Shown here: positions 1 to 64,000 of the stretch, piece by piece
How the letters are laid out: each line of letters begins with the position of its first letter
How positions within the stretch are numbered: the first letter of the stretch is position 1
Source: Omnitrophica WOR_2 bacterium GWF2_43_52
GTDB lineage: Bacteria; Omnitrophota; Gorgyraeia; Gygaellales; UBA12090
NCBI GenBank assembly: GCA_001805445.1
Contig: MHGF01000022.1
Span: 74,613-138,612 of the forward strand
Length of the DNA stretch: 64,000 nucleotides
Direction of reading: 5' to 3'
The notes under the pieces: model-generated
What the model was told of the DNA's origin: nothing
Seen by the model: only the letters and a program-made list of their open reading frames with translations
The model's database searches: none
Translations under genes and position numbers: made by a program

Positions 1-784
1 AATTATCATCCTGAAGGACGACCACTTTAACCCCGTATTGTTTATGCAGCATCTCCAATTCTTCAATAACCCTTTTTGGGCTTTTGGCGCGCCATTTAAG
101 AAAATCACTCGGGGAGCGCGGGTCATACTGATCCCACTCATAGCAAAAGGTACACGCTGAAGGGCAGCCGCGGGATGAGACCATATCCACAAAGGGCTTC
201 CAATGGGTATGCCCCACATATTTATCCATCGGGAATAAATCATAAGCCGGAAGAGGTAAAGAATCCAAATCCTGCTGTAAGGCTTTATAAGGGCCCATCA
301 CAATTTCCCCATTTATTCTGGAAGTAACTCCTCCCACATTTTTTAAATCTTTCTTTTTTTCTATCGCTTCTAATAAATCATAAAAACACTCTTCCTCACC
401 CATTACCACAAAGTCCGCCGCGGGATTAGCCGCAAGGCTTTCAGTCGGCATTGCCGAATACCACAGGCCGCCGAAGATTATTTTTACCTTAGGGAGCGCC
501 TGCTTTATTTTCTTGGCTGCCTCGTTAAAATACCAGACTACCGCGTAGCCGCCGTAGGAATGAAGCTGTTCGCCCAAAACCACGATATCCGGATTTTTCT
601 CTTTCACTTGGGCGGTCATTTCATCCATAGACAATTCAAAAGCTTTACAATCCAATACCGCAACATCCTTATACCCCTTTTCCCTGACATACGCCGCCCA
701 ATGGGTATACAACTGATTCGGTGCCACATGTTTTCCATGCGTTGCCCAAGCGCCCACTTTAGGCATGACAAATAAAATTTTCAT
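1..784 (-). CDS. B12-binding radical SAM protein (N-terminal ~260 aa; 3' end runs off window start)
   Basis: Reverse-strand translation begins MKILFVMPKVGAWATHGK... (B12-binding-like N-domain) and continues to SSRGCPSACTFC, the CxxxCxxC radical-SAM cluster motif. A GGAGGA RBS lies upstream of the ATG at 784. Not in the ORF track because it is truncated by the window edge. Confidence 0.7.
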   Translation of the reverse strand, partial: MKILFVMPKVGAWATHGKHVAPNQLYTHWAAYVREKGYKDVAVLDCKAFELSMDEMTAQVKEKNPDIVVLGEQLHSYGGYAVVWYFNEAAKKIKQALPKVKIIFGGLWYSAMPTESLAANPAADFVVMGEEECFYDLLEAIEKKKDLKNVGGVTSRINGEIVMGPYKALQQDLDSLPLPAYDLFPMDKYVGHTHWKPFVDMVSSRGCPSACTFCYEWDQYDPRSPSDFLKWRAKSPKRVIEELEMLHKQYGVKVVVLQDDN

Positions 785-858
785 TCTTTATCCTCCGTCT
801 TTAGGGACGGTTCTTTATTGGTAGTAATTCTATAGAAAGAACCGTCCCTGAATAGTTG

Positions 859-2250
859 TTAAAATGATTGAAAAACAATGTCTCCTTTTGCCTTGCTTAA
901 ACCGTGCGCCTCTTCATCAATCTCAACGCCAGCGAAATCATCCTGTTTATCAGGGCCAAAACTATACACAATCCAGCCATTCTCCTTTTTCACATATTTT
1001 AATGGCTTAAAATTGTCAAATGGATCTTCAGGGATTTTCTCAAGATAGGCAGGGACTAATTCTTGTAAATTCTCCAGCATCTTACCTTTTTCTATTTCGT
1101 AGCATCTTACGGCGACAGCCGCAATCAAAAGGTTTAGCCTGCTCACTGAGTTATAATAATAAACTATCTGTCGGTTATAACCAGGCATTGGCATTTGCAC
1201 AAAAAGCCTAGAAATCGTCTTGGCAATGGTTGAGGAAAACATCCATTGAAATAATTTATTCTTAAGAAGATACGGCTGTGTAAAAACGAACCACGAGAAT
1301 GGTGTAAACTTTAATACGCCTGATTGCTCATACCGTTTATTGAAGGCATTATAATTATTTTCTCGAAAAGCTGCGACGAGATAGGGATACCATTCATTAT
1401 CTGATTTATTATATTCTTTATAAATTGCCTGCCGAACCTTTTTGATAAGTTTTATTGGTTTGTCTTTAGCAGATTCTTTTCCCTTGTCAGGAGTAACAGC
1501 TTTTCCCGAGGCCTCTTGTTCCCTTTCGTTTTGTCCAAAATATTCCGAAAGAAAATCCGGAGAATCAAGCAGTCTTATTATAGTATTTCTATGAGCCGTT
1601 CTTTCTTCTTCAAAAGCGTTTTCCAGGGTAATTCTCAATTTATCGCTTTTTAGAGAAAGGAGCATACTAAGTATCGATTGGAAATCTTCGATATTGACGT
1701 TTTCATTTTGTTCAAGGTACCTGTCTATGGCAGAATATAATGGCGTTTCCGTAACCCAAACCGTTGCTTTTGTGAGCAGGATAAATGCTTTTTGTTGCTC
1801 TAAATGTCTGACATAACGCGTAAGCGCAAGATAATTTTCTAAAGCCAAATCGGGCTTATGTTCTTCTTCATACAATTTAGCTTCTAACATCATTAACTTT
1901 GCTATACGCAATTCTTTTAAATGGGAAGGCCCCATTGCAATTAAATCTTTTACCGGCGGCTTACCAAAAGTAAAGTCACAATAGGTGATCTCAGTTGCCT
2001 TCTTAAATCCCTCTATCGCTTCTTTGTTTTGGGCGAGAATAGCTTTTAATCCCTCATTACCCTCTTTCCAGCCATCCTTGATTACCTTATTTATCTCATC
2101 ATGAGGAAAAGATGAAATATCGGAAAATAAAGATGACGCTTGTTGATACATCGTAGCGGCATTTTCTTCAGCATAGCTTGAAGCAATAAATAATATGCTA
2201 GATAGAAAGATAAAAAAACAAGTACATCTTAACCTATTTTTGCTTGGCAT
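859..2250 (-). CDS. secreted hypothetical protein (463 aa) with N-terminal signal peptide
   Basis: ORF track. N-terminus MPSKNRLRCTCFFIFLSSILFIASSYAEE has a hydrophobic core plus an A-x-A-like cleavage region. No recognisable catalytic motif. Sits 3 bp downstream of the KS-like gene. Confidence 0.5.
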   Translation of the reverse strand: MPSKNRLRCTCFFIFLSSILFIASSYAEENAATMYQQASSLFSDISSFPHDEINKVIKDGWKEGNEGLKAILAQNKEAIEGFKKATEITYCDFTFGKPPVKDLIAMGPSHLKELRIAKLMMLEAKLYEEEHKPDLALENYLALTRYVRHLEQQKAFILLTKATVWVTETPLYSAIDRYLEQNENVNIEDFQSILSMLLSLKSDKLRITLENAFEEERTAHRNTIIRLLDSPDFLSEYFGQNEREQEASGKAVTPDKGKESAKDKPIKLIKKVRQAIYKEYNKSDNEWYPYLVAAFRENNYNAFNKRYEQSGVLKFTPFSWFVFTQPYLLKNKLFQWMFSSTIAKTISRLFVQMPMPGYNRQIVYYYNSVSRLNLLIAAVAVRCYEIEKGKMLENLQELVPAYLEKIPEDPFDNFKPLKYVKKENGWIVYSFGPDKQDDFAGVEIDEEAHGLSKAKGDIVFQSF

Positions 2251-2253
2251 TTA

Positions 2254-3483
2254 CTATTCTTTCTCCACTACCAGCGCTGAGTTTATTCCTCCTCTGCCGC
2301 GGGAAATCACCAGAGCCTTATTTATCTTATGCTCTTTGGCTTCTTTTTTGATATAGTTTAGGCCGTTATTTGCCGGCTCATCCAAGTTTATGGTTGGGGG
2401 AACTAAATTATGCTCCATGCTCAGAATTGTGGTAATCATATCTACCGCCCCTGATGCGCCCAACAAATTACCGAACATTGACTTAGGGCAGCTGGTGGGA
2501 AGAGTCTTTGCCTTAGCGCCAAAGACCTGCTTTATAGCACTCACTTCGCCCAAATCCCAATCATCGCAAGCCATACCGTCTAAACTAATATAATCTATTT
2601 TTTCCGGAGAAACCTTGGCATCATCCAAAGCCATTTGAATTGCCCGGGCTAATTCCTTACCGTCAGTCGCCGGATTAATCCTGTCTTTTGCGTCGCAGGT
2701 TGTGCCATATCCGGAAATCACCGCCTGGATATTTGCCTTACGAGCCTTGGCGCGTTCAATATTTTCTAGCGTTACAATCCCCGCGCCTTCGCCAATCACA
2801 CAACCGTCGCGTTTTTTGTCAAATGGCCGATACGCGCTTTGGGGATTATCATTATTTTTGGATAAACAGCCGTAGGTATTACAACACAAAAGGGCGTAGG
2901 GAGTAACCGGCGCTTCCATTCCTCCGGCAAGAATCAAATTCAACTTATCCTTACCCAAAGTCTTACTGGCATAACCTAAAGCCATCAAAGAGCTGGCCCG
3001 GTCAGAAACTACGGTTTTACTAAAACCCTTGATACCGTAATAAATGGAAACCTGGCCTTGGGGAGCCGCGGGAAACCAAGCGCTGGCCATATACGGTGAA
3101 ACCCCTGAGCGTCCTTCCAAATATAAATCCCGCAATTCCGTTTCCGCGTAAAGCCAGCCGCCAATGGCATTGCCTAAAAATATCCCCACCAAATTGGGGT
3201 CTTCTTTTTGAATGTCAAGGCCGGCATCCTGCAGGCTCATTTCCGAGGCAATCAATGCCATATGCGAAAAGGCATCCATCTTTTTTAAGAGGCGCTCGGA
3301 GACATGCGTATAAGCATCCAAATCATCAATCTGCCCGGCAATGTGCGACGAATAATCCTTGGCGTCAAAACGGGTGATAGGCTTAATGAAACTTCTTCCT
3401 GCCTTAATATTCGCCCAGAACTGGCGCTTGCCGATGCCGCTGGGGGCAACAATCCCAATTCCTGTAACTGCTATTTTACGCAT
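2254..3483 (-). CDS. beta-ketoacyl synthase family protein lacking the Cys-His-His catalytic triad (chain-length-factor-like KS partner)
   Basis: Thiolase-fold KAS I/II-like over its full length (GIGIVAPSG...PFDKKRDGCVIGEGAG...). Aligned to the adjacent KAS, the active-site TGCTAG is replaced by SDRASS (Cys to Arg), ISAHGSS by ISLDGMA (His to Asp) and IGHPLAA by FGNLLGA (His to Asn). An RBS, GGAGAGGG, lies upstream. Confidence 0.75.
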   Translation of the reverse strand: MRKIAVTGIGIVAPSGIGKRQFWANIKAGRSFIKPITRFDAKDYSSHIAGQIDDLDAYTHVSERLLKKMDAFSHMALIASEMSLQDAGLDIQKEDPNLVGIFLGNAIGGWLYAETELRDLYLEGRSGVSPYMASAWFPAAPQGQVSIYYGIKGFSKTVVSDRASSLMALGYASKTLGKDKLNLILAGGMEAPVTPYALLCCNTYGCLSKNNDNPQSAYRPFDKKRDGCVIGEGAGIVTLENIERAKARKANIQAVISGYGTTCDAKDRINPATDGKELARAIQMALDDAKVSPEKIDYISLDGMACDDWDLGEVSAIKQVFGAKAKTLPTSCPKSMFGNLLGASGAVDMITTILSMEHNLVPPTINLDEPANNGLNYIKKEAKEHKINKALVISRGRGGINSALVVEKE

Positions 3484-3571
3484 TCCCTCTCCATTAAAAA
3501 ATAATGCTTCGTGTGCCGTGTACCGCTCACCGTGTACCGTTACGGTGAACGGTACACGGTAAACGCAACAA
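3484..3571 (-). terminator. strong hairpin (ccgtgtaccg...cggtacacgg) followed on the minus strand by TTATTTTTT, between the two KS genes; terminator or attenuator-like
   Basis: Inverted repeat CCGTGTACCGTT/AACGGTACACGG seen directly. The minus-strand reading gives a stem-loop followed by a T-rich tract. Confidence 0.4.
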
Positions 3572-4831
3572 TCATTCCATTCTTTTTAACACTAGTGATG
3601 AATGTATCCCGGAAAAACCGCTTGAGGTTTTGATAATCATATTTACCTTTTTCTGCCGGGCAGTATTAGGGATATAATCCAGGTCGCATAATGGATCTTT
3701 TTCTTCCTGATTTATCGTAGGAGGTAAAATGTTCTTCTGAAAAATCATGGCGCAGACACTTAGCTCAACGGCATTGGCTGCCGCCAAAGGATGCCCAATC
3801 ATAGACTTAAGCGAACTCATCGGCAGTTTATACGCATAATCCCCAAAGACCATTTTGTAAGCGCTGGTTTCAAAAATATCGTTCATCCGGGTGGATGAGC
3901 CGTGGGCGCTGATATAATCTATATCCCGCGGCTTTACCGCGGCATCCTTAAGGGCTAAATTGATACAACTTGCCATTGCCGTGCCGTCTGCGGGAAGGTC
4001 AGTCATATGAAAGGCGTTGCAACTGGTGCCAAATCCGATGACTTCACAATAAATATGGGCGTTTCGTTTAAGCGCATGATTTAATTCCTCTAAAATTAAA
4101 ATCCCCGCGCCTTCGGAAAGCACAAACCCATCGCGTTTTTTATCAAACGGCCGCGATGCCTTTTCCGGAAAATCGTTACGCACGGACAATACATTCACCA
4201 CATCAAACGCCCCAAAGGTAATCGGCGTAAGGGGCGCTTCGGCAGCTCCGGCTATCATAATATCCGCTTCTCCATCCTGAATCGTCTCTAAGCAAAAACC
4301 TAAAGAATCCGTGCCGGCGGTGCATCCGGTTGAAATGGTATTACAAAGGCCATTCAACCCATATCGGGCGGAAAGCTCAATTGACGGAGTATTAAACATC
4401 GCGGCATCATAGAGGTCAGGGCGGACTAATTTTGGATTGATGGGATTTTTGCCGTTATCGGTAACTAAAGAAAACTCCTCCTCCATATATTTTGTCCCGC
4501 AGATAGCATTGGCTAATGACACACCTACTCTTTCTGTATCTTCTTTACTAAAATCCAAACCGCTATCTTTAATAGCCATATCCCCTGCCACTACCCCAAA
4601 CTGCACATATCTATCCATGCGCACCGCCTCATCATGGGTAAGCCCAAGTTTAAACGGGTCAAAATCCCTCACCTCAGCGGCAATCCGGGTATTAAACACC
4701 GAAACATCAAAATCATCCACCAGCCTCACCGCAGATTTTCCGTTAATCATGGCATTATAGACATTATCTTTACCAATGCCGTTAGGCGAAATCACGCCGA
4801 TTCCTGTTATCACTACGCGTCTTTTTTGCAT
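3572..4831 (-). CDS. 3-oxoacyl-ACP synthase II-like ketosynthase (FabF family), catalytically intact
   Basis: 419 aa. Motifs VITGIGVISPNG, active-site Cys in NTISTGCTAGTDS, His in ISAHGSS and IGHPLAA, and PFDKKRDGFVLSEGAG. Confidence 0.85.
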   Translation of the reverse strand: MQKRRVVITGIGVISPNGIGKDNVYNAMINGKSAVRLVDDFDVSVFNTRIAAEVRDFDPFKLGLTHDEAVRMDRYVQFGVVAGDMAIKDSGLDFSKEDTERVGVSLANAICGTKYMEEEFSLVTDNGKNPINPKLVRPDLYDAAMFNTPSIELSARYGLNGLCNTISTGCTAGTDSLGFCLETIQDGEADIMIAGAAEAPLTPITFGAFDVVNVLSVRNDFPEKASRPFDKKRDGFVLSEGAGILILEELNHALKRNAHIYCEVIGFGTSCNAFHMTDLPADGTAMASCINLALKDAAVKPRDIDYISAHGSSTRMNDIFETSAYKMVFGDYAYKLPMSSLKSMIGHPLAAANAVELSVCAMIFQKNILPPTINQEEKDPLCDLDYIPNTARQKKVNMIIKTSSGFSGIHSSLVLKRME

Positions 4832-4846
4832 AATTTATTTTTTCTC

Positions 4847-5485
4847 CTAACAACCACAGGGCGGTGGGACTTTATTTTTAGAAACCACATCTTTATTTTC
4901 CGCTTCGCCTGTCCGCGTCACTTTAAATACTATATGGCCGCCGTCTGGACAAGTTACCGTATCTATAGAATCGGGGTCCTTCATAAAGAAAAACTTAGCC
5001 CCGAAATTAAGGGCAAATAATGCCGGAAACATCGTATGGAATGCCGCGCCGCAAAAATTAGGAATAGTCTCTAAACCTTTGGTTTCCCATTTCTGGCCTA
5101 AAACATACTTATAGGCGCAATGGCCCTCAGATTTAACGACTTCAACAGCCATCTTTTTTGGTTTTGGGCCTTTCCAATTTTGGTCTTTAGGTATAAACTC
5201 AACCTTACCATCCTTATCCAAAACCTCGGCCTTAAATTCTAACTTTCCTCCGTCAGGACAAGTGGTCAATAACGAGCGCTGGTTTTCCATAAAAGGAAAC
5301 CGCGCCCCAAAGCTTAAGGCATAGATTACAGGAAAAAGCACCTGGGCTAGGCCTAAACAAAAGTGCTCCGGAGGATGGGTAAAATCTTCTAAAATTAATA
5401 CATCCCCCAATTTATAGTTATGATAACAGTGCCCCCCGACCTTATTGACCGTAAGTTTTAATTTTGGAAACGGCGTCTCTACCAT
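4847..5485 (-). CDS. tandem-repeat Cys/His-rich protein (2 x ~100-aa 'HC..YKLG...TCPDGG' domains)
   Basis: 212 aa. Two internal repeats each carry a GHC.[HY].YKLG motif, an F/LFPxxxALxFGA[RK]F motif and a TCPDGG motif, and the protein ends in CGC. May be related to small TIGR04076-like proteins, recalled from memory and not verified. Confidence 0.55.
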   Translation of the reverse strand: MVETPFPKLKLTVNKVGGHCYHNYKLGDVLILEDFTHPPEHFCLGLAQVLFPVIYALSFGARFPFMENQRSLLTTCPDGGKLEFKAEVLDKDGKVEFIPKDQNWKGPKPKKMAVEVVKSEGHCAYKYVLGQKWETKGLETIPNFCGAAFHTMFPALFALNFGAKFFFMKDPDSIDTVTCPDGGHIVFKVTRTGEAENKDVVSKNKVPPPCGC

Positions 5486-5506
5486 CTATAAATCCTCCCT
5501 GAGAAA

Positions 5507-5533
5507 CCAATTCAACCTACGAGGTTGAATTGG
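5507..5533. repeat. hairpin ccaattcaacct-acg-aggttgaattgg (12-bp stem) with core CAACCTACGAGGTTG; same core as the palindrome at 18766-18816
   Basis: Direct inspection. Lies between the stop of the oxidoreductase gene and the start of the CPDGG gene. Confidence 0.6.
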
Positions 5534-6532
5534 TTATAATCCTTTTGTTTTTTCTATGAGCTCTTTTACATCTAAAAAGCGCTTACTTTTCTCTACCGTA
5601 TGCACAAGCTCAACTAATTTTCCATTGAGTTTGGCGCAGATACTGTGCTCTTTTGCCAAAGCTACAAACGCGCCATTAATATAATCAATTTCCGAAAGGC
5701 GATTTCTTTTAATGCTCTGAAGTATTGAGCCATACAAAGGCTCTTTGCTTAAATTCATCATAATACCGGAAAATATCTTCGCCGACTCATCCAAGGGCAA
5801 TGCCGCTAATTTTTCCAGGCGTTCCAAAGGGAAATCCGGCAAAGAAACAAGCTTTATTCCTACCTTTGTAATAATAGCCAGCCCCTCTTGCCAAATACGC
5901 ATACTCAGCTTGCAAAGCTCTGAATTGCTAAAAGTTTCTTGCATGCTTTTACCAATAAGCGCGGGCAAACAATTATTGGCATTGACAAAAACCTTAAGCC
6001 ACTTCATTCCTGCAATATCATCAGTTGTAATAACAGGAAAAATTTTATTTAAAAAAACGGCAATTTCTTCTGCCTTTGTATCATTCTTCATAAACGGCCT
6101 GCCGATAATCCATTTCCCCTCAAAATTATGCACGATTTTATTTAAGCCTAAATAGGTTGAGCCAAACATCACGATGCTTGAGATAATCTTTTCTTCAGAA
6201 AAATATTTGGCTAAAATTTTATCCGCCTGTATGCCGTTTTGAGTGGTTAAAATTATCGTATTCTTTAAATACGCTAAATTTTCTTTTATAACCTTTTCAA
6301 TATCCTGTGTCTTTACGGTAAGAATGGCAAGATCAACTTTTTTCCCTAATTTTGGGACAATATCAATTTTTATTTTCAAGTCGCCGCGCGTGCCGGAGAT
6401 TTCGAAGCCGTTTTTGCTGATAGCCTCAACTGCCTCCTTGCGGCCGACTAAAAAAACATCCTCCCCTCTATGCTTAAGGTAGCCCGCAACCAAACCACCA
6501 ATTGCCCCTGGGCCTATGACTGCTATTTTCAT
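5534..6532 (-). CDS. 2-dehydropantoate 2-reductase family (ApbA/PanE-like) NAD(P)-dependent oxidoreductase
   Basis: 332 aa. N-terminal Rossmann motif MKIAVIGPGAIGG and overall ApbA/PanE-family architecture. The KS/CLF context suggests a ketoreductase role, which is inference. Confidence 0.7.
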   Translation of the reverse strand: MKIAVIGPGAIGGLVAGYLKHRGEDVFLVGRKEAVEAISKNGFEISGTRGDLKIKIDIVPKLGKKVDLAILTVKTQDIEKVIKENLAYLKNTIILTTQNGIQADKILAKYFSEEKIISSIVMFGSTYLGLNKIVHNFEGKWIIGRPFMKNDTKAEEIAVFLNKIFPVITTDDIAGMKWLKVFVNANNCLPALIGKSMQETFSNSELCKLSMRIWQEGLAIITKVGIKLVSLPDFPLERLEKLAALPLDESAKIFSGIMMNLSKEPLYGSILQSIKRNRLSEIDYINGAFVALAKEHSICAKLNGKLVELVHTVEKSKRFLDVKELIEKTKGL

Positions 6533-6552
6533 AGTTCGCTTCGCTCACTCAC

Positions 6553-6650
6553 GAATTACCACGAATTTTTATCGAATTTACACAAATTAAATCTATATTT
6601 TATTCGTGGCCTTTCGGCTTCTTATTCGTGTGAATTCGTGTTTCTCGGAA
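6553..6650. repeat. MITE-like intergenic element with multiple ACACGAATT/AATTCGTG(T) half-sites in both orientations
   Basis: The sequence cacgaattaccacgaattt...ttattcgtgg...ttattcgtgtgaattcgtgttt belongs to the same family as elements at 17493, 22961, 29925, 36700, 37722, 41383 and 50218. Confidence 0.6.
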
Positions 6651-6897
6651 AGCCATACTTCCTATAATCAAACCCTACATCTTCCAAAAGGCGAATCATC
6701 AGGCTATAAAAAGGTTTAGGTACATCGCTAAAAAGCGCGGCAATAACATCTTGTTCTTCAACCTGGCGTACGGCGCGCGCTTTTGCATTTTCCTGAGCCT
6801 TAAGCGTTACCGCTTCTTCGGCAATACGCCGGTGAAACACCGGCATCTTAGCAACCATTAACTTAAATTTTTCTTGTGTCTTTATATTCCACTCCAT
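6622..6897 (-). CDS. small PCP_red-like domain protein (similar to the BchB/ChlB C-terminal 'protochlorophyllide reductase 57 kD' domain)
   Basis: 91 aa. The pattern W..K.QEKF...VAKMPVFHRRIAEEAV...A..AV..V...DVIAALF resembles the stand-alone PCP_red domain. Pattern match from memory. Confidence 0.4.
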   Translation of the reverse strand: MEWNIKTQEKFKLMVAKMPVFHRRIAEEAVTLKAQENAKARAVRQVEEQDVIAALFSDVPKPFYSLMIRLLEDVGFDYRKYGFPRNTNSHE

Positions 6898-6918
6898 AAT
6901 TTGCTCACTCCGCTCGCA

Positions 6919-6975
6919 AATAGTCGATAGCCTATAGTCGATTGTCCGCAGTAAGATCTATAGCTTATCGATTAT
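6919..6975. repeat. ATAGTCGATAG-type repeat element (aatagtcgatagcctatagtcgattg...ctatagcttatcgatta)
   Basis: Shares the ATAGTCGATAG/CTATAG motif with 25998-26032 and with an in-frame segment of mnmE at 45667-45696. Confidence 0.55.
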
Positions 6976-8516
6976 TAACTGTCGACCGCTTTCAGCTTTT
7001 CCTTTTGTATCTTCCCACTTGGGGTCTTGGGTAAGGTATCTCTGATTTCTACATTATGGGGAACCTTAAAATGCGCTAAATGCTCCCGGCAAAAAGAGCG
7101 GATATCTTCGGTGGTTGCCTCAACACCTTGCTTAAAGACCACAAACGCTTTGACGATTTCACCCCGCAGTTTATCCGGTATACCCACTACCGCCGCTTCT
7201 TGCACTGACGGGTGTTTTAAAAGCACGTTTTCCACTTCAAAAGAGTAAACAATCTCACCGGAAACTTTAATCATATCCTTTTTACGGCCTACTATATAAA
7301 GGAAACCTTCCTCATCAAATCTTCCTAAATCACCAGTGTGAAACCAGCCGTTTTTAATTACCTCTGAGGTAGTTTCTGGGTCCTTATAGTAGCCTTCCAT
7401 CACCACCCAGCCTTTAATAATAATCTCCCCTACCTCACCTTTCGGTAATTCCGTATCATCGTCAGCGGCTATTTTTACCTCAACCCATGGCGCTGGCTTT
7501 CCTATACTTTCAATTTTTTTTGAACCAAGAGGAATGACGGTGTTCGGCGGGCAGGTCTCAGTAAGCCCCCAGCCGTTTAAAAGATGCGCCTTAGGACAAT
7601 ACTGCTGGAATCGCCTCAAGGAATGAGGATCGCTCGGCGCCCCAAACACCACCACCCAGCGTAAGCTGGATAAATCAAAACTCTCAAACTCCTTTAAGTT
7701 TAAAATGGCATAATACATTGAAGGCACTAAATGAAAACAGGTGACTTTATATTTCTGGATATTCCTTAAGAATTCTAAAGGTTGAAAACGCTCCATCAAT
7801 ACAAGAGTAATTCCGTAGCAAATACAATTCTGGATATAAACAAGCCCGCCTGAATGGGACAAAGGAAGCGCGGAAAGTTTTACATCCTTATCCGTTAAAT
7901 CCACAAAATACTCCATAGCCTTTGGCGAACCGTCAAGATGCTTATAATTAAGCGAAATTCCTTTGGGCGAGCCGGTTGTGCCGGAAGTATACATAATAAG
8001 CGCGGGGTCTGTATCTTCTACTTTTATATCGGTAGGAAACGGCCTTGCAGAGGCTACCATATCCGTAAAAGAGCGAAAGCCGCTCTTCTGCGGCTCTAAA
8101 ACAATTACATGGGCTAAGCTGGAGGCTCGGTTTTTCAGGCTTTCAAGTGAAAGCCGCTCTTTTTCCTTAGCAATTAAAGCCTTGGCTTCACAATGGCTTA
8201 AACAGCTCGCCAGTTCATCCTCGGTAAGCATGTAATCCAGAGGAACAATGGTAGCGCCTATAGAAAATAGGGCCAAATAGCTATAGATATATTCAGGGCA
8301 ATTAGGTAAGTAAATGGCAACCTTGTCTGATTTCTTTATGCCTAAGCTAAGCAGACCATTGGCGAGCTTAAAGACATTATCATAGAGCTCTAAGAAGCTA
8401 ATCGGCTTGTCTCTTCCCGATAAATCGGGATCCCGACTCTTTTGTCGGGAAAAGATTATGGCCGGCTTGGAATGGAATTTCTTGGTAGTATCAATTAAGA
8501 CTTGGGCGACATTCAT
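6975..8516 (-). CDS. AMP-dependent synthetase/ligase (acyl-CoA or acyl-ACP ligase)
   Basis: 513 aa. Adenylation P-loop YTSGTTGSPKG, plus GWGLTE and a lysine near the C-terminus (PKTPSGKIQK). Confidence 0.85.
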   Translation of the reverse strand: MNVAQVLIDTTKKFHSKPAIIFSRQKSRDPDLSGRDKPISFLELYDNVFKLANGLLSLGIKKSDKVAIYLPNCPEYIYSYLALFSIGATIVPLDYMLTEDELASCLSHCEAKALIAKEKERLSLESLKNRASSLAHVIVLEPQKSGFRSFTDMVASARPFPTDIKVEDTDPALIMYTSGTTGSPKGISLNYKHLDGSPKAMEYFVDLTDKDVKLSALPLSHSGGLVYIQNCICYGITLVLMERFQPLEFLRNIQKYKVTCFHLVPSMYYAILNLKEFESFDLSSLRWVVVFGAPSDPHSLRRFQQYCPKAHLLNGWGLTETCPPNTVIPLGSKKIESIGKPAPWVEVKIAADDDTELPKGEVGEIIIKGWVVMEGYYKDPETTSEVIKNGWFHTGDLGRFDEEGFLYIVGRKKDMIKVSGEIVYSFEVENVLLKHPSVQEAAVVGIPDKLRGEIVKAFVVFKQGVEATTEDIRSFCREHLAHFKVPHNVEIRDTLPKTPSGKIQKEKLKAVDS

Positions 8517-8798
8517 TTGATGTACTCACTAACAATGGGATCCCACAGTTAAAGGCGGATAATCGCTACGAAGCCCTCCCGTCGTTTGCATGTTCAGGGC
8601 GAAGCAGGATAGTAAAATTTTACTATTTAACTTTTCTTAATTATAAGAGGCATAAAACCTATTGTCAATAATTATTTTGCGAAGGTTTCTATGATGAGGT
8701 AATTGCTGGAAAATGGATCTGGATTCCCCGGTTAAGCCGAAGAATAACAGAATACCCAAATTTACTGTTACCGGTTACAATTAAGGCGGGATTATGAT

Positions 8799-9092
8799 CT
8801 ACGGATGTGGGGTTATGGCAGCGACACTTATTTGATTCTTTCGCGGCCCATAATACCAAAATATACGATACGCGCCAGGAGTAGAAGCTTGAGCATATGC
8901 CTCAAAAACTTTTTCTCCATGCGGCCCTTTAAGGCTTGTGAATTCATGCGTATTTAAACTCGGATGGCGAAGGTTGTGCTGCATCAGGGCTAGAGTTTTT
9001 TTGACTGCCTTCTCAATCTTCCTGCGAGAACGATCGTTTTCAAGCGCGGTTAACTGTTCTTGCGCCGTATCCGTAAGAACAATTTCATTCAT
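8799..9092 (-). CDS. type II toxin, RelE/ParE superfamily
   Basis: 97 aa. The C-terminus ...YRIFWYYGPRKNQISVAAITPHP is typical of RelE/ParE-fold toxins. The 8-nt overlap with the upstream antitoxin gene is typical of TA operons. Confidence 0.6.
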   Translation of the reverse strand: MNEIVLTDTAQEQLTALENDRSRRKIEKAVKKTLALMQHNLRHPSLNTHEFTSLKGPHGEKVFEAYAQASTPGAYRIFWYYGPRKNQISVAAITPHP

Positions 9093-9369
9093 TATCTTGC
9101 AAATGTTTAGACATATCCGGTAATTTATGCTTGGGTTTTTCGCTTAAACCACGCTTAACGCTGGATAAGGCCGCGGCATTCTTATAAAGCCACGCTTCAT
9201 GTTCTGGAACAGCCACCATAGGCTCAAGGACAATCTTGCCGGCGATTATTTCAGCATTATAAAGAGTAACCTTTAATTTTCCTGCCTTTATAATTTTACC
9301 TAATGGAATACGTTTGCGTTCATCTAACGACAATAACATGGGGAACTCCTCCTTTTTCGCTCGCTCCAT
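9085..9369 (-). CDS. AbrB/MazE/SpoVT-family antitoxin
   Basis: 94 aa. The looped-hinge-helix-like segment IPLGKIIKAGKLKVTLYNAEIIAGKIVLEP. The gene sits immediately upstream of the toxin and overlaps it. Confidence 0.55.
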   Translation of the reverse strand: MERAKKEEFPMLLSLDERKRIPLGKIIKAGKLKVTLYNAEIIAGKIVLEPMVAVPEHEAWLYKNAAALSSVKRGLSEKPKHKLPDMSKHLQDNE

Positions 9370-9427
9370 CTAAAGTATACAATATTGTATCAATGTTGTC
9401 AAGTGGGTATTGTTACAGATATAGTTT

Positions 9428-12400
9428 TTATACTTTATCCGATTCCAGGGCAATAAGCAATCCCTTTAGGGAGGGTTCGGTGGCAGGCAATTTTTCATCC
9501 TCTTCCTCGCGCCGAAGGATATCGGCAAGCATAGCGCGAACCTGGTCTATTCTCTCTTCAGAGAGCGGACTGGCCACAGCTGCTGCCGTGTATTCGCCAA
9601 TGCGCTGGACAGACGGCCGGATCCCGGCGTTAAAGACAGCTTGAATTTGAGACCATTCTTTATCCAAATCCGACTTAGGGGTTATAGACAGCGGCCTAGA
9701 GACTAAAGACTGGAGACTTTGAATTTGCTGGGTTTGGATAGGTAGGGCGGCAAAATCGATGCCACCCTTGTCATCGCTGACTGATGAGGAGCTTGTTGAA
9801 TCCAAACTAATCTTATATACACCACCTTCATCAGAATAAATAATCACGGTTGATTCATTAATTACTTCTATCTTTTCTGGAATAATTGACAAACATGGCC
9901 AAACATTCAGGCTATTACTCGCAAAACGAATTGGCTTACCAACATAGGCAGAGGTCATAGGATCCCATAATTCTCCTTTGAGCTTTGTATTCGGCCTTAC
10001 TCCTTTTAATTCTTCTTTCTTCCAAAAAGTATTATTTTCGTCACTTCCACCGACTAATTCTAACGTGACTTTTGCATCCTCTTTAAATTTCTCGAAAACT
10101 TCTTCCTTAGATACGTTTCCTTTCTCTGGTTCCAACAAATAATTATATTGCTTACCAAAAAACAGCACGTTTCCTAAATGCTTAGCCACCTCGGCGAACC
10201 TGCCTAAAGAAGGCTTACAGGCACGTGCAGAATTAAAAAGATATTCTGCCCCTGCCACTGCTACTGCCTCTTTGGGTGTAGTTTTCCAATATTGCGTATA
10301 TCTTTTCAAGGCAACATTTGCATCTTGATATTTAGAATCGTTCTTCAATTCTTCATAACTATCTTCGCCCACGTAACACACCAGCCTTCCGCCATCTTCT
10401 CGATACACCCAATCTCCGTAATTAAAATCGCGAATCTCAGTATAATTCCCTTTTAACTCTCTTTTCAGCTCATCTAATGTCTTCAACTTGCCATTATGAA
10501 ACGCGCCGTAAAACCCAGCTTTGCGGGTAATCTCAATCCACGCATCAAAAGACACTATCGGATTGCTATTCTTATCGCTTGAAAGTGATATTTTATGCAT
10601 AATCTCATGCCAAAATGTTTTGGCCAAGTCTATGAAATTATTCTCATTCCGGACACCATTGATAAATATCGTATGGACTGTTTTTTGGCCAACCCACCCC
10701 CCAGCATTAACATCCAGCTCCGCAAAATCTATTTTTATGGGTATTTTTATCTTTCCCAGCAAATCTTTCGGAAACGATCCTAATATCTTTCTTACGTCTC
10801 CAAAACGTGATGGTGCCACATAAGAGAGAAATTCTATGTTTAATCCTTCCCTTATATCTCGCACTAACAAGAGATAACCCTCAAGGTCTTTTATGGTTTG
10901 CGAGTTATCAATTTTTCTCATACTGCCTAATTCAGACAATATCCTGCTTAACTTCTGAGAATCAATCCGACCGGACGTCTCAAATAGACCCTGTTCATTC
11001 TCTATATATAAATGCACCAGTTCTACCACATATTCATTAAATTCCGACCCTTTACTTTTAAGTATTTTCCCTAACAACTCTTTAGGGGACATCTTCTTTA
11101 TAGCCACTGCTTCCAAAAAATAAGTTTCCTTTATATGTTTAAGGAAAGACACATAATCTCTTAGACCAACCAACGCTACCAGCCTTTTCCTTTCCTTTCT
11201 TATTTCAGCTTCCGGCAATTCTGTATTTATCTGAACAATTACGTTATTTAACACATCCAGATTTATCTCATCGCTTTCCTTATTATCCTTCTGCTTAAGA
11301 TACTTAGCGATGTATTCTTTTATACCGTCATTCAGCCTTCCGGCACCTATATTCTTTTTTATAATCCATTTCACAAAATCTTCAAGAGATAACTCCCTTA
11401 ATTTTTCTGGTGAAGCTGCATATTTATCAAAATCGTGCTTTTCAAAACCTGCATTTCCCACCGCCGAGCTGGCGGAGGAACCATCTATAGGCAAATTAAT
11501 AATTTGTTTCCTTTCTACAGCTGAACTTACAGATAATAATTTACCTATTCCCCTATTATCTCTAACATTAGACAAATTAATCGCGCTTGTTTCATTAGGC
11601 ATAGTAAATGTTTCTTCTGTCATTACGTTAGTTAATGTAGCTGGCTTATAGTTATACTCAGCCATTACAAATTCTTCTCCGTCATGCCAATCTATAAAAA
11701 TCTTAGTCCCTTCATAACCCTCAGGCATATCACCAGTAAAACCAATCCAGAGATCTCTTTTTGTTTTTAGATTCTGGGCATAAAGAACATTCTCACCAGG
11801 GTCATATAGATATTTAAAATTCTCTTTATCCTTATCTTCACACACTTTCAGCTTGAAGGTGGCATGGGTTATAGGGTTAGTAACTTCTATTGTTCCATCG
11901 GCTCGCAATTCACTAAGTAGCCCCTGCCGCATTCTTAGTAAATGCTGCTCTCGCTCCTTCACTGTTTTTTCTTCTCCACCGGTGTCCTCAGAATAAAACG
12001 AGCAACCTCGAAAAATAGTGCGAAAAGGAGTTATATCTATGCCAGCCTCTATAAATTCTTTTTTCAACTCTGCTATAAACTGTGTGAGAAGAAAAGGAGA
12101 ATTTCTATACCTTGAAAAATATTCCTGCCGATGGTCTTTTCGAGCCGCGTCTGTAGAAGGATAGATAATGTCCCACAACAACTTCGTCTGAGGCTTAGTC
12201 GAATGATCGTTATCCTTAATTTCAAGGCTGTCATGAATTATTCTAAACAAAAATCTTTGTAATTCTGAAACCTTCAAGTCACTTGAAAGTAATCGGTCGC
12301 TATTAATGTCTTCTATCACTTTCTTAATATCACTCATTGTAATTGTGTTACCCCATTCCAGCTTTACGTCTGCGGAATCCTCTACCGCCGAGCTGGCGGG

Positions 12401-15400
12401 GGCAGGAGCACCTGTAGATTCATCTTGAAGCGGCACACCCCATAAATTAAGCACCTTTTCTATATCTCGAATATATTCTTCACCAATCTCTTTTTTAGGA
12501 TCGAGTTTAATCCGATCCTTTATTTTCTCTATTTGATCCCTCCAAGCCTTTATACGTGTTTCTAACTCGCCTATTTCAGAAGCAAATTTAAGTTCTTCTT
12601 CTAATATTCTCGGATGGGCATGTTGAAAAAAAAAGTTAAAGTCAGAATCAATAGCCCCTCTTTCTACAAATTTTTGCTCAAGTAATTCATGTAAAAATAC
12701 AGATTTTGTAGGAGAAATGCCTAATTCCTGACAAAACGCATGATAAGCCGCGGGAGAATAATATATGCCCTCCTTCTGGACAGACGGATGAAACATCCAT
12801 ACAATGGATGGTATGGATTCTGGGGCCATATATCTTGTAGCTTTTTCAATTTCATCCCATACTTTGCCTGCGCCACCCGCTAATTCCCTAACTCTTTTGA
12901 TCAATTCCGCAGATGCCCTATCCAACATAAACATCGTAATTCCTATTTTTACCTTAAAAACTCCAATTTCTTCTATAAATTTTTCAAGAGTCATTTTCCT
13001 AATTTTATCCTTGGAACCTATTTTGTTTTCAAGATATTCTGCGGTATCCTTCACCGCAGAATCTATTACATTGGAATCGGGTTTAGCCTTAGGCTGATTA
13101 TGAGCGCTGGCCATCTCCATTTGACTCACTACCTCTGCGATATTACGACTCTTTAAAGCACCCCAGATGTTTTTAGCGTCCAAATTATCTTTACTACCGT
13201 TTGCCAAAGTTACCAGAGACAGCTCCTTAGGCTCTGGATTCCGTCCAAAAAAGCTCATCAAAGAAGAAGAAGCTACTTTTTCTTTTTCACTTATTTCTTC
13301 CACCGCCGAGCTAGGCACATTATTATATGATTTTTCGCTATTGATACTATTTGTTCGATTTAAACCAACCCTTCTTACCATATCGTCTTCGGTAGGTAAC
13401 CTTTTTCCATGAACCCAAAGGGTAAGTCCTGGGTTCTTCTCTGTTATCTCCTTTAGTGCCGACTGATAATCCGGAACAAACATTTTGGCTGTCCAGCCTT
13501 CATAACCATATCCGCCAAAATAATCCAGATTAGTTACTTCTACTTTTTCTGAACTCTTTTTTACAAATATCAATTTTTTAGAATACTCGGCAAAAACTTT
13601 CTCTGCCTGATCCCTGAGAAATTCAGGGACTAAAATATAGTCTATATCTTCAAAACTGACTTCCTGAACACTCCAAGCTAAAGCACCACTTTTACCCGTA
13701 AGCAAGCCTATATCTTTCTTCTTAATAGTGTCAAATTGAGAGACAAAGAGAACAGAATGCATAACCCGCTCCTCCATCATTTCAGATAGAAGGCCATATC
13801 CATGAAGCAAACGTAAATCTTCCCCGTATCTTTCTGTAACAACTGGTAATACCGCATTGCCGTCGCGTCCATTATATAATGCGTCATAGGAAGTATTCAT
13901 AAATCCATTTCTTATTCCTTCTTTAGCCAATTCCTCTACATCTTCCAAAGATAATCCGGGGAGTCTATAGCTCTTATATATTTCCCCTGTTTGCTTAATG
14001 ATTACATTCCATGTCGTGCCATCATCTCCTTTCTCTAATGACAATGTAGGATTGATTATGACCCCATAAACTATAGGTGCTGGCGTTCGCGAGGATAGCG
14101 ACGTATCAACACGCAAACCTCCTCTTTTAATTTGCTCAAGTTGATAAACAATCTCGTCTCCGACCCGTTTCGAAATAAAAAATCCTAATTGCCTGCCTAA
14201 TGCCTTTGGAGATGACAACATACTCAAATCTACAGATAGAAGATAACTCAAAGATTGACCGCTGTGCCCGGTAACAGGATTGAATCTATCCATAATTATT
14301 CTATTTACCCTATATTCCCAATTATTAGCTGGAGATGTAAATTGAGAAACCGCCTTATCAATAAATATTGCCAGATTTTCTTTTCCTGCCCACTGAGCAT
14401 AATCTTTAAAAAGCTCTTCTAAATAGCTTAATCCTGCCACATCATTATTTTCTGTCCGCATAAATCTAACAACATCCTCTCCAGAGGTGCCAATACCAGC
14501 TGCCTTTCCTATGATTGTTGCTACACCATATTTGTTCAACGCTTCTGCAAATATTTTATAAGACTGCTCAATAATTGAAGATGAAGCTCTATCAGTTGCA
14601 AAGGACTCTATTAAAAATTTAGTTCTCGGAGGACTAATTGTCTTAGCAGGAATCTTAGAGATTGCGCTGCTAACTTGTTCCGTTCCAAACATCATCCCCC
14701 CGCTCATATACTTGCGGATACTCTGGCCCATAGGAGTATATATCGGCTCAGTGAGGTTGTATTCGCCATCTTGGAATGATTTCTGGTATTGCTGGAAGTA
14801 ATCTTGCTTGTCATACAGTTCTTTAGAAACCAAATTAGTCAAAGCCCCGGAATCTATGAGCTTGAAGTAATCATTGGCTTTTTCTGTCCTCTGTTCCCTG
14901 TTCTCTGTCATCTGCGAGCGAAAGCGAGCTTTAAACCACTGCGCCAAGATGAGCGAATAATACACCTGCCGAAGAGAAGCGTATCTCTTTGAGGTATTCA
15001 CCTGATAGGTAAGCTTAGGGATTACCAATTCTCTGATAAGCTGGGTAGAATATTCATTGAGCTCCTTTAGCCTTGGATCTTTGAAACTATAATTTATTAT
15101 CGTCCCTCGTCCTTCATCCTTCATCCCTCGTAAATAATCCTCCTCCAGCATCACTTTTAGGGTTGCTTTGTATATGTACGCATTATCAGGGGCTTCTCTG
15201 ATGATTATCTCATTGGGCACTATCCAGGGGCGGGTTAAGGTGGGTATGGTAATATTCTCCGTTCCAAATAATTCTTCTGCTTTCTTATAGAGTTTATCCC
15301 AGTAAACTTTTCCTTCAGGGTCTTGGGGTGAAGTAAAGTTTGCGGTGTCCTTCTTTAGCTGGACATCTGCTTCTAAGAATATCCTGCCGATATCAGTCAT

Positions 15401-15868
15401 TGCTACGTCATCATCTATGATGTTATCCGGTGAATCCGGCCTTAGGTTTACCCAGAATTTATCATTAGGCAGGCTTAAGCCGATAAAGAAGTATTTCAAT
15501 AGCTCTTTGGTAGCATTATTGAGCTCATTAGCTGGTGAGCTGGTTAGCTCATTAGCTAAATGGTTATCAAATTTAGTATCTCCTTTGTCTAACAATAGCT
15601 GAAAGTCATTGCTTTGGCTATCGTAGGAGATGTACCTTAGATGTAAGGGACGGAATTTGTCTTGGGGGATAACCGCATTACGGGCTTGGTTAAAGTAACC
15701 AGAAATATCCAGAGTCTGGGCTACTTGGGCAAAGCTGGTTTGCTCAAAGATAAGGCAGAAACAAAAGAAAAAATGGGCTATGCGCCCGCCACACTGCCTT
15801 GGCGGGCGTCCGCCTATGCTTTGTGGTGGACGTTGTGCGTTATGAGTCATGTCGAATACGATAGGCAA
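9428..15868 (-). CDS. giant multidomain protein A (2146 aa) of unknown function, sharing N- and C-terminal modules with the 26062-29616 paralog
   Basis: Single uninterrupted ORF. The first ~430 aa are ~85% identical to paralog B. The C-terminal ~100 aa (GGIDFAALPI...TEPSLKGLLIALESD) resemble the B C-terminus. An internal HExxH motif (FWHEIMHKISL) is present. The SSAVE linker motif recurs four times. The N-terminus has a long charged region before a hydrophobic stretch, IAHFFFCFCLIF. Confidence 0.8.
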   Translation of the reverse strand: MPIVFDMTHNAQRPPQSIGGRPPRQCGGRIAHFFFCFCLIFEQTSFAQVAQTLDISGYFNQARNAVIPQDKFRPLHLRYISYDSQSNDFQLLLDKGDTKFDNHLANELTSSPANELNNATKELLKYFFIGLSLPNDKFWVNLRPDSPDNIIDDDVAMTDIGRIFLEADVQLKKDTANFTSPQDPEGKVYWDKLYKKAEELFGTENITIPTLTRPWIVPNEIIIREAPDNAYIYKATLKVMLEEDYLRGMKDEGRGTIINYSFKDPRLKELNEYSTQLIRELVIPKLTYQVNTSKRYASLRQVYYSLILAQWFKARFRSQMTENREQRTEKANDYFKLIDSGALTNLVSKELYDKQDYFQQYQKSFQDGEYNLTEPIYTPMGQSIRKYMSGGMMFGTEQVSSAISKIPAKTISPPRTKFLIESFATDRASSSIIEQSYKIFAEALNKYGVATIIGKAAGIGTSGEDVVRFMRTENNDVAGLSYLEELFKDYAQWAGKENLAIFIDKAVSQFTSPANNWEYRVNRIIMDRFNPVTGHSGQSLSYLLSVDLSMLSSPKALGRQLGFFISKRVGDEIVYQLEQIKRGGLRVDTSLSSRTPAPIVYGVIINPTLSLEKGDDGTTWNVIIKQTGEIYKSYRLPGLSLEDVEELAKEGIRNGFMNTSYDALYNGRDGNAVLPVVTERYGEDLRLLHGYGLLSEMMEERVMHSVLFVSQFDTIKKKDIGLLTGKSGALAWSVQEVSFEDIDYILVPEFLRDQAEKVFAEYSKKLIFVKKSSEKVEVTNLDYFGGYGYEGWTAKMFVPDYQSALKEITEKNPGLTLWVHGKRLPTEDDMVRRVGLNRTNSINSEKSYNNVPSSAVEEISEKEKVASSSLMSFFGRNPEPKELSLVTLANGSKDNLDAKNIWGALKSRNIAEVVSQMEMASAHNQPKAKPDSNVIDSAVKDTAEYLENKIGSKDKIRKMTLEKFIEEIGVFKVKIGITMFMLDRASAELIKRVRELAGGAGKVWDEIEKATRYMAPESIPSIVWMFHPSVQKEGIYYSPAAYHAFCQELGISPTKSVFLHELLEQKFVERGAIDSDFNFFFQHAHPRILEEELKFASEIGELETRIKAWRDQIEKIKDRIKLDPKKEIGEEYIRDIEKVLNLWGVPLQDESTGAPAPASSAVEDSADVKLEWGNTITMSDIKKVIEDINSDRLLSSDLKVSELQRFLFRIIHDSLEIKDNDHSTKPQTKLLWDIIYPSTDAARKDHRQEYFSRYRNSPFLLTQFIAELKKEFIEAGIDITPFRTIFRGCSFYSEDTGGEEKTVKEREQHLLRMRQGLLSELRADGTIEVTNPITHATFKLKVCEDKDKENFKYLYDPGENVLYAQNLKTKRDLWIGFTGDMPEGYEGTKIFIDWHDGEEFVMAEYNYKPATLTNVMTEETFTMPNETSAINLSNVRDNRGIGKLLSVSSAVERKQIINLPIDGSSASSAVGNAGFEKHDFDKYAASPEKLRELSLEDFVKWIIKKNIGAGRLNDGIKEYIAKYLKQKDNKESDEINLDVLNNVIVQINTELPEAEIRKERKRLVALVGLRDYVSFLKHIKETYFLEAVAIKKMSPKELLGKILKSKGSEFNEYVVELVHLYIENEQGLFETSGRIDSQKLSRILSELGSMRKIDNSQTIKDLEGYLLLVRDIREGLNIEFLSYVAPSRFGDVRKILGSFPKDLLGKIKIPIKIDFAELDVNAGGWVGQKTVHTIFINGVRNENNFIDLAKTFWHEIMHKISLSSDKNSNPIVSFDAWIEITRKAGFYGAFHNGKLKTLDELKRELKGNYTEIRDFNYGDWVYREDGGRLVCYVGEDSYEELKNDSKYQDANVALKRYTQYWKTTPKEAVAVAGAEYLFNSARACKPSLGRFAEVAKHLGNVLFFGKQYNYLLEPEKGNVSKEEVFEKFKEDAKVTLELVGGSDENNTFWKKEELKGVRPNTKLKGELWDPMTSAYVGKPIRFASNSLNVWPCLSIIPEKIEVINESTVIIYSDEGGVYKISLDSTSSSSVSDDKGGIDFAALPIQTQQIQSLQSLVSRPLSITPKSDLDKEWSQIQAVFNAGIRPSVQRIGEYTAAAVASPLSEERIDQVRAMLADILRREEEDEKLPATEPSLKGLLIALESDKV

Positions 15869-15877
15869 TGCCAGGCA

Positions 15878-15940
15878 TAAACAAGTATCATTTTTACTTG
15901 ACTATGCCTGGCATTGTGCGGGGCTATTAGCTACCTAAAA
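15878..15940. repeat. AATGCCAGGCATA ... TATGCCTGGCATT hairpin element (14-bp stem, ~24-nt loop) in the giant gene A leader
   Basis: Inverted repeat seen directly. Near-identical copies at 29625-29680 and, with a short loop, at 20698-20735. Confidence 0.65.
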
Positions 15941-16082
15941 TATACTATATTTTAAGCCCAAAACAAGGCTAAAACAGGGGGTTTGGGAAAGCGCTTTCTG
16001 CAACCGCAGATTACGCGGATTTTGAAAAAAACAAGTCCGCGGATTGCGCAGATTGAAAGGGACGGTTGTTCCTATATATAGT

Positions 16083-16100
16083 TTGTGAAATCTTTCATAA
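16083..16100 (+). promoter_or_regulatory. candidate Rex operator TTGTGAAATCTTTCATAA immediately upstream of the nuoA promoter
   Basis: Matches the Rex-box consensus TTGTGAA-N4-TTCACAA with one mismatch. It abuts a -35-like TTGACA, and a rex gene lies at 55836-56459. Confidence 0.4.
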
Positions 16101-16107
16101 TTTTTTC

Positions 16108-16137
16108 TTGACAGTCAATCTGCCTACATGCTAAGAT
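16108..16137 (+). promoter_or_regulatory. sigma70-like promoter for the nuo operon (TTGACA -18 bp- TAAGAT)
   Basis: Hexamers read directly. About 30 bp upstream of the RBS (AGGAG) and the nuoA ATG. Confidence 0.35.
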
Positions 16138-16168
16138 TATTGAGTTTTTAACAGGAGTAAAACAACCT

Positions 16169-16528
16169 ATGTTATTAAATAGTTACAGCTATGCCCTACT
16201 TTTTTTGGCCGCGGGCACAGTCTTTGTCTTGGCCGCGTTTGTCACCTCATGGATTTTAAGGCCAAGCAAGCCAACCAAAGAAAAAATTACCCCCTACGAA
16301 TGCGGGGAATTTACTACAGGGACAAGCTTTGTCCAATACAATGTCCGCTACTATATTTTCGCCCTGATTTTCGTGGTTTTCGATGTGGAAGTGGCATTTT
16401 TACTCCCCTGGGCGGTTATTTTTAAAGACTGCGGGGCATGGGCATTCTTAGAGGCCGCGGTATTTATCTTTATCTTATTGGTAGGGCTGTTTTACGCTTT
16501 AAAGAAGAAGGCATTAGAATGGGTCTAA
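16169..16528 (+). CDS. nuoA: NADH-quinone oxidoreductase subunit A
   Basis: 119 aa with three TM helices. Conserved YECGE and FDVE motifs. Confidence 0.9.
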
Positions 16529-17037
16529 TACAAAAACTGCCTCTATTTACCGAAAAGATTCCCGGAGGCCAAATCATTCTCTCCGCCACAGACTTTATCC
16601 TCAACTGGGCAAAGGAATCAAGTCTCTGGCCGATGTCATTCGGGCTTGCCTGCTGCGCGATTGAGATGATGGCAGCCGGAGCTTCCCGTTATGACTTAGA
16701 CCGTTTTGGCGCCGGCGTCTTCCGCGCTACTCCCCGCCAGTGCGACCTGATGATTGTTGCCGGCACGGTAAACCAGAAGATGTCTAAACGGCTTCGCCTT
16801 CTTTATGACCAGATGCCTGAGCCCAAGTATGTCCTGGCAATGGGCAGCTGCGCGATTTCCGGCGGCCCTTATTATTATGATAGCTATAACGTAGTAAAAG
16901 GCGTGGATCAGGTGGTCCCCGTGGATATCCATGTTCCCGGGTGCCCTCCCCGGCCCGAAGCGCTCCTCTTTGGCATTATGAAACTCCAGGAAAAAATCAA
17001 AAAATCAAGCCTTAAAGACGAAATTACCAAAAAATAG
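16519..17037 (+). CDS. nuoB: NADH-quinone oxidoreductase subunit B (20 kDa, N2 cluster)
   Basis: In-frame ATG at 16519 (MGLIQKL...). The track ORF starts earlier and overlaps nuoA. Motifs [14 protein letters not shown] and GCPPRPE. Confidence 0.9.
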
Positions 17038-17038
17038 C

Positions 17039-17482
17039 ATGGCTGACGCAATAGCAACTTTAAAAACTAAATTTCCCGCGATTACCGAAGAGGCAAATAC
17101 CCAATGCCTTATTCTTGAAAGCAAAGATATCAAAAATGCCTGCCGCTTCCTCAAAGAAAACTTAAGCTTTGAACAATTAGCCTGTATATCCGCTATAGAT
17201 TATAAGGACAAATTTGCCATAGCGTATAACCTCTATTCTTACACAACTAGAGAAAAAATCACTCTCAAGGTATTCTTGGATAAAAATAACCCCTCTGTAG
17301 AAAGCATCACTCCCCTATGGAGCGCGGCGAATTGGCATGAACGGGAGGCCTTTGATATGATGGGAATTACCTTTACCGGGCACCCGGATTTACGGCGCAT
17401 ACTCTTGCCCGACGACTGGCAGGGATACCCTTTAAGAAAAGAGTATACCAATGAAAACTTTGTCCGCATGCCTTCTATTTAG
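17039..17482 (+). CDS. nuoC: NADH-quinone oxidoreductase subunit C (30 kDa)
   Basis: 147 aa. The conserved ERE.FDM.GI.F.GHPDLRR.L motif. Confidence 0.85.
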   Translation: MADAIATLKTKFPAITEEANTQCLILESKDIKNACRFLKENLSFEQLACISAIDYKDKFAIAYNLYSYTTREKITLKVFLDKNNPSVESITPLWSAANWHEREAFDMMGITFTGHPDLRRILLPDDWQGYPLRKEYTNENFVRMPSI

Positions 17483-17492
17483 TTAGTGCTGA

Positions 17493-17572
17493 AAAACTAA
17501 TTTCCACACAAATTAACACGAATAGATTTGTGGGAATTCGATAAAAATTCGTGGGAATTCGTGTTATCAAAT
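17493..17572. repeat. MITE-like ACACGAATT-family element between nuoC and nuoD
   Basis: The sequence aacacgaatagatttgtgggaattcgataaaaattcgtgggaattcgtgtt has half-sites in both orientations. Confidence 0.6.
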
Positions 17573-17605
17573 ACCTTTTTTAGTGGAAACTATTTAAAAC
17601 ACTCT

Positions 17606-18760
17606 ATGGACCTTCAAATACACACTGAAAATTTAGGCACACAAAATAAACCTCAAGCCGCTTTTGAAACAGAAGACTTTGAAGTCAGCTTTGGCCCGCA
17701 GCATCCCTCAACCCACGGGGTTTTACGCCTGCAATTAACCCTTGACGGTGAAGTCGTGATTGGCTGTGTACCCCATATAGGCTACCTCCACAGGGACTTT
17801 GAAAAAATCTGCGAAAACAGGACCTATACCCAAATTATTCCCTACACCGACCGCCTTGATTATCTGGGGGCAATGAACAATAACTTTGGTTATTGCATGG
17901 CGATAGAAAAATTAATGGGCCTCGCGATTCCTGAGCGCGCGGACTATATCCGGGTGATTATCGCGGAATTAAACCGCATTGCCAGCCATCTTTTGGCTGT
18001 CGGGACATTCGTTCAGGATTTAGGCGCGTTTGGCACTCCCCTGCTTTATTGCTTTCGCGAAAGAGAAAAAATCCTGGATATCTTTGAAAGCACCTGCGGC
18101 AGCCGACTTACCTATAATTATTACCGCATAGGAGGGGTATCCGCGGACATCCCCGCTGATTTTCAAAAAAAGGTAAAAGAATTTATAGATTATTTTAAGC
18201 CAAAACTCAAAGAGTATGAAGACCTAATGCCTCTTAATGCTATACTTCTGGTGCGCACCAAGGGTATCGGAATACTCAGCAAGGAAAAAGCGCTTGCCTA
18301 TGCTGTAACCGGCCCTAACTTGCGGGCAAGCGGAGTCAAATTTGACTTACGAAAGGAAGAGCCTTATTCTATCTATCCCCGTTTTGAATTTGACATTCCC
18401 GTAATAACTACCGGGGACACCTGGGATAGGCTCAGAATAAGAATGGATGAACTCTACCAGTCTCTGAGGATTATTGAACAGGCTATAGATAACATCCCGC
18501 AGGGAGAACATATTGCCAAGGTGCCAAAAATCTTAAAACCTCCGGCAGGTGAAATTTACTTCAGGTCAGAAAGCCCGCGCGGTGAGTTAGGATTTTATGT
18601 AATCAGTGACGGCTCAACTAAGCCTTACCGGCTAAAATGCCGGGCGCCGTCTTTCTGTAATCTGGCGGTGATTTCGGATTTAGTCAAAGGAGTAAAAGTA
18701 GCTGATGTCATTGCCATTCTGGGAAGCCTGGATGTAGTATTAGGCGAGATTGATCGATAA
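17606..18760 (+). CDS. nuoD: NADH-quinone oxidoreductase subunit D (49 kDa)
   Basis: Likely true start MDLQIHTEN at 17606. The track start at 17528 lies inside the repeat element. Motifs GPQHPSTHGVLRL and RAPSF.NL. Confidence 0.85.
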   Translation: MDLQIHTENLGTQNKPQAAFETEDFEVSFGPQHPSTHGVLRLQLTLDGEVVIGCVPHIGYLHRDFEKICENRTYTQIIPYTDRLDYLGAMNNNFGYCMAIEKLMGLAIPERADYIRVIIAELNRIASHLLAVGTFVQDLGAFGTPLLYCFREREKILDIFESTCGSRLTYNYYRIGGVSADIPADFQKKVKEFIDYFKPKLKEYEDLMPLNAILLVRTKGIGILSKEKALAYAVTGPNLRASGVKFDLRKEEPYSIYPRFEFDIPVITTGDTWDRLRIRMDELYQSLRIIEQAIDNIPQGEHIAKVPKILKPPAGEIYFRSESPRGELGFYVISDGSTKPYRLKCRAPSFCNLAVISDLVKGVKVADVIAILGSLDVVLGEIDR

Positions 18761-18765
18761 CCGTA

Positions 18766-18816
18766 ACAACCTACGAGGTTGAAATTTTCAACCTCGTAGG
18801 TTGTTATATGGACGTA
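18766..18816. repeat. perfect 20-bp-arm palindrome aacaacctacgaggttgaaa/tttcaacctcgtaggttgtt between nuoD and nuoH
   Basis: Read directly. Shares the CAACCTACGAGGTTG core with the hairpin at 5507-5533. Confidence 0.65.
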
Positions 18817-18825
18817 TAACATAAA

Positions 18826-19797
18826 ATGATGGATTTACCGTTTATTCTAAATTTTCTTCTGATGTGCGCTAAGGCCGCGGGGCTGCTTGGTTTTGTCAGC
18901 ATATCGGTCATGTTTCTTATCTGGTGGGAACGTAAAATAAGCGCGCACATCCAATCCCGCTTAGGGCCAATGATTGTCGGCTGGCATGGCGCTCTTCAAA
19001 CTATCGCTGATACCCTAAAGCTGCTTCTTAAAGAAAACATCGTCTGTAGAGAAGCGGATAAACTCACTTTCTGGCTCGCGCCGCTGGTTGTCTTTGTGGC
19101 AAGCTTTCTTCCTTTTGTGGCTATCCCTTTTAGCAAAAATCTGATTGCGCAAGACTTACCTTTAGGGTTGCTCTATATTTTAGCGGTAAGCAGTGTCGGT
19201 GTCATCGGCATTTTTATGGCCGGATGGGGCTCCGGCAATAAATATTCTCTGCTTGGAGGGATGCGCACCGCGGCCCAAATCATCAGCTATGAAATCCCGC
19301 TTGTGCTTTCCATCCTTCCTATTGTGATGATGACCGGCTCTCTGAGCATGAATACAATTATCGGAGCCCAGAAAAATGTATGGTTTATCTGTTACCAACC
19401 CATCGCGTTTTTGATATATTTTATATCGGCGATTGCCGAGGTGAACCGCGCGCCTTTTGATATTGCCGAGGCCGAGTCGGAATTAGTCGCCGGATTTCAT
19501 ACGGAATATAGCGGAATGAAGTTTTCCATGTTCTTCTTGGCCGAATATACCAATATGTTTGTAGTGTCGGTTATCGCCACCACCCTCTTTTTAGGAGGAT
19601 GGCAAGGGCCATTATTACCGGGAATCGCCTGGTTTTTATTAAAAGTTTACTTCCTGATTTTTGTGATGATGTGGATACGCTGGACATTCCCGCGGCTGCG
19701 CGTAGACCAGCTGATGGATTTCGCTTGGAAATTCCTTATGCCTTTGGCATTTTTGAATATATTGGTTACCGCGCTGGTAATGGCGCTCATAAAATAA
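18826..19797 (+). CDS. nuoH: NADH-quinone oxidoreductase subunit H
   Basis: 323 aa polytopic membrane protein. Motifs WERK and PFDI.E.ESEL..GF..EYSG. Confidence 0.9.
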   Translation: MMDLPFILNFLLMCAKAAGLLGFVSISVMFLIWWERKISAHIQSRLGPMIVGWHGALQTIADTLKLLLKENIVCREADKLTFWLAPLVVFVASFLPFVAIPFSKNLIAQDLPLGLLYILAVSSVGVIGIFMAGWGSGNKYSLLGGMRTAAQIISYEIPLVLSILPIVMMTGSLSMNTIIGAQKNVWFICYQPIAFLIYFISAIAEVNRAPFDIAEAESELVAGFHTEYSGMKFSMFFLAEYTNMFVVSVIATTLFLGGWQGPLLPGIAWFLLKVYFLIFVMMWIRWTFPRLRVDQLMDFAWKFLMPLAFLNILVTALVMALIK

Positions 19798-19799
19798 CG

Positions 19800-20207
19800 A
19801 TGAAAGAATTTTTTGAGTATACGGCAAGTTTAATCAAAGGCTTAGGCGTAACGCTTAAATATCTCTGCAGGCCCGCGGTTACTTTGCAATACCCCAAACA
19901 AAGATGGACCCCGCCTGAACGCTACAGGGGGAGGGTCGCGCTTCGCCCTAAAAAATGCATCTCCTGCCAGATGTGCGCGCGGGCGTGCCCTAACAATTGT
20001 TTAGAAGTTAAATTTAACGTAGGCGACGATAAAAAAAGGAAACTTACCGAATTTGTGTATCATATAGACACCTGTTTATTCTGCGGGCTTTGCGCTGAAC
20101 CCTGCCCGACGTCCGCGATATTTATGAACCATGATTACGAGCTCGCGGTTTGTGACCGTAAGGATTTGATTGTAGACTTGGTAAAGGTTGATAGTTATGT
20201 GGAGTAA
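19800..20207 (+). CDS. nuoI: NADH-quinone oxidoreductase subunit I (2 x [4Fe-4S] ferredoxin)
   Basis: In-frame ATG at 19800 (MKEFFEY...). Two CxxCxxCxxxCP motifs: CISCQMCARACP and CLFCGLCAEPCP. Confidence 0.85.
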   Translation: MKEFFEYTASLIKGLGVTLKYLCRPAVTLQYPKQRWTPPERYRGRVALRPKKCISCQMCARACPNNCLEVKFNVGDDKKRKLTEFVYHIDTCLFCGLCAEPCPTSAIFMNHDYELAVCDRKDLIVDLVKVDSYVE

Positions 20208-20697
20208 TTATATCGCAACAAGCCTTTTTTATGGCATTGCCGGGGTTATCGTTATCTTTTCAATTCTGAGCGTTACCCTGAAAAATATATTCTACAGCGC
20301 TTTGTCGTTGATCGTGGCTTTACTGGGAATTGCCGCGATATATATTTACTTAAACGCCGAATTTTTAGCGTTAATACAAATCTTGATTTATATCGGGGCA
20401 ATTATGACCCTGATTATCTTCGGCATCATGCTTACGCTTAAGATTTCGGATAAAACCCTGCAACAACATAATAAACAGCAAGGCCTTTCTTTCCTGGTTT
20501 CCGGAGCCCTTGCCGCGATACTGATTTTAATTTTTATCCGCTTCAAGACTACGGAGGCTGTTTCTCTCAAGGCTGTTTCGCTTGCGGATATCGGCAAAGA
20601 GCTCTTAACCACCTACGCCCTGCCGTTTGAGGTAATTTCTATTATATTACTTGCGGCACTGATTGGGGCGGTAGTAATTAGCAGTAAGGATATGTAA
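20188..20697 (+). CDS. nuoJ: NADH-quinone oxidoreductase subunit J
   Basis: 169 aa membrane protein in the canonical position. The start may be M at 20197. Confidence 0.8.
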   Translation: MIVMWSNYIATSLFYGIAGVIVIFSILSVTLKNIFYSALSLIVALLGIAAIYIYLNAEFLALIQILIYIGAIMTLIIFGIMLTLKISDKTLQQHNKQQGLSFLVSGALAAILILIFIRFKTTEAVSLKAVSLADIGKELLTTYALPFEVISIILLAALIGAVVISSKDM

Positions 20698-20735
20698 TGC
20701 CAGGCATACTACTTGTGTATGCCTGGCATTAAGAA
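20698..20735. repeat. short-loop copy of the AATGCCAGGCATA hairpin between nuoJ and nuoK
   Basis: The sequence taatgccaggcata-ctacttgtg-tatgcctggcatta is read directly. Confidence 0.65.
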
Positions 20736-20744
20736 AATTATAAG

Positions 20745-21053
20745 ATGATACCTTTACACCATTATTTAATTTTATCGGCACTGCTTTTTTGTATCGGGCT
20801 TTACGGCGTCTTTACCAGAAGAAGCGCCATCGGCATCCTTCTGTCTCTTGAAATCATGCTCAATGCCGCGAATATTAACTTTGTGGCATTCTCTAAATTT
20901 GTAACACCGGATAACCCTATTGGGCAGATTTTTGTCATTTTTACCATCGGCGTCTCTGCCGCTGCCGCGGTAGTGGGCCTGGCAATTATCGTAGCGATAT
21001 ACCGTAACTATAAAACAATTTTTGTTGATGAAATAAACATAATGAAATGGTAA
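20745..21053 (+). CDS. nuoK: NADH-quinone oxidoreductase subunit K
   Basis: 102 aa with three TM helices. Conserved LSLEIMLNA motif. Confidence 0.9.
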   Translation: MIPLHHYLILSALLFCIGLYGVFTRRSAIGILLSLEIMLNAANINFVAFSKFVTPDNPIGQIFVIFTIGVSAAAAVVGLAIIVAIYRNYKTIFVDEINIMKW

Positions 21054-22960
21054 ACGCCGCCTATTCTCTCGCCCTGCTTCCTGTTGTGGGTTTTATAGTA
21101 AATATCTTCTTTGGCAGTAAGCTCAAACTCAAGGGAGCGTTATTTTCTATTGCCTGCATTGCCGGCTCCTTTCTTTGTGCCTGCCTTTTGCTACGGCATG
21201 TTATCGCCGGAAATAGTATCGAACAAAGCGCCACGTGGTTTACCTGCGGAAAATACTCTTTTAGCGCAGGTCTTGTCATTGACCAGCTCACGGCAATAAT
21301 GCTTATTGTCGTCACCCTGGTAAGCCTGCTGGTACAGATTTATTCCATAGGGTATTTGCACGGGGAAAAGAATTCAACCCGCTTTTTTGCCTTTATATCG
21401 CTATTTACCTTTTCCATGCTGGGGCTGGTTTTGGCAGACAATTTAATATTGGTCTACGTCTTCTGGGAATTAGTAGGGCTTTGCTCATACCTGCTTATCA
21501 GCTATTGGTATAATAAACCATCCGCCGCTCTTGCCGGGAAAAAGGCTTTTATTACCAATAGAATAGGCGACGCGGGCTTCTTCTTGGGTATCGCGACCCT
21601 GTTTTATTATTTAGGCACAGCCAATTTCCGTGAAATCGCCGAAAAGCTGCATCACGGCGGCTTTGACCCCCATATCATAACCATTGCCGGCATACTCTTA
21701 TTTTGCGGGGCAATCGGAAAATCAGCGCAATTTCCTTTACACGTATGGCTTCCTGATGCCATGGAAGGGCCTACTCCGGCAAGCGCGCTTATTCACGCGG
21801 CGACCATGGTTGCCGCCGGGGTGTATCTTACCGTGCGAAGTTATAGTGTTTTTTCCGCCGGGAATTTTTCCCTGCAGTTTGTTTCATATATAGGGATCAT
21901 TACCTCGCTCTTAGCCGCCTCAATTGCCCTTGTGCAAAATGATATCAAGAAAATTCTGGCCTACTCTACTATCAGCCAGTTAGGCTTAATGATGGTGGCA
22001 TTAGGAGTTGGCGGGTATACCGCGGGGGTATTTCATTTAATGACCCATGCTTTTTTTAAGGCGCTTTTGTTTTTATGCGCGGGCGCGGTAATTCATAATA
22101 CCGGCGTCCAGGATATCCGTCAGATGGGCGGGCTATTCGGGAAAATGAAAATTACCGCCAGCACCTGTTTCATTGCCTGCCTTGCGATTGCGGGAGTGCC
22201 TCCTTTTAGCGGATTCTGGAGCAAGGATGAAATCCTGCTGGCTGCGTTTAATCATAACAAGGTACTCTACGGGTTATCCTCACTGGTTGCCTTTATGACC
22301 GCCTTTTATATGTTTCGGCTTTATATCCTGACCTTTACAGGCAAACCCCGCGACCCCCATCTTCATCCCCATGAATCGCCGAAAGTAATGACCTGGCCAT
22401 TGATAATTCTTGCGTCATTAAGCGCGGTAAGCGGCCTTATCGGCTCACCGCTTACGAATCACTGGTTTTCGCATTTTATTTATTTTCATCCCGAGCATCA
22501 TATTGAAGTTAATTATTTGGTGATGTATTCATCTATCGCGGTGGGATTGTTGGGTATAGCCATGGCCTGGCTATTTTATAAAGCCTGCCCGAACATCCCC
22601 AAAGCCTTGGCGGAAAATTATAAACCGATATACAATTTACTTCTTAACAAATACTATATTGATGAAATTTATGATACAGTTATTGTCCGGCCGTTTTTGG
22701 CTTTGACACGGTTTTCCTTCTCCTTTGACTCCAAGATAATCGACGGCTCGGTCAATGGGACAGCAACGGTTACTATCTGGATAAGCACTATAAAGGCCTG
22801 GATCGATAAATATATTGTTGACGGCTTAGTAAACCTGACGGCATCTATGGTAGGCGCTATAGGGATAGTCTTAAGACGCCTGCAGAGCGGTTTTATCCAG
22901 AATTATATTCTTTTGATTTTCACCAGTGTCATAATTATTGTTTTATTGAAATTGATTTAA
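21047..22960 (+). CDS. nuoL: NADH-quinone oxidoreductase subunit L
   Basis: 637 aa antiporter-like subunit. Motifs WLPDAMEGPTPASALIHAATMV and a C-terminal amphipathic extension. Confidence 0.9.
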   Translation: MVNAAYSLALLPVVGFIVNIFFGSKLKLKGALFSIACIAGSFLCACLLLRHVIAGNSIEQSATWFTCGKYSFSAGLVIDQLTAIMLIVVTLVSLLVQIYSIGYLHGEKNSTRFFAFISLFTFSMLGLVLADNLILVYVFWELVGLCSYLLISYWYNKPSAALAGKKAFITNRIGDAGFFLGIATLFYYLGTANFREIAEKLHHGGFDPHIITIAGILLFCGAIGKSAQFPLHVWLPDAMEGPTPASALIHAATMVAAGVYLTVRSYSVFSAGNFSLQFVSYIGIITSLLAASIALVQNDIKKILAYSTISQLGLMMVALGVGGYTAGVFHLMTHAFFKALLFLCAGAVIHNTGVQDIRQMGGLFGKMKITASTCFIACLAIAGVPPFSGFWSKDEILLAAFNHNKVLYGLSSLVAFMTAFYMFRLYILTFTGKPRDPHLHPHESPKVMTWPLIILASLSAVSGLIGSPLTNHWFSHFIYFHPEHHIEVNYLVMYSSIAVGLLGIAMAWLFYKACPNIPKALAENYKPIYNLLLNKYYIDEIYDTVIVRPFLALTRFSFSFDSKIIDGSVNGTATVTIWISTIKAWIDKYIVDGLVNLTASMVGAIGIVLRRLQSGFIQNYILLIFTSVIIIVLLKLI

Positions 22961-23075
22961 TTACACACGAATTAACACGAATCAAAGGCCGAATTAGCAC
23001 GAATAAAAACCGTAGTTTTTCCCACACACAGGGAAATTCGTGTGTAATTTGTTTAAATTCGTGTTTACAGGAGGG
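22961..23075. repeat. MITE-like ACACGAATT-family element with perfect 13-bp terminal inverted repeats (ttacacacgaatt ... aattcgtgtgtaa) between nuoL and nuoM
   Basis: TIRs at 22961-22973 and 23035-23047. Additional cacgaat half-sites lie inside and after the element. Confidence 0.65.
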
Positions 23076-23080
23076 AAATT

Positions 23081-24559
23081 ATGTTTGGTTTACCACTTTT
23101 AAGTTTAATAATATTCTTGCCGGTACTAGGCATATTGATTTTATTCTTTATTCCTAAAGCGCAAACCTCAACCATCCGGGGTGTAAGTGTCGCCACCACG
23201 CTGGTTACCTTTTTGCTTTCTCTTCTTATTTTGGCTCATTTTAATACCGCTCAACCGGGCTTTCAATTAGAAGAGAAATTAAGCTGGATACCGCAGGTGA
23301 ATATCAATTACCATGTAGGTGTTGACGGGCTAAGTTATTCAATGATATTCCTCACTGCCCTATTATGCTTCTTGGCCTGCTTTGCCTCATTCTCCATCAA
23401 AGATAGAATCAAGGAATATTTCATATTCTATCTTATGCTTGAAGTAGGGATGATAGGGACATTTTTGGCGTTAGACTTATTCCTCTTCTATGTCTTCTGG
23501 GAAATTACCCTGGTCCCTATGTATTTCTTAATTGGCATCTGGGGGGGTTCACGCAAAGAATACGCGGCAATCAAATTCTTCCTTTACACTCTTGCGGGAA
23601 GCGTCTTCATGCTCCTCGGTATCCTGGCACTATATTTTAACTCTGCTCCTCATACCTTTAGCATTGTTGAGCTTATCGCCCAAAACAGCCTTTTCCCGCG
23701 ATTATTTCAAAACATTATTTTTGCCGCGCTCTTTTTTGGTTTTGCCATTAAGGTACCGGTTTTCCCGTTTCACACCTGGCTTCCCGATGCCCACGTAGAA
23801 GCCCCCACACCCGCAAGCGTCTTGCTTGCCGGTGTTTTATTAAAGATGGGCGGATACGGGTTTTTCAGGATAAGCTATCCCATACTCCCAGAGGCGGCAA
23901 AATTCTTTGCCCCGGCCATAGCGCTTTTAGCGCTTATCGGTATTGTCTACGGGGCTTTTGTGGCGATGGCACAAACTGATTTTAAGAAAATGGTCGCCTA
24001 TTCCAGCGTCAGCCATATGGGTTTTGTGATGCTGGGATTGGCGTCTTTAAACCCAATCGGTTTTAGCGGAGCGTATTTGCAGATGTTCAATCACGGTATT
24101 ATCACGGGGGCAATGTTCTTATTAGTCGGGGTATTATATGACCGGGCGCATACCCGCGACTTAAATGCCTTTGGGGGTCTGCGCGAAGTTGTACCTGTTT
24201 TCTCAGGCATGCTCATCTTTTTTTCCCTGGCTTCTTTGGGGCTTCCCGGCTTAAGCGGTTTTGTGAGCGAATTCCTGTCGTTACTCGGCGGCTTTAAGGC
24301 ATTTCGCCTCTTTACCATTATCTCGGTTACGGGTATTATCGTAACCGCGGGCTATATTCTTTTTATGATTCAGCGCATCCTCTTAGGGCCGCTTAATCCC
24401 AAATGGAAATCGCTTGCTGAAATTAACACGCGGGAAATCTTAACCCTTGTGCCTTTACTTATTCTAACCTTGGCGTTAGGGGTGTATCCTAAATTGATAC
24501 TGGATATACTTAATCCCGGGTTAAACCTGATCTTAAAAGCTATCGGGGTGGCGAATTGA
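23081..24559 (+). CDS. nuoM: NADH-quinone oxidoreductase subunit M
   Basis: 492 aa. Motif WLPDAHVEAPTPASVLLAGVLLKMGGYG. Confidence 0.9.
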   Translation: MFGLPLLSLIIFLPVLGILILFFIPKAQTSTIRGVSVATTLVTFLLSLLILAHFNTAQPGFQLEEKLSWIPQVNINYHVGVDGLSYSMIFLTALLCFLACFASFSIKDRIKEYFIFYLMLEVGMIGTFLALDLFLFYVFWEITLVPMYFLIGIWGGSRKEYAAIKFFLYTLAGSVFMLLGILALYFNSAPHTFSIVELIAQNSLFPRLFQNIIFAALFFGFAIKVPVFPFHTWLPDAHVEAPTPASVLLAGVLLKMGGYGFFRISYPILPEAAKFFAPAIALLALIGIVYGAFVAMAQTDFKKMVAYSSVSHMGFVMLGLASLNPIGFSGAYLQMFNHGIITGAMFLLVGVLYDRAHTRDLNAFGGLREVVPVFSGMLIFFSLASLGLPGLSGFVSEFLSLLGGFKAFRLFTIISVTGIIVTAGYILFMIQRILLGPLNPKWKSLAEINTREILTLVPLLILTLALGVYPKLILDILNPGLNLILKAIGVAN

Positions 24560-25998
24560 ATGTAGCGCCTTTTATAGCTGATATAAAATATATCCTTCCG
24601 GAAATAATCTTAACTATTGCCGCGCTGGTAATACTTATCTTTAGCGTGCTGATTAAAAATAAGCGCGCGCTTGCCTATTTCTCCCTGGCTTCCCTTGGCA
24701 TTACTTTATTGTATGTAAGCAAAACACCCGTTATTACGACAAGCTTATTTTCGGGGATGTTAGTAAACGACTCCTTTGCCGCTTTTTTTAAGATAATTTC
24801 TATCATCATTGCCTTAGCGGTAATCCTGATTTCCCTAGAGTATAAGGAAATTTCACCCAACTATCGGGGAGAATTCTACTGTTTTATCCTCTTAGCCACG
24901 ACCGCTATTATGTTTATGGGGGCAGCCTCAAATTTACTGATGATATATCTGGGAGTTGAGTTTTTAAGCCTTATTTCATACATTATCGCCGCCTACTGGA
25001 GGGGCAATGTAAAATCAAGCGAAAGCGGGCTGAAATACTTTCTTATCGGCACAGCCTGCTCTATTACCATGCTCTATGGCATCTCGCTTCTCTACGGCTT
25101 AACCGGAAGCTTAGATTTAGAGCAAATCAATGCTATCCTTTATGGCAACACCTCGCAGCCGGCCGCGATTTCTATCATCATTCTGACTATCCTTATCGGC
25201 CTTGGGTTTAAGATTGCCATGGTGCCGGTGCATTTCTGGTGCCCGGATGTCTATGAAGGAGCGCCCACTCCGGTAACCGCCTTCTTTTCCGTAGGCCCCA
25301 AAATCGCGGGGTTCGCGGTATTATTACGGTTTCTCCTGACAGGAAGCATATTCTTCTATGAACACTGGGCGCATCTTTTGGGGATACTTGCCATTATCAC
25401 GATGGTTGTGGGAAATCTTACCGCGCTTTCCCAAACTAATATCAAAAGGCTTTTAGCCTATTCTTCCATTGCCCATGCCGGATATGCCTTAATAGGTTTG
25501 GTAATTGGCACACACATAGGGCAGGTAAGCCTTTTTGTGTATTTACTTACCTACACAGTGATGAACTTAGGCGCCTTCGCGGTAGTTATCGCGGTTTCTA
25601 ATAAAATAAAGAGCGATGAAATAAAAGATTATGCCGGGCTTTCTTTACATTCGCCATATTTAGCCGCGGCTCTTGCGGTTTTTTTGCTTTCTTTGGCAGG
25701 CATTCCGCCTCTGGCGGGATTTATCGGGAAGTTTTATATCTTTAGCGCAGCAATTGAGGAAGGATTTATCACTCTGGCAATTGCCGCGGTAATCAACAGC
25801 GTCATAGCCGCCTATTATTATTTTATCGTCATAAAAACAATGTATCTGGAAAAACCGCAGGCAAAGATAGAAATCAAACCAGCCCCATCTCTTAATTTTG
25901 CCTTAATTATCGCCCTTATTCTTACCCTCGCCATCGGCATTTACCCACAACCCATCTTAGATTTTGTAATCCACACCTCAAGCATATTCATTCCATAA
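24556..25998 (+). CDS. nuoN: NADH-quinone oxidoreductase subunit N
   Basis: 480 aa, last gene of the operon. Overlaps nuoM by 4 nt. Confidence 0.85.
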   Translation: MNVAPFIADIKYILPEIILTIAALVILIFSVLIKNKRALAYFSLASLGITLLYVSKTPVITTSLFSGMLVNDSFAAFFKIISIIIALAVILISLEYKEISPNYRGEFYCFILLATTAIMFMGAASNLLMIYLGVEFLSLISYIIAAYWRGNVKSSESGLKYFLIGTACSITMLYGISLLYGLTGSLDLEQINAILYGNTSQPAAISIIILTILIGLGFKIAMVPVHFWCPDVYEGAPTPVTAFFSVGPKIAGFAVLLRFLLTGSIFFYEHWAHLLGILAIITMVVGNLTALSQTNIKRLLAYSSIAHAGYALIGLVIGTHIGQVSLFVYLLTYTVMNLGAFAVVIAVSNKIKSDEIKDYAGLSLHSPYLAAALAVFLLSLAGIPPLAGFIGKFYIFSAAIEEGFITLAIAAVINSVIAAYYYFIVIKTMYLEKPQAKIEIKPAPSLNFALIIALILTLAIGIYPQPILDFVIHTSSIFIP

Positions 25999-26032
25999 AT
26001 AGTCGATAGTCAATAGTCTATAGCCGATAGCA
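25998..26032. repeat. ATAGTCGATAG-type repeat element (aaatagtcgatagtcaatagtctatagccgatagc) after nuoN
   Basis: Read directly. Closely related to the 30-bp segment inside mnmE at 45667-45696. Confidence 0.6.
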
Positions 26033-26061
26033 CAAGGCAACAAAGTAGCGCCTTTCAACAA

Positions 26062-29000
26062 TCAGTTATGAGGGTTCACTACTATTCGGCTTAAGGCAAG
26101 CTGTACTTCTTGGGCAGGATTATCTGACTCAAGCGCGATAAGGATTTGTTTTAAGGCGGGCTCGGTGGGAATAAACTTTTGCTCCTGCGCGCGTAAAATT
26201 TCGGCGATATGGGTAATGACAACTTCTATCTGCTCACTGCTTACCGCTGACGATTGGCTTGCCGTATAGGCCATATCGCGTATGCGCGCGGTTGCGGGGA
26301 TAAAATCATTCTTGAGCATCACTTCAATCTGCCGGCACTCCTCGTCAAAATTAATATTCAGGCTTATGGGCGCAGAACCAAACATAGAAAGTTGATTCCC
26401 TAGAGCTGGCTGCGCGGTTATAGGCAATGCGCGTAAGTCTATACCTCCCACATCATGAACTTTTTCATTAAGGGGCGAGGAATTCGCTATTGCGGCGATA
26501 CCGCCATGATCTGCTAAATATGTTAAAAGCCCTTTATAATTTGTAAACTTATTTTCTTTAACAATTCTCGCAATATTTTCTATGGGCAAAGCTTCTAAAA
26601 TGCTAAAGAGTGTTTGCCTCGTGCCGCCAATTTCCTTTAACAAAGGAATAATCGTATCCGGATTCTTCGCGCGGGCAAACATATCCAGGAAATTCTCAGG
26701 GATATTATGAATATTTTGTTTTGGTTTTTTTAAATAATTAGACACTATTTCTCTGATTGTTTTGCTCTCCACTTCACTCATTTCATCTACAATTCTCTTT
26801 ATCTCTTCCCTTGATTTATCATCAACGGTCATGTCAGGGAATTCCAACATCAAGCGTACACACCTAAATATAGTATCTAACTTTAATAAACGATTTGTTC
26901 CATGGCGCGACACGGCAGGAATAAGGCTAAGGCGTTTTTGTATAATATCTTCGGCATAATCTCCTCCCGCGCTACTTGTAACTACCCAACCGCTCGTATC
27001 CTTATGAACGATAAGCCTGTTAAGGGAAAAATCACGCAAAATATCTACTTTGGCATATAGTTCATCTTCGTAAAGGAATAATTCTTCAGAATCAGGGTCC
27101 TTACCAAGGTTAAGGACATGCAAAGGGGTATCTTTAAATTTTATCCTTGTCATATCCTCTATAAAATAAATAATCTCACTTACCGATCGCACTTTGCTCT
27201 TATCATAACCCCTAATAACAATATCAATATCTGCCGCTCTCAAAGACGGCTTTATCCCTGTAACCATTTTCCGCGCTATCCCTCCCGCAAACCCAAAGTA
27301 TACTCCTTTTTTTTCTAACTCGTTTGTAATATATAAGATATCCTCGTCCACGGCTATATTAATTCCTCGGTTTTCTTTTCTTTCTGAATCTTCCAGCCGT
27401 GCAAGTTGAAATGATTTTCCATCTACCTCCACCACCGAGCTGGCAGCTGATATTGAAACACATCCTCCTACATAACTTTGCTCTGGCCGTGTATGAAAGC
27501 CATATTTTTTTAATTGAGCTATATCGCCATCTGGCAAATGCCCTATGAATTCCTTTGACTGATAACCTCCTAAAATAATCTTGTCAATTCTAATGTTACG
27601 ATCTTTAATCATGTTTAATATAAGGCCAACGCTGGTCAAGTTAGTTACCGGCCCATAATCACCAGGCCAAGTTCCGATGTTGCTTATTAAGACAATGCTA
27701 TCTTTTATCTCAGGGATTTTTGGCATAAGTGTATCTTTATTCGTCAAATCTCCGGCAATACACCAAAAATGCACACCTTCCCTAAACTTGTTAGCCTCAA
27801 AATGTTGCCTTGCTTTGTTCAAAGAGGCTTCATCATTATCTATAAGTATGGCCTGGGAAGCCCCCAGCTTAAGCGCCGTCAAAGCAAGCAGTCCGTCTCC
27901 GGATCCGGAATCAATAACACACTTTCCTGCGATATTGCTATTCAGCATTAAAAGTATAGTCGCAGAAGTGAAAAGCTTCATCCTGCCGCCTTTTTCCTCC
28001 GATTCACCAATCGTGGAGTCAGATAAATCCGATACAACAATAGCTCTTTCTTTCAAGGCAGCGCGTAACTCCAAATCTTTCTCTAAATCCTCATACACTT
28101 CCTTGTCTATAAAAAACAAACCTCCGATCTTAACCAAATCATATCCTTGATGATTATCTTTGACTCTTACCAATAAAGTTGCCTGCTCTATTCCATTGTA
28201 AGTTACACTATCATCAATTTCCCTTTGAGCATGAATGTAATACTTTCTCTCCCCGCCAACCCCTTTAATTGCTTTCAATTCTTTCTCTATGCGCTGCCAA
28301 AGCTGTTTTTCTAAATTCGTAAGATACTTTATCGGGTAAGCATATGCGTCATTCATTATTTCTGGCATATCTTTTTTTGCTGGTATCATTGTAGTCACAG
28401 CCGAACTACTCATAAATCCTTCTATTCCTCCGCTCAGATACCTACGAATATTTTGGCCATAAGGGGTATAGACTGGTTCTGTAATATTATATTCGCCATC
28501 TTGGAATGATTTCTGGTATTGTTTAAAGTATTCTTCTTTATCATAAGGCTCTTTTGAAGTGAGGTTAGTCAAGTCTCTTGAATCAATAAGCTTACTATAG
28601 GGGTTATCCGGTTTACCGGTAAGCGAGTTAACCGGTTTACTGGCTAACCCGTTCACCGGCACACTAAATTTATTCTTAAACCACTGCGCCAATATAAGCG
28701 AGTAATACACTTGCCTAAGAGAAGCATATCTCTTTGAGGTATTCACCTGATAGGTGAGCTTAGGGATTATCAATTCTCTGATAAGCTGGGTTGAGTATTC
28801 ATTGAGCTCCTTTAGCCTGGGGTCTTTGAAATTGTATTGCTGCTGGCTGACAGCTGAAAGCTGAAAGCTTTTCAGATAGTCTTCTTCAAGCATCACTTTT
28901 AGCGTTGCCTTGTAGATATAAGCATTATCTGGGGATTCCCTGATGATGATTTCATTGGGCACGATCCAAGGACGGGTTAAGGTAGGTATAGTAATATTCT

Positions 29001-29616
29001 CTGAACCAAATAATTCCCCCGCCTTCTTATAGAGCTTATCCCAATATTGTTTGCCTTCTGGGGTCTGGGGTGAAGTAAAGTTCGCGGTATCCTTCTTTAG
29101 CTGGACATCCGCCTCTAAGAATATCCTGCCAATATCAGTCATTGCCAAGTCATCATCTATGATGTTATTTGGCGAATCCGGCCTTAGGTTGACCCAGAAT
29201 TTATCATTAGGCAGGCTTAAGCCTATGAAGAAATACCTGAGTAAATTTTGAGTCTCACCTTCAAGGGCTTTTTCTTGTTTCTCTGGTGACGTGGTGACCT
29301 GGTGACGGGGTGACTCTTTTAAGAAATCCCCTTTATCTACAAGAAGCTTAAAATCATTGCTTTGGCTATCGTAGGAGATGTATCTTAAGTGCAGTGGACG
29401 AAATTTATCTTGGGGAATAACCGCGTTACGGGCTTGGTTAAAGTAACTGGAGATATCCAGCGTCCGGGCTACTTGGGCAAAGACTGGCTGTTCAAAGATA
29501 AGGCAAAAACAAAGGAAAAAATGGGCTATGCGCCCGCCACACTGCTTTGGCGGGCGTCTGCCTATGCTTTGTGGCGGACGTTGTGCGTTATGAGTCATAT
29601 TGAATATGATAGGCAA
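26062..29616 (-). CDS. giant multidomain protein B (1184 aa): conserved N-module, class I SAM-methyltransferase-like motif, Pol-beta-type nucleotidyltransferase-like motif and conserved C-module
   Basis: The N-terminal ~430 aa are ~85% identical to giant A. The central segment VIDSGSGDGLLALTALKLGASQAILIDND is a GxGxG SAM-binding-like motif. GFAGGIARKMV...AADIDIVI fits the hG[GS]x9-13Dh[DE]h nucleotidyltransferase signature. The C-terminus GGIDLRALPI...TEPALKQILIALESD matches A. Confidence 0.75.
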   Translation of the reverse strand: MPIIFNMTHNAQRPPQSIGRRPPKQCGGRIAHFFLCFCLIFEQPVFAQVARTLDISSYFNQARNAVIPQDKFRPLHLRYISYDSQSNDFKLLVDKGDFLKESPRHQVTTSPEKQEKALEGETQNLLRYFFIGLSLPNDKFWVNLRPDSPNNIIDDDLAMTDIGRIFLEADVQLKKDTANFTSPQTPEGKQYWDKLYKKAGELFGSENITIPTLTRPWIVPNEIIIRESPDNAYIYKATLKVMLEEDYLKSFQLSAVSQQQYNFKDPRLKELNEYSTQLIRELIIPKLTYQVNTSKRYASLRQVYYSLILAQWFKNKFSVPVNGLASKPVNSLTGKPDNPYSKLIDSRDLTNLTSKEPYDKEEYFKQYQKSFQDGEYNITEPVYTPYGQNIRRYLSGGIEGFMSSSAVTTMIPAKKDMPEIMNDAYAYPIKYLTNLEKQLWQRIEKELKAIKGVGGERKYYIHAQREIDDSVTYNGIEQATLLVRVKDNHQGYDLVKIGGLFFIDKEVYEDLEKDLELRAALKERAIVVSDLSDSTIGESEEKGGRMKLFTSATILLMLNSNIAGKCVIDSGSGDGLLALTALKLGASQAILIDNDEASLNKARQHFEANKFREGVHFWCIAGDLTNKDTLMPKIPEIKDSIVLISNIGTWPGDYGPVTNLTSVGLILNMIKDRNIRIDKIILGGYQSKEFIGHLPDGDIAQLKKYGFHTRPEQSYVGGCVSISAASSVVEVDGKSFQLARLEDSERKENRGINIAVDEDILYITNELEKKGVYFGFAGGIARKMVTGIKPSLRAADIDIVIRGYDKSKVRSVSEIIYFIEDMTRIKFKDTPLHVLNLGKDPDSEELFLYEDELYAKVDILRDFSLNRLIVHKDTSGWVVTSSAGGDYAEDIIQKRLSLIPAVSRHGTNRLLKLDTIFRCVRLMLEFPDMTVDDKSREEIKRIVDEMSEVESKTIREIVSNYLKKPKQNIHNIPENFLDMFARAKNPDTIIPLLKEIGGTRQTLFSILEALPIENIARIVKENKFTNYKGLLTYLADHGGIAAIANSSPLNEKVHDVGGIDLRALPITAQPALGNQLSMFGSAPISLNINFDEECRQIEVMLKNDFIPATARIRDMAYTASQSSAVSSEQIEVVITHIAEILRAQEQKFIPTEPALKQILIALESDNPAQEVQLALSRIVVNPHN

Positions 29617-29760
29617 TGCCAGGCATAGTCAAGTGAAAATGACACTTGTTTATGCCTGGCATTGTGCGGGGCTATTAGCTACCTAAAATATACTACATTT
29701 TAAGTCCAAAACAAGGCTAAAACAGGGGGTTCGGGAAAGCGCTTTCTAATGAGGCCACAA
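29617..29760. promoter_or_regulatory. duplicated leader and promoter region of giant gene B, near-identical to 15869-16010 upstream of giant gene A; contains the AATGCCAGGCATA hairpin
   Basis: Nucleotide-level near-identity between the two regions, seen by direct comparison. The hairpin copy at 29625-29680 lies inside it. Confidence 0.6.
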
Positions 29761-29924
29761 CTTATGGAGCGCAAGCGAACATAAGTTGTCTGGCCGAATT
29801 ATCCCGCCGAGTGAGGCCAAAATTATCGAAGACCTTTCCTTAAGCGGACAGGAAAGTCTACCCTTCTGGGTTAGAGAATTTTGCCTCGGCTTACCTGTAT
29901 GCCAAACAAGCAGGCAGGCGAGGT

Positions 29925-30005
29925 GGGAAATACACGCGAATGGACGCGAATAAAGGGGAAGAATATTTGCGCGAATTTACGCGAATTGACCAAGAAAACA
30001 GATGC
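29925..30005. repeat. CGCGAAT/ACGCGAAT variant of the MITE-like half-site array
   Basis: The sequence cacgcgaatggacgcgaataaagg...gcgcgaatttacgcgaattgacc. The 29881-30123 '+' ORF overlapping it is probably not coding. Confidence 0.45.
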
Positions 30006-30246
30006 GCAAGTTTATGCGGATTTTGAGAAAAAAAGTTCGCAGATTATGCAAAGAGCATTAGAATGGTTCTTCAGAGCAGCACTTTCTTTGAAAGAACCAT
30101 TTCTGCGAATTGAAAAATATTGATAGTTTAGCAATAATATCAAAACTTTAATGCTTCCTTCCAAAGGCAAGGCTAGCGCCTACCTGATAGGCAGGGAAGC
30201 ACGAAGTGACATTCGTTCGATTGTCAGGTATTTGTAACACAGAACA

Positions 30247-33200
30247 CTACTTTTTATCTTTATTAAATGCCATATATAAAACCGGCACAAGGATTAAGGT
30301 GATAAAGGTCGAGAAGCTTAATCCGCCGAGCATGCTTACCCCTAAGGGCCTCCACAATTCCGAGCCCTCCCCCCTGCTTATTGCTAACGGAAGCATCCCA
30401 AATAAAGTCGTAATAGTGGTCATCAATACCGGACGAAGCCTGTTTACCCCGCCGGTAACAATGGCCTCAAAGATAGGAAGGCCTTTTTTACGCAGAAGAT
30501 TCGTATAGTCAACCAGCACGATAGCGTTATTAACCACGATACCGCCTAGCATCACTAATCCTAAGAATGCCAGGATGCTTAAATGTACCCCTGATACTAA
30601 AAGGCTAAAGGCTACACCGGTAAAAGCAAAGGGCACGGAAAACATAACAATAAAGGGGTCAACCAGCGACTCAAACTGGGAAGCCATTACCATATACACA
30701 AGGATTCCTCCCAGCATAAAAAGTAAGATTAAATCCTTAAATGCCTTTGCCTGCTCTTCAACATCGCTTCCTAAGTTAATCACTACATCCCTGGGAATAT
30801 CCATATCCGCAAGTATTCCCCGAATGTCTTTAGTAATGTCTCCCAATGAACGCTTAAAGGTATTCGCCTCAACCTTAATAATCCTCTGCTGATTCTGCCT
30901 TTCAATATCAATAGGCCCTACCCCTTGGCTTATATATGCCACATTATTAAGCCGGATTATCTTTCCTGAATGAGAGGTAAGCGGAATGTTTTCTATATCA
31001 GGGATACTTGCGCGGTCATCATCTTTGAGGCGCAAGAATATATCATATTCATCCCCTCCTTGGCGAAACTTGCTTGCGGTTTTACCGGAAAAATACGTCT
31101 GCAAGGAATCAGTAATACCTGCCATACTCAGTCCTAAGGAAGAAGCCTTTTGCCTATCTACTACCACCTTAAGCTCCGGCCTGCCTAATTCCCGGGAAAT
31201 TGTTATATCCGAAAGGCCTTGTACCTGGGATATTTCGGATTGAAGCTTATAGGCAAGCGCGTCGGTATCCTTGAAGTCATGGCCTAAGATTTCTATGGAA
31301 ACAGGCTTACCGCCGCCGAAGATAATCCGCGAGAAAGGGCTACCTCCTTGAATATTTACTTTTTTTACCCCTAAGAGCGCTTTAATCTTTGGGCGTATAC
31401 CTTGAGCAATCTCTTTAGATGAACGCGCGCGCGTATCCAGTTTCGCTAACTTAATCGCCATATTAATAACATGTGAGCCCATCTTTGAGCCAAAGGCCGC
31501 GCCAAAGCGTGCCGCGCCCGAATACCCGTAGCGGCTGGATACCGCCACTGCCTCTGGAACATTTTTGCTGATAATATTTTCTATCTCTAGCACTGCCTTG
31601 GCGGTTTCTTCGTAGCGGGTTCCCACCGGAAGCTCAATCATCAGGCTTAAATCTCCGGTATCTTCTTCAGGAATAAATTCTGTGCCTATCTTGGGGACGA
31701 TGAGGATACTGGCGATAAAAACAGCCAGGGCAGCCGTAAAGGTCATCTTTTTATGCCCTAATGCCCAGGCTAACGTTTTGGAATACCTTTGCTCTACAAA
31801 GGTAAAAAAACCGCCGCTTGTTTCATAAAACCTCTGATAGAAGGTTTTGTTTTTATTTTTTATATTTTCTTCCGGAAGATGAGTAAGTAATTTTGAGCAA
31901 AGCATAGGGCTTAAGGTTAAAGCCGTAAAAAGCGAGGCAAGTAAAGTTACCGTGACAAGTATTGCCAACTGTTTAAACATAATTCCCGTGACGCCTGTAA
32001 GAAACGCCATAGGCAAAAATACTACCACCGTAGTAAGGGTCGACGCGGAAATGGCAAGGCCGACCTCTGATGTTCCGTTAATAGCCGCATCCCTAGGATT
32101 TTCTCTTTTCTCCCTGTGGCGGTACACATTATCGGTAACCACAATGGCATTATCCACGACCATGCCAATGGCAATCGCTAAACTTGAGAGCGACATAATG
32201 TTAATGGTATAACCCAGAAAATACATCACAATAAAAGCTATGATGAGAGAAAAAGGAATGGTTAAGGCGATGATAAGGCTTGGGCGAAGTTGGCGCAAAA
32301 AGAAAAACACTACCAGGACGACAAACAACCCGCCCCAATATACGGTTTTGCTCAAGTCGCGGATTGACTGCAGGATGTGTTCGGAATTATCAATAAGAAA
32401 TGAAAATTTGATATCCGAGGGAAGCCTCCCCTCCAAGCCATTGATTGCTTTTTTTACCTGGCCTGCTACCTCAACCGTATTTGCCCCGGAGCGCTTTTGC
32501 ACCATAAGCGTTACCCCAGGCCTGCCATTACTGCGCACGCCCATGGTCTGCTCTTTAAACGAATCCTCAACAAGCGCGATATCTTTTATATACACCATCT
32601 TTTCGCCGTCCTGAGCAATCACGATATCCTTAATTTCATCGGCTGAAATAAATTCTCCCGGAACCCGCAAGGTATAATCAAGATATCCTGTTTTTAAGTT
32701 TCCGGCAGGAAGGCTTACGTTTTCATTTTTGATTCTTTGCGCGACTTCCTGGACAGAAAGGCGGTATGCCTCTAAGCGGCCGCGGTCAAGCCTTACATTA
32801 ATCTGGCGCTCAAAGCCCCCGTATATCTGCACTGCCCCTACCCCGGGAATCCTTTTGAGGTAATCGCCTACCTGCTTATCAACCAGATGATAGAGCTGCT
32901 GATAATTTTCCTGGGCACAATTGACCCCGATAAATAAAATTGGAATCATGGATGTGTTAAACTTAAAGACTATCGGGGTTTCAATCTCTTCCGGCAGGCT
33001 TCTCTTGGCAAACTCAAGCCTGTCGCGCACATCATTAGATGCCTCATCAAGGTTTACCCCCCACTTAAAGCGGCAGCTTACCATAGAAAGCCCCTCCATC
33101 GAACGGGAGGTAAGCTTATCAAGGTTAGAAACAATAGCCAAATTATTCTCTATAACTTCGGTTATCTTCGCCTCAACATCTTCCGCTGAAGCCCCTTCAT

Positions 33201-33351
33201 AAACCGTTAATACTGAAATAACCGGCGGCTCAATCTCGGGCATAAGGTCTATTGACAGCTTGCCTAGCGACACAAGCCCAATGACCAATACCGCAAAGAA
33301 AATCATGATATTGGTAACCGGAAATTTTACTCCAAATTCTGGTAACCGCAT
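30247..33351 (-). CDS. RND efflux transporter permease (AcrB/HAE1 family)
   Basis: 1034 aa with 12 TM helices and two large periplasmic loops. Typical AcrB-family layout. Confidence 0.9.
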   Translation of the reverse strand: MRLPEFGVKFPVTNIMIFFAVLVIGLVSLGKLSIDLMPEIEPPVISVLTVYEGASAEDVEAKITEVIENNLAIVSNLDKLTSRSMEGLSMVSCRFKWGVNLDEASNDVRDRLEFAKRSLPEEIETPIVFKFNTSMIPILFIGVNCAQENYQQLYHLVDKQVGDYLKRIPGVGAVQIYGGFERQINVRLDRGRLEAYRLSVQEVAQRIKNENVSLPAGNLKTGYLDYTLRVPGEFISADEIKDIVIAQDGEKMVYIKDIALVEDSFKEQTMGVRSNGRPGVTLMVQKRSGANTVEVAGQVKKAINGLEGRLPSDIKFSFLIDNSEHILQSIRDLSKTVYWGGLFVVLVVFFFLRQLRPSLIIALTIPFSLIIAFIVMYFLGYTINIMSLSSLAIAIGMVVDNAIVVTDNVYRHREKRENPRDAAINGTSEVGLAISASTLTTVVVFLPMAFLTGVTGIMFKQLAILVTVTLLASLFTALTLSPMLCSKLLTHLPEENIKNKNKTFYQRFYETSGGFFTFVEQRYSKTLAWALGHKKMTFTAALAVFIASILIVPKIGTEFIPEEDTGDLSLMIELPVGTRYEETAKAVLEIENIISKNVPEAVAVSSRYGYSGAARFGAAFGSKMGSHVINMAIKLAKLDTRARSSKEIAQGIRPKIKALLGVKKVNIQGGSPFSRIIFGGGKPVSIEILGHDFKDTDALAYKLQSEISQVQGLSDITISRELGRPELKVVVDRQKASSLGLSMAGITDSLQTYFSGKTASKFRQGGDEYDIFLRLKDDDRASIPDIENIPLTSHSGKIIRLNNVAYISQGVGPIDIERQNQQRIIKVEANTFKRSLGDITKDIRGILADMDIPRDVVINLGSDVEEQAKAFKDLILLFMLGGILVYMVMASQFESLVDPFIVMFSVPFAFTGVAFSLLVSGVHLSILAFLGLVMLGGIVVNNAIVLVDYTNLLRKKGLPIFEAIVTGGVNRLRPVLMTTITTLFGMLPLAISRGEGSELWRPLGVSMLGGLSFSTFITLILVPVLYMAFNKDKK

Positions 33352-33441
33352 ATTATCCTCGTTTCGCTCGGGAGTTTACAGTTAACAGTGAACAGCACAT
33401 GAAAAAACTATCTTCTTTTAACAAATGTTTCAGCTGTTATT

Positions 33442-34368
33442 TTACTCCGCTACATTCACCTGCGCGCCGTCTTTTAACCCCTGCTGGCCAAAGACAAGTA
33501 TCCTTTGATTTTCCTCTAAACCTTCAAGAATTTCAATTTTATTGTCCTGCCGTATCCCCAGCCTTACCCTTACTTTCTTAGCAATAGAATCTTCTGCCAC
33601 ATACACAAAATCACTGTTATCTTCTTTGACCAAGGCATCCGCGGGGATAACCAAAACGTTAGCGTGTTTTCCGGCGAAAATCCTGATTCGGGCGAACATC
33701 CCTGACTTTAGGCGATGTTGGGGATTGGAAATAACAATTTCTATAGGAAGTGTCCTGGTAAGAGTATCAACCACCTCGCTTACTTTTGAAATTTCTCCGC
33801 TGAATTCTTCATTCGGGTAGGCATCAACAAGAAGAAAAGCCTTAAACCCTTTGGCAATAAAAGGAATATCCTGTTCCCGTATGGCTAATCTTACAATCAT
33901 CTCATCCATATTCAGCACTATAGCTACAGCTGTTGGTTTTGCCGTGTTCGCTGCCATCACATCAGCTCCTTTATCAAGCAAAGTCATGCCTACCCTGCCG
34001 GCTATTGGCGCCTCTACCTTGGCTAATTCATACTTTAACCCGGTCTCATCCCTGTCTATCAAGGCAATTACCTGTCCCTTTTCCACCGGCTCGCCTTCTA
34101 TTGCCGCGTAGCTCGACAACTTGCCGCCAACTTTAGAGAAAATAAACACCTCATCTTTAGCTTTTATATTCCCCACGTACGAAAGGATAAAATCCAAGTC
34201 CTCTCTTTTTACCCTATCTGACTTAACGGTTGTCTTCTCGTGGCTTCGCTTTTGCGCAAGGACAACTTTATCCGTAGGTTTTTTGGAAAGAAACAACCTT
34301 TTCACAAAACCTATACCGATAATATGTAAAACAATAATTAAAAAAACTATGCTTTTCTTTCTTTTCAT
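33442..34368 (-). CDS. RND efflux periplasmic adaptor (membrane fusion protein, HlyD family)
   Basis: 308 aa. N-terminal TM anchor, then biotinyl-lipoyl-like and beta-barrel segments (VEAPIAGRVG...). Lies upstream of the RND gene. Confidence 0.8.
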   Translation of the reverse strand: MKRKKSIVFLIIVLHIIGIGFVKRLFLSKKPTDKVVLAQKRSHEKTTVKSDRVKREDLDFILSYVGNIKAKDEVFIFSKVGGKLSSYAAIEGEPVEKGQVIALIDRDETGLKYELAKVEAPIAGRVGMTLLDKGADVMAANTAKPTAVAIVLNMDEMIVRLAIREQDIPFIAKGFKAFLLVDAYPNEEFSGEISKVSEVVDTLTRTLPIEIVISNPQHRLKSGMFARIRIFAGKHANVLVIPADALVKEDNSDFVYVAEDSIAKKVRVRLGIRQDNKIEILEGLEENQRILVFGQQGLKDGAQVNVAE

Positions 34369-35642
34369 CGTGCCCCCATCGCGCTATCCAGTTCTGCCTT
34401 TGCCATCAGGCAATCATAGAGCGCTTGCGTATGATTAAACCCAGAAACTAAAAGCGCTAAGCTGGCGTCTTTCATATCGAGCTGGCTTGCTATGCCATCG
34501 TTATACCGCGCTTCCAGGATACGCGCGTTATCCGCGTATACCTCACTATCTTTCTTGCTCGCGGCGAGTTTCGCTATCGCTGTTTTTAAAGATACATACG
34601 CTTCTTTTACCTGAAACGCAATATCCATAATAAGCTTATCTTTCAAAATTGCATCTTGCTTCAAGGCACTTACTGCCTGCTCAACCTTTGCCTTCGTAAG
34701 CCATCCGTCAAAAATAGGCCAGCTCATTGTAAGCCCCAGCGTATTATAATCCTGCCATCCTTTACCGGGAGAAAAGGTCAACGAGGTAGTGGAACGGCTG
34801 GCATAATCAAAAGACGCGTAAATACTCGGCCGGTTATCCGCCCTGGCTATTGCGACGGCCTTGGTATCAACTGCCTGCTGCGCCTCATACTGCTTAATTT
34901 CCGGCCGCTGCCGTAACGCGCTAAGTATAGCCTCATCTATGGCTATCTGGCGCTCTGAATATTCAAAATTGTACACTATGTCAAACTCGGTATCAACCTG
35001 AAGATAGAGAATATTCTTTAATACCACTAAGGCATTCTCCTTCTGATTAAGCGCTTCCTCGCTCAGGCTTTCATAGACGGCAAGGCTTGACTCAAAACGC
35101 AGCACCTCCGACTCAGAGGCTTGCCCTTTTTCATAGCGCGCCCGGACAGCCGCGCAATGTTCTTGAGTATTCTCAAGAATTTCGCTATTTACCCGCGCCA
35201 ATTCCTTGGCAAGCGATAAGGCGTAAAAAGCCTTCTTTACCTTTGTCACTGTATCCAAAACCGCCTTTTCTAAAATCGCCTCTTGAAGTTCACTTTTATG
35301 TCCGGCCTGCTTTAAGGTATTGACAGTTTTACCTCCTTGGTAAAGGTACTGTTTTACCCCTGTTGAAAAAGAATAGCTAAGAATATCTTTCTTATAAAGC
35401 CCGCGCGTATCGGTAGCGGTACTGCCTAAGGTTACTTCCGGGAAATACCCGCTTCTTGCCTCATCAATTTCAAGCGCCGCCTGACGCAGCTTCTCTTGAT
35501 TCCAGAGGATATCGCAATTATCTCTCAAAGCAATCGCGATTGCTTCATCTAACGTAAAAACAATATTTTTTATCTCGGCTCTTGCAGGGCAGGCCGCGCT
35601 CAAAAGGAAAAAAAATATGTAGAGTACGTTAGATAGCCTCAT
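34365..35642 (-). CDS. TolC-like outer membrane efflux protein (OEP family)
   Basis: Two repeated coiled-coil/beta halves typical of OEP. Preferred start MRLSNV... at 35642 avoids overlap with the marR ORF. The track start is 35711. Confidence 0.75.
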   Translation of the reverse strand: MRLSNVLYIFFFLLSAACPARAEIKNIVFTLDEAIAIALRDNCDILWNQEKLRQAALEIDEARSGYFPEVTLGSTATDTRGLYKKDILSYSFSTGVKQYLYQGGKTVNTLKQAGHKSELQEAILEKAVLDTVTKVKKAFYALSLAKELARVNSEILENTQEHCAAVRARYEKGQASESEVLRFESSLAVYESLSEEALNQKENALVVLKNILYLQVDTEFDIVYNFEYSERQIAIDEAILSALRQRPEIKQYEAQQAVDTKAVAIARADNRPSIYASFDYASRSTTSLTFSPGKGWQDYNTLGLTMSWPIFDGWLTKAKVEQAVSALKQDAILKDKLIMDIAFQVKEAYVSLKTAIAKLAASKKDSEVYADNARILEARYNDGIASQLDMKDASLALLVSGFNHTQALYDCLMAKAELDSAMGAR

Positions 35643-35643
35643 G

Positions 35644-36045
35644 CTAATTCTTGTTTTCCTTAAGATGCCGGTGAATCTTGGTAAGTATGTCGCGATAGGT
35701 ATTCCTGTCATAGGCGCTCAGATGCCCAAACATGCTAATAATGGCTTTATGCCGGGCTTGATTATGCTTTGCTATCACTTTTCTTCCGCCTGCGGTAATG
35801 CTGATATTCACCACGCGCCTGTCACCGGCGCTGCTGCCGCGCACCACAAAACCATTCTTTACCAGCCTGTCCACAATACCCGTTGTGGCCGCCGTGCTTA
35901 CTGAAAGGTGTTTTGCCAGTTCTCCCATGCGCATTGAGGTTTTATCCTTTAACACATCAAGGACAAAAACCTGCGGCAGCGATATACGGCCTTCAACGAC
36001 CTCTTTCGCCTGCTGTTTCAAAAACTTACGCATGATATCCGACAA
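35644..36045 (-). CDS. MarR family transcriptional regulator
   Basis: 133 aa. Winged-HTH pattern MGELAKHLSVSTAATTGIVDRLVKNGFV.R....DRR. First gene of the efflux operon. Confidence 0.8.
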   Translation of the reverse strand: MSDIMRKFLKQQAKEVVEGRISLPQVFVLDVLKDKTSMRMGELAKHLSVSTAATTGIVDRLVKNGFVVRGSSAGDRRVVNISITAGGRKVIAKHNQARHKAIISMFGHLSAYDRNTYRDILTKIHRHLKENKN

Positions 36046-36179
36046 CAGTATTGAAACGTCGTCAGCAAAATTGACAAGCGCGTCGCCAGGAATAATTAAC
36101 CTCCATAATATTTAAGTATCTTAAATATTTACTAAATAAAGTTTATCACACTTCTCCCGAATTTCAAGAAAAGAATCTG

Positions 36180-36695
36180 TTAGGGCCTTACGATGAGGCG
36201 GTTTAAAAAGGCAATTTCCGCTTCAAGTAATTCCTGATTATGCGCGACTATTACGGATAAATTTGGCGGGGCGCCTTTAGAAAGCGTGGCTTTAAGTTTT
36301 TCTAAGCCTTTTTTGAGGCGGGTGAGCAATTTCAGCCTCACTTTCAGGTAGCGCTCTCTTTGTTCTGGAGGGATATAGTTAAGAAAATAGAGCGATACAT
36401 CAATGCTGAAATACGGCCGCTCAATAGTGAGTAAATTTTTAAGCAAAAGCTTCTTAAATGCTTCCTTGCCCTTCGGAGTAATCTTATAGGTATAGCGGAT
36501 AGGCCTCTTGCCTTCTTTATCAACAGCCTGGGTAACCAAGCCGCCTTTTAACATCTTTTTAAGAGGATAATAAATAGAGTCGGTTTTTATACCGGTAAAG
36601 GTAGCGGTAATTTCCTGAAGGAGTTTTTTTAACTGGTAGCCGTGTTTTGGCCCGTCTTGGAGAAGGCCTAGGAAGAATAATTCCTGCTCTTTCAT
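36180..36695 (-). CDS. PadR family transcriptional regulator
   Basis: 171 aa. PadR signature HGYQL....L......GIKTDSIYYPLKKMLKGGLV plus a C-terminal extension. Confidence 0.75.
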   Translation of the reverse strand: MKEQELFFLGLLQDGPKHGYQLKKLLQEITATFTGIKTDSIYYPLKKMLKGGLVTQAVDKEGKRPIRYTYKITPKGKEAFKKLLLKNLLTIERPYFSIDVSLYFLNYIPPEQRERYLKVRLKLLTRLKKGLEKLKATLSKGAPPNLSVIVAHNQELLEAEIAFLNRLIVRP

Positions 36696-36699
36696 TTCT

Positions 36700-36790
36700 T
36701 AAACGCGAATTTACGCTGATTTTTTCTTGCCTGCCGTATAGGCAAGCGCGAATATCCGCGAATTTTTATTCGCGTCTATTCGAGTTTTAG
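36700..36790. repeat. CGCGAAT-variant half-site array (aaacgcgaatttacgc...gcgcgaatatccgcgaatttttattcgcg)
   Basis: Read directly. Same family as the other MITE-like elements. Confidence 0.5.
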
Positions 36791-37719
36791 GCGAAGACGC
36801 CGATTTTTCTGAATTTCTGATAACGTTGGGCGAGTAGTATATCAACAGGAATTTGTTTTAACTCATCAAGGTGTTTCTTGATTGTCTTTTTAAGGCTTTG
36901 GGCGGTTTTCTGCGCGTCGCGATGCGCGCCTCCCTGAGGCTCATTCACAATATCATCAATAATCCCTAACTCTAAGAGTTCCTGAGCGGTTAATTTTAAG
37001 GCGCTTGCCGCCTCGTTGGCCTTGGCAGAATCTTTCCAGAGAATAGCCGCGCAGCCTTCGGGAGAAATTACTGAATAATAAGCATTTTCCATCACGCATA
37101 CCCTGTCTCCTATGCCAATACCAAGCGCGCCTCCTGAGCCGCCTTCCCCAATAACTACCACGACTATCGGCACTCCTATCAGGACCATCTCGCGCAGGTT
37201 TAAGGCAATAGCCTGGGCCTGGCCCCTTTCTTCCGCGCCTATCCCCGGGTATGCCCCGGGAGTATCAATCAAGGTAACTATAGGAACATTGAATTTTTGG
37301 GCAAGCTGCATAAGGCGAAGCGCTTTACGGTAGCCTTCGGGATGGGCGCAGCCGAAATTACGCTTAAGGTTTTCTTTGGTATCCCTGCCTTTTTGATGGC
37401 CCAGCACCAAAATCTTCTGGCCATCGAGTTTAGCCAGCCCGGAAACCATTGCTTTATCGTCGCTAAAAAGCCTGTCACCGTGCAATTCGCAAAAATCAGT
37501 TAGCATTAAGTCGATATAATCAAGGGTATACGGGCGCCGGGGATGGCGGGCAATCTTGACGCGCTGCCAAGCTGTAAGGTTTTGGTAAATCTCATTCTTC
37601 TTTTTTTCCAATTCCTGCTCAAGGCGCTTGATTACCTCTTTATCTTTGGTAATGTGCCGTAATTCCTCAATCTTGCGCTCTAATTCCAGTATTGGCCGCT
37701 CGAAATCTAATCCAATCAT
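36787..37719 (-). CDS. accA: acetyl-CoA carboxylase carboxyltransferase subunit alpha
   Basis: 310 aa, colinear with E. coli AccA. Motifs LDFE.PI.ELE.KI, ARHP.RPYTLDY, GRDTKE...RNFG and GEGGSGGALGIG. Confidence 0.9.
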   Translation of the reverse strand: MIGLDFERPILELERKIEELRHITKDKEVIKRLEQELEKKKNEIYQNLTAWQRVKIARHPRRPYTLDYIDLMLTDFCELHGDRLFSDDKAMVSGLAKLDGQKILVLGHQKGRDTKENLKRNFGCAHPEGYRKALRLMQLAQKFNVPIVTLIDTPGAYPGIGAEERGQAQAIALNLREMVLIGVPIVVVVIGEGGSGGALGIGIGDRVCVMENAYYSVISPEGCAAILWKDSAKANEAASALKLTAQELLELGIIDDIVNEPQGGAHRDAQKTAQSLKKTIKKHLDELKQIPVDILLAQRYQKFRKIGVFA

Positions 37720-37721
37720 TT

Positions 37722-37790
37722 TAAAACACGAATAGACACAAATTATACACGAATACGCGCGAATATCCGCATAAAATATAATTTGCTGCT
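37722..37790. repeat. MITE-like ACACGAAT-family element (aaaacacgaatagacacaaattatacacgaatacgcgcgaatatccgc)
   Basis: Read directly. Confidence 0.5.
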
Positions 37791-37811
37791 ATTCCTATGA
37801 ATTTAGAGATA

Positions 37812-38636
37812 TCAATCAACAATAATAACCTCTGTGCCTACGGGAAGCAGGCTATAGAGTTCCTCTACTTCTGCGTTATGCATCCGCACGCAGCCGGCAG
37901 TCGCTTGTTTTCCAATACTTCCGGGGTCGGTAGTGCCGTGGATACCATAGCTTGCGATATCGAAACCAAGCCAGCGTGTCCCTAAAATATTTTCCGGGCT
38001 ATCAGCAGGAACAACCGCTCCTGCTTTATACCAGGTAGGATTTACCAATTTTGTGGTTATTTTAAAATTACCCACTGGAGTTGAATTGCTGGTTCCGGTT
38101 GCTACATTATATATTTTCACAATCTCATCGTTTGATTTCAGGACCAGAATATTCTGTGATTTATCAACAAACACGCTGAACTTAGCCGTCCATATTTTAA
38201 GCTTTTGGCCCGGGGTGATTCGGTCAGAGGTAAGATTATTGCTTCTTTTAATGAGTTCTACGGTGGTAGTAAATTGCTTGGCAATTTTGACAAGAGAATC
38301 TAACGGCTGAACATCATACGATTGGCTTACACCGGTAACAATAAGCGGAGAGAGGATAATTTTCAGGTTCACTTCATCAAGTCTTTTCTGCCACGCGTTT
38401 ACGTCTTTATGCCCGGGGAAATCATTGATTAATTTTGTATACGCTGCCTTGATGGCCACAAGATCCCCTTTTTGCTCCATGGCTTGAGCTTCTTTGAGAA
38501 GGCTTTGCACTGACGTGTGTGCTGCAACAGGAGAATTACCTGTCGATGAAACACGGGGCCTAAAAATAAAAAAGGCTCCGGCTATCCCTACGGCTAAGAA
38601 AAATATCACAATAAGCACAATTCTGTTTCTCACCAA
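37812..38636 (-). CDS. L,D-transpeptidase (YkuD domain) with LysM domain
   Basis: 274 aa. N-terminal TM or signal, LysM-like YDVQPLDSLVKIAKQF...GQKLKI, and catalytic HGTTDPGSIGKQATAGCVRM. Confidence 0.8.
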   Translation of the reverse strand: MVRNRIVLIVIFFLAVGIAGAFFIFRPRVSSTGNSPVAAHTSVQSLLKEAQAMEQKGDLVAIKAAYTKLINDFPGHKDVNAWQKRLDEVNLKIILSPLIVTGVSQSYDVQPLDSLVKIAKQFTTTVELIKRSNNLTSDRITPGQKLKIWTAKFSVFVDKSQNILVLKSNDEIVKIYNVATGTSNSTPVGNFKITTKLVNPTWYKAGAVVPADSPENILGTRWLGFDIASYGIHGTTDPGSIGKQATAGCVRMHNAEVEELYSLLPVGTEVIIVD

Positions 38637-38648
38637 ACCCTCCTTAGG

Positions 38649-39101
38649 TTATCTGCTTAAGATAACCGCAATTAATGCGCCAATGATTGAGCCAATAAGC
38701 ACCTGAATGGGCGTGTGTCCGAGCAGCTCCTTGAGCTTGTTCTCTTTGATTTTTCCCTGCCAAGAAATATCTTCCATAATTTTATTGAGAATTTCCGCCT
38801 GCCTTCCTGCTGAACGGCGTACTCCCTGGGCATCAAACATCGTAACCATCGCAAATACGAATGCCAAGGCAAATAATGGCGATGAAAAACCTACTTCCAG
38901 GCCGCTGGAAAGGGCAAGCGCTGTTGCCCCCGCGGCATGTGATGAAGGCATGCCTCCGGTGCCGATAAACCAACGGAAATCGAATTTCTTCTGCTGCATT
39001 ACCCCCAGCGTTACCTTAATTGTCTGGGTAAATACCCAGGCAACAATGGTAACCGCGAGAATATGATTATTCAGAAAATAACGGGCTAAAAATTCTTTCA
39101 T
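38649..39101 (-). CDS. divergent PAP2 family membrane protein (DUF212)
   Basis: 150 aa. Motif GGMPSSHAAGATALA typical of the acid phosphatase/vanadium haloperoxidase-related family. Confidence 0.7.
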   Translation of the reverse strand: MKEFLARYFLNNHILAVTIVAWVFTQTIKVTLGVMQQKKFDFRWFIGTGGMPSSHAAGATALALSSGLEVGFSSPLFALAFVFAMVTMFDAQGVRRSAGRQAEILNKIMEDISWQGKIKENKLKELLGHTPIQVLIGSIIGALIAVILSR

Positions 39102-39694
39102 TTGAGCGGAGTCACCTCTATTGTAACGCGCGTATTTACGGTAGAAGCGCCATCTTTAATTAAATAGCCTAAGTTACCATTCAAACTATCGTCTTGTGTT
39201 AGGGGCATTACTCTCCATCTCGCAGATGATTGCCGCATTTTTACTTTTTGCTCCCTTATTGCTTTTTTTAATTCTGTTAAAGAATGAAACCGCGCGTTCA
39301 GCTGCGCGTTCTCCTGCTCAAGAAGCATGTTTTTTTCGATTAATACCTGATGTCCATCTTTTAATTGGGCATTTTCCTTTCGCCAATGTTTAATCTCTCT
39401 GATAAGCGAAAAAATGTGTTTCTGCTTTTTATGATTATAGTCCTTGAGCTCCTGCGCCCTGGCTCGAACGAGCTTCAGCCTTTCTAAGGTGGGAGACTGC
39501 CCCTGATTTTCTGCACTGCCTGCTGCCCATTCACTGGCAAGCTGTCCTTCCAATAGCGCAATCTCCTTATCTACCTCTTGTAATTGAGCTTCCAGCCTAT
39601 TTTCTTCATGAGACACATTTACATATCTCAAACCCAGGAAAACCGTTATCCCTAAAAGCACAGTAAACAATAAGACTACCGCGTTCTTTGGCAT
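39098..39694 (-). CDS. membrane-anchored coiled-coil protein, function unknown
   Basis: 198 aa. N-terminal TM helix followed by a long heptad-rich region. Overlaps the downstream gene by 4 nt. Confidence 0.5.
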   Translation of the reverse strand: MPKNAVVLLFTVLLGITVFLGLRYVNVSHEENRLEAQLQEVDKEIALLEGQLASEWAAGSAENQGQSPTLERLKLVRARAQELKDYNHKKQKHIFSLIREIKHWRKENAQLKDGHQVLIEKNMLLEQENAQLNARFHSLTELKKAIREQKVKMRQSSARWRVMPLTQDDSLNGNLGYLIKDGASTVNTRVTIEVTPLK

Positions 39695-39815
39695 CTTTAG
39701 ATCCCCTAACTTTTAAAATATAGATTTTCTTGCTTTCTGACAGCGCTTATGTTATTGTAAAAATACTATTATATTCGCGTTTTGCTATTTGTGCAAGGTT
39801 TTTTTGGAGAGGCAG

Positions 39816-41381
39816 ATGCTTTCTAAAGTCTTAAGCTATGGGTTATTAGGTATTGAAGCCTATTGTGTAGAAATAGAAGTTGATGTCCGGCAAGGGCTTC
39901 CAGCTGTTAACTTTGTAGGGCTTGCGGACCAGTCAACGAAAGAAAGTAAAGACAGGATTAAATGCGCGATACAGAATAGCGGCTTTCAATACCCCGCAGA
40001 AAGAATTACCGTTAACCTTGCGCCTGCTGATATCCCCAAAAGCGGCCCTGCCTTTGACCTTCCGATAGCCTTAGGGTTACTGGCAAGCGCTTCGCATATT
40101 AGCAAAAAAACGCTCCAGGATTTTGTGTTTCTCGGAGAGCTTGCATTAAATGGCGATATCCGGCCAATCAAAGGAAGCCTGCCTATTGCTATGGCAATGC
40201 GAGACACAAAAACTACCCCTAAAAGGCTTATTCTTCCCCTGGGCAACGCGGCTGAAGCAGGAATAATCGAACAAATAGACGCCTATGGAGTTACAAGCCT
40301 CAAAGAAGTTATCCACTTTTTATCTGAACAAACCGCGCTTTCACCTACAAAAATCAATCTTCTCCAATCAATGCAAGGCATACACTACCCTTTTGACTTT
40401 CAGGAGGTAAAAGGGCAGAATTTAGCTAAGAGGGCATTAGAAGTAGCTGTTTCCGGCGCGCACAATGTGCTGATGATTGGCCCTCCCGGAAGCGGGAAGA
40501 CGATGCTTGCCAAACGAATTCCCAGTATTTTACCGGACATTACCTTGGAAGAAGCCCTGGAAACCACTCAAATACACTCAAGCTTAGGAGCAGTATCCCC
40601 GCGGCGAGGCCTGGTTACTCAACGGCCCTTTTTTGCGCCACACCATACTATCTCGGATATAGCAATGGTCGGAGGAAGCCAATTGCCGCAACCCGGAGAA
40701 ATCAGCCTTGCTCATAACGGAGTCTTATTCTTAGATGAACTTCCCGAGTTTAAGCGTAATGTGCTTGAGGCGCTTAGGCAACCCCTTGAGGAAGGAAAAA
40801 TAAAAATTTCACGAATCCAAAAAACCTTAAGCTTTCCGGCTAAGTTTATGCTGGTTGCGGCGATGAATCCCTGCCCCTGCGGTTATTATACCGACCCCAC
40901 AAAACAGTGCCGCTGTAATTCCACAAAAATAGAACGCTATCTCTCCAAAATCTCAGGGCCCCTTTTGGATAGAATAGATATTCACATTGAGGTCCCGGCG
41001 ATAAAATATAAAGAGCTTACTTCCTGCGACAGCCCTGAACCGTCAGTAACGATACAAACGCGGGCCAAAAATGCCCGCGCCATACAATTGCAGCGTTTTT
41101 CCGCCAAAGGCGGATCCGCCTGCGGCGAAAAGGCCGAAGGGATATTTGCCAACGCGCAGATGAGCCATGCTCATATTAAAAAATACTGTACCGTTTCCTG
41201 CGATGGGCAGGCCCTGCTTAAGGCCGCGATTGAGGAATTAGGGTTCTCGGCACGGGCTTACGATAAAATCTTACGCGTCTCGCGCACTATTGCCGATTTA
41301 GCTGAATCTGAAACGATTGAAGCGGAACATATTTCAGAAGCAATACAATACAGAAGTTTAGACAGGCAGCTCTTTAGTTAA
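39816..41381 (+). CDS. YifB/ComM family Mg-chelatase-like AAA+ ATPase
   Basis: N-terminal Lon-protease-like domain, Walker A GPPGSGKT, sensor regions and C-terminal ChlI-like domain. The start is M at 39816 or 39789. Confidence 0.85.
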   Translation: MLSKVLSYGLLGIEAYCVEIEVDVRQGLPAVNFVGLADQSTKESKDRIKCAIQNSGFQYPAERITVNLAPADIPKSGPAFDLPIALGLLASASHISKKTLQDFVFLGELALNGDIRPIKGSLPIAMAMRDTKTTPKRLILPLGNAAEAGIIEQIDAYGVTSLKEVIHFLSEQTALSPTKINLLQSMQGIHYPFDFQEVKGQNLAKRALEVAVSGAHNVLMIGPPGSGKTMLAKRIPSILPDITLEEALETTQIHSSLGAVSPRRGLVTQRPFFAPHHTISDIAMVGGSQLPQPGEISLAHNGVLFLDELPEFKRNVLEALRQPLEEGKIKISRIQKTLSFPAKFMLVAAMNPCPCGYYTDPTKQCRCNSTKIERYLSKISGPLLDRIDIHIEVPAIKYKELTSCDSPEPSVTIQTRAKNARAIQLQRFSAKGGSACGEKAEGIFANAQMSHAHIKKYCTVSCDGQALLKAAIEELGFSARAYDKILRVSRTIADLAESETIEAEHISEAIQYRSLDRQLFS

Positions 41382-41382
41382 A

Positions 41383-41450
41383 GGTTAAACACGAATTCCC
41401 ACTAATTTTTATCGAATTAACACGAATCAATTCACGGAAATTCATGTTTT
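41383..41450. repeat. MITE-like ACACGAATT-family element (aaacacgaattcccac...cgaattaacacgaatcaattcacggaaattcatgttt)
   Basis: Read directly. Confidence 0.5.
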
Positions 41451-41505
41451 AAACGGGATTTTTTAGTGTACACATTAACACCTAAGAGAAAGGAGAAAAA
41501 ACAGA

Positions 41506-41820
41506 ATGATACTCACCAATATCGAATCCGTTCCAGGTAAGAAAATCATCGAACATTACGGCTTAGTCTGCGGGAGCACCATACGGGCAAAAAACGCGTT
41601 TAAAGATTTAGGCGCGGGCTTCAAAAACATCTTTGGCGGGGAGTTAAAAAGTTATACCGCGTTAATGGAAGAATCGCGCGGCCAGGCCATAGAACGCATG
41701 ATGCAGCAGGCGCAGGCGCTTGGGGCCAACGCGATTATCAATGTGCGTTTTTCCACCTCAAACATCGCGCAGGGAGCGGCTGAATTATACGTCTACGGCA
41801 CCGCGATCAAAACAGAATAG
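41506..41820 (+). CDS. YbjQ/UPF0145 family protein
   Basis: 104 aa. Characteristic GANAI.NVRF and AELYVYGTAI motifs. Confidence 0.75.
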   Translation: MILTNIESVPGKKIIEHYGLVCGSTIRAKNAFKDLGAGFKNIFGGELKSYTALMEESRGQAIERMMQQAQALGANAIINVRFSTSNIAQGAAELYVYGTAIKTE

Positions 41821-41830
41821 GAGGCGCGCT

Positions 41831-42259
41831 ATGTTTGATTTGATTTCTTTTATTATTTTGGTTGGCCTGGGCTATTTCATAGGTACACAGATAGAAAAAA
41901 AGCACTACGCGTCGCTGAAACGCCGCGAAGCGCTTTACTTACAGCTTCCCGCGGTTACCGCCAAAAACATGCTTGAAGAGAGGCCGATTGAAAAGGCCAG
42001 CCTCATTTCAGGGAGTGCCGCGATCTCCACCGATTATTTTAAAACACTGCTTTCCGGGCTGAGGAATTTCTTAGGCGGAGAAATATCAGCTCACGAAACC
42101 ATCCTTGACCGGGCGCGAAGAGAGGCCATCGTGCGCCTTAAGGAAAAAGCGGCCGATGCGGATATTATTTTAAATCTGCGTATTGAAACTTCCACCGTAA
42201 GCCTCATGGGCGGGGCCGAGGTTTTAGCCTATGGCACGGCGATATATTATAAAAAATGA
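41831..42259 (+). CDS. membrane-anchored YbjQ/UPF0145-like protein
   Basis: In-frame ATG at 41831 preceded by AGGAGG. N-terminal TM helix, then a UPF0145-like core ending AEVLAYGTAIY. Confidence 0.6.
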   Translation: MFDLISFIILVGLGYFIGTQIEKKHYASLKRREALYLQLPAVTAKNMLEERPIEKASLISGSAAISTDYFKTLLSGLRNFLGGEISAHETILDRARREAIVRLKEKAADADIILNLRIETSTVSLMGGAEVLAYGTAIYYKK

Positions 42260-43080
42260 AGTTTACGCCCAAAACGATTGAGGAAAATGTCAATGTTTCG
42301 CCAACCTCTCCGGTTAAGGATTTCTTTGAGTTAATCCTTAAAATACTGGGTATATTTTTAGCCTTGTATATCCTGCTTGGCTTCGCGGTTGATTATATCG
42401 CCCCCCGCATCTCGGAAAAAACAGAAGCTCAATTTGGCGCTTTATTTAACAGTATCTACGAAGAACAAAAACTCCCGGACTCCGAGAAAACAGTTCAATC
42501 TATTGTAGATAAATTATTATCGCACAATCCTTCGCTGCCAAGATTCACGTATCAAACACACCTTATTGAATCAAAAAAAATCAACGCGCAGGCCTTCCCC
42601 GGAGGGCATATTATCATCTATACCGGCTTATTAAAGGAAATGCGTTCTGAAAATGAGTTGGCGATGGTCATTGCCCATGAGTTAGGCCATTTTGCCCATC
42701 GAGACCACTTGCGCGGCTTAGGCAGGGGCCTGGTATTCCTGGTATTTTCCACCTTTCTCTCCGGAGCCGATAGTTCCGTAAGCAGGTTCATTGCCAATTC
42801 AATGACCAATGCCGAAATGAGATTTTCTCAAACGCAGGAAAGCGCCGCGGACTCCTTCGCGCTGGAATTATTGAATAAAACCTACAGCCATGCCGCGGGG
42901 GCAACGGATTTCTTCGAGAAAATGTCGCTAAAGTATCCGGCGCCGCGTTTTTTCTATATCTTCGCGACCCACCCGTATCCTCAACGCCGCATTGAAGCGC
43001 TCAAAAATACTATCAAAGAAAAACACTACTTAATAAAAGAAAAAATCCCCCTGTCGCTGCCGCACCAAGATGTTCACTGA
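42256..43080 (+). CDS. M48 family zinc metallopeptidase
   Basis: 274 aa. HELGHFAHRDH (HExxH) and downstream E...ADxF motifs. N-terminal TM helix. Confidence 0.8.
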   Translation: MKFTPKTIEENVNVSPTSPVKDFFELILKILGIFLALYILLGFAVDYIAPRISEKTEAQFGALFNSIYEEQKLPDSEKTVQSIVDKLLSHNPSLPRFTYQTHLIESKKINAQAFPGGHIIIYTGLLKEMRSENELAMVIAHELGHFAHRDHLRGLGRGLVFLVFSTFLSGADSSVSRFIANSMTNAEMRFSQTQESAADSFALELLNKTYSHAAGATDFFEKMSLKYPAPRFFYIFATHPYPQRRIEALKNTIKEKHYLIKEKIPLSLPHQDVH

Positions 43081-43082
43081 GA

Positions 43083-43184
43083 AAAAAGGGGTCACACCTA
43101 TTTTTCCGCTTTTCTCTTCGTTATCTGGTGAAAACTATATTGTGAAGAAAAAGTGAACAAAAATAGGGGTGACCCCTTTTTTCT
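43083..43184. terminator. long imperfect palindrome (24-bp arms aaaaaaggggtcacacctattttt / aaaaataggggtgacccctttttt, ~54-nt spacer) between convergent M48 and L27-like genes
   Basis: Arms read directly. T-runs follow on both strands, consistent with a bidirectional terminator. Confidence 0.45.
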
Positions 43185-43189
43185 TTATT

Positions 43190-43450
43190 TTATTCTTTCT
43201 TGCCTAAAGGCTTAACATTAATTACCGTGTGTTTTTTATCGGTTTTGTAGGTCCCTCTTTTGCGGGTAAAATATACCGTACCATCGCAAACAGCAGACAG
43301 GCTGCCTTTACCGGCAACATTAAGGCCGGCTTTCCATTTATTGCCTTCACGGGTTAGAATCGCGCCCTTTTTCACTACCTGGCCACCAACAACCTTCAAC
43401 CCTTTGGTTTCAGGATAATGCTTATGCGTTACTCCGCCAACTCCTATCAT
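43190..43450 (-). CDS. rpmA: ribosomal protein L27-like protein with non-canonical N-terminus
   Basis: 86 aa. The core GLKVVGGQVVKKGAILTREGNKWKAGLNVAGKGSLSAVCDGTVYF aligns to the L27 fold. The conserved N-terminal AHKKGGGS segment is absent (MIGVGGVTHKHYPETKG), and an in-frame stop lies 6 codons upstream. Confidence 0.6.
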   Translation of the reverse strand: MIGVGGVTHKHYPETKGLKVVGGQVVKKGAILTREGNKWKAGLNVAGKGSLSAVCDGTVYFTRKRGTYKTDKKHTVINVKPLGKKE

Positions 43451-43481
43451 ACGTAAACACCCCTTTCTTTACATAACTTTG

Positions 43482-43880
43482 TTACAGCTGCTGCCATAAC
43501 AAGATGACCCTGTTTAAAAATACAAAAAATCCTAAAATCCCCGCAAAGAGCACCGCCACCAAGACTACTCCCGCGGCTACGTCTTTAATAAGCTTGATTT
43601 TCGGATGGAACTCTTCGGTAATCAAATTGCTCAAATCTTCAATGAGCGTATTGATGACTTCCGCGAGAAAAACAACCATAATCGCTACGCTTAAAACGAA
43701 TATTTCTAATTTTGATATCCCCAGATAAAAACCGCATACCATCGCGAAGATAAAGGAAAGAAATATCAAGCGGGCATTACGGTGATTGGTGAGAATATGG
43801 TATATCCCCCGCAGAGCATTCTGGATACTCTCAAGTAAAGTATCGCTACTCCAAGAGCGGATTTCTTTTTTCGTACCCAT
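43482..43880 (-). CDS. dgkA: diacylglycerol kinase (prokaryotic DgkA family)
   Basis: 132 aa with three TM helices. Motifs EVINT.IE and KD.AAG.VL. Confidence 0.75.
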   Translation of the reverse strand: MGTKKEIRSWSSDTLLESIQNALRGIYHILTNHRNARLIFLSFIFAMVCGFYLGISKLEIFVLSVAIMVVFLAEVINTLIEDLSNLITEEFHPKIKLIKDVAAGVVLVAVLFAGILGFFVFLNRVILLWQQL

Positions 43881-43884
43881 AGCC

Positions 43885-44442
43885 CTAATCCTTCATCAAT
43901 GACAAGGCCTCTGAACGGGTTTTAACGTTTTCCTTAAAAATACCCCGCACCGCGGAAGTCACTGTGCGTGTCCCCGGTTTTTGGACTCCGCGCATGGACA
44001 TGCAAAGATGCTCTGCTTCTATAACTACCATTACGCCCAAAGGCTTGAGTTTTTCCATGATAATCTCGGCAATCTGTGTCGTCAAACGCTCCTGGACCTG
44101 TGGGCGGCGCGCCAAGGTATCGACGACCCGGGCAATCTTACTTAAGCCGGTAACTCTGCCATGTTTAGGAATATAGGCAACGTTGGCTTTGCCGATAAAA
44201 GGAATAAGATGATGTTCGCAAATGGAATATAACGGGATGCCTTTGAGCAGAATGATTTCCTCATGCTTTTGGTCTAAAATAACCTCAAGCTCTTTTGCCG
44301 GATCCTTCTGCGTGCCGGAGAAAATTTCTTCATACATTTCGGCTACCCGCCGAGGAGTTTCCACTAAGTCTCTGCGCTTAGGATTCTCTCCGATAGCTTC
44401 CAAAATATCCCGAATCGCCTTTTCTATCTTTTTTTTGTCCAT
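43885..44442 (-). CDS. folE: GTP cyclohydrolase I
   Basis: 185 aa. Motifs CEHHL.PF.G...AY.P and a conserved C-terminal region. Confidence 0.9.
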
Positions 44443-44478
44443 TCTCTATCTCTCGGCGAAATTTAACAACCGCCTCTC

Positions 44479-45933
44479 TTACTTACCGACGCAAAACTCA
44501 CCAAATATTTTATCTAAAATATCTTCTTCAATGATTTCGCCAGTTATATGCGCCAAATGATTACTACAGATTTTTAAATCTTCGGCGATAAACTCAATAG
44601 ATGCCTCTCTGGCTAAAGAATCTTTTGCCTGTTGTAAGGCTTTACGCGCCTCTTTAAGCGCCTGGATATGGCGCGCGTTAGTAATAATGATTTCCTCCGA
44701 AGCCTCTAGGTTACCCTGCCACACCGTTTGAAAAATACTCTCTTCAAGCGCCATAAGCCCTTTTTGTTTTCGGGTTGAAATTTTCACGCTACGAGAAAAA
44801 GAGCGCTGTATCTGGCCTTCTTCTATTCGTATCTTAAGATCGCACTTATTCAATACCGCGATCACGCTCTTGTGGCTGGCTTTTTTGATTAAGGCTCTAT
44901 CTTCTTGCGTAAGCCTGCGGCTTGCGTCAAAAACCAAAAGTACCAGATTCGCCTTTTCAAAATAGCTCTGGGTGCGTTTAAGCGCTTCCTTTTCTATGAA
45001 ATCCCGCGGCTCTATTATACCTGCAGTATCGGCAATCTTCAAGGGAATTCCCTGTAAATCCAGAATTTCCTCAATAGCATCCCGGGTGGTTCCGGCAACA
45101 GGGCTTACTATTGCCCGCTCCTCCCGCAATAAGGCATTCAGAAGCGACGACTTTCCTACGTTTGCCTTGCCCACAATGACAACGCGTATTCCTTCGCGTA
45201 AAATTTTCCCGTGAGAAGCTGAATGCAGCAATGCCTGTATCAAGCCGGATACTACGTCTATCGACTGGGCAATCTTTTCTCTCTGGACAGGCGTTATTTC
45301 CTCTTCAGAAAAATCGATATTTGCCTCAAGCAGCGCAAGGACTTCCAAAAGCTTTGCTTTTAGCTTATTGATTTCCTGCGACAATGCTCCTTTAAGCTGC
45401 CGTATGCCGCTCTCTAAGCCGCGGGTAGTCTTGGCATTAATAACATCCAAAACAGCCTCTGCCTTACTTAAATCAATCCTGCCGTTTAAAAATGCCCTTT
45501 TGGTAAATTCTCCGGGTAATGCCAAACGCGCGCCAGCTGAAAGCACTACGTCTAAAATTTCCCGTAGCACTACAATCCCGTTATGGCAGCTGATTTCTAC
45601 AATATCTTCCTTGGTGTAACTTCGCGGAGCGCGCATCACGGTCAAAAGCACTTCGTCAATTACATTGGTCGATAGTCTATGGTCAATAGCCGATGGTTTT
45701 TTCTGATGGCGTGGCGACATGCCTGCCCCGACTGAAACGTCGGGGATGCTCTGGTGACTTTTCACAATCCATCCATAATGCACCGTATAGGTTTTGTACC
45801 CTGAGGGTTTGCCTCCATCCTTAGAAACAAATATTTTATCCGCGATTGGCAAAACATCCTGGCCGCTTAGACGGATTATTCCTATGCCGCCCTGGCCTAT
45901 GGGTGTAGAAATTGCGGCAATGGTATCATTCAT
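44479..45933 (-). CDS. mnmE: tRNA modification GTPase MnmE, with a ~40-aa N-domain insertion
   Basis: C-terminal CVGK. G-domain VVIVGKANVGKSSLLNAL and DTAG. Likely start MNDTIAAISTP at 45933 (track start 45972). The insertion SKDGG...KKPSAIDHRLSTNVID relative to typical MnmE contains the ATAGTCGATAG-family repeat. Confidence 0.85.
   Translation of the reverse strand: MNDTIAAISTPIGQGGIGIIRLSGQDVLPIADKIFVSKDGGKPSGYKTYTVHYGWIVKSHQSIPDVSVGAGMSPRHQKKPSAIDHRLSTNVIDEVLLTVMRAPRSYTKEDIVEISCHNGIVVLREILDVVLSAGARLALPGEFTKRAFLNGRIDLSKAEAVLDVINAKTTRGLESGIRQLKGALSQEINKLKAKLLEVLALLEANIDFSEEEITPVQREKIAQSIDVVSGLIQALLHSASHGKILREGIRVVIVGKANVGKSSLLNALLREERAIVSPVAGTTRDAIEEILDLQGIPLKIADTAGIIEPRDFIEKEALKRTQSYFEKANLVLLVFDASRRLTQEDRALIKKASHKSVIAVLNKCDLKIRIEEGQIQRSFSRSVKISTRKQKGLMALEESIFQTVWQGNLEASEEIIITNARHIQALKEARKALQQAKDSLAREASIEFIAEDLKICSNHLAHITGEIIEEDILDKIFGEFCVGK
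45667..45696. repeat. ATAGTCGATAG-family repeat copy located in-frame inside the mnmE coding sequence
   Basis: ggtcgatagtctatggtcaatagccgatgg closely matches the intergenic copy at 25998-26032 and encodes ...PSAIDHRLSTN... in MnmE. Confidence 0.55.
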
Positions 45934-46033
45934 AGTTTTAAACATATTCTCTTTGTTAATAGCGGTTACCAACGGTTAAAAGCAGTTAATAACAGTTACT
46001 GTTGTAACCGATTGTAACCAATAGTAACTGCTC

Positions 46034-47431
46034 TTAACTGTTTGTAACTGCCTTTAATATTATCTTTCTGGCTTCTCCCACTACAAATAATGAACCGGTA
46101 ATCAAAATTAAGTCTTTGGAGCCGGCGAGGTATTTGGCAAGGACAATTGCTTTCTTTACATCAGACGTTACTTCTAACGGTTTGCCTATATATTTTTTAA
46201 TGCTTTCAGGCTCTTCTGCCCTAGGATTCCAGGCTTTAGTCAGAATGACCTTATCCGCGATATCCTCAAGCATCGCACAGACACCCTCTATATCTTTATC
46301 AGAAGAAATCCCTAAAACTAAAATCAGCTTTTGATACGTATAATATTTCTTTAATGCTTCCTTGAGCGTAAACGCTGAAGCCGTGTTTTGCGCTCCATCA
46401 AGAATTATCGTCGGCTTTCTCCCCGCTATTTCAAGCCTGCCCGGCCAAGAGGCGCTCATTAAACCTCTTTTTATTACGTGGGGACTCAGGCGCTTATCCT
46501 CAAGCGCCTCTGCCATACCGATAGCCAAAGAAGCATTATCCAATTGATGTTCACCAAGCAGTTTTATTTTCAGGCCCGTATACTTTCTCTTCAGCCCTCT
46601 GACCTCAAAGCTCTGCCACTCACCCTTGATTCTTCCTAAACGCCAGACAATATCTTTACCTACTTCATATAACCTTGCCTTTTCTTTAAGGCAACGTTTT
46701 TTTATAACTGCCCGTGCCTCTTTCTTCTGCGCCGCACTTATGACAATGAGGGAATTGCCGTATCTATCGTCCTTCGTCCCTCGTCCCTCGTCCCTCTTAA
46801 TAATCCCCGCCTTCTCTTTCGCTATTTTTGCGAGGCTCTTGCCTAAAAGATCCATATGGTCATAGCTTATCGGGGTAATCCCGCAGACTAAAGGGTCTAC
46901 CACATTAGTAGCGTCAAGCCTCCCGCCTAACCCTGTTTCTAAAACCGCGTAATCCACTCGTTGTTCCTTAAAATACATAAACGCAAGCGCCGTATACACC
47001 TCAAAAAAAGTCAAATCCCCATATTTACTTACGCGCTGATATTTCTCAATTAACGGCTTTACTCTTTCTACAAGATGTGTTATCTCTTTCTTGCTTATCA
47101 TCCCCTCAAACTCGTCCTTCGTCTTTCGTCTTTCGTCCTTCGTCTTTCGTAATACGCGAATTCTCTCCCTTACATCCATTAAATGCGGCGAGGTATATAA
47201 TCCCACGCTATAGCCGGCTTCTCTTAAAATAGAGGCAATAAAAATACATACTGAGCCTTTCCCCTTAGTGCCGGCAATATGCAGGCATTGTAAGGCCTCT
47301 TGCGGATTACCGATAAGTTCCAAAAAATCCTGAATTCTTTCTAACTTAAAGGATTTTCTATAAGAATACGTATTTTTATTCTCATAGTTAATGAACGAAT
47401 TAAGATAGGCGAGTGCCTCTGTATAAGTCAT
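46034..47431 (-). CDS. folC: bifunctional folylpolyglutamate synthase / dihydrofolate synthase
   Basis: 465 aa. P-loop GTKGKGS, SPHL and Mur-ligase central and C-terminal domains. Two low-complexity insertions (RKTKDERRKTKDE and DEGRGTKDDRYG) are encoded by the GACGAAGGACGA-type microsatellite. Confidence 0.85.
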   Translation of the reverse strand: MTYTEALAYLNSFINYENKNTYSYRKSFKLERIQDFLELIGNPQEALQCLHIAGTKGKGSVCIFIASILREAGYSVGLYTSPHLMDVRERIRVLRKTKDERRKTKDEFEGMISKKEITHLVERVKPLIEKYQRVSKYGDLTFFEVYTALAFMYFKEQRVDYAVLETGLGGRLDATNVVDPLVCGITPISYDHMDLLGKSLAKIAKEKAGIIKRDEGRGTKDDRYGNSLIVISAAQKKEARAVIKKRCLKEKARLYEVGKDIVWRLGRIKGEWQSFEVRGLKRKYTGLKIKLLGEHQLDNASLAIGMAEALEDKRLSPHVIKRGLMSASWPGRLEIAGRKPTIILDGAQNTASAFTLKEALKKYYTYQKLILVLGISSDKDIEGVCAMLEDIADKVILTKAWNPRAEEPESIKKYIGKPLEVTSDVKKAIVLAKYLAGSKDLILITGSLFVVGEARKIILKAVTNS

Positions 47432-47495
47432 AGGAAGGAAACGTACGATACGTTAAAGCTATTTCCGTATTGAGATAATCCCTATGCCCCTCTGT

Positions 47496-49064
47496 TTAAT
47501 GTTTGAAGTGCCTTAGCCCGGTAAATACCATAGAGATCTTATGCTGATCAGCGGTTTTGATAATCTGTTCGTCAGCAATTGAACCGCCGGGCTGGATTAT
47601 CGCGGCAATCCGGTATTTTGCCGCTAACTGTACCGCGTCTTCTTTGGGAAAAAACGCGTCTGAGGCAAGGACTGATCCTGCGGTATGAATATCTGCTTTT
47701 CTGGTTGCGATAAATACTGAATCTACCCGAGACATCTGCCCCGCGCCGATGCCAACGGTTTTTTTCCCTTTGGCTAAAATAATCGCGTTAGACTTGGTAT
47801 GCTTGGCCACTTTCCAGGCAAAAATCAGGGATTCCATTTCTTTGGCAGTGGGTTTTTGCTTGGTCACCACTTTGAGATTTTTTTCATCCAAGGTAAGCGC
47901 ATCTTCATCTTGCACCAAGAGGCCGCCTGAAATCCGCTTGAAATCCAGCTGTAGTAAGTTTTCCCGCAATGAAGGCAACTCTAAAAGCCGCACATTTTTC
48001 TTTTCCTTTAATACGCTCAGCGCCTCTAAACTGAACCTGGGAGAAACAACACATTCCAGAAAACCACTTTTTGCAATTAATTTTGATAAGGATAAATCTA
48101 TTTCCCTGTTTACAGCGACAATCCCGCCGAAAGCTGAAAGTTTATCGCACGCCCATGCCTGACGGTACGCCTTAAGCACATCGTCGTTTTCTGCCACACC
48201 GCAGGGATTATTATGTTTGATAAAAACTGCCGCCGGTAAACTAAATTCCTTGACGATATTAACCGCGGCATTTAAATCTAAAATATTGTTAAAAGAAAGC
48301 TCCTTGCCCCAAAGCTGTTTCATTGCCGCGAGGCCCTTTGTTTCATTTCCATCGCGGTAAAACGCGGCTTTCTGGTGCGGATTTTCGCCGTAACGTAAAT
48401 CCTGGATCTTGACAAAATTGAGGCCTACACAATGGGGAAACCCGTGTGTAGTGCTATCTTTTTCTAAAATATGCGCCTTTAGGTAACGATGTATAGCCGC
48501 GTCATAATGGCTGGTTTCCTTAAACACCTCTATACCTAATTCTTGAAGCGTTTTTTCAGAAAGGCTACCCTTGTTTTCTTTTAATTCGGTTACAATTGAG
48601 GAATAACGGCTCGTAGTACAGACGACGGCAACAGACCGGTGATTCTTGGCCGCTGAACGCAGCATACTTGGGCCGCCGATATCAATATTTTCAATTACTT
48701 CCTCTATTGAAACACCCGGCTTCTGGGTTGTTTTTTCAAAAGGATACAAATTTACCACCACCATATCAATAAGCCCGATCTTATGCTCTTTCAAGCTTTC
48801 CATATGCTTAGGGTTATCCCGAAGCGCAAGCAAACCTCCATGAATCTTTGGATGCAGCGTCTTTACTCTTCCGTCGAGCATTTCGGGAAATCCTGTGTAA
48901 TCAGAGACCTCTATCACCGGTATTTTCGCCTCCCGCAATGCCTTGGCGGTTCCGCCGGTAGATAAAATCTCAACCCCTAAAGTATGCAACTCTAACGCAA
49001 AATCCACAATTCCGGCTTTATCCGAAACACTAATCAACGCGCGTTTAATTTTTACCATTTTCAC
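47496..49064 (-). CDS. purH: bifunctional AICAR formyltransferase / IMP cyclohydrolase
   Basis: 522 aa. The MGS-like N-domain (RALISVSDKAG) and AICARFT C-domain are colinear with PurH. GTG start at 49064, or ATG two codons downstream. Confidence 0.9.
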   Translation of the reverse strand: MKMVKIKRALISVSDKAGIVDFALELHTLGVEILSTGGTAKALREAKIPVIEVSDYTGFPEMLDGRVKTLHPKIHGGLLALRDNPKHMESLKEHKIGLIDMVVVNLYPFEKTTQKPGVSIEEVIENIDIGGPSMLRSAAKNHRSVAVVCTTSRYSSIVTELKENKGSLSEKTLQELGIEVFKETSHYDAAIHRYLKAHILEKDSTTHGFPHCVGLNFVKIQDLRYGENPHQKAAFYRDGNETKGLAAMKQLWGKELSFNNILDLNAAVNIVKEFSLPAAVFIKHNNPCGVAENDDVLKAYRQAWACDKLSAFGGIVAVNREIDLSLSKLIAKSGFLECVVSPRFSLEALSVLKEKKNVRLLELPSLRENLLQLDFKRISGGLLVQDEDALTLDEKNLKVVTKQKPTAKEMESLIFAWKVAKHTKSNAIILAKGKKTVGIGAGQMSRVDSVFIATRKADIHTAGSVLASDAFFPKEDAVQLAAKYRIAAIIQPGGSIADEQIIKTADQHKISMVFTGLRHFKH

Positions 49065-49084
49065 CCTCTCATAGTTATTGAATG

Positions 49085-49285
49085 ACGCAAGCTCAACAAT
49101 TCTTTTAGAGCGAGCTTAAGGAGCGCAGGAGCTGTTTATGAGGCCGCAGCGAAAAGCAGGGGGACACGGAAACTGACCGAGCCCGCCGAAGGCGGGGCGA
49201 GGGAATTTCCGAGGGGGCTCCGCCCGCTTTGAGCAAGGCCGAATGCTCCGAGCACCGCGCGAGCGAAAAATAATTGTTGAGCTTT
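49085..49285. repeat. ~200-bp GC-rich element bounded by 13-bp inverted termini (aagctcaacaatt ... aattgttgagctt) in the purH leader; MITE-like or structured RNA
   Basis: Terminal inverted repeats read directly. The interior contains several GC-rich stem-loops, for example gagcccgccgaaggcggggcgag. Confidence 0.45.
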
Positions 49286-49302
49286 TATTCCCACGACCAA
49301 TT

Positions 49303-49995
49303 TTACGTCCTCACATTCAGCGTATCTCCATCCTTCATCACATATTCTCTACCCTCAAGATGCATATACTGTTTTGCCTGGGCTAAACCTCCTGCCTTCA
49401 CCACATCCTCATAACCGATAATCTCAGCCTTAATAAACTTCTGCTGGATAGCCGAATGAATCGCTCCGGCCGCGTCATAAGCGGTCGCGCCTTTTTTTAT
49501 GGGCCAGGCCTTAAGTTCCTTGTCTTTTGCCCCGGTAATAAAGCAAATCATCCCAAAGGCGTAAAAACTTTCAAACATTATATCCTGTGCCGGTTTATTT
49601 TCATTTTTATCCACAAAAAGTGTCGGCTTTATGCTTACCAGGTTATAATTAAGCAGTAATTTCCTTTCCTCTTCGCTAAAGTTTTCTTCTATCAGGCATT
49701 TATTCTTGTCTAAAATATCTTTGAGGCGCAGAATAAAGCTTTTATCTTCCCCCTCTTTGAGGCGCTCAAGACGGTTTTCTACCATCTCTATATCCTGAAT
49801 AATCAAATCTAATTTCGCCTCTTTTTCGCAAATAATCCCATCAGCATCCTTAACCCTTGAGCCGTCAAAATATTCATTAGTGATATACGTGGTCTTGGAA
49901 GGTTTGATCAGGGGCTCCAGGATATCCAAACGCCCATCAACCATGTTTTTCTTACCTAACGGAAACTCGGACAATCCAATAACAGATATTTTCAT
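49303..49995 (-). CDS. YchF-like protein with degenerate or truncated G-domain and intact C-terminal TGS domain
   Basis: 230 aa, versus ~363 for canonical YchF. The P-loop position reads GLSEFPLGKK instead of GLPNVGKST. The C-terminal GAKDKELKAWPIKKGATAYDAAGAIHS..FIKAEII.YED......EGREYVMKDGD aligns to the YchF TGS domain. Confidence 0.6.
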   Translation of the reverse strand: MKISVIGLSEFPLGKKNMVDGRLDILEPLIKPSKTTYITNEYFDGSRVKDADGIICEKEAKLDLIIQDIEMVENRLERLKEGEDKSFILRLKDILDKNKCLIEENFSEEERKLLLNYNLVSIKPTLFVDKNENKPAQDIMFESFYAFGMICFITGAKDKELKAWPIKKGATAYDAAGAIHSAIQQKFIKAEIIGYEDVVKAGGLAQAKQYMHLEGREYVMKDGDTLNVRT

Positions 49996-50217
49996 TCTTT
50001 CCTTTCTTCGTAATGAAATAGCACATCGATACTTATGTTTCTACTCAAATAACGCACTCGATCCTGTTGTCGCACACACTGGACTTTTCCATAATTTTGA
50101 CAGGCACTATCATGGGAGTGTATTTTACCACAAAAGAGAGGCTTTGGAACTCAAATTTTCTTATATTGACGCTCCGAGATTACGGTGGTATAAATAAAAC
50201 AACGTAGCAGCCACAAT

Positions 50218-50240
50218 AATAAAAAACGAATTCGTGTATT
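50218..50240. repeat. single palindromic ACGAATTCGTGT half-site pair upstream of the lipoprotein gene
   Basis: aacgaattcgtgtattc is read directly. Confidence 0.35.
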
Positions 50241-50253
50241 CATGGTTAGCAGA

Positions 50254-50625
50254 ATGAAAAAAAGGTTAGCCGCACTACTTCTTTGTCTTGCTATTCTTTC
50301 TCCTCTTGCTTGTAAAAAAGCTACTAAAACTGATTTTGATAATAAAAATAACGCGCATTTTCAATCGGAATACAAAAATTACAAAGGATTTACTATCCCC
50401 ACCGAATGGATTGACAGGCAACCTTCATCTAAAGAGAAGTCTCTACAGATATACGAAGGAGACTCATTTGATAAAGCAATAGATCTTCTGGGAATACCCT
50501 TTCAAGATTCAGGAAAAGATAAAAACATTTGGCATTACAGATTAGACGACGGGACTTATGTACAGCTCATCGGAACAGAAAAGATAGAAAAAATAGTAAG
50601 ATTCACCGACAAAGATATTAAATAA
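50254..50625 (+). CDS. small lipoprotein, function unknown
   Basis: Signal peptide MKKRLAALLLCLAILSPLAC with a lipobox-like LAC. The start is M at 50254, or 50242 in the track. Confidence 0.5.
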   Translation: MKKRLAALLLCLAILSPLACKKATKTDFDNKNNAHFQSEYKNYKGFTIPTEWIDRQPSSKEKSLQIYEGDSFDKAIDLLGIPFQDSGKDKNIWHYRLDDGTYVQLIGTEKIEKIVRFTDKDIK

Positions 50626-50725
50626 AACCTGCTTTTGTATTGAGCCCCATCTTAAATTTATTTTTGTAAATAGGGACACGCCCCAATTTTTAACGATGTA
50701 ATGCACTTAAAGTTGGGAGGTGCCC

Positions 50726-51889
50726 CTATTTTTTTGTTTTGGCTTCCTTGACAAAGATTAAGAAGATAAGCGAGATAATGGTAAGGGTAAGAGATAGATA
50801 GAAAGGGCTTACGATGCTCACTTTATCCCAGAGCAGGCCGGCGATAAGCGAAGCGGGCAGGGCAGAGAGGCCTATCACCATCTGAAATGCCCCTAAACTG
50901 CTTGCCTTATAATCTTGTGGGGCAAGTTCGGAAACAAAGGTCTTTTGCACCGGCTCCAAAGCTGCCTTGTGCAGGCCGTATAACACAAATACCAGGACAA
51001 TCGCGGTATGCGCCTTAGAAAAGATAGCAATCAAGCACACCGCTATCCATAAACTATAGGCAACCACTAATACCGCTTTTCTTCCTATGCGGTCGGAAAG
51101 CCTGCCAAAAGGAAGAGAAAATATCGCCGCAAAAATGGTAAATAGTAAATACAACACCGGCACCGCGGCTATACTAAATCCGCATTTTTTGGCATAGATA
51201 AGCAAAAACGAATAACTAAAAGAGCCAAGGGCAAAGATGGCGTTTAAGAAAAGAAATAGCCTAAAATTCCTATCCAGATGTTTTACGGTAAGGCCTTTAT
51301 AAATCTTTGTATCAGAAACCTTTTGTTCTTTGATAAAGAGAAAAATTATAAGTGCTCCGATAAGAGATGGAATTGCCGCCAGAAGAAACAGCTTTCTATA
51401 TCCTAAGATATTTAAAAATACAATGCTCACGACAATCCCGCAGACCGCGCCAAAATTATCCATTGCCCGCAGTAAACCAAAATTGTAGCCCCTGTTTTCT
51501 TTAGTGGAAATATCGGCAACAATGGCGTCTCGGGGGGCACTGCGTATTTTTCCTGCCCTATCTAAAATCCTAAAAGGTATCAAATGCTGCCATATGCCTG
51601 ATATGCTATAGCCTATCCTTGAAGCTCCGCCGCACAAATATCCTATCCAGACAAAAACCTTTCTTTTGCGTATCCTGTCTGAAACATAGCCGGAAGCTGC
51701 CTGCGATAGAGATACTAAGGCCTCCCCCAAGCCGTCCAAAAGCCCCAAGACCGCCATATTCGCCCCTAATACCGAAGTAACAAACATCGGCCAGATAGGA
51801 TAAATAATATCTGAACCTAAATCATTCAAGAATGAGGCTAAGGCGAAAATCCTGACCGTTTTTTTTGTTTCTTTAGGCTCCATACTCAT
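50726..51889 (-). CDS. MFS transporter
   Basis: 387 aa with ~12 TM helices. The G..SDR.GRK motif sits between TM2 and TM3. Confidence 0.8.
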   Translation of the reverse strand: MSMEPKETKKTVRIFALASFLNDLGSDIIYPIWPMFVTSVLGANMAVLGLLDGLGEALVSLSQAASGYVSDRIRKRKVFVWIGYLCGGASRIGYSISGIWQHLIPFRILDRAGKIRSAPRDAIVADISTKENRGYNFGLLRAMDNFGAVCGIVVSIVFLNILGYRKLFLLAAIPSLIGALIIFLFIKEQKVSDTKIYKGLTVKHLDRNFRLFLFLNAIFALGSFSYSFLLIYAKKCGFSIAAVPVLYLLFTIFAAIFSLPFGRLSDRIGRKAVLVVAYSLWIAVCLIAIFSKAHTAIVLVFVLYGLHKAALEPVQKTFVSELAPQDYKASSLGAFQMVIGLSALPASLIAGLLWDKVSIVSPFYLSLTLTIISLIFLIFVKEAKTKK

Positions 51890-51949
51890 AATAAAAAATG
51901 GGCTAGAGTTATCCCTGCTTTTCTAGCCCATTTTCTGTTATATACGTTA

Positions 51950-53101
51950 TTATTCGATATACGTATAAATCTTCCCGCGGTAGTTGCGTAAGACATACTT
52001 TCCTTTTGCCTGAGAAAGCATATAATTCGGGCTTACGGGGATTTTTCCACCGCCGCCGGGGCCGTCAATGACAAAAGTAGGAACGGCATACCCTGAGGTA
52101 TGGCCCCTGAGCTTTTCTATAATGTTTATTCCTGTAGCCACAGGCGTCCTAAAATGCGCGGTGCCTTTTACAGGATCACACTGGTAAATATAATACGGCC
52201 GCACCCTGATTTCTAAAAGCTCGTGCATTAACCGTTTCATAATATACGGTTTGTCGTTAATACCTTTTAAAAGCACAGTCTGGCTGCCCATAGGGAAACC
52301 GTTATCTGCCAACATATCACAGGCAAGCTTTGTGCGCTTATTGATTTCTTTAGGATGATTGAAATGGATGCTCAGCCAAATAGGCGAATATTTCTTAAGC
52401 ATTCTGACAAAATCCTCGGTTATTCTCTGGGGCAGGCTTACCGGAATGCGCGTTCCGATACGCAACAACTCCACATGAGAAATAGCACGAAGATTCTTCA
52501 GGATTTCCTCCAGGTTCTCATCCTCAAGCATAAAGGGGTCGCCGCCTGAAATAAGCACATCGCGTATTTTGCGGTTTGCCTTGATATACTCAAATGCTTG
52601 ATCAAACTTGGAAGGAGCGGCAACTGCCGATTTATCGCCAACAAGCCTGCGCCGCGTGCAATGGCGGCAATATGCCGCGCAGCTTTCGGTAGCCAAAAAC
52701 AATACCCTGTCCGGATAACGGTGCACAAGCCCGGGGACAGGAGAATCCCTGTCCTCCGCGCAAGGGTCAGACATCTCATGCGGGCTATTCTGAAATTCAA
52801 GGCCTAAGGAGACAAATTGCCTGCGGATGGGGCAATTAGGGTCATTAGGGTCCATCAACGTTGCCAAATGCGGAGTGATAGCAAGCCCAAGCTTCCCGCT
52901 TGATTTCTTAATTCCCAGCTCTTCCTCTTTTGTTAAATTGATTACCTTGGCAAGCGCCTCCTTGGTGCGGATTCTGTTACGCATCTGCCAATGCCAATCT
53001 TCCCAGTCCAAAGGATTCACGTCTTTAAAAAGCTCAATATCATGATAATCAACACCCGTGCGCCTGGTAACATGGTTATTTGATAAAAAGGGCAATGCCA
53101 A
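51950..53101 (-). CDS. KamA family radical SAM aminomutase (lysine 2,3-aminomutase-like)
   Basis: 383 aa. The CAAYCRHCTRRR cluster motif and GGDPFML are typical of the KamA/EpmB family. Unusual TTG start with an AAGGAGG about 47 nt upstream, so the start is uncertain. Confidence 0.8.
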   Translation of the reverse strand: MALPFLSNNHVTRRTGVDYHDIELFKDVNPLDWEDWHWQMRNRIRTKEALAKVINLTKEEELGIKKSSGKLGLAITPHLATLMDPNDPNCPIRRQFVSLGLEFQNSPHEMSDPCAEDRDSPVPGLVHRYPDRVLFLATESCAAYCRHCTRRRLVGDKSAVAAPSKFDQAFEYIKANRKIRDVLISGGDPFMLEDENLEEILKNLRAISHVELLRIGTRIPVSLPQRITEDFVRMLKKYSPIWLSIHFNHPKEINKRTKLACDMLADNGFPMGSQTVLLKGINDKPYIMKRLMHELLEIRVRPYYIYQCDPVKGTAHFRTPVATGINIIEKLRGHTSGYAVPTFVIDGPGGGGKIPVSPNYMLSQAKGKYVLRNYRGKIYTYIE

Positions 53102-53393
53102 CTGGTATTTAAGTTTTTCAGCTACAAGTGTATTATTCAGTGTACACCTCCTTGTATAATATATGTAATTAACTATGTTACATGCGGGGATTAGGTGATT
53201 AGGGGATCGGGATTTGAGGATTGGGATATCAGGATATTGGGAACAAAATCCCGGTCTTTCCCCTAATTCCCCAGTCTCCTAATCTCCTCCCGCCCACGGC
53301 GGGATCCCGCTTCATCCAAGACTATAGCGGGAAAACCCTAATTTCCTAATACCCTGGTGTCCCTGCCTGCGGCAGGCAGGCGCACCCCCCCTT

Positions 53394-53436
53394 TAGTGCA
53401 CTAATAATTCTTAGAAACTAATTTCATAGTGCACTA
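53394..53436. promoter_or_regulatory. two copies of the perfect 10-bp palindrome TAGTGCACTA spaced 33 bp apart (candidate dimeric-regulator operator) in the 350-bp leader upstream of the KamA gene
   Basis: Palindromes at 53394-53403 and 53427-53436, read directly. Confidence 0.4.
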
Positions 53437-53451
53437 GTATTTGCGTAACCG

Positions 53452-54522
53452 TTATGGCGTAGTTTTACGTAATATGCCTCGTTGTTCGGCGTAGTCAACC
53501 GAACAGACATCTTTTTTCAACCCATATCTTTCTAACGCGCCATGCAATACTGTTTTAATCAAATCTGGGTATCCCATGCCTGCTGCGCGGCTCATCACCG
53601 GAAAATTCGATTCTTTCGGGTCAAGGCCGGGCAGAGGATTCACTTCTAAGACATACGGAATATTATCATGGCTTAACCGGATATCGGTCCGGGATATATC
53701 ATAGCATCCCAGAGCCTTGTGGGCGCGCAGCGCCACTTCTTTTATTGTATCCGTAGTTTCTTCAGACAGCCTCGCGGGGCAATAAAAATGCGGGACACAT
53801 CCCATTTCCTTATTTCCCTGAAATTCCTTCATCTTCCAGGAATAAAAAAACTCCCCACTGGCATGGCAATTAGAAAAATCGACCTCTAATATAGGCAGCG
53901 CGATTGCTTTCGCGTTACCTAATACCCCCACCGTTATTTCTTTTCCTTCAATAAATTCCTCAACCAATGCCTCATGCTTGTACGTTTCTAATGTCCGTTC
54001 TATTTGCCTGCGAAGATCTTCTTTGGTATAAACAACGCTTGAAACGCTGATACCTTTTCCCGAACCTTCACAGTTTGGCTTAACGATTAAAGGGAATTTG
54101 AGCTTGGGGTTGAGGGATGTATGTAAAGAATCAAATATCTGAAAACGCGGGGTAGGTATATTTTCCGCCATAAAGACCCGTTTTGCCATGGCTTTATCTA
54201 ACGCTAATGCGAGCGCGAAAGGGCCTGAACCTGTATACGGAATTCTAAAAAAATCAAGCAGCGCGGGGACCTCGGATTCCCTGAATTTAGAATCAGAGCC
54301 CTCGGCAATATTAAAGACAAAGTCTACAGAATTATTTTGAAAAAAGGAGAGGAGCTGTTTAGGGTTATTCGCTTCAACTAAAACAACTTCATGGCCCAGG
54401 TTTTTTATGGCCGCGGCAATACTTAAGACCGTCTCCTCGGAATCAAATTCCGAATAATAATCGGGAGGCTTATCAGAGGCCTTATCTTTCTTTTTTATAC
54501 TACAGGTAAGGGCTATCTTCAT
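53452..54522 (-). CDS. D-alanine--D-alanine ligase family ATP-grasp enzyme (paralog 2)
   Basis: 356 aa. Ddl-like N-domain, ATP-grasp core and C-terminal EVNPLPGL motif. Tandem with a second paralog. Confidence 0.7.
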   Translation of the reverse strand: MKIALTCSIKKKDKASDKPPDYYSEFDSEETVLSIAAAIKNLGHEVVLVEANNPKQLLSFFQNNSVDFVFNIAEGSDSKFRESEVPALLDFFRIPYTGSGPFALALALDKAMAKRVFMAENIPTPRFQIFDSLHTSLNPKLKFPLIVKPNCEGSGKGISVSSVVYTKEDLRRQIERTLETYKHEALVEEFIEGKEITVGVLGNAKAIALPILEVDFSNCHASGEFFYSWKMKEFQGNKEMGCVPHFYCPARLSEETTDTIKEVALRAHKALGCYDISRTDIRLSHDNIPYVLEVNPLPGLDPKESNFPVMSRAAGMGYPDLIKTVLHGALERYGLKKDVCSVDYAEQRGILRKTTP

Positions 54523-55518
54523 TTAGTTCATACCGTAGCGCGAAAACGCGGCATCAATGATACGCTTAATCATTTCCGCGTACGGCACCTTGAGGTAATT
54601 GGCAATACACATAAAGACATCTTCCCCGGACAAGCTCGGTAGAGGATTAATCTCCAAGACATACGGCTCATTATCCGCGGTTACCCGGAAATCGACTCTT
54701 CCGAAATCGCGGCAGTCAATTGCCTTATAGGTGCGTAAAGCCAAGCTTTTAAGTTTACGTTCTAAAGATTTATCTATCGCGGGAGAACAGACGTACTCCA
54801 GGCGGTTAGAATGGATTCTGGTAAACGTATAGAATTTATCACCCAGTTTTAATTTTCCGTCAATCTTTATCTGTACCGGAGGCAACACTTCAGGATTATG
54901 ATTGCCTATTATGGCTACGGTGTACTCGGTGCCCGGGATAAATTCTTCAATGATCGCTGCCTGGCGATAGGTTTTGACGATATAGGCTATTTGTCTTTCG
55001 AGCGCGTCAACAGTTTTGACACGCGATTTTTCGCTCAAACCTTTTGAAGAACCTTCATAGCGCGGTTTAACGATTAAAGGGAATTTCATCTTTTTCATCT
55101 TGGCGACAGTGTCGCTAACGCTCTCTGTTTCAAAAAATCTTGGTGTAGGAATCCCTTCCGCTGCAAGAATCCGCTTTGTTATCGCCTTATCCAAACTGAT
55201 TCCAAGCGTCAGGGCATCAGAACCAACACAAGGAATACCTTTCATTTCGAGAATTAGCGGCACCTGAGATTCCCTGTTCCTGCCGGCTTTACCTTCGGCA
55301 ATATTAAAAACTATATCGACGTTCAGATGGCCTATTTTCTTCAGAAGATTATCGACATTACCGATTTTTACTACCGTATAGCCCAGCGATTCTATTGTCT
55401 GGGCAATCAGATTAACAGTAAGAGGATGATCGAATTCGGCATTGGCATCCGGAGGATCGCTATCTTTTAATTTATACTCTGTCCTTAAATCGTAGGTTAA
55501 GCCGATTTTTCTCTTCAT
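54523..55518 (-). CDS. D-alanine--D-alanine ligase family ATP-grasp enzyme (paralog 1)
   Basis: 331 aa. Same architecture, with EINPLPSL. The stop abuts the paralog 2 start. Confidence 0.7.
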   Translation of the reverse strand: MKRKIGLTYDLRTEYKLKDSDPPDANAEFDHPLTVNLIAQTIESLGYTVVKIGNVDNLLKKIGHLNVDIVFNIAEGKAGRNRESQVPLILEMKGIPCVGSDALTLGISLDKAITKRILAAEGIPTPRFFETESVSDTVAKMKKMKFPLIVKPRYEGSSKGLSEKSRVKTVDALERQIAYIVKTYRQAAIIEEFIPGTEYTVAIIGNHNPEVLPPVQIKIDGKLKLGDKFYTFTRIHSNRLEYVCSPAIDKSLERKLKSLALRTYKAIDCRDFGRVDFRVTADNEPYVLEINPLPSLSGEDVFMCIANYLKVPYAEMIKRIIDAAFSRYGMN

Positions 55519-55835
55519 ATAGATTTAGTGCTCCGTGACATAACTTTCTGCTAATTTATGATGTAGTAGTGCATCAACAAAAAAGAGACACAGTGTACTC
55601 CTTTGTGTCTCTTTGCGTTATCTCATTTTTGATTGCGAAATCCCGTCCTCCCTAAAAAACTCTTTTTTTTACGCATCTACATATTGTGTTACTATCATTT
55701 TTTTAGCACAACATATTCGTATTGTCAAGAAAAAAATCACTCTTTCGAAGAGCTTTTTTATTCATTGTCGGGCCAGGAGCTGTTTCCTGATGCTCTTTTT
55801 AAAAGAATCTCGCGCAGAGCAGTCTACTACCACAG

Positions 55836-56459
55836 CTAGGCCTGCGACAAAAAATACGTTAAATTAAAAAGTTCCGTTGACAAATCCACGTTGCGCAATT
55901 TCACAGCCGCAGGCGCTGCCAAAGTTATCGGAGCAAAATTCAGTATCGCTTTTATACCGCACTGTGTCAATTGTTCCATAACCGCTTGCGCCGCGTTAAC
56001 CGGCGTCGCGATAATAGCTATTTCTATAGTAAGGGATTTCACTATTTTTTTCATGTCTTCTAAAGGATAAATCGTTACTCCGCCCTTTTTCTTATCGAAT
56101 TTCTTGGGGTCGACATCAAAACAAGCAACGATAGTAAGGTTTTGCTCTTTGAAACCTTTGTAGGTTAAAAGCGCCGAACCAAGGTTACCCGCGCCGCAGA
56201 CACAGACATTCCAGCTTTTATTTAACCCTAATATCTGGCTAAGCTTATTTTTCAAGCTATCAATGGAATATCCGACTCCGCGCCTGCCAAACTGCCCGAA
56301 ATACCAGAGGTCTCGGCGCAATTGATCTGAACTAATGGTTAGTTCCCGGGCTAAATCCTGCGACGATATCGTGGTAGTAGTCCTCGTCTTAGACAATTCC
56401 TGCAAGGTGCGTAAATATAAGGCCAAACGGCTTATAGTATCCTTAGATGGCTTTTTCAT
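55836..56459 (-). CDS. rex: redox-sensing transcriptional repressor Rex
   Basis: 207 aa. N-terminal wHTH (RLALYLRTL), Rossmann GxGxxG (VCVCGAGNLGSAL) and overall Rex colinearity. Confidence 0.85.
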   Translation of the reverse strand: MKKPSKDTISRLALYLRTLQELSKTRTTTTISSQDLARELTISSDQLRRDLWYFGQFGRRGVGYSIDSLKNKLSQILGLNKSWNVCVCGAGNLGSALLTYKGFKEQNLTIVACFDVDPKKFDKKKGGVTIYPLEDMKKIVKSLTIEIAIIATPVNAAQAVMEQLTQCGIKAILNFAPITLAAPAAVKLRNVDLSTELFNLTYFLSQA

Positions 56460-56506
56460 ACGTCAATAGCTTGATAAACAACACTGATTACAAAAAATTT
56501 CCGCGC

Positions 56507-57166
56507 TCATCGGTGTTTCACAACCCCTCTGCGCGGGCAATATTTTCTAATAGCACACACACTGCATAATGGCGATACGGGTTTGCATACATTTTGTCCC
56601 CAGGTAACTAAGAGTTTATTATATTCTATCCAATGCCTTTTTGGCAATCTATTTCTCAAACACATCTCTGTTTTTTCCGGAGTCTTAGTCCTGCAAAAAC
56701 CTAAACGGTTGGTTATCCTATGCACATGGGTATCGACACATATCCCCAATTTCCCAAAGCCTTCGGTCATGACTAAATTAGCGGTTTTTCTCCCTACCCC
56801 TTTCAAACGTAAAAGCCCTTCTAAGGTATCCGGCACTGCTGAAGAAAATTGTCCTGTCAATACCTTACAGATATCCTTAATCCTTTTTGCTTTGGTATGG
56901 TAAAAACCGACGGGATAGATCGCCTTTTCTATCTGCCTTTTTGTAAGCCTCAGTATCTGAGAAGGAGTTTTTGCCAATGCAAAGAGGCGGCGGGACGCAT
57001 CTTGCGTCGTTTTGTCTTTTGTGCGTAAACTCAAAATACACGATATAAGCACAAAAAATGCTCCGCGATATTCTTTGGATATTTGGCTTACTGAGGGAAG
57101 GTTAAAATGAAAGGTTTCCCTTTCTAAAATACCGATAATCGCATCAAGCTTTTTTTCTTCTTTCAC
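56507..57166 (-). CDS. nth: endonuclease III (HhH-GPD base-excision glycosylase with [4Fe-4S] cluster)
   Basis: 219 aa. HhH-GPD motif LKGVGRKTANLV and C-terminal C-x6-C-x2-C-x5-C (CKPVSPLCSVCAIRKYC). Confidence 0.85.
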   Translation of the reverse strand: MKEEKKLDAIIGILERETFHFNLPSVSQISKEYRGAFFVLISCILSLRTKDKTTQDASRRLFALAKTPSQILRLTKRQIEKAIYPVGFYHTKAKRIKDICKVLTGQFSSAVPDTLEGLLRLKGVGRKTANLVMTEGFGKLGICVDTHVHRITNRLGFCRTKTPEKTEMCLRNRLPKRHWIEYNKLLVTWGQNVCKPVSPLCSVCAIRKYCPRRGVVKHR

Positions 57167-58218
57167 TGCTTGCTGCCCAATGGCCCTGATTGAGATTTCA
57201 ATTCCTGGGCTATCTTCTGAAGCCGCGCCATCCGTTCCGGGCTTGAAGGATGGCTGCTAAAAAAATTGCGTGTCATGCTTTCCGGAATCTCAATGGCAAA
57301 ACGCTCCCATACGCTCACTCCGGCATCACTATCGAATCCTGCCGCAAAGGCATACTTCAAACCGAAATAATCTGCTTCACGTTCAAAATCCTGGGAAAAC
57401 CGGGCATTGAAAGCCGAAGAAACCGCGCGCGTTACCGCATCTGCCGAACCCGGAGAAACCTTATTCGCGCCAATGCCCGCGGCAATACCGGTAATCATTG
57501 AGATTAAACCAATGCCCGATTCTTTCACATGATGGCCCCTGGCAATATGCGCAAGCTCATGGCCTAAGACTACCGCGATTTCATCGTCGTTTTTCGCGAA
57601 GCGCATCAATCCGTACGTAACGACAATAAGGTTAGGGCTTGCTCCGGCATTTACTTCCTGCTCATCAACCATACGAAAGGAAACATCAAGCGGTTTAGCG
57701 CCTAAACGAAATACGCTCTTTTTCTCAGAACCTCCCCCTAGAAGCGAAAGCTCAACCTGTTGATTATCCGCCTTATGATTAAACACATAAGCAACATCCG
57801 GTAATCCATGTATCGGCAGCCCATCTATACTTTTAATCACATCCCCCGCGATAATCCCGCTTTGTTGCGCGGGGCTATGATCCACAACCCCTACAACAAC
57901 GACACCCCTGTCTTCTGTTATCTGGTAGAGCCTTTGTAGATGAGGATCAATTTCTGAAAGGAGTAATCCGGAAAAAACAAAACTGCCTTTTTTATCTTCA
58001 TCCGGCAGTTTCATAAGCAGGCGGTATCCGATATTATTTACTTTGGTCAAAGAGTCAATCTGGTATTTAACCGCCTTGACTTTTAACTCATCGCTGGCTG
58101 CTTGAATTTCTTCTTGAGAAACAGGAGGGCCTACCACCGCGCAGCCGCACAAGGCAATGGACAATAGACACAAAAGACTAAGCAGTGAAAAATATTTATT
58201 TCTTTTGAGAAATAGCAT
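57163..58218 (-). CDS. PDZ-domain-containing M48 family metallopeptidase, probable lipoprotein
   Basis: 351 aa. Lipobox-like LCGCA, PDZ-like GVVDHSPAQQSGIIAGDVIKSIDG, HELAHIARGHH and E.EADYFG. Confidence 0.75.
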   Translation of the reverse strand: MLFLKRNKYFSLLSLLCLLSIALCGCAVVGPPVSQEEIQAASDELKVKAVKYQIDSLTKVNNIGYRLLMKLPDEDKKGSFVFSGLLLSEIDPHLQRLYQITEDRGVVVVGVVDHSPAQQSGIIAGDVIKSIDGLPIHGLPDVAYVFNHKADNQQVELSLLGGGSEKKSVFRLGAKPLDVSFRMVDEQEVNAGASPNLIVVTYGLMRFAKNDDEIAVVLGHELAHIARGHHVKESGIGLISMITGIAAGIGANKVSPGSADAVTRAVSSAFNARFSQDFEREADYFGLKYAFAAGFDSDAGVSVWERFAIEIPESMTRNFFSSHPSSPERMARLQKIAQELKSQSGPLGSKQ

Positions 58219-58840
58219 TAATGCCTAAGCGCTTGAATTCCTGGCTTAGATGAATAGTATCTTTAAACTGGATTGAGCGAATGCCGTAACCGCTGGCTGC
58301 CTCAATTAAATCCTGCCGGTCATCAACATACACAATACTCCCCTTGCCTATTCCTGCCTTTTTGATTGCCAGTTCATAAATTTCCTTTGCGGGTTTAACA
58401 AACCCTGTCATAAACGACGCGATGATATTCTCAATTCCGAATAAATTTATTGCCGAAGGAAACGCGCTTACAATATATTCATAGTGCAGGCGATTGATAT
58501 TTGAAAGCATGATTAAACGGATATGTGACGGCAGCGAAGCTATCAATTCCTCCGTTTCTGGTTTGGCAAAGAATATCTCATTCCAGATGGGCAAAAACTC
58601 CTTATAGCTAAGGCGTAACCCGAGCAGTACTTTTATTTTTTTAAAAAATACCACGGGGCCCATCTTTCCTTCCTCAAAAGACCGGGTAAGCTTAGAGTCA
58701 AAGAATAAATCATAAATCTCCCGCACGGTCATGTCCGTATGCTTAACGATTTTTTTAACGGCGATACGATGGTCAAAGCCGATAAGGACGTTGCCTAAAT
58801 CAAAAATAATTGCTTTTATAGCAGTTTTTTTATTGTTCAC
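58196..58840 (-). CDS. HAD superfamily hydrolase (subfamily IA)
   Basis: 214 aa. Motif I DLGNVLI (IIFDLGNV), motif II S/T and a C-terminal DD motif (VYVDDR). Confidence 0.75.
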   Translation of the reverse strand: MNNKKTAIKAIIFDLGNVLIGFDHRIAVKKIVKHTDMTVREIYDLFFDSKLTRSFEEGKMGPVVFFKKIKVLLGLRLSYKEFLPIWNEIFFAKPETEELIASLPSHIRLIMLSNINRLHYEYIVSAFPSAINLFGIENIIASFMTGFVKPAKEIYELAIKKAGIGKGSIVYVDDRQDLIEAASGYGIRSIQFKDTIHLSQEFKRLGINAISQKK

Positions 58841-59438
58841 GATATTCTTTAATAATAAACCCTGAGGTCGTCACATAAACGCCAAAGGTTTTATTCTCGC
58901 CAAAGGCGTACGCCCCGTTTCCATAGACCGCTTCAACGAAAGGGAAGAATTGCTGATACTTATGTAAAAAAAGCCAGAACCAATCCGTGCCTCCGTTAAC
59001 CGTATACATTGTCTGGCCGGCCTGCACCTGCTGCTGGGCATAAACAGAGCGCCCTGAAACACGAGTAATTTTATACAGTGTCTTAAGCCCCATGACATTC
59101 AGCGCGGGTTTCCATTTCAGGATATCTCCATCAACCATCCATTGATTGCCCTTTAACAAGTACGTTTCCTCGCCCTGGAGGCTGCCCTTTTTTGCTTGTC
59201 GCAGCGTTACTACCATATCGTAGAGCTGCCCATGTTTCTTTTCAACCTTAACCGTCGCAGCCAATTGCTCGCTGGTAAAGGCGGTATAGCTATTGAGGGT
59301 AAGGCAAAAAACAGTACTCCCTGCACTTAACCCAAGGAGTGCCACAGCCAATAGCTTTACCTTGATTTTCCGGGATACAACCAAGAGCGTTATTCCTAAA
59401 ACAAAAAGGAGGATAGCGATAATACTCAACGTAACCAT
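58830..59438 (-). CDS. membrane-anchored hypothetical protein
   Basis: 202 aa. Two N-terminal hydrophobic segments. No recognisable motifs. Confidence 0.45.
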   Translation of the reverse strand: MVTLSIIAILLFVLGITLLVVSRKIKVKLLAVALLGLSAGSTVFCLTLNSYTAFTSEQLAATVKVEKKHGQLYDMVVTLRQAKKGSLQGEETYLLKGNQWMVDGDILKWKPALNVMGLKTLYKITRVSGRSVYAQQQVQAGQTMYTVNGGTDWFWLFLHKYQQFFPFVEAVYGNGAYAFGENKTFGVYVTTSGFIIKEYREQ

Positions 59439-59480
59439 TCTTAAAGATTATCTCCCTGCCGACGCCGAAGAAAACATTCG

Positions 59481-60479
59481 TTAATTATGCGTTCTTTCCT
59501 CTTTGTCTTTTGGTTTCTTAAAGAGGTCTAAAAACATGTCTTCGTATTCCTTATAGACATTCCATTGATCAAGTTCTTTTTTAAGTTCGGAGGCCTTGGC
59601 GATATTTTGTTTTACTTCCTGAAAGAGTTTTTCTATTTTTTCCATCGCGGATTTAGGCAGTTTCGTTTGAAGGCTGAGTGATTTTTTAATCTTCTCAATC
59701 TCTTCCTCTCCTATCGGGCCCGGAGCTCCATGCTGCGTTTCAGGATTTTGAATAAATTCAATCAGCTTTTCTATCTCCTGCTCCACCACCTTTGCTTGCT
59801 CAGCCAAAGCGCTTGTATCAACATTAATTTTCAGTATCTGCGTTAGCTTCGTAAGCAAAGAAAGCGAAGATTTTGGATTTTCTATCTGGATGGTAAAAAG
59901 AGGGATTTCACCTAAGAGGCATATCCCTTCAAATCCCGACTCCTTGGCAATACCCAGCAACAAACCATTAAGGCCGCTGACCTGGCCCGCGGCAAGCAGC
60001 TTAAGGCCAATCTTAAGGGCTTCTAATTCCTCAATTATTTTTTTGTGTGTTACCGAGAACCATACCTCAGGCGTTGTTGCATGATCTATTGCCTGCGGCA
60101 TTGCCGCGAAGGTAAGTATTCTTTTTACCCCCAATTCCTTGCCTAAGGACAAGATTCTCTTGCAATAATCATAGGCATGCTCTAAAAGCGGCTGGGCATC
60201 GCTAATAAAAAGAATGATATCGTTGGCGGCGTTCTTATTCTTATAAAAATAAAATTTTCCCGCCCCTGACTTCGGAAGCTGAATTATAGTATTCTGAATC
60301 CAGATACCGGTAGGGGGAAATAACTCCGGAGCCTCAAGGCTCGCGAATTCCTCCATCTTCAATTTATCCCTTAAGTAAACCCCAAGCTTAAAAGCAACCT
60401 CACCCATCCCGGGCCACACACATATCATAATGGTTTTTTTCAATCGCGGTTTTTTCGTTAGTGAAAGATATATTTTCAT
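59481..60479 (-). CDS. PAC2 (proteasome assembly chaperone-like) family protein
   Basis: 332 aa. The N-terminal WPGMGEVA segment resembles the G.PG.G.VG motif of PAC2/PbaA-like proteins, followed by a C-terminal coiled-coil tail. Tentative. Confidence 0.4.
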   Translation of the reverse strand: MKIYLSLTKKPRLKKTIMICVWPGMGEVAFKLGVYLRDKLKMEEFASLEAPELFPPTGIWIQNTIIQLPKSGAGKFYFYKNKNAANDIILFISDAQPLLEHAYDYCKRILSLGKELGVKRILTFAAMPQAIDHATTPEVWFSVTHKKIIEELEALKIGLKLLAAGQVSGLNGLLLGIAKESGFEGICLLGEIPLFTIQIENPKSSLSLLTKLTQILKINVDTSALAEQAKVVEQEIEKLIEFIQNPETQHGAPGPIGEEEIEKIKKSLSLQTKLPKSAMEKIEKLFQEVKQNIAKASELKKELDQWNVYKEYEDMFLDLFKKPKDKEERTHN

Positions 60480-60510
60480 TGTTCTACAATTCTCCTTTAA
60501 AGTGAAGATT

Positions 60511-60540
60511 CCCCGTGATAAATCACGGGGCTTCTTTTCT
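60511..60540 (+). terminator. GC hairpin ccccgtgataaatcacgggg followed by cttcttttct (intrinsic-terminator-like on the + strand)
   Basis: Read directly. No annotated + strand gene lies upstream, so this is possibly a small RNA end or a regulatory hairpin. Confidence 0.35.
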
Positions 60541-60814
60541 GTATGGTTCCGACGCTCTTCGGAGTAAAAATGTCCGTTAACGTAGATTTATCAGGATTGC
60601 CAGTGGCTCTTTGTCACCAGCGTTTCTTTGAGTATCGTTTCTGCCATGGTTAAACCCGAATCGTGCATTAGAAATGGATGAAGATAGCTAAGATCTTGGA
60701 GATAGAAGAGTTACAAAAATACGAAGCGTATTTAAAAATACGGTGAGTACTTTTGTAACTTCTTATAGCCCAAGAGATTAGCCATATTCGCCATTATCTA
60801 ATGCACAATTTGGG

Positions 60815-61939
60815 TTAAAGCCCCTTTCTTAAAAATTCCTCAAGCGCCTTTGCCCCAAGATAGAGATTATCCACACGCGCGTACTCATCGTTAGCGTGAG
60901 CGCATCCATACGAGCCGAATCCGGTGGCAACCGCGGGAATATTCTTTTCTTTAAAAAAGGTGATGACGGTTGCTCCTTCTGAACCTTTCAGCGCAGCACG
61001 CGGCTTGTAGGTGTGCCATGTTTTTAGCAACGCCTTTACCAAAGGCGACTGGCTATCAATTTCGTAGGGATTCTGTATGCCATCAATCTGCAATTTGAAG
61101 TTTTTTGCTCTTCTGGCTATAAGCTTTTTAAAAACGGCCAAAAGCTTCTGCGCGGACATTCCCGGCAAATACCGCACATCTACTTCAATGTCACACCAGT
61201 CTGCCACCATATTCACCTTATCTCCACCGTGAATAGTGCCTATATTCAGCGTTGGCGGATGTAAAAGAGGATGCCTTGTAAAACGAAAGGTTACCTTTCG
61301 TAAATCCTGAATAATATCATTAGCGATGGTAATCGCGTTGATTCCTCTCCAAGGATACGCGCCGTGGGCTTTTTTTCCAAATACCGAAATCTTGAAATGA
61401 AGCAACCCTTTCTGGACAACCACAATATCAAATTCATCCGCGTCTAAAATAAGCGCGTAATCGGCCCTTATAATATTCTTTTTAAGCAAAGGAATCAGCC
61501 CTAAATTCGAGCCTGCCTCTTCATCCGCGGTTGCCGCAAACAGAATAGTGTTATTGAGTAATGCTTTTTCTTCGCTTAAGCTCTGCAAAACCTCCATTGC
61601 GACGGCGAGATTACACTTACAATCCGTTACGCCCCGGCCGTAGATTTTACCATTTTTAATACGCCCTGCAAAAGGCGGGAATTTCCACCCTAACCCTACG
61701 GGCACAGTATCTAAGTGAGGGCTTATCAGGATTGTCTTGGCGGAAGAAGCGTGGGCTTTTATCAAAGCCACGACATTCGTCCGGTTTTGGGCAAATTCAT
61801 AGAGCTTGCTTGATACCCCAAAGCTCTTCAGATAGCCTCGAACAAATGCCGCAATCTCAGCCTCATTCCCCGGAGGATTTTCCGAATTAATCTGAACAAG
61901 TTTTTGAGTTAAGGCAAGTAATCTTTTTTTATGGATCAT
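60815..61939 (-). CDS. M20 family peptidase (ArgE/DapE-like deacylase)
   Basis: 374 aa. Metal-binding motifs around SPHLDTV and GRG..D.K, plus conserved Glu and His positions of the ArgE/DapE family. Confidence 0.75.
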   Translation of the reverse strand: MIHKKRLLALTQKLVQINSENPPGNEAEIAAFVRGYLKSFGVSSKLYEFAQNRTNVVALIKAHASSAKTILISPHLDTVPVGLGWKFPPFAGRIKNGKIYGRGVTDCKCNLAVAMEVLQSLSEEKALLNNTILFAATADEEAGSNLGLIPLLKKNIIRADYALILDADEFDIVVVQKGLLHFKISVFGKKAHGAYPWRGINAITIANDIIQDLRKVTFRFTRHPLLHPPTLNIGTIHGGDKVNMVADWCDIEVDVRYLPGMSAQKLLAVFKKLIARRAKNFKLQIDGIQNPYEIDSQSPLVKALLKTWHTYKPRAALKGSEGATVITFFKEKNIPAVATGFGSYGCAHANDEYARVDNLYLGAKALEEFLRKGL

Positions 61940-62006
61940 TGTAATGTCCGCGCGTCAAGCAATTGCTGCTGGTACAACCGGCACGGGAAAAACTCGCGGC
62001 ATACCT

Positions 62007-62390
62007 TTACGAAAGCAATTTTTCTCTGACTTCTTGCGGAATTTTTATCGGCTGAATATCTTTACTGACGCAAACTAAAATTGTGCTTGCGGTAGCAATA
62101 GTCTGGGTGGTTTTTTTATTTTTTACTACATAATCAAAAACAAGGCTGGCCGAGGATATTTTTGCAATCCTTGTCTCTATAGTCAGTACATCCGCGTAAA
62201 ACGCGGGAGCTTTGTAGTCAATATCCTGATGCGCTACCACAAAAAAGAAGCCTTTAGAAATACATTCTTTGACATAAATATTCCTTGCCTCTAAGTATTC
62301 AGTGCGCGCGCGCTCGAAATACCGTAAATAATTAGCATAATACACCACTCCGCCGCAATCTGTATCTTCGTAATAAATACGGATATCCAT
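62007..62390 (-). CDS. acyl-CoA thioesterase, YbgC/FadM (4HBT hot-dog) family
   Basis: 127 aa. N-terminal YYEDTD.GGVVYYANYLRYFE.AR.E motif. Confidence 0.8.
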   Translation of the reverse strand: MDIRIYYEDTDCGGVVYYANYLRYFERARTEYLEARNIYVKECISKGFFFVVAHQDIDYKAPAFYADVLTIETRIAKISSASLVFDYVVKNKKTTQTIATASTILVCVSKDIQPIKIPQEVREKLLS

Positions 62391-62473
62391 ATATAAATAG
62401 TGTAATACAATCTACCGATATTGCAAGCAAAAGGGAAAGACAAAAAACGTTTCTTACGTTTCTCTTTTTCTCT

Positions 62474-62887
62474 TCAGGAATGTTCCCGTTCAGGAAAAAG
62501 AATTTTATCAATCGCTGCCAACAATTCTTTTTTATTTACCGGCTTTGCCAATACTCTATGGCTTCCGGCAACGCTGCCAGCTCCCTGTTTCTTCGTTAAC
62601 GCTTCTTCCTGCTTATTAATCATTCCCGTTAAGAAGATAATAGGGATGTGCTTTGTGGACTCGCCTTCCGAAAGGATTGTAGCAACCCCTGTACCGCTGA
62701 TATCCGGGATAAGAATATCAAGGATAATCAGATCAGGGGAAGATTTCCTGGCTGCCTCAATAGCTTCCTGGCCGCTTTCTGCGGTAACGACATCAAAATG
62801 GGCCCGCCGTAAAATATTCCCTAAATACACCAAGACGTCTTTCTCATCATCAACGAGCAATATTTTCTTGGGCTTGTTATTAAGCAT
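62474..62887 (-). CDS. single-domain response regulator (CheY-like receiver)
   Basis: 137 aa. Acidic pocket LLVDDE, phospho-acceptor LIILDILIPD and the conserved T and K (LAKP) positions. Confidence 0.8.
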   Translation of the reverse strand: MLNNKPKKILLVDDEKDVLVYLGNILRRAHFDVVTAESGQEAIEAARKSSPDLIILDILIPDISGTGVATILSEGESTKHIPIIFLTGMINKQEEALTKKQGAGSVAGSHRVLAKPVNKKELLAAIDKILFPEREHS

Positions 62888-62939
62888 GTTTTTCTCCTCC
62901 TAAAACAATCTTTTTCACGCTTAACTATTAACCTCGTCC

Positions 62940-63596
62940 TCAGGCGTCTTTGGGAAACCCTATAGCTGCTATCACGACCTCACCCATATAGCGGCCTGCC
63001 TTTGGATTTTTAAATCCTGCTTTTAGATAGCCGAAGGCTAGCGTTTTTGCTGCCTTTATCGCGGCACCTAAGGGCTCTCCGCTATCCGCATCCAAACCAC
63101 TGGGGATATCTACTGCCAGTATCGGCACATCTTGAGCATTAATCTTCTCAAACAGCCTTAGATAAAAATCTTCCAAAACTCCTTTTATGCCAATGCCAAA
63201 GATAGCGTCAATAATTAAATCGGGTTGAACCAGAGTATCAAAAATTGTTTCTATATCTTCTAAAGTAGTAATAGTTTCTGGCATACGCGCTAACGCTCTA
63301 AGAGCCTGATAATTGGCTTGAGTATGCGCGCTCATCTGTTTAGGCTTTCCCACTAAAAAAACCTTAACCTGATAACCGCTTTTCAAAAGATATCTCGCTG
63401 TCACCAGGCCATCGCCGCCATTATTGCCATAGCCGGCAAAGACGACAATGCTTCCCTTGCCTGCCATAGAGAGTGCTTCTTCAGCAACTGCCTTACCGGC
63501 ATTCTCCATTAACGTAGCCACGGAAATCCCGTTTTTAACCGCGGCCTCTTCCATCTGCCGCATTTGCGCTACAGTAACGCGGGTTAAATCCTTCAT
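62940..63596 (-). CDS. nnrE: NAD(P)H-hydrate epimerase (YjeF N-terminal domain)
   Basis: 218 aa. Motifs GYGNNGGDGLV and DAIFGIG characteristic of YjeF_N. Confidence 0.8.
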   Translation of the reverse strand: MKDLTRVTVAQMRQMEEAAVKNGISVATLMENAGKAVAEEALSMAGKGSIVVFAGYGNNGGDGLVTARYLLKSGYQVKVFLVGKPKQMSAHTQANYQALRALARMPETITTLEDIETIFDTLVQPDLIIDAIFGIGIKGVLEDFYLRLFEKINAQDVPILAVDIPSGLDADSGEPLGAAIKAAKTLAFGYLKAGFKNPKAGRYMGEVVIAAIGFPKDA

Positions 63597-63629
63597 CTTT
63601 AATCTTACACCTTGAGCGGCGTAAATGGC

Positions 63630-64000
63630 TTATTCTATCATCAAACCACTAAGCGGTTTTCGGCAGCCTTCGGCAATATCTTCATCAGAATACCCAAGAG
63701 CTATCACTGCCATAATCTCTAAATCCTCATCAAACTTTAAGTATTTCGCGAGCTTTTCTTTTTGGTTAATAATCTCTCCCATCCAGCAGGTTGCTATCCC
63801 CGTAGTATGGGCAGTAAGCAATATATTTTCAATACAGGCGCCTATTGCCATCAAATCTTTATCACGGTTGTAACTATCTGCGTTATCCATACACACGATT
63901 AAAACGACAGGGGCATTTCTTATAGTATCAGCGTATTCAGGTTTAGTAAATTTACCTAAGCCGTCTTTTTTGCCCTTTTCTTTAATAACGAGAAACCGCC
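63630..64000 (-). CDS. nitroreductase family protein (C-terminal portion; 5' end probably beyond the window)
   Basis: The C-terminal 88 aa (GIATCWMGEI...IALGY) match the nitroreductase fold. The reading frame stays open to the window edge. Confidence 0.55.
   Translation of the reverse strand, partial: RFLVIKEKGKKDGLGKFTKPEYADTIRNAPVVLIVCMDNADSYNRDKDLMAIGACIENILLTAHTTGIATCWMGEIINQKEKLAKYLKFDEDLEIMAVIALGYSDEDIAEGCRKPLSGLMIE

Follow-up and report, generated by a model that had tools for sequence, protein, structure and literature searches.

What does a bacterium make with a KamA-type aminomutase encoded beside two tandem ligases of the D-alanine-D-alanine ligase (Ddl) type? The question was raised by a 64-kb stretch of DNA (the window) from a Candidatus Omnitrophota bacterium, in which four minus-strand genes (AG1, AG2, the KamA-type aminomutase and an MFS transporter) fill positions 50726-55518. 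A sequence-only reading had proposed that the aminomutase supplies a beta-amino acid, the ligases build it into a small peptide, and the transporter exports the product. The four open reading frames were recovered exactly where that reading had placed them, all on the minus strand, and its domain calls were confirmed by Pfam and NCBIfam. The features of the locus are as follows.

55519..55835, minus strand: leader between rex and AG1 (sequence reading).
54523..55518, minus strand: AG1, a Ddl-like ATP-grasp ligase of type I, 331 aa (Pfam Dala_Dala_lig_C, 1e-34).
53452..54522, minus strand: AG2, a Ddl-like ATP-grasp ligase of type I, 356 aa (Pfam Dala_Dala_lig_C, 1e-35).
53102..53451, minus strand: structured spacer of 350 nt between AG2 and KamA (folding energy).
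51950..53101, minus strand: predicted radical-SAM, PLP-dependent lysine 2,3-aminomutase of the KamA/AblA type, 383 aa (Radical_SAM and LAM_C, Pfam/NCBIfam).
50726..51889, minus strand: MFS transporter with 12 TM, 387 aa (Pfam MFS_1, 5e-47).

The aminomutase was assigned by comparison with NCBIfam models and with the Clostridium lysine 2,3-aminomutase structure (PDB 2A5H). The best model was TIGR03820, for AblA-type lysine 2,3-aminomutase (514.2 bits, cut-off 525.4); the score fell narrowly under the cut-off because model positions 361-417 are absent, and an orthologous fragment from another locus (L022) scored 536.9, above it. Scores for the glutamate 2,3-aminomutase model TIGR04368 (450.6, cut-off 650) and the EpmB model TIGR03821 (242.5, cut-off 369.3) were lower. 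By score the homolog thus groups with AblA/KamA rather than EpmB (514 vs. 242 bits), and neither efp nor epmA was found among the scanned ORFs of the window, so that the first refutation named in the sequence-only reading does not apply. Identity to 2A5H was 57% over residues 23-383, and the radical-SAM CxxxCxxC motif (CAAYCRHC) and the PLP-lysine motif GPGGGGK align with those of the structure. Asp293 and Asp330 bind the epsilon-ammonium group of lysine, and glutamate 2,3-aminomutase has Lys and Asn in their place; the window KamA keeps both Asp residues, as do the five other ATP-grasp-linked KamAs that were aligned with it. From its sequence, the enzyme is predicted to be a lysine 2,3-aminomutase of the AblA/KamA type. 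It is a short form whose last residue corresponds to position 367 of 416, so that the C-terminal ~50 residues are absent; in the Clostridium enzyme this C-terminal domain carries Zn-binding cysteines, and the position of Cys268 is occupied by Lys in the window KamA. The short C-terminus and the best-scoring model were shared by every ATP-grasp-linked KamA examined. Where translation of the window KamA starts is uncertain: a TTG gives 383 aa, and an internal start, as annotated in GCA_003499645.1, gives 362 aa.

The ligases are related to Ddl and score well below the Ddl cut-offs. AG1 reached 177.3 bits with NF002378 (cut-off 243) and 157 with TIGR01205 (cut-off 245.65), and AG2 reached 187.6 and 164 with the same models; a PDB sequence search matched both to Ddl chains only. 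The ATG of AG2 abuts the stop codon of AG1, and the two proteins share 39% identity. An AlphaFold model of AG1 (pLDDT 72.6, pTM 0.77) aligned with Ddl structures at TM 0.73-0.77 and 20-25% identity, and a three-domain Ddl-type ATP-grasp fold is predicted for it. Labels in public resources vary, proteins of the AG1/AG2 type being called D-alanine-D-alanine ligase by JGI and ATP-grasp domain-containing or hypothetical protein by NCBI. A truncation of AG2 as a strain difference in GCA_001804465.1 was considered and rejected, as only N runs from assembly gaps were found there.

Active-site residues were compared at DdlB positions, using a DdlB reference sequence in which E15 and H63 were verified by counting, and with which PDB alignments of AG1 and AG2 were concordant. 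The ATP/Mg catalytic residues K97, K144, E180, E187, R255, D257, E270 and N272 are retained in both ligases, invariant across 81 AG1 and 61 AG2 sequences, and kept in related clades too; because of this retention both enzymes are predicted to be probably active. The N-terminal GGxSxE motif of Ddl (E15) is replaced by YDL..(A/S)EFD in both (AG1 carries the motifs YDL..AEFD, FNIAEG and RE). In AG1, H63 is replaced by E, K215 by I, S281 by D (invariant) and L282 by V, and Y216 is lost. AG2 keeps K215 and S281 and has E for H63, E for Y216 and N for L282, substitutions that are invariant in the sampled family. With the ATP/Mg residues kept and the D-Ala-binding set replaced (only AG2 retains K215 and S281), the comparison that the sequence-only reading had proposed suggests that the pair is unlike peptidoglycan Ddl. 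The acidic substitutions in the substrate pockets would fit a cationic substrate.

Conservation was analyzed across Omnitrophota species loci. AG1 followed by KamA was found in all 66 evaluable loci, which is far beyond chance; AG2 was present in 60 of these and missing from 6, and genes of the AG1/AG2 type are present in no fewer than 559 species genomes of the phylum. The trio is flanked by M20, PAC2 and HAD genes upstream and by ychF-like, purH, folC and trmE genes downstream, a conserved housekeeping synteny, so that stable gene order could explain part of its conservation. The data from other phyla and the KamA/ATP-grasp fusions described below argue against mere gene order as the cause. 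The MFS gene behaved differently from the trio. It lies 60 nt after KamA and matches drug and tetracycline efflux models only weakly. Among 58 other loci of the phylum an MFS gene follows KamA in just 2 (L007 and L008), for which reason it is regarded as a lineage-specific addition.

Outside Omnitrophota, 60 of 65 metagenome loci had KamA immediately upstream of a gene encoding a related double ATP-grasp protein. Such double relatives gave at least 592 metagenome matches, and the clade closest to AG1 is formed by their KamA-linked N-terminal halves. The two kinds of protein are also fused, as KamA::ATP-grasp (P0491, P0495, P0496, P0504, P0508 and P0513) and, in the reverse order, as ATP-grasp::KamA (P0338); two further proteins (P0454 and P0473) are ATP-grasp-ATP-grasp-GNAT fusions. 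A GNAT gene was found downstream of KamA and the double ATP-grasp gene in 39 of 45 loci from other lineages. Recurrent neighbours in these phyla are GNAT genes, an HDAC-type deacetylase gene and several non-orthologous MFS genes, which are typical of small-molecule metabolism; one gene order runs KamA, ATP-grasp, MFS-HEAT protein. The GNATs are ~160 aa long and match RimI-like models only weakly, with no match to the AblB model among them. The GNAT and deacetylase partners are absent from the Omnitrophota cluster described here, and no GNAT gene was found within 10 kb on either side of it. Source labels of module carriers include Desulfobacterota, Myxococcota, Spirochaetota, Planctomycetota and Gammaproteobacteria, and none of the lineages examined links cell-wall genes with the module. 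Orthology of the MFS genes across phyla was rejected, as at least four unrelated MFS types were found, and the MFS gene of the window is not an ortholog of those beside the module elsewhere.

The non-coding parts of the cluster were also inspected. The highly structured 350-nt spacer between AG2 and KamA, which the first reading had missed, folds with an MFE of -126.8 kcal/mol (z = -5.0 vs. shuffles) and is present solely in contigs of the same species; the corresponding gap in other Omnitrophota is roughly 50-200 nt. With this spacer in between, the cluster may be transcribed as two units. A precursor peptide within the spacer was rejected because no convincing small ORF was found, and a mobile element because neither the window nor other species contained a further copy. 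Rfam searches gave nothing credible, either for the window at gathering thresholds or for the spacer and the rex-AG1 leader at permissive E-values. In the leader, TTGACA near 55727 resembles a sigma-70 -35 box, and a hairpin with a U-run lies ~55 nt before the AG1 start. Control of AG1 by Rex was rejected as no Rex box lies upstream, the sole good one in the window being at 16083, preceding the nuo operon.

From these data, the best-supported reading, and one we judge somewhat probable, is that KamA, AG1 and AG2 together make a beta-lysine-containing amide or small peptide independently of the ribosome. L-lysine would be converted to beta-lysine (3,6-diaminohexanoate) by the KamA-type enzyme, as suggested by homology and active-site residues. 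AG1 would then activate a carboxylate to the acyl-phosphate and couple it with an amine, one of the two partners being beta-lysine, as the linkage and fusions suggest. AG2, a translationally coupled paralog, may add a second amide bond or hetero-oligomerise with AG1, and in this lineage only, the MFS protein might transport the product, or else a precursor of it, through the membrane. This product would most likely be a small cationic di- or tri-amide, a solute or polyamine-like molecule. The core of the pathway proposed in the sequence-only reading has strong comparative support in phylum-wide conservation, pairing in unrelated phyla and independent fusions in both orders; the place of the MFS protein in it is weaker, as the gene is not conserved in the phylum, although non-orthologous MFS genes recur beside the module elsewhere.

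Several other explanations were weighed against this pathway. AG1 or, more plausibly, AG2 could be the housekeeping peptidoglycan D-Ala-D-Ala ligase, with KamA adjacent through conserved gene order. The Ddl fold, top structural and sequence matches to Ddl, the K215, R255 and S281 kept in AG2 and the JGI label are all in keeping with this, and the host makes peptidoglycan, as indicated by a YkuD L,D-transpeptidase gene in the window (37812..38636) and by a preprint that reports the Mur pathway intact in the phylum. The preprint also assigns the Ddl orthology group K01921 to all 176 complete Omnitrophota genomes it covers, an assignment that may hit the AG1/AG2-type genes themselves. A canonical ddl was not seen in 1.95 Mb of loci or in the left contig flank, and since the loci were picked around the cluster, its absence there says little. 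Such a role is nevertheless unlikely: both ligases score 177-188 bits against a cut-off of 243, and NCBI names their relatives only as ATP-grasp domain-containing protein; neither has GGxSxE, H63 or Y216, and AG1 is also without K215 and S281; AG2 is missing from 6 of the 66 loci, and other phyla have AG1-type domains in fusion with KamA. The context had also been described as non-standard for a peptidoglycan ddl, and indeed the window holds no mur/fts context, with murF and ftsQ absent and a folC-type gene (46034..47431) as the only one of Mur-ligase fold. Decoration of a peptidoglycan precursor with beta-lysine as a side-chain or cross-bridge residue, resembling the addition of D-Asp in Enterococcus faecium, is very unlikely in our estimation. 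The D-aspartate ligase of that species is a generally known ATP-grasp precedent, the ligases have Ddl ancestry and the trio occurs throughout a phylum with cell walls, but cell-wall genes are unlinked to the module in every lineage examined, and both the KamA fusions and the partners of the module (GNAT, deacetylase, MFS) agree better with a soluble metabolite.

Attachment of beta-lysine to a translation factor or ribosomal protein, in an ATP-grasp analogue of EpmA/EpmB or by RimK-type tailing, would draw on the well-known precedent of EpmB, a KamA paralog that feeds protein modification, and on the fact that ATP-grasp enzymes such as RimK modify proteins. An EF-G-like GTPase gene and a YchF-like gene also lie just downstream of KamA in most other Omnitrophota; the GTPase is taken as synteny rather than as a member of the system, because no EF-G-like gene is present in the 64-kb window. 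With efp and epmA absent from the window as well, an aminomutase that is AblA-like and not EpmB-like, ligases of a Ddl clade known for small-molecule substrates, and partners in other phyla that are typical of small-molecule metabolism, we regard protein modification as quite improbable. [quoted passage not shown] It would account for an aminomutase closest to the AblA model and for the GNAT that accompanies the module in other phyla; however, no GNAT lies in or adjoins this cluster, those GNATs are the short, RimI-like proteins without an AblB-model match, and the ligases are invariant partners of KamA, even fused to it.

Among the full texts searched, which did not include the 2009 survey of ATP-grasp amidoligases, no paper was found that connects an aminomutase with ATP-grasp or Ddl-like ligases. 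The pairing, conserved through the phylum and fused in others, points to an undescribed pathway. If the beta-lysine amide pathway is correct, it would represent a new biosynthetic logic, in which a radical-SAM aminomutase feeds, and is sometimes fused to, ATP-grasp ligases with a beta-lysine product, and it would offer a testable function for genes now variously labelled by JGI and NCBI. It would also mean that mislabelling as D-alanine-D-alanine ligase can inflate the inferred cell-wall completeness of an almost uncultured phylum. More speculatively, and only as a tentative suggestion, the product could be a new class of primary metabolite, a beta-lysine oligoamide acting as polyamine-like polycation or osmolyte, universal in Omnitrophota and widespread in other, mostly uncultured bacteria, with its level set in many lineages by a dedicated acetylation/deacetylation cycle and transport.

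Among known systems, AblA/AblB of methanogens and some bacteria is alike in the KamA/AblA-type supply of beta-lysine for a small nitrogen-rich solute, and a GNAT is shared with the modules of other phyla; it differs in its AblB acetyltransferase, in place of which one or two Ddl-like ligases, no GNAT and an aminomutase without the C-terminal domain are found here. EpmB/EpmA likewise combines a KamA paralog making beta-lysine with a dedicated ATP-dependent ligase and an amide bond, but its aminomutase belongs to another KamA clade, its ligase is paralogous to lysyl-tRNA synthetase instead of being of the ATP-grasp type, and here no efp is nearby. The Ddl/VanA family shares with AG1 and AG2 the fold, the ATP/Mg catalytic residues and presumably the acyl-phosphate mechanism; AG1 and AG2 differ in their substituted D-Ala-binding residues and N-terminal motif, in scores below the family cut-offs, in the absence of mur/fts genes around them and in their pairing with an aminomutase. 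Non-ribosomal di- and tripeptides are made by the ATP-grasp small-peptide ligases BacD/YwfE, RizA/RizB, TabS, carnosine synthase and Ngg, which acts in the pathway to the osmolyte NAGGN; some of these ligases use non-proteinogenic or beta-amino acids, carnosine being beta-Ala-His. These belong to other ATP-grasp clades than AG1 and AG2, and none is known to be coupled or fused to a radical-SAM aminomutase. Ngg has a GNAT joined with an ATP-grasp domain, like the GNAT-fused relatives of the double ligases. Also related is a sister module in which double type-I ATP-grasp proteins adjoin a Peptidase_S58 (DmpA/BapA family) in three of three contexts; it is alike in its two type-I Ddl-like domains and differs in its peptidase partner and in having no KamA. 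S58 enzymes include beta-peptidyl aminopeptidases, and this partnership again points toward beta- or D-amino-acid peptides. The sister module may hint at the natural substrates of beta-aminopeptidases.

The four ORFs at 50726-55518 lie on the minus strand and point in the same direction; they are given here with the rex gene found upstream.

55518..54523, minus strand: AG1, Ddl-like ATP-grasp ligase, 331 aa
54522..53452, minus strand: AG2, second Ddl-like ATP-grasp ligase, 356 aa, its start codon abutting the AG1 stop
53101..51950, minus strand: KamA-like protein (lysine 2,3-aminomutase type), 383 aa from a TTG start, 362 aa in one assembly's call
51889..50726, minus strand: MFS transporter, 387 aa
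55836..56459: rex, upstream of the cluster

Domain assignments for all four genes, made in the sequence-only reading, were borne out by Pfam and NCBIfam. Proteins identical to those of the window are encoded in Candidatus Omnitrophota MAGs, GCA_003499645.1 and GCA_001804465.1 among them. On its downstream side the cluster is followed by a small lipoprotein-like ORF, a protein comprising only the YchF C-terminus, purH, folC, trmE and folE; elsewhere the window encodes fatty-acid-type synthases, the nuo operon, an RND efflux system, accA and a YkuD L,D-transpeptidase. Scanning of the ORFs of the 64-kb window returned no efp, epmA, murF, ftsQ or canonical ddl, so the earlier remark that murF and ftsQ are missing near the ligases holds. 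The YchF-type protein (49303-49995, minus strand, 230 aa) consists of the C-terminal YchF and TGS part without a recognisable P-loop G domain, and adjoins purH in most Omnitrophota loci (36-43% identity, 74-81% in the two closest relatives). A 2146-aa ORF at 9428-15868 (minus strand) carries no Pfam domain; very long proteins are a trait of Omnitrophota according to a recent preprint. At 859-8516, two ketoacyl synthases, an AMP-binding enzyme, a ketopantoate-reductase-like protein and unannotated ORFs form one cluster, continued past the window edge (locus L178) by a B12-binding radical SAM protein, an acyl carrier protein, a polyketide cyclase and an MFS protein; it may represent a lipid or polyketide-like pathway.

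The KamA-like protein was matched best by the NCBIfam model for AblA-type lysine 2,3-aminomutase (514.2 bits, cut-off 525.4), ahead of glutamate 2,3-aminomutase (451, cut-off 650), arginine 2,3-aminomutase (403, cut-off 600) and EpmB (242, cut-off 369). The narrow miss is due to the absence of the C-terminal cysteine-rich segment, as the protein stops at a position equivalent to residue 367 out of 416; a fragment of the ortholog in another Omnitrophota genome scored 536.9 bits, above the AblA cut-off. The window protein shares 57% identity with the Clostridium subterminale enzyme (PDB 2A5H) over residues 23-383 and retains the CxxxCxxC cluster motif, the GGGGK lysine, Asp293 and Asp330. The two aspartates hold the lysine epsilon-ammonium and are replaced by Lys and Asn in glutamate 2,3-aminomutase. 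Its sequence thus predicts a lysine 2,3-aminomutase with a shortened C-terminus (short-C subtype) rather than EpmB, which speaks to the clade question raised earlier. The short C-terminus, both Asp residues and the AblA best model were common to all ATP-grasp-linked KamAs examined.

AG1 and AG2 share 39% identity with each other and 27-29% with E. coli DdlB, and the fold that AlphaFold predicts for AG1 aligns with Ddl structures (TM ~0.77). The ATP and Mg residues are kept in both and invariant across 81 and 61 family members, respectively, so both appear capable of catalysis, which would be expected to run through an acyl-phosphate. The residues defining D-Ala recognition, whose comparison had been proposed, are not kept. 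In both ligases the N-terminal GGxSxE motif is changed to YDL..(A/S)EFD and H63 (E. coli DdlB numbering) to an invariant Glu; Y216 is lost in AG1 and Glu in AG2, and in AG1 only, K215 is Ile and S281 an invariant Asp. The added acidic side chains would favour a positively charged substrate, for example a diamino acid.

These changes bear on the main rival explanation, that AG1 or AG2 is the cell-wall Ddl. The Ddl orthology group K01921 was reported in 176/176 complete Omnitrophota genomes in a recent preprint, a count that may have been triggered by AG1/AG2-type genes themselves, since JGI already labels them Ddl. Against a cell-wall role stand the active-site changes, scores well below the curated Ddl cut-offs for both proteins, genomes that lack AG2, and the KamA/ATP-grasp fusions, and these make the explanation the less likely one. 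A LysM and YkuD L,D-transpeptidase at 37812-38636 (minus strand) points to a peptidoglycan in this organism that can be 3-3 cross-linked. The data also agree less well with EF-P-type protein modification, with peptidoglycan decoration and with the classical AblAB pathway. In other phyla the module is accompanied by GNAT, deacetylase and transporter genes, and such partners are typical of small-molecule metabolism, specifically polyamine-like or osmolyte, and atypical for cell-wall or protein-modification systems.

Conservation was assessed by a genome-collection scan for close AG1 relatives (at least 559 species genomes; 80 loci kept). Nearly all kept loci were labelled Omnitrophota or Planctomycetales/Planctomycetia, and the latter labels may reflect binning or naming. 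As the sequence-only reading had suggested checking, the neighbourhood is conserved: KamA follows AG1 in 66/66 loci with enough downstream DNA, and AG2 lies between them in 60, the remaining six having AG1 and KamA only. The MFS gene, proposed as part of the same set, follows KamA in 2/58 loci, the position being otherwise mostly taken by an EF-G-like GTPase or empty. Because the flanking genes form a conserved housekeeping neighbourhood, phylum-level conservation alone could partly reflect stable synteny. The EF-G-like GTPase (~650 aa, all five EF-G domains; e.g. L022:11217-13178 and ~40 other Omnitrophota loci) separates KamA from the ychF-like gene in most Omnitrophota and is absent from the window. 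Directly 5' of AG1, a conserved 245-aa protein with no Pfam match (L042:7058-7795 and ~20 other Omnitrophota loci) is preceded by an AIR-synthase-related protein, an arrangement not seen in the window.

When the full library was searched with AG1 by HMMER, 913 representative clusters fell below E = 1e-30, and many of these are proteins of 650-790 aa that carry a pair of Ddl-like domains. On the basis of domain-level BLAST and a rough neighbour-joining tree, the domains divide into a type I clade (AG1, AG2, the N-terminal halves of KamA-linked class A doubles, the two halves of class B doubles, and KamA-fused domains) and a type II clade (class A C-terminal halves); AG1 fell closest to the class A N-terminal halves in this rough tree. 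Class A operons are ordered KamA-(type I-type II)-GNAT, and examples carry the label Myxococcota or come from a Desulfoferrobacter MAG and from a 5.7-Mb contig whose name marks it as circular. Among 80 metagenomic class A loci, KamA lay directly upstream of the double in 60/65 evaluable cases, a type II domain followed type I in 64/71, and GNAT followed the double in 39/45. Some variants add an MFS gene or an HDAC-type deacetylase, sometimes GNAT-fused, and a reduced variant comprises KamA, one type I ligase and an MFS-HEAT protein. In class A clusters the deacetylase (PF00850) follows the ligases at L099:8018-9868, L112:8224-10476 and L118:8077-9852, which suggests an acetylation/deacetylation cycle on the product. 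Fusions were found as KamA::ATP-grasp (P0491, P0495, P0496, P0504, P0508, P0513), in reverse order (P0338) and as ATP-grasp-ATP-grasp-GNAT (P0454, P0473). Fusion that arose repeatedly and independently, together with co-localisation across phyla, is the best evidence at hand that the ligase would act on what the aminomutase makes. Class B doubles (type I-type I) occur without KamA, with a Peptidase_S58 (DmpA/BapA family) gene immediately 3' in 3/3 contexts examined, as a sister module:

L087:8001-11432: class B double and Peptidase_S58
L096:7001-10206: class B double and Peptidase_S58
L097:2910-6387: class B double and Peptidase_S58

In the model best supported by these comparisons, KamA would convert lysine to beta-lysine, which would then be ligated by AG1, the ATP-grasp ligase present in every evaluable locus; AG2, usually present, would form a second bond or serve as a partner subunit. 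The original idea of beta-amino-acid ligation thus gains from the KamA type, the AG1-KamA linkage and the fusions, and its solute or peptide product stays a prediction. The MFS protein, first read as an exporter, may export or import the compound in this genome; it is a recent recruit limited to the lineage, and the MFS genes that joined the module elsewhere are not its orthologs.

The AG2-KamA spacer (53102-53451, minus strand, 350 nt) contains several long GC-rich hairpins (MFE -126.8 kcal/mol, z = -5.0 vs shuffles), had no match in Rfam and is confined to contigs of the window's own species; equivalent spacers in other Omnitrophota are roughly 50-200 nt. It may serve as a terminator/promoter block or as a regulatory leader for KamA-MFS, or may have arisen as a small insertion. 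The AG1 leader (55519-55835, minus strand), with no match to known RNA families, has a TTGACA-type -35 box near 55727 and, ~55 nt 5' of the start codon, a terminator-like hairpin and U-run (GAGACACAAAGGAGUACACUGUGUCUCUUUUUU) that may be an attenuator. A near-consensus Rex operator (TTGTGAAATCTTTCATAA) at 16083-16100, ~340 nt ahead of the nuo operon (complex I; start at 16438), suggests that rex controls nuo and not the adjacent ligase cluster.

In the papers accessible to full-text searching, no account came up of an aminomutase that is linked to ligases of the ATP-grasp or Ddl-like kind. Ribosome-independent peptide or amide synthesis by ATP-grasp enzymes is already known; the new element is a dedicated radical-SAM supply of the beta-amino acid, in a KamA and ligase module that is widespread and directly testable.
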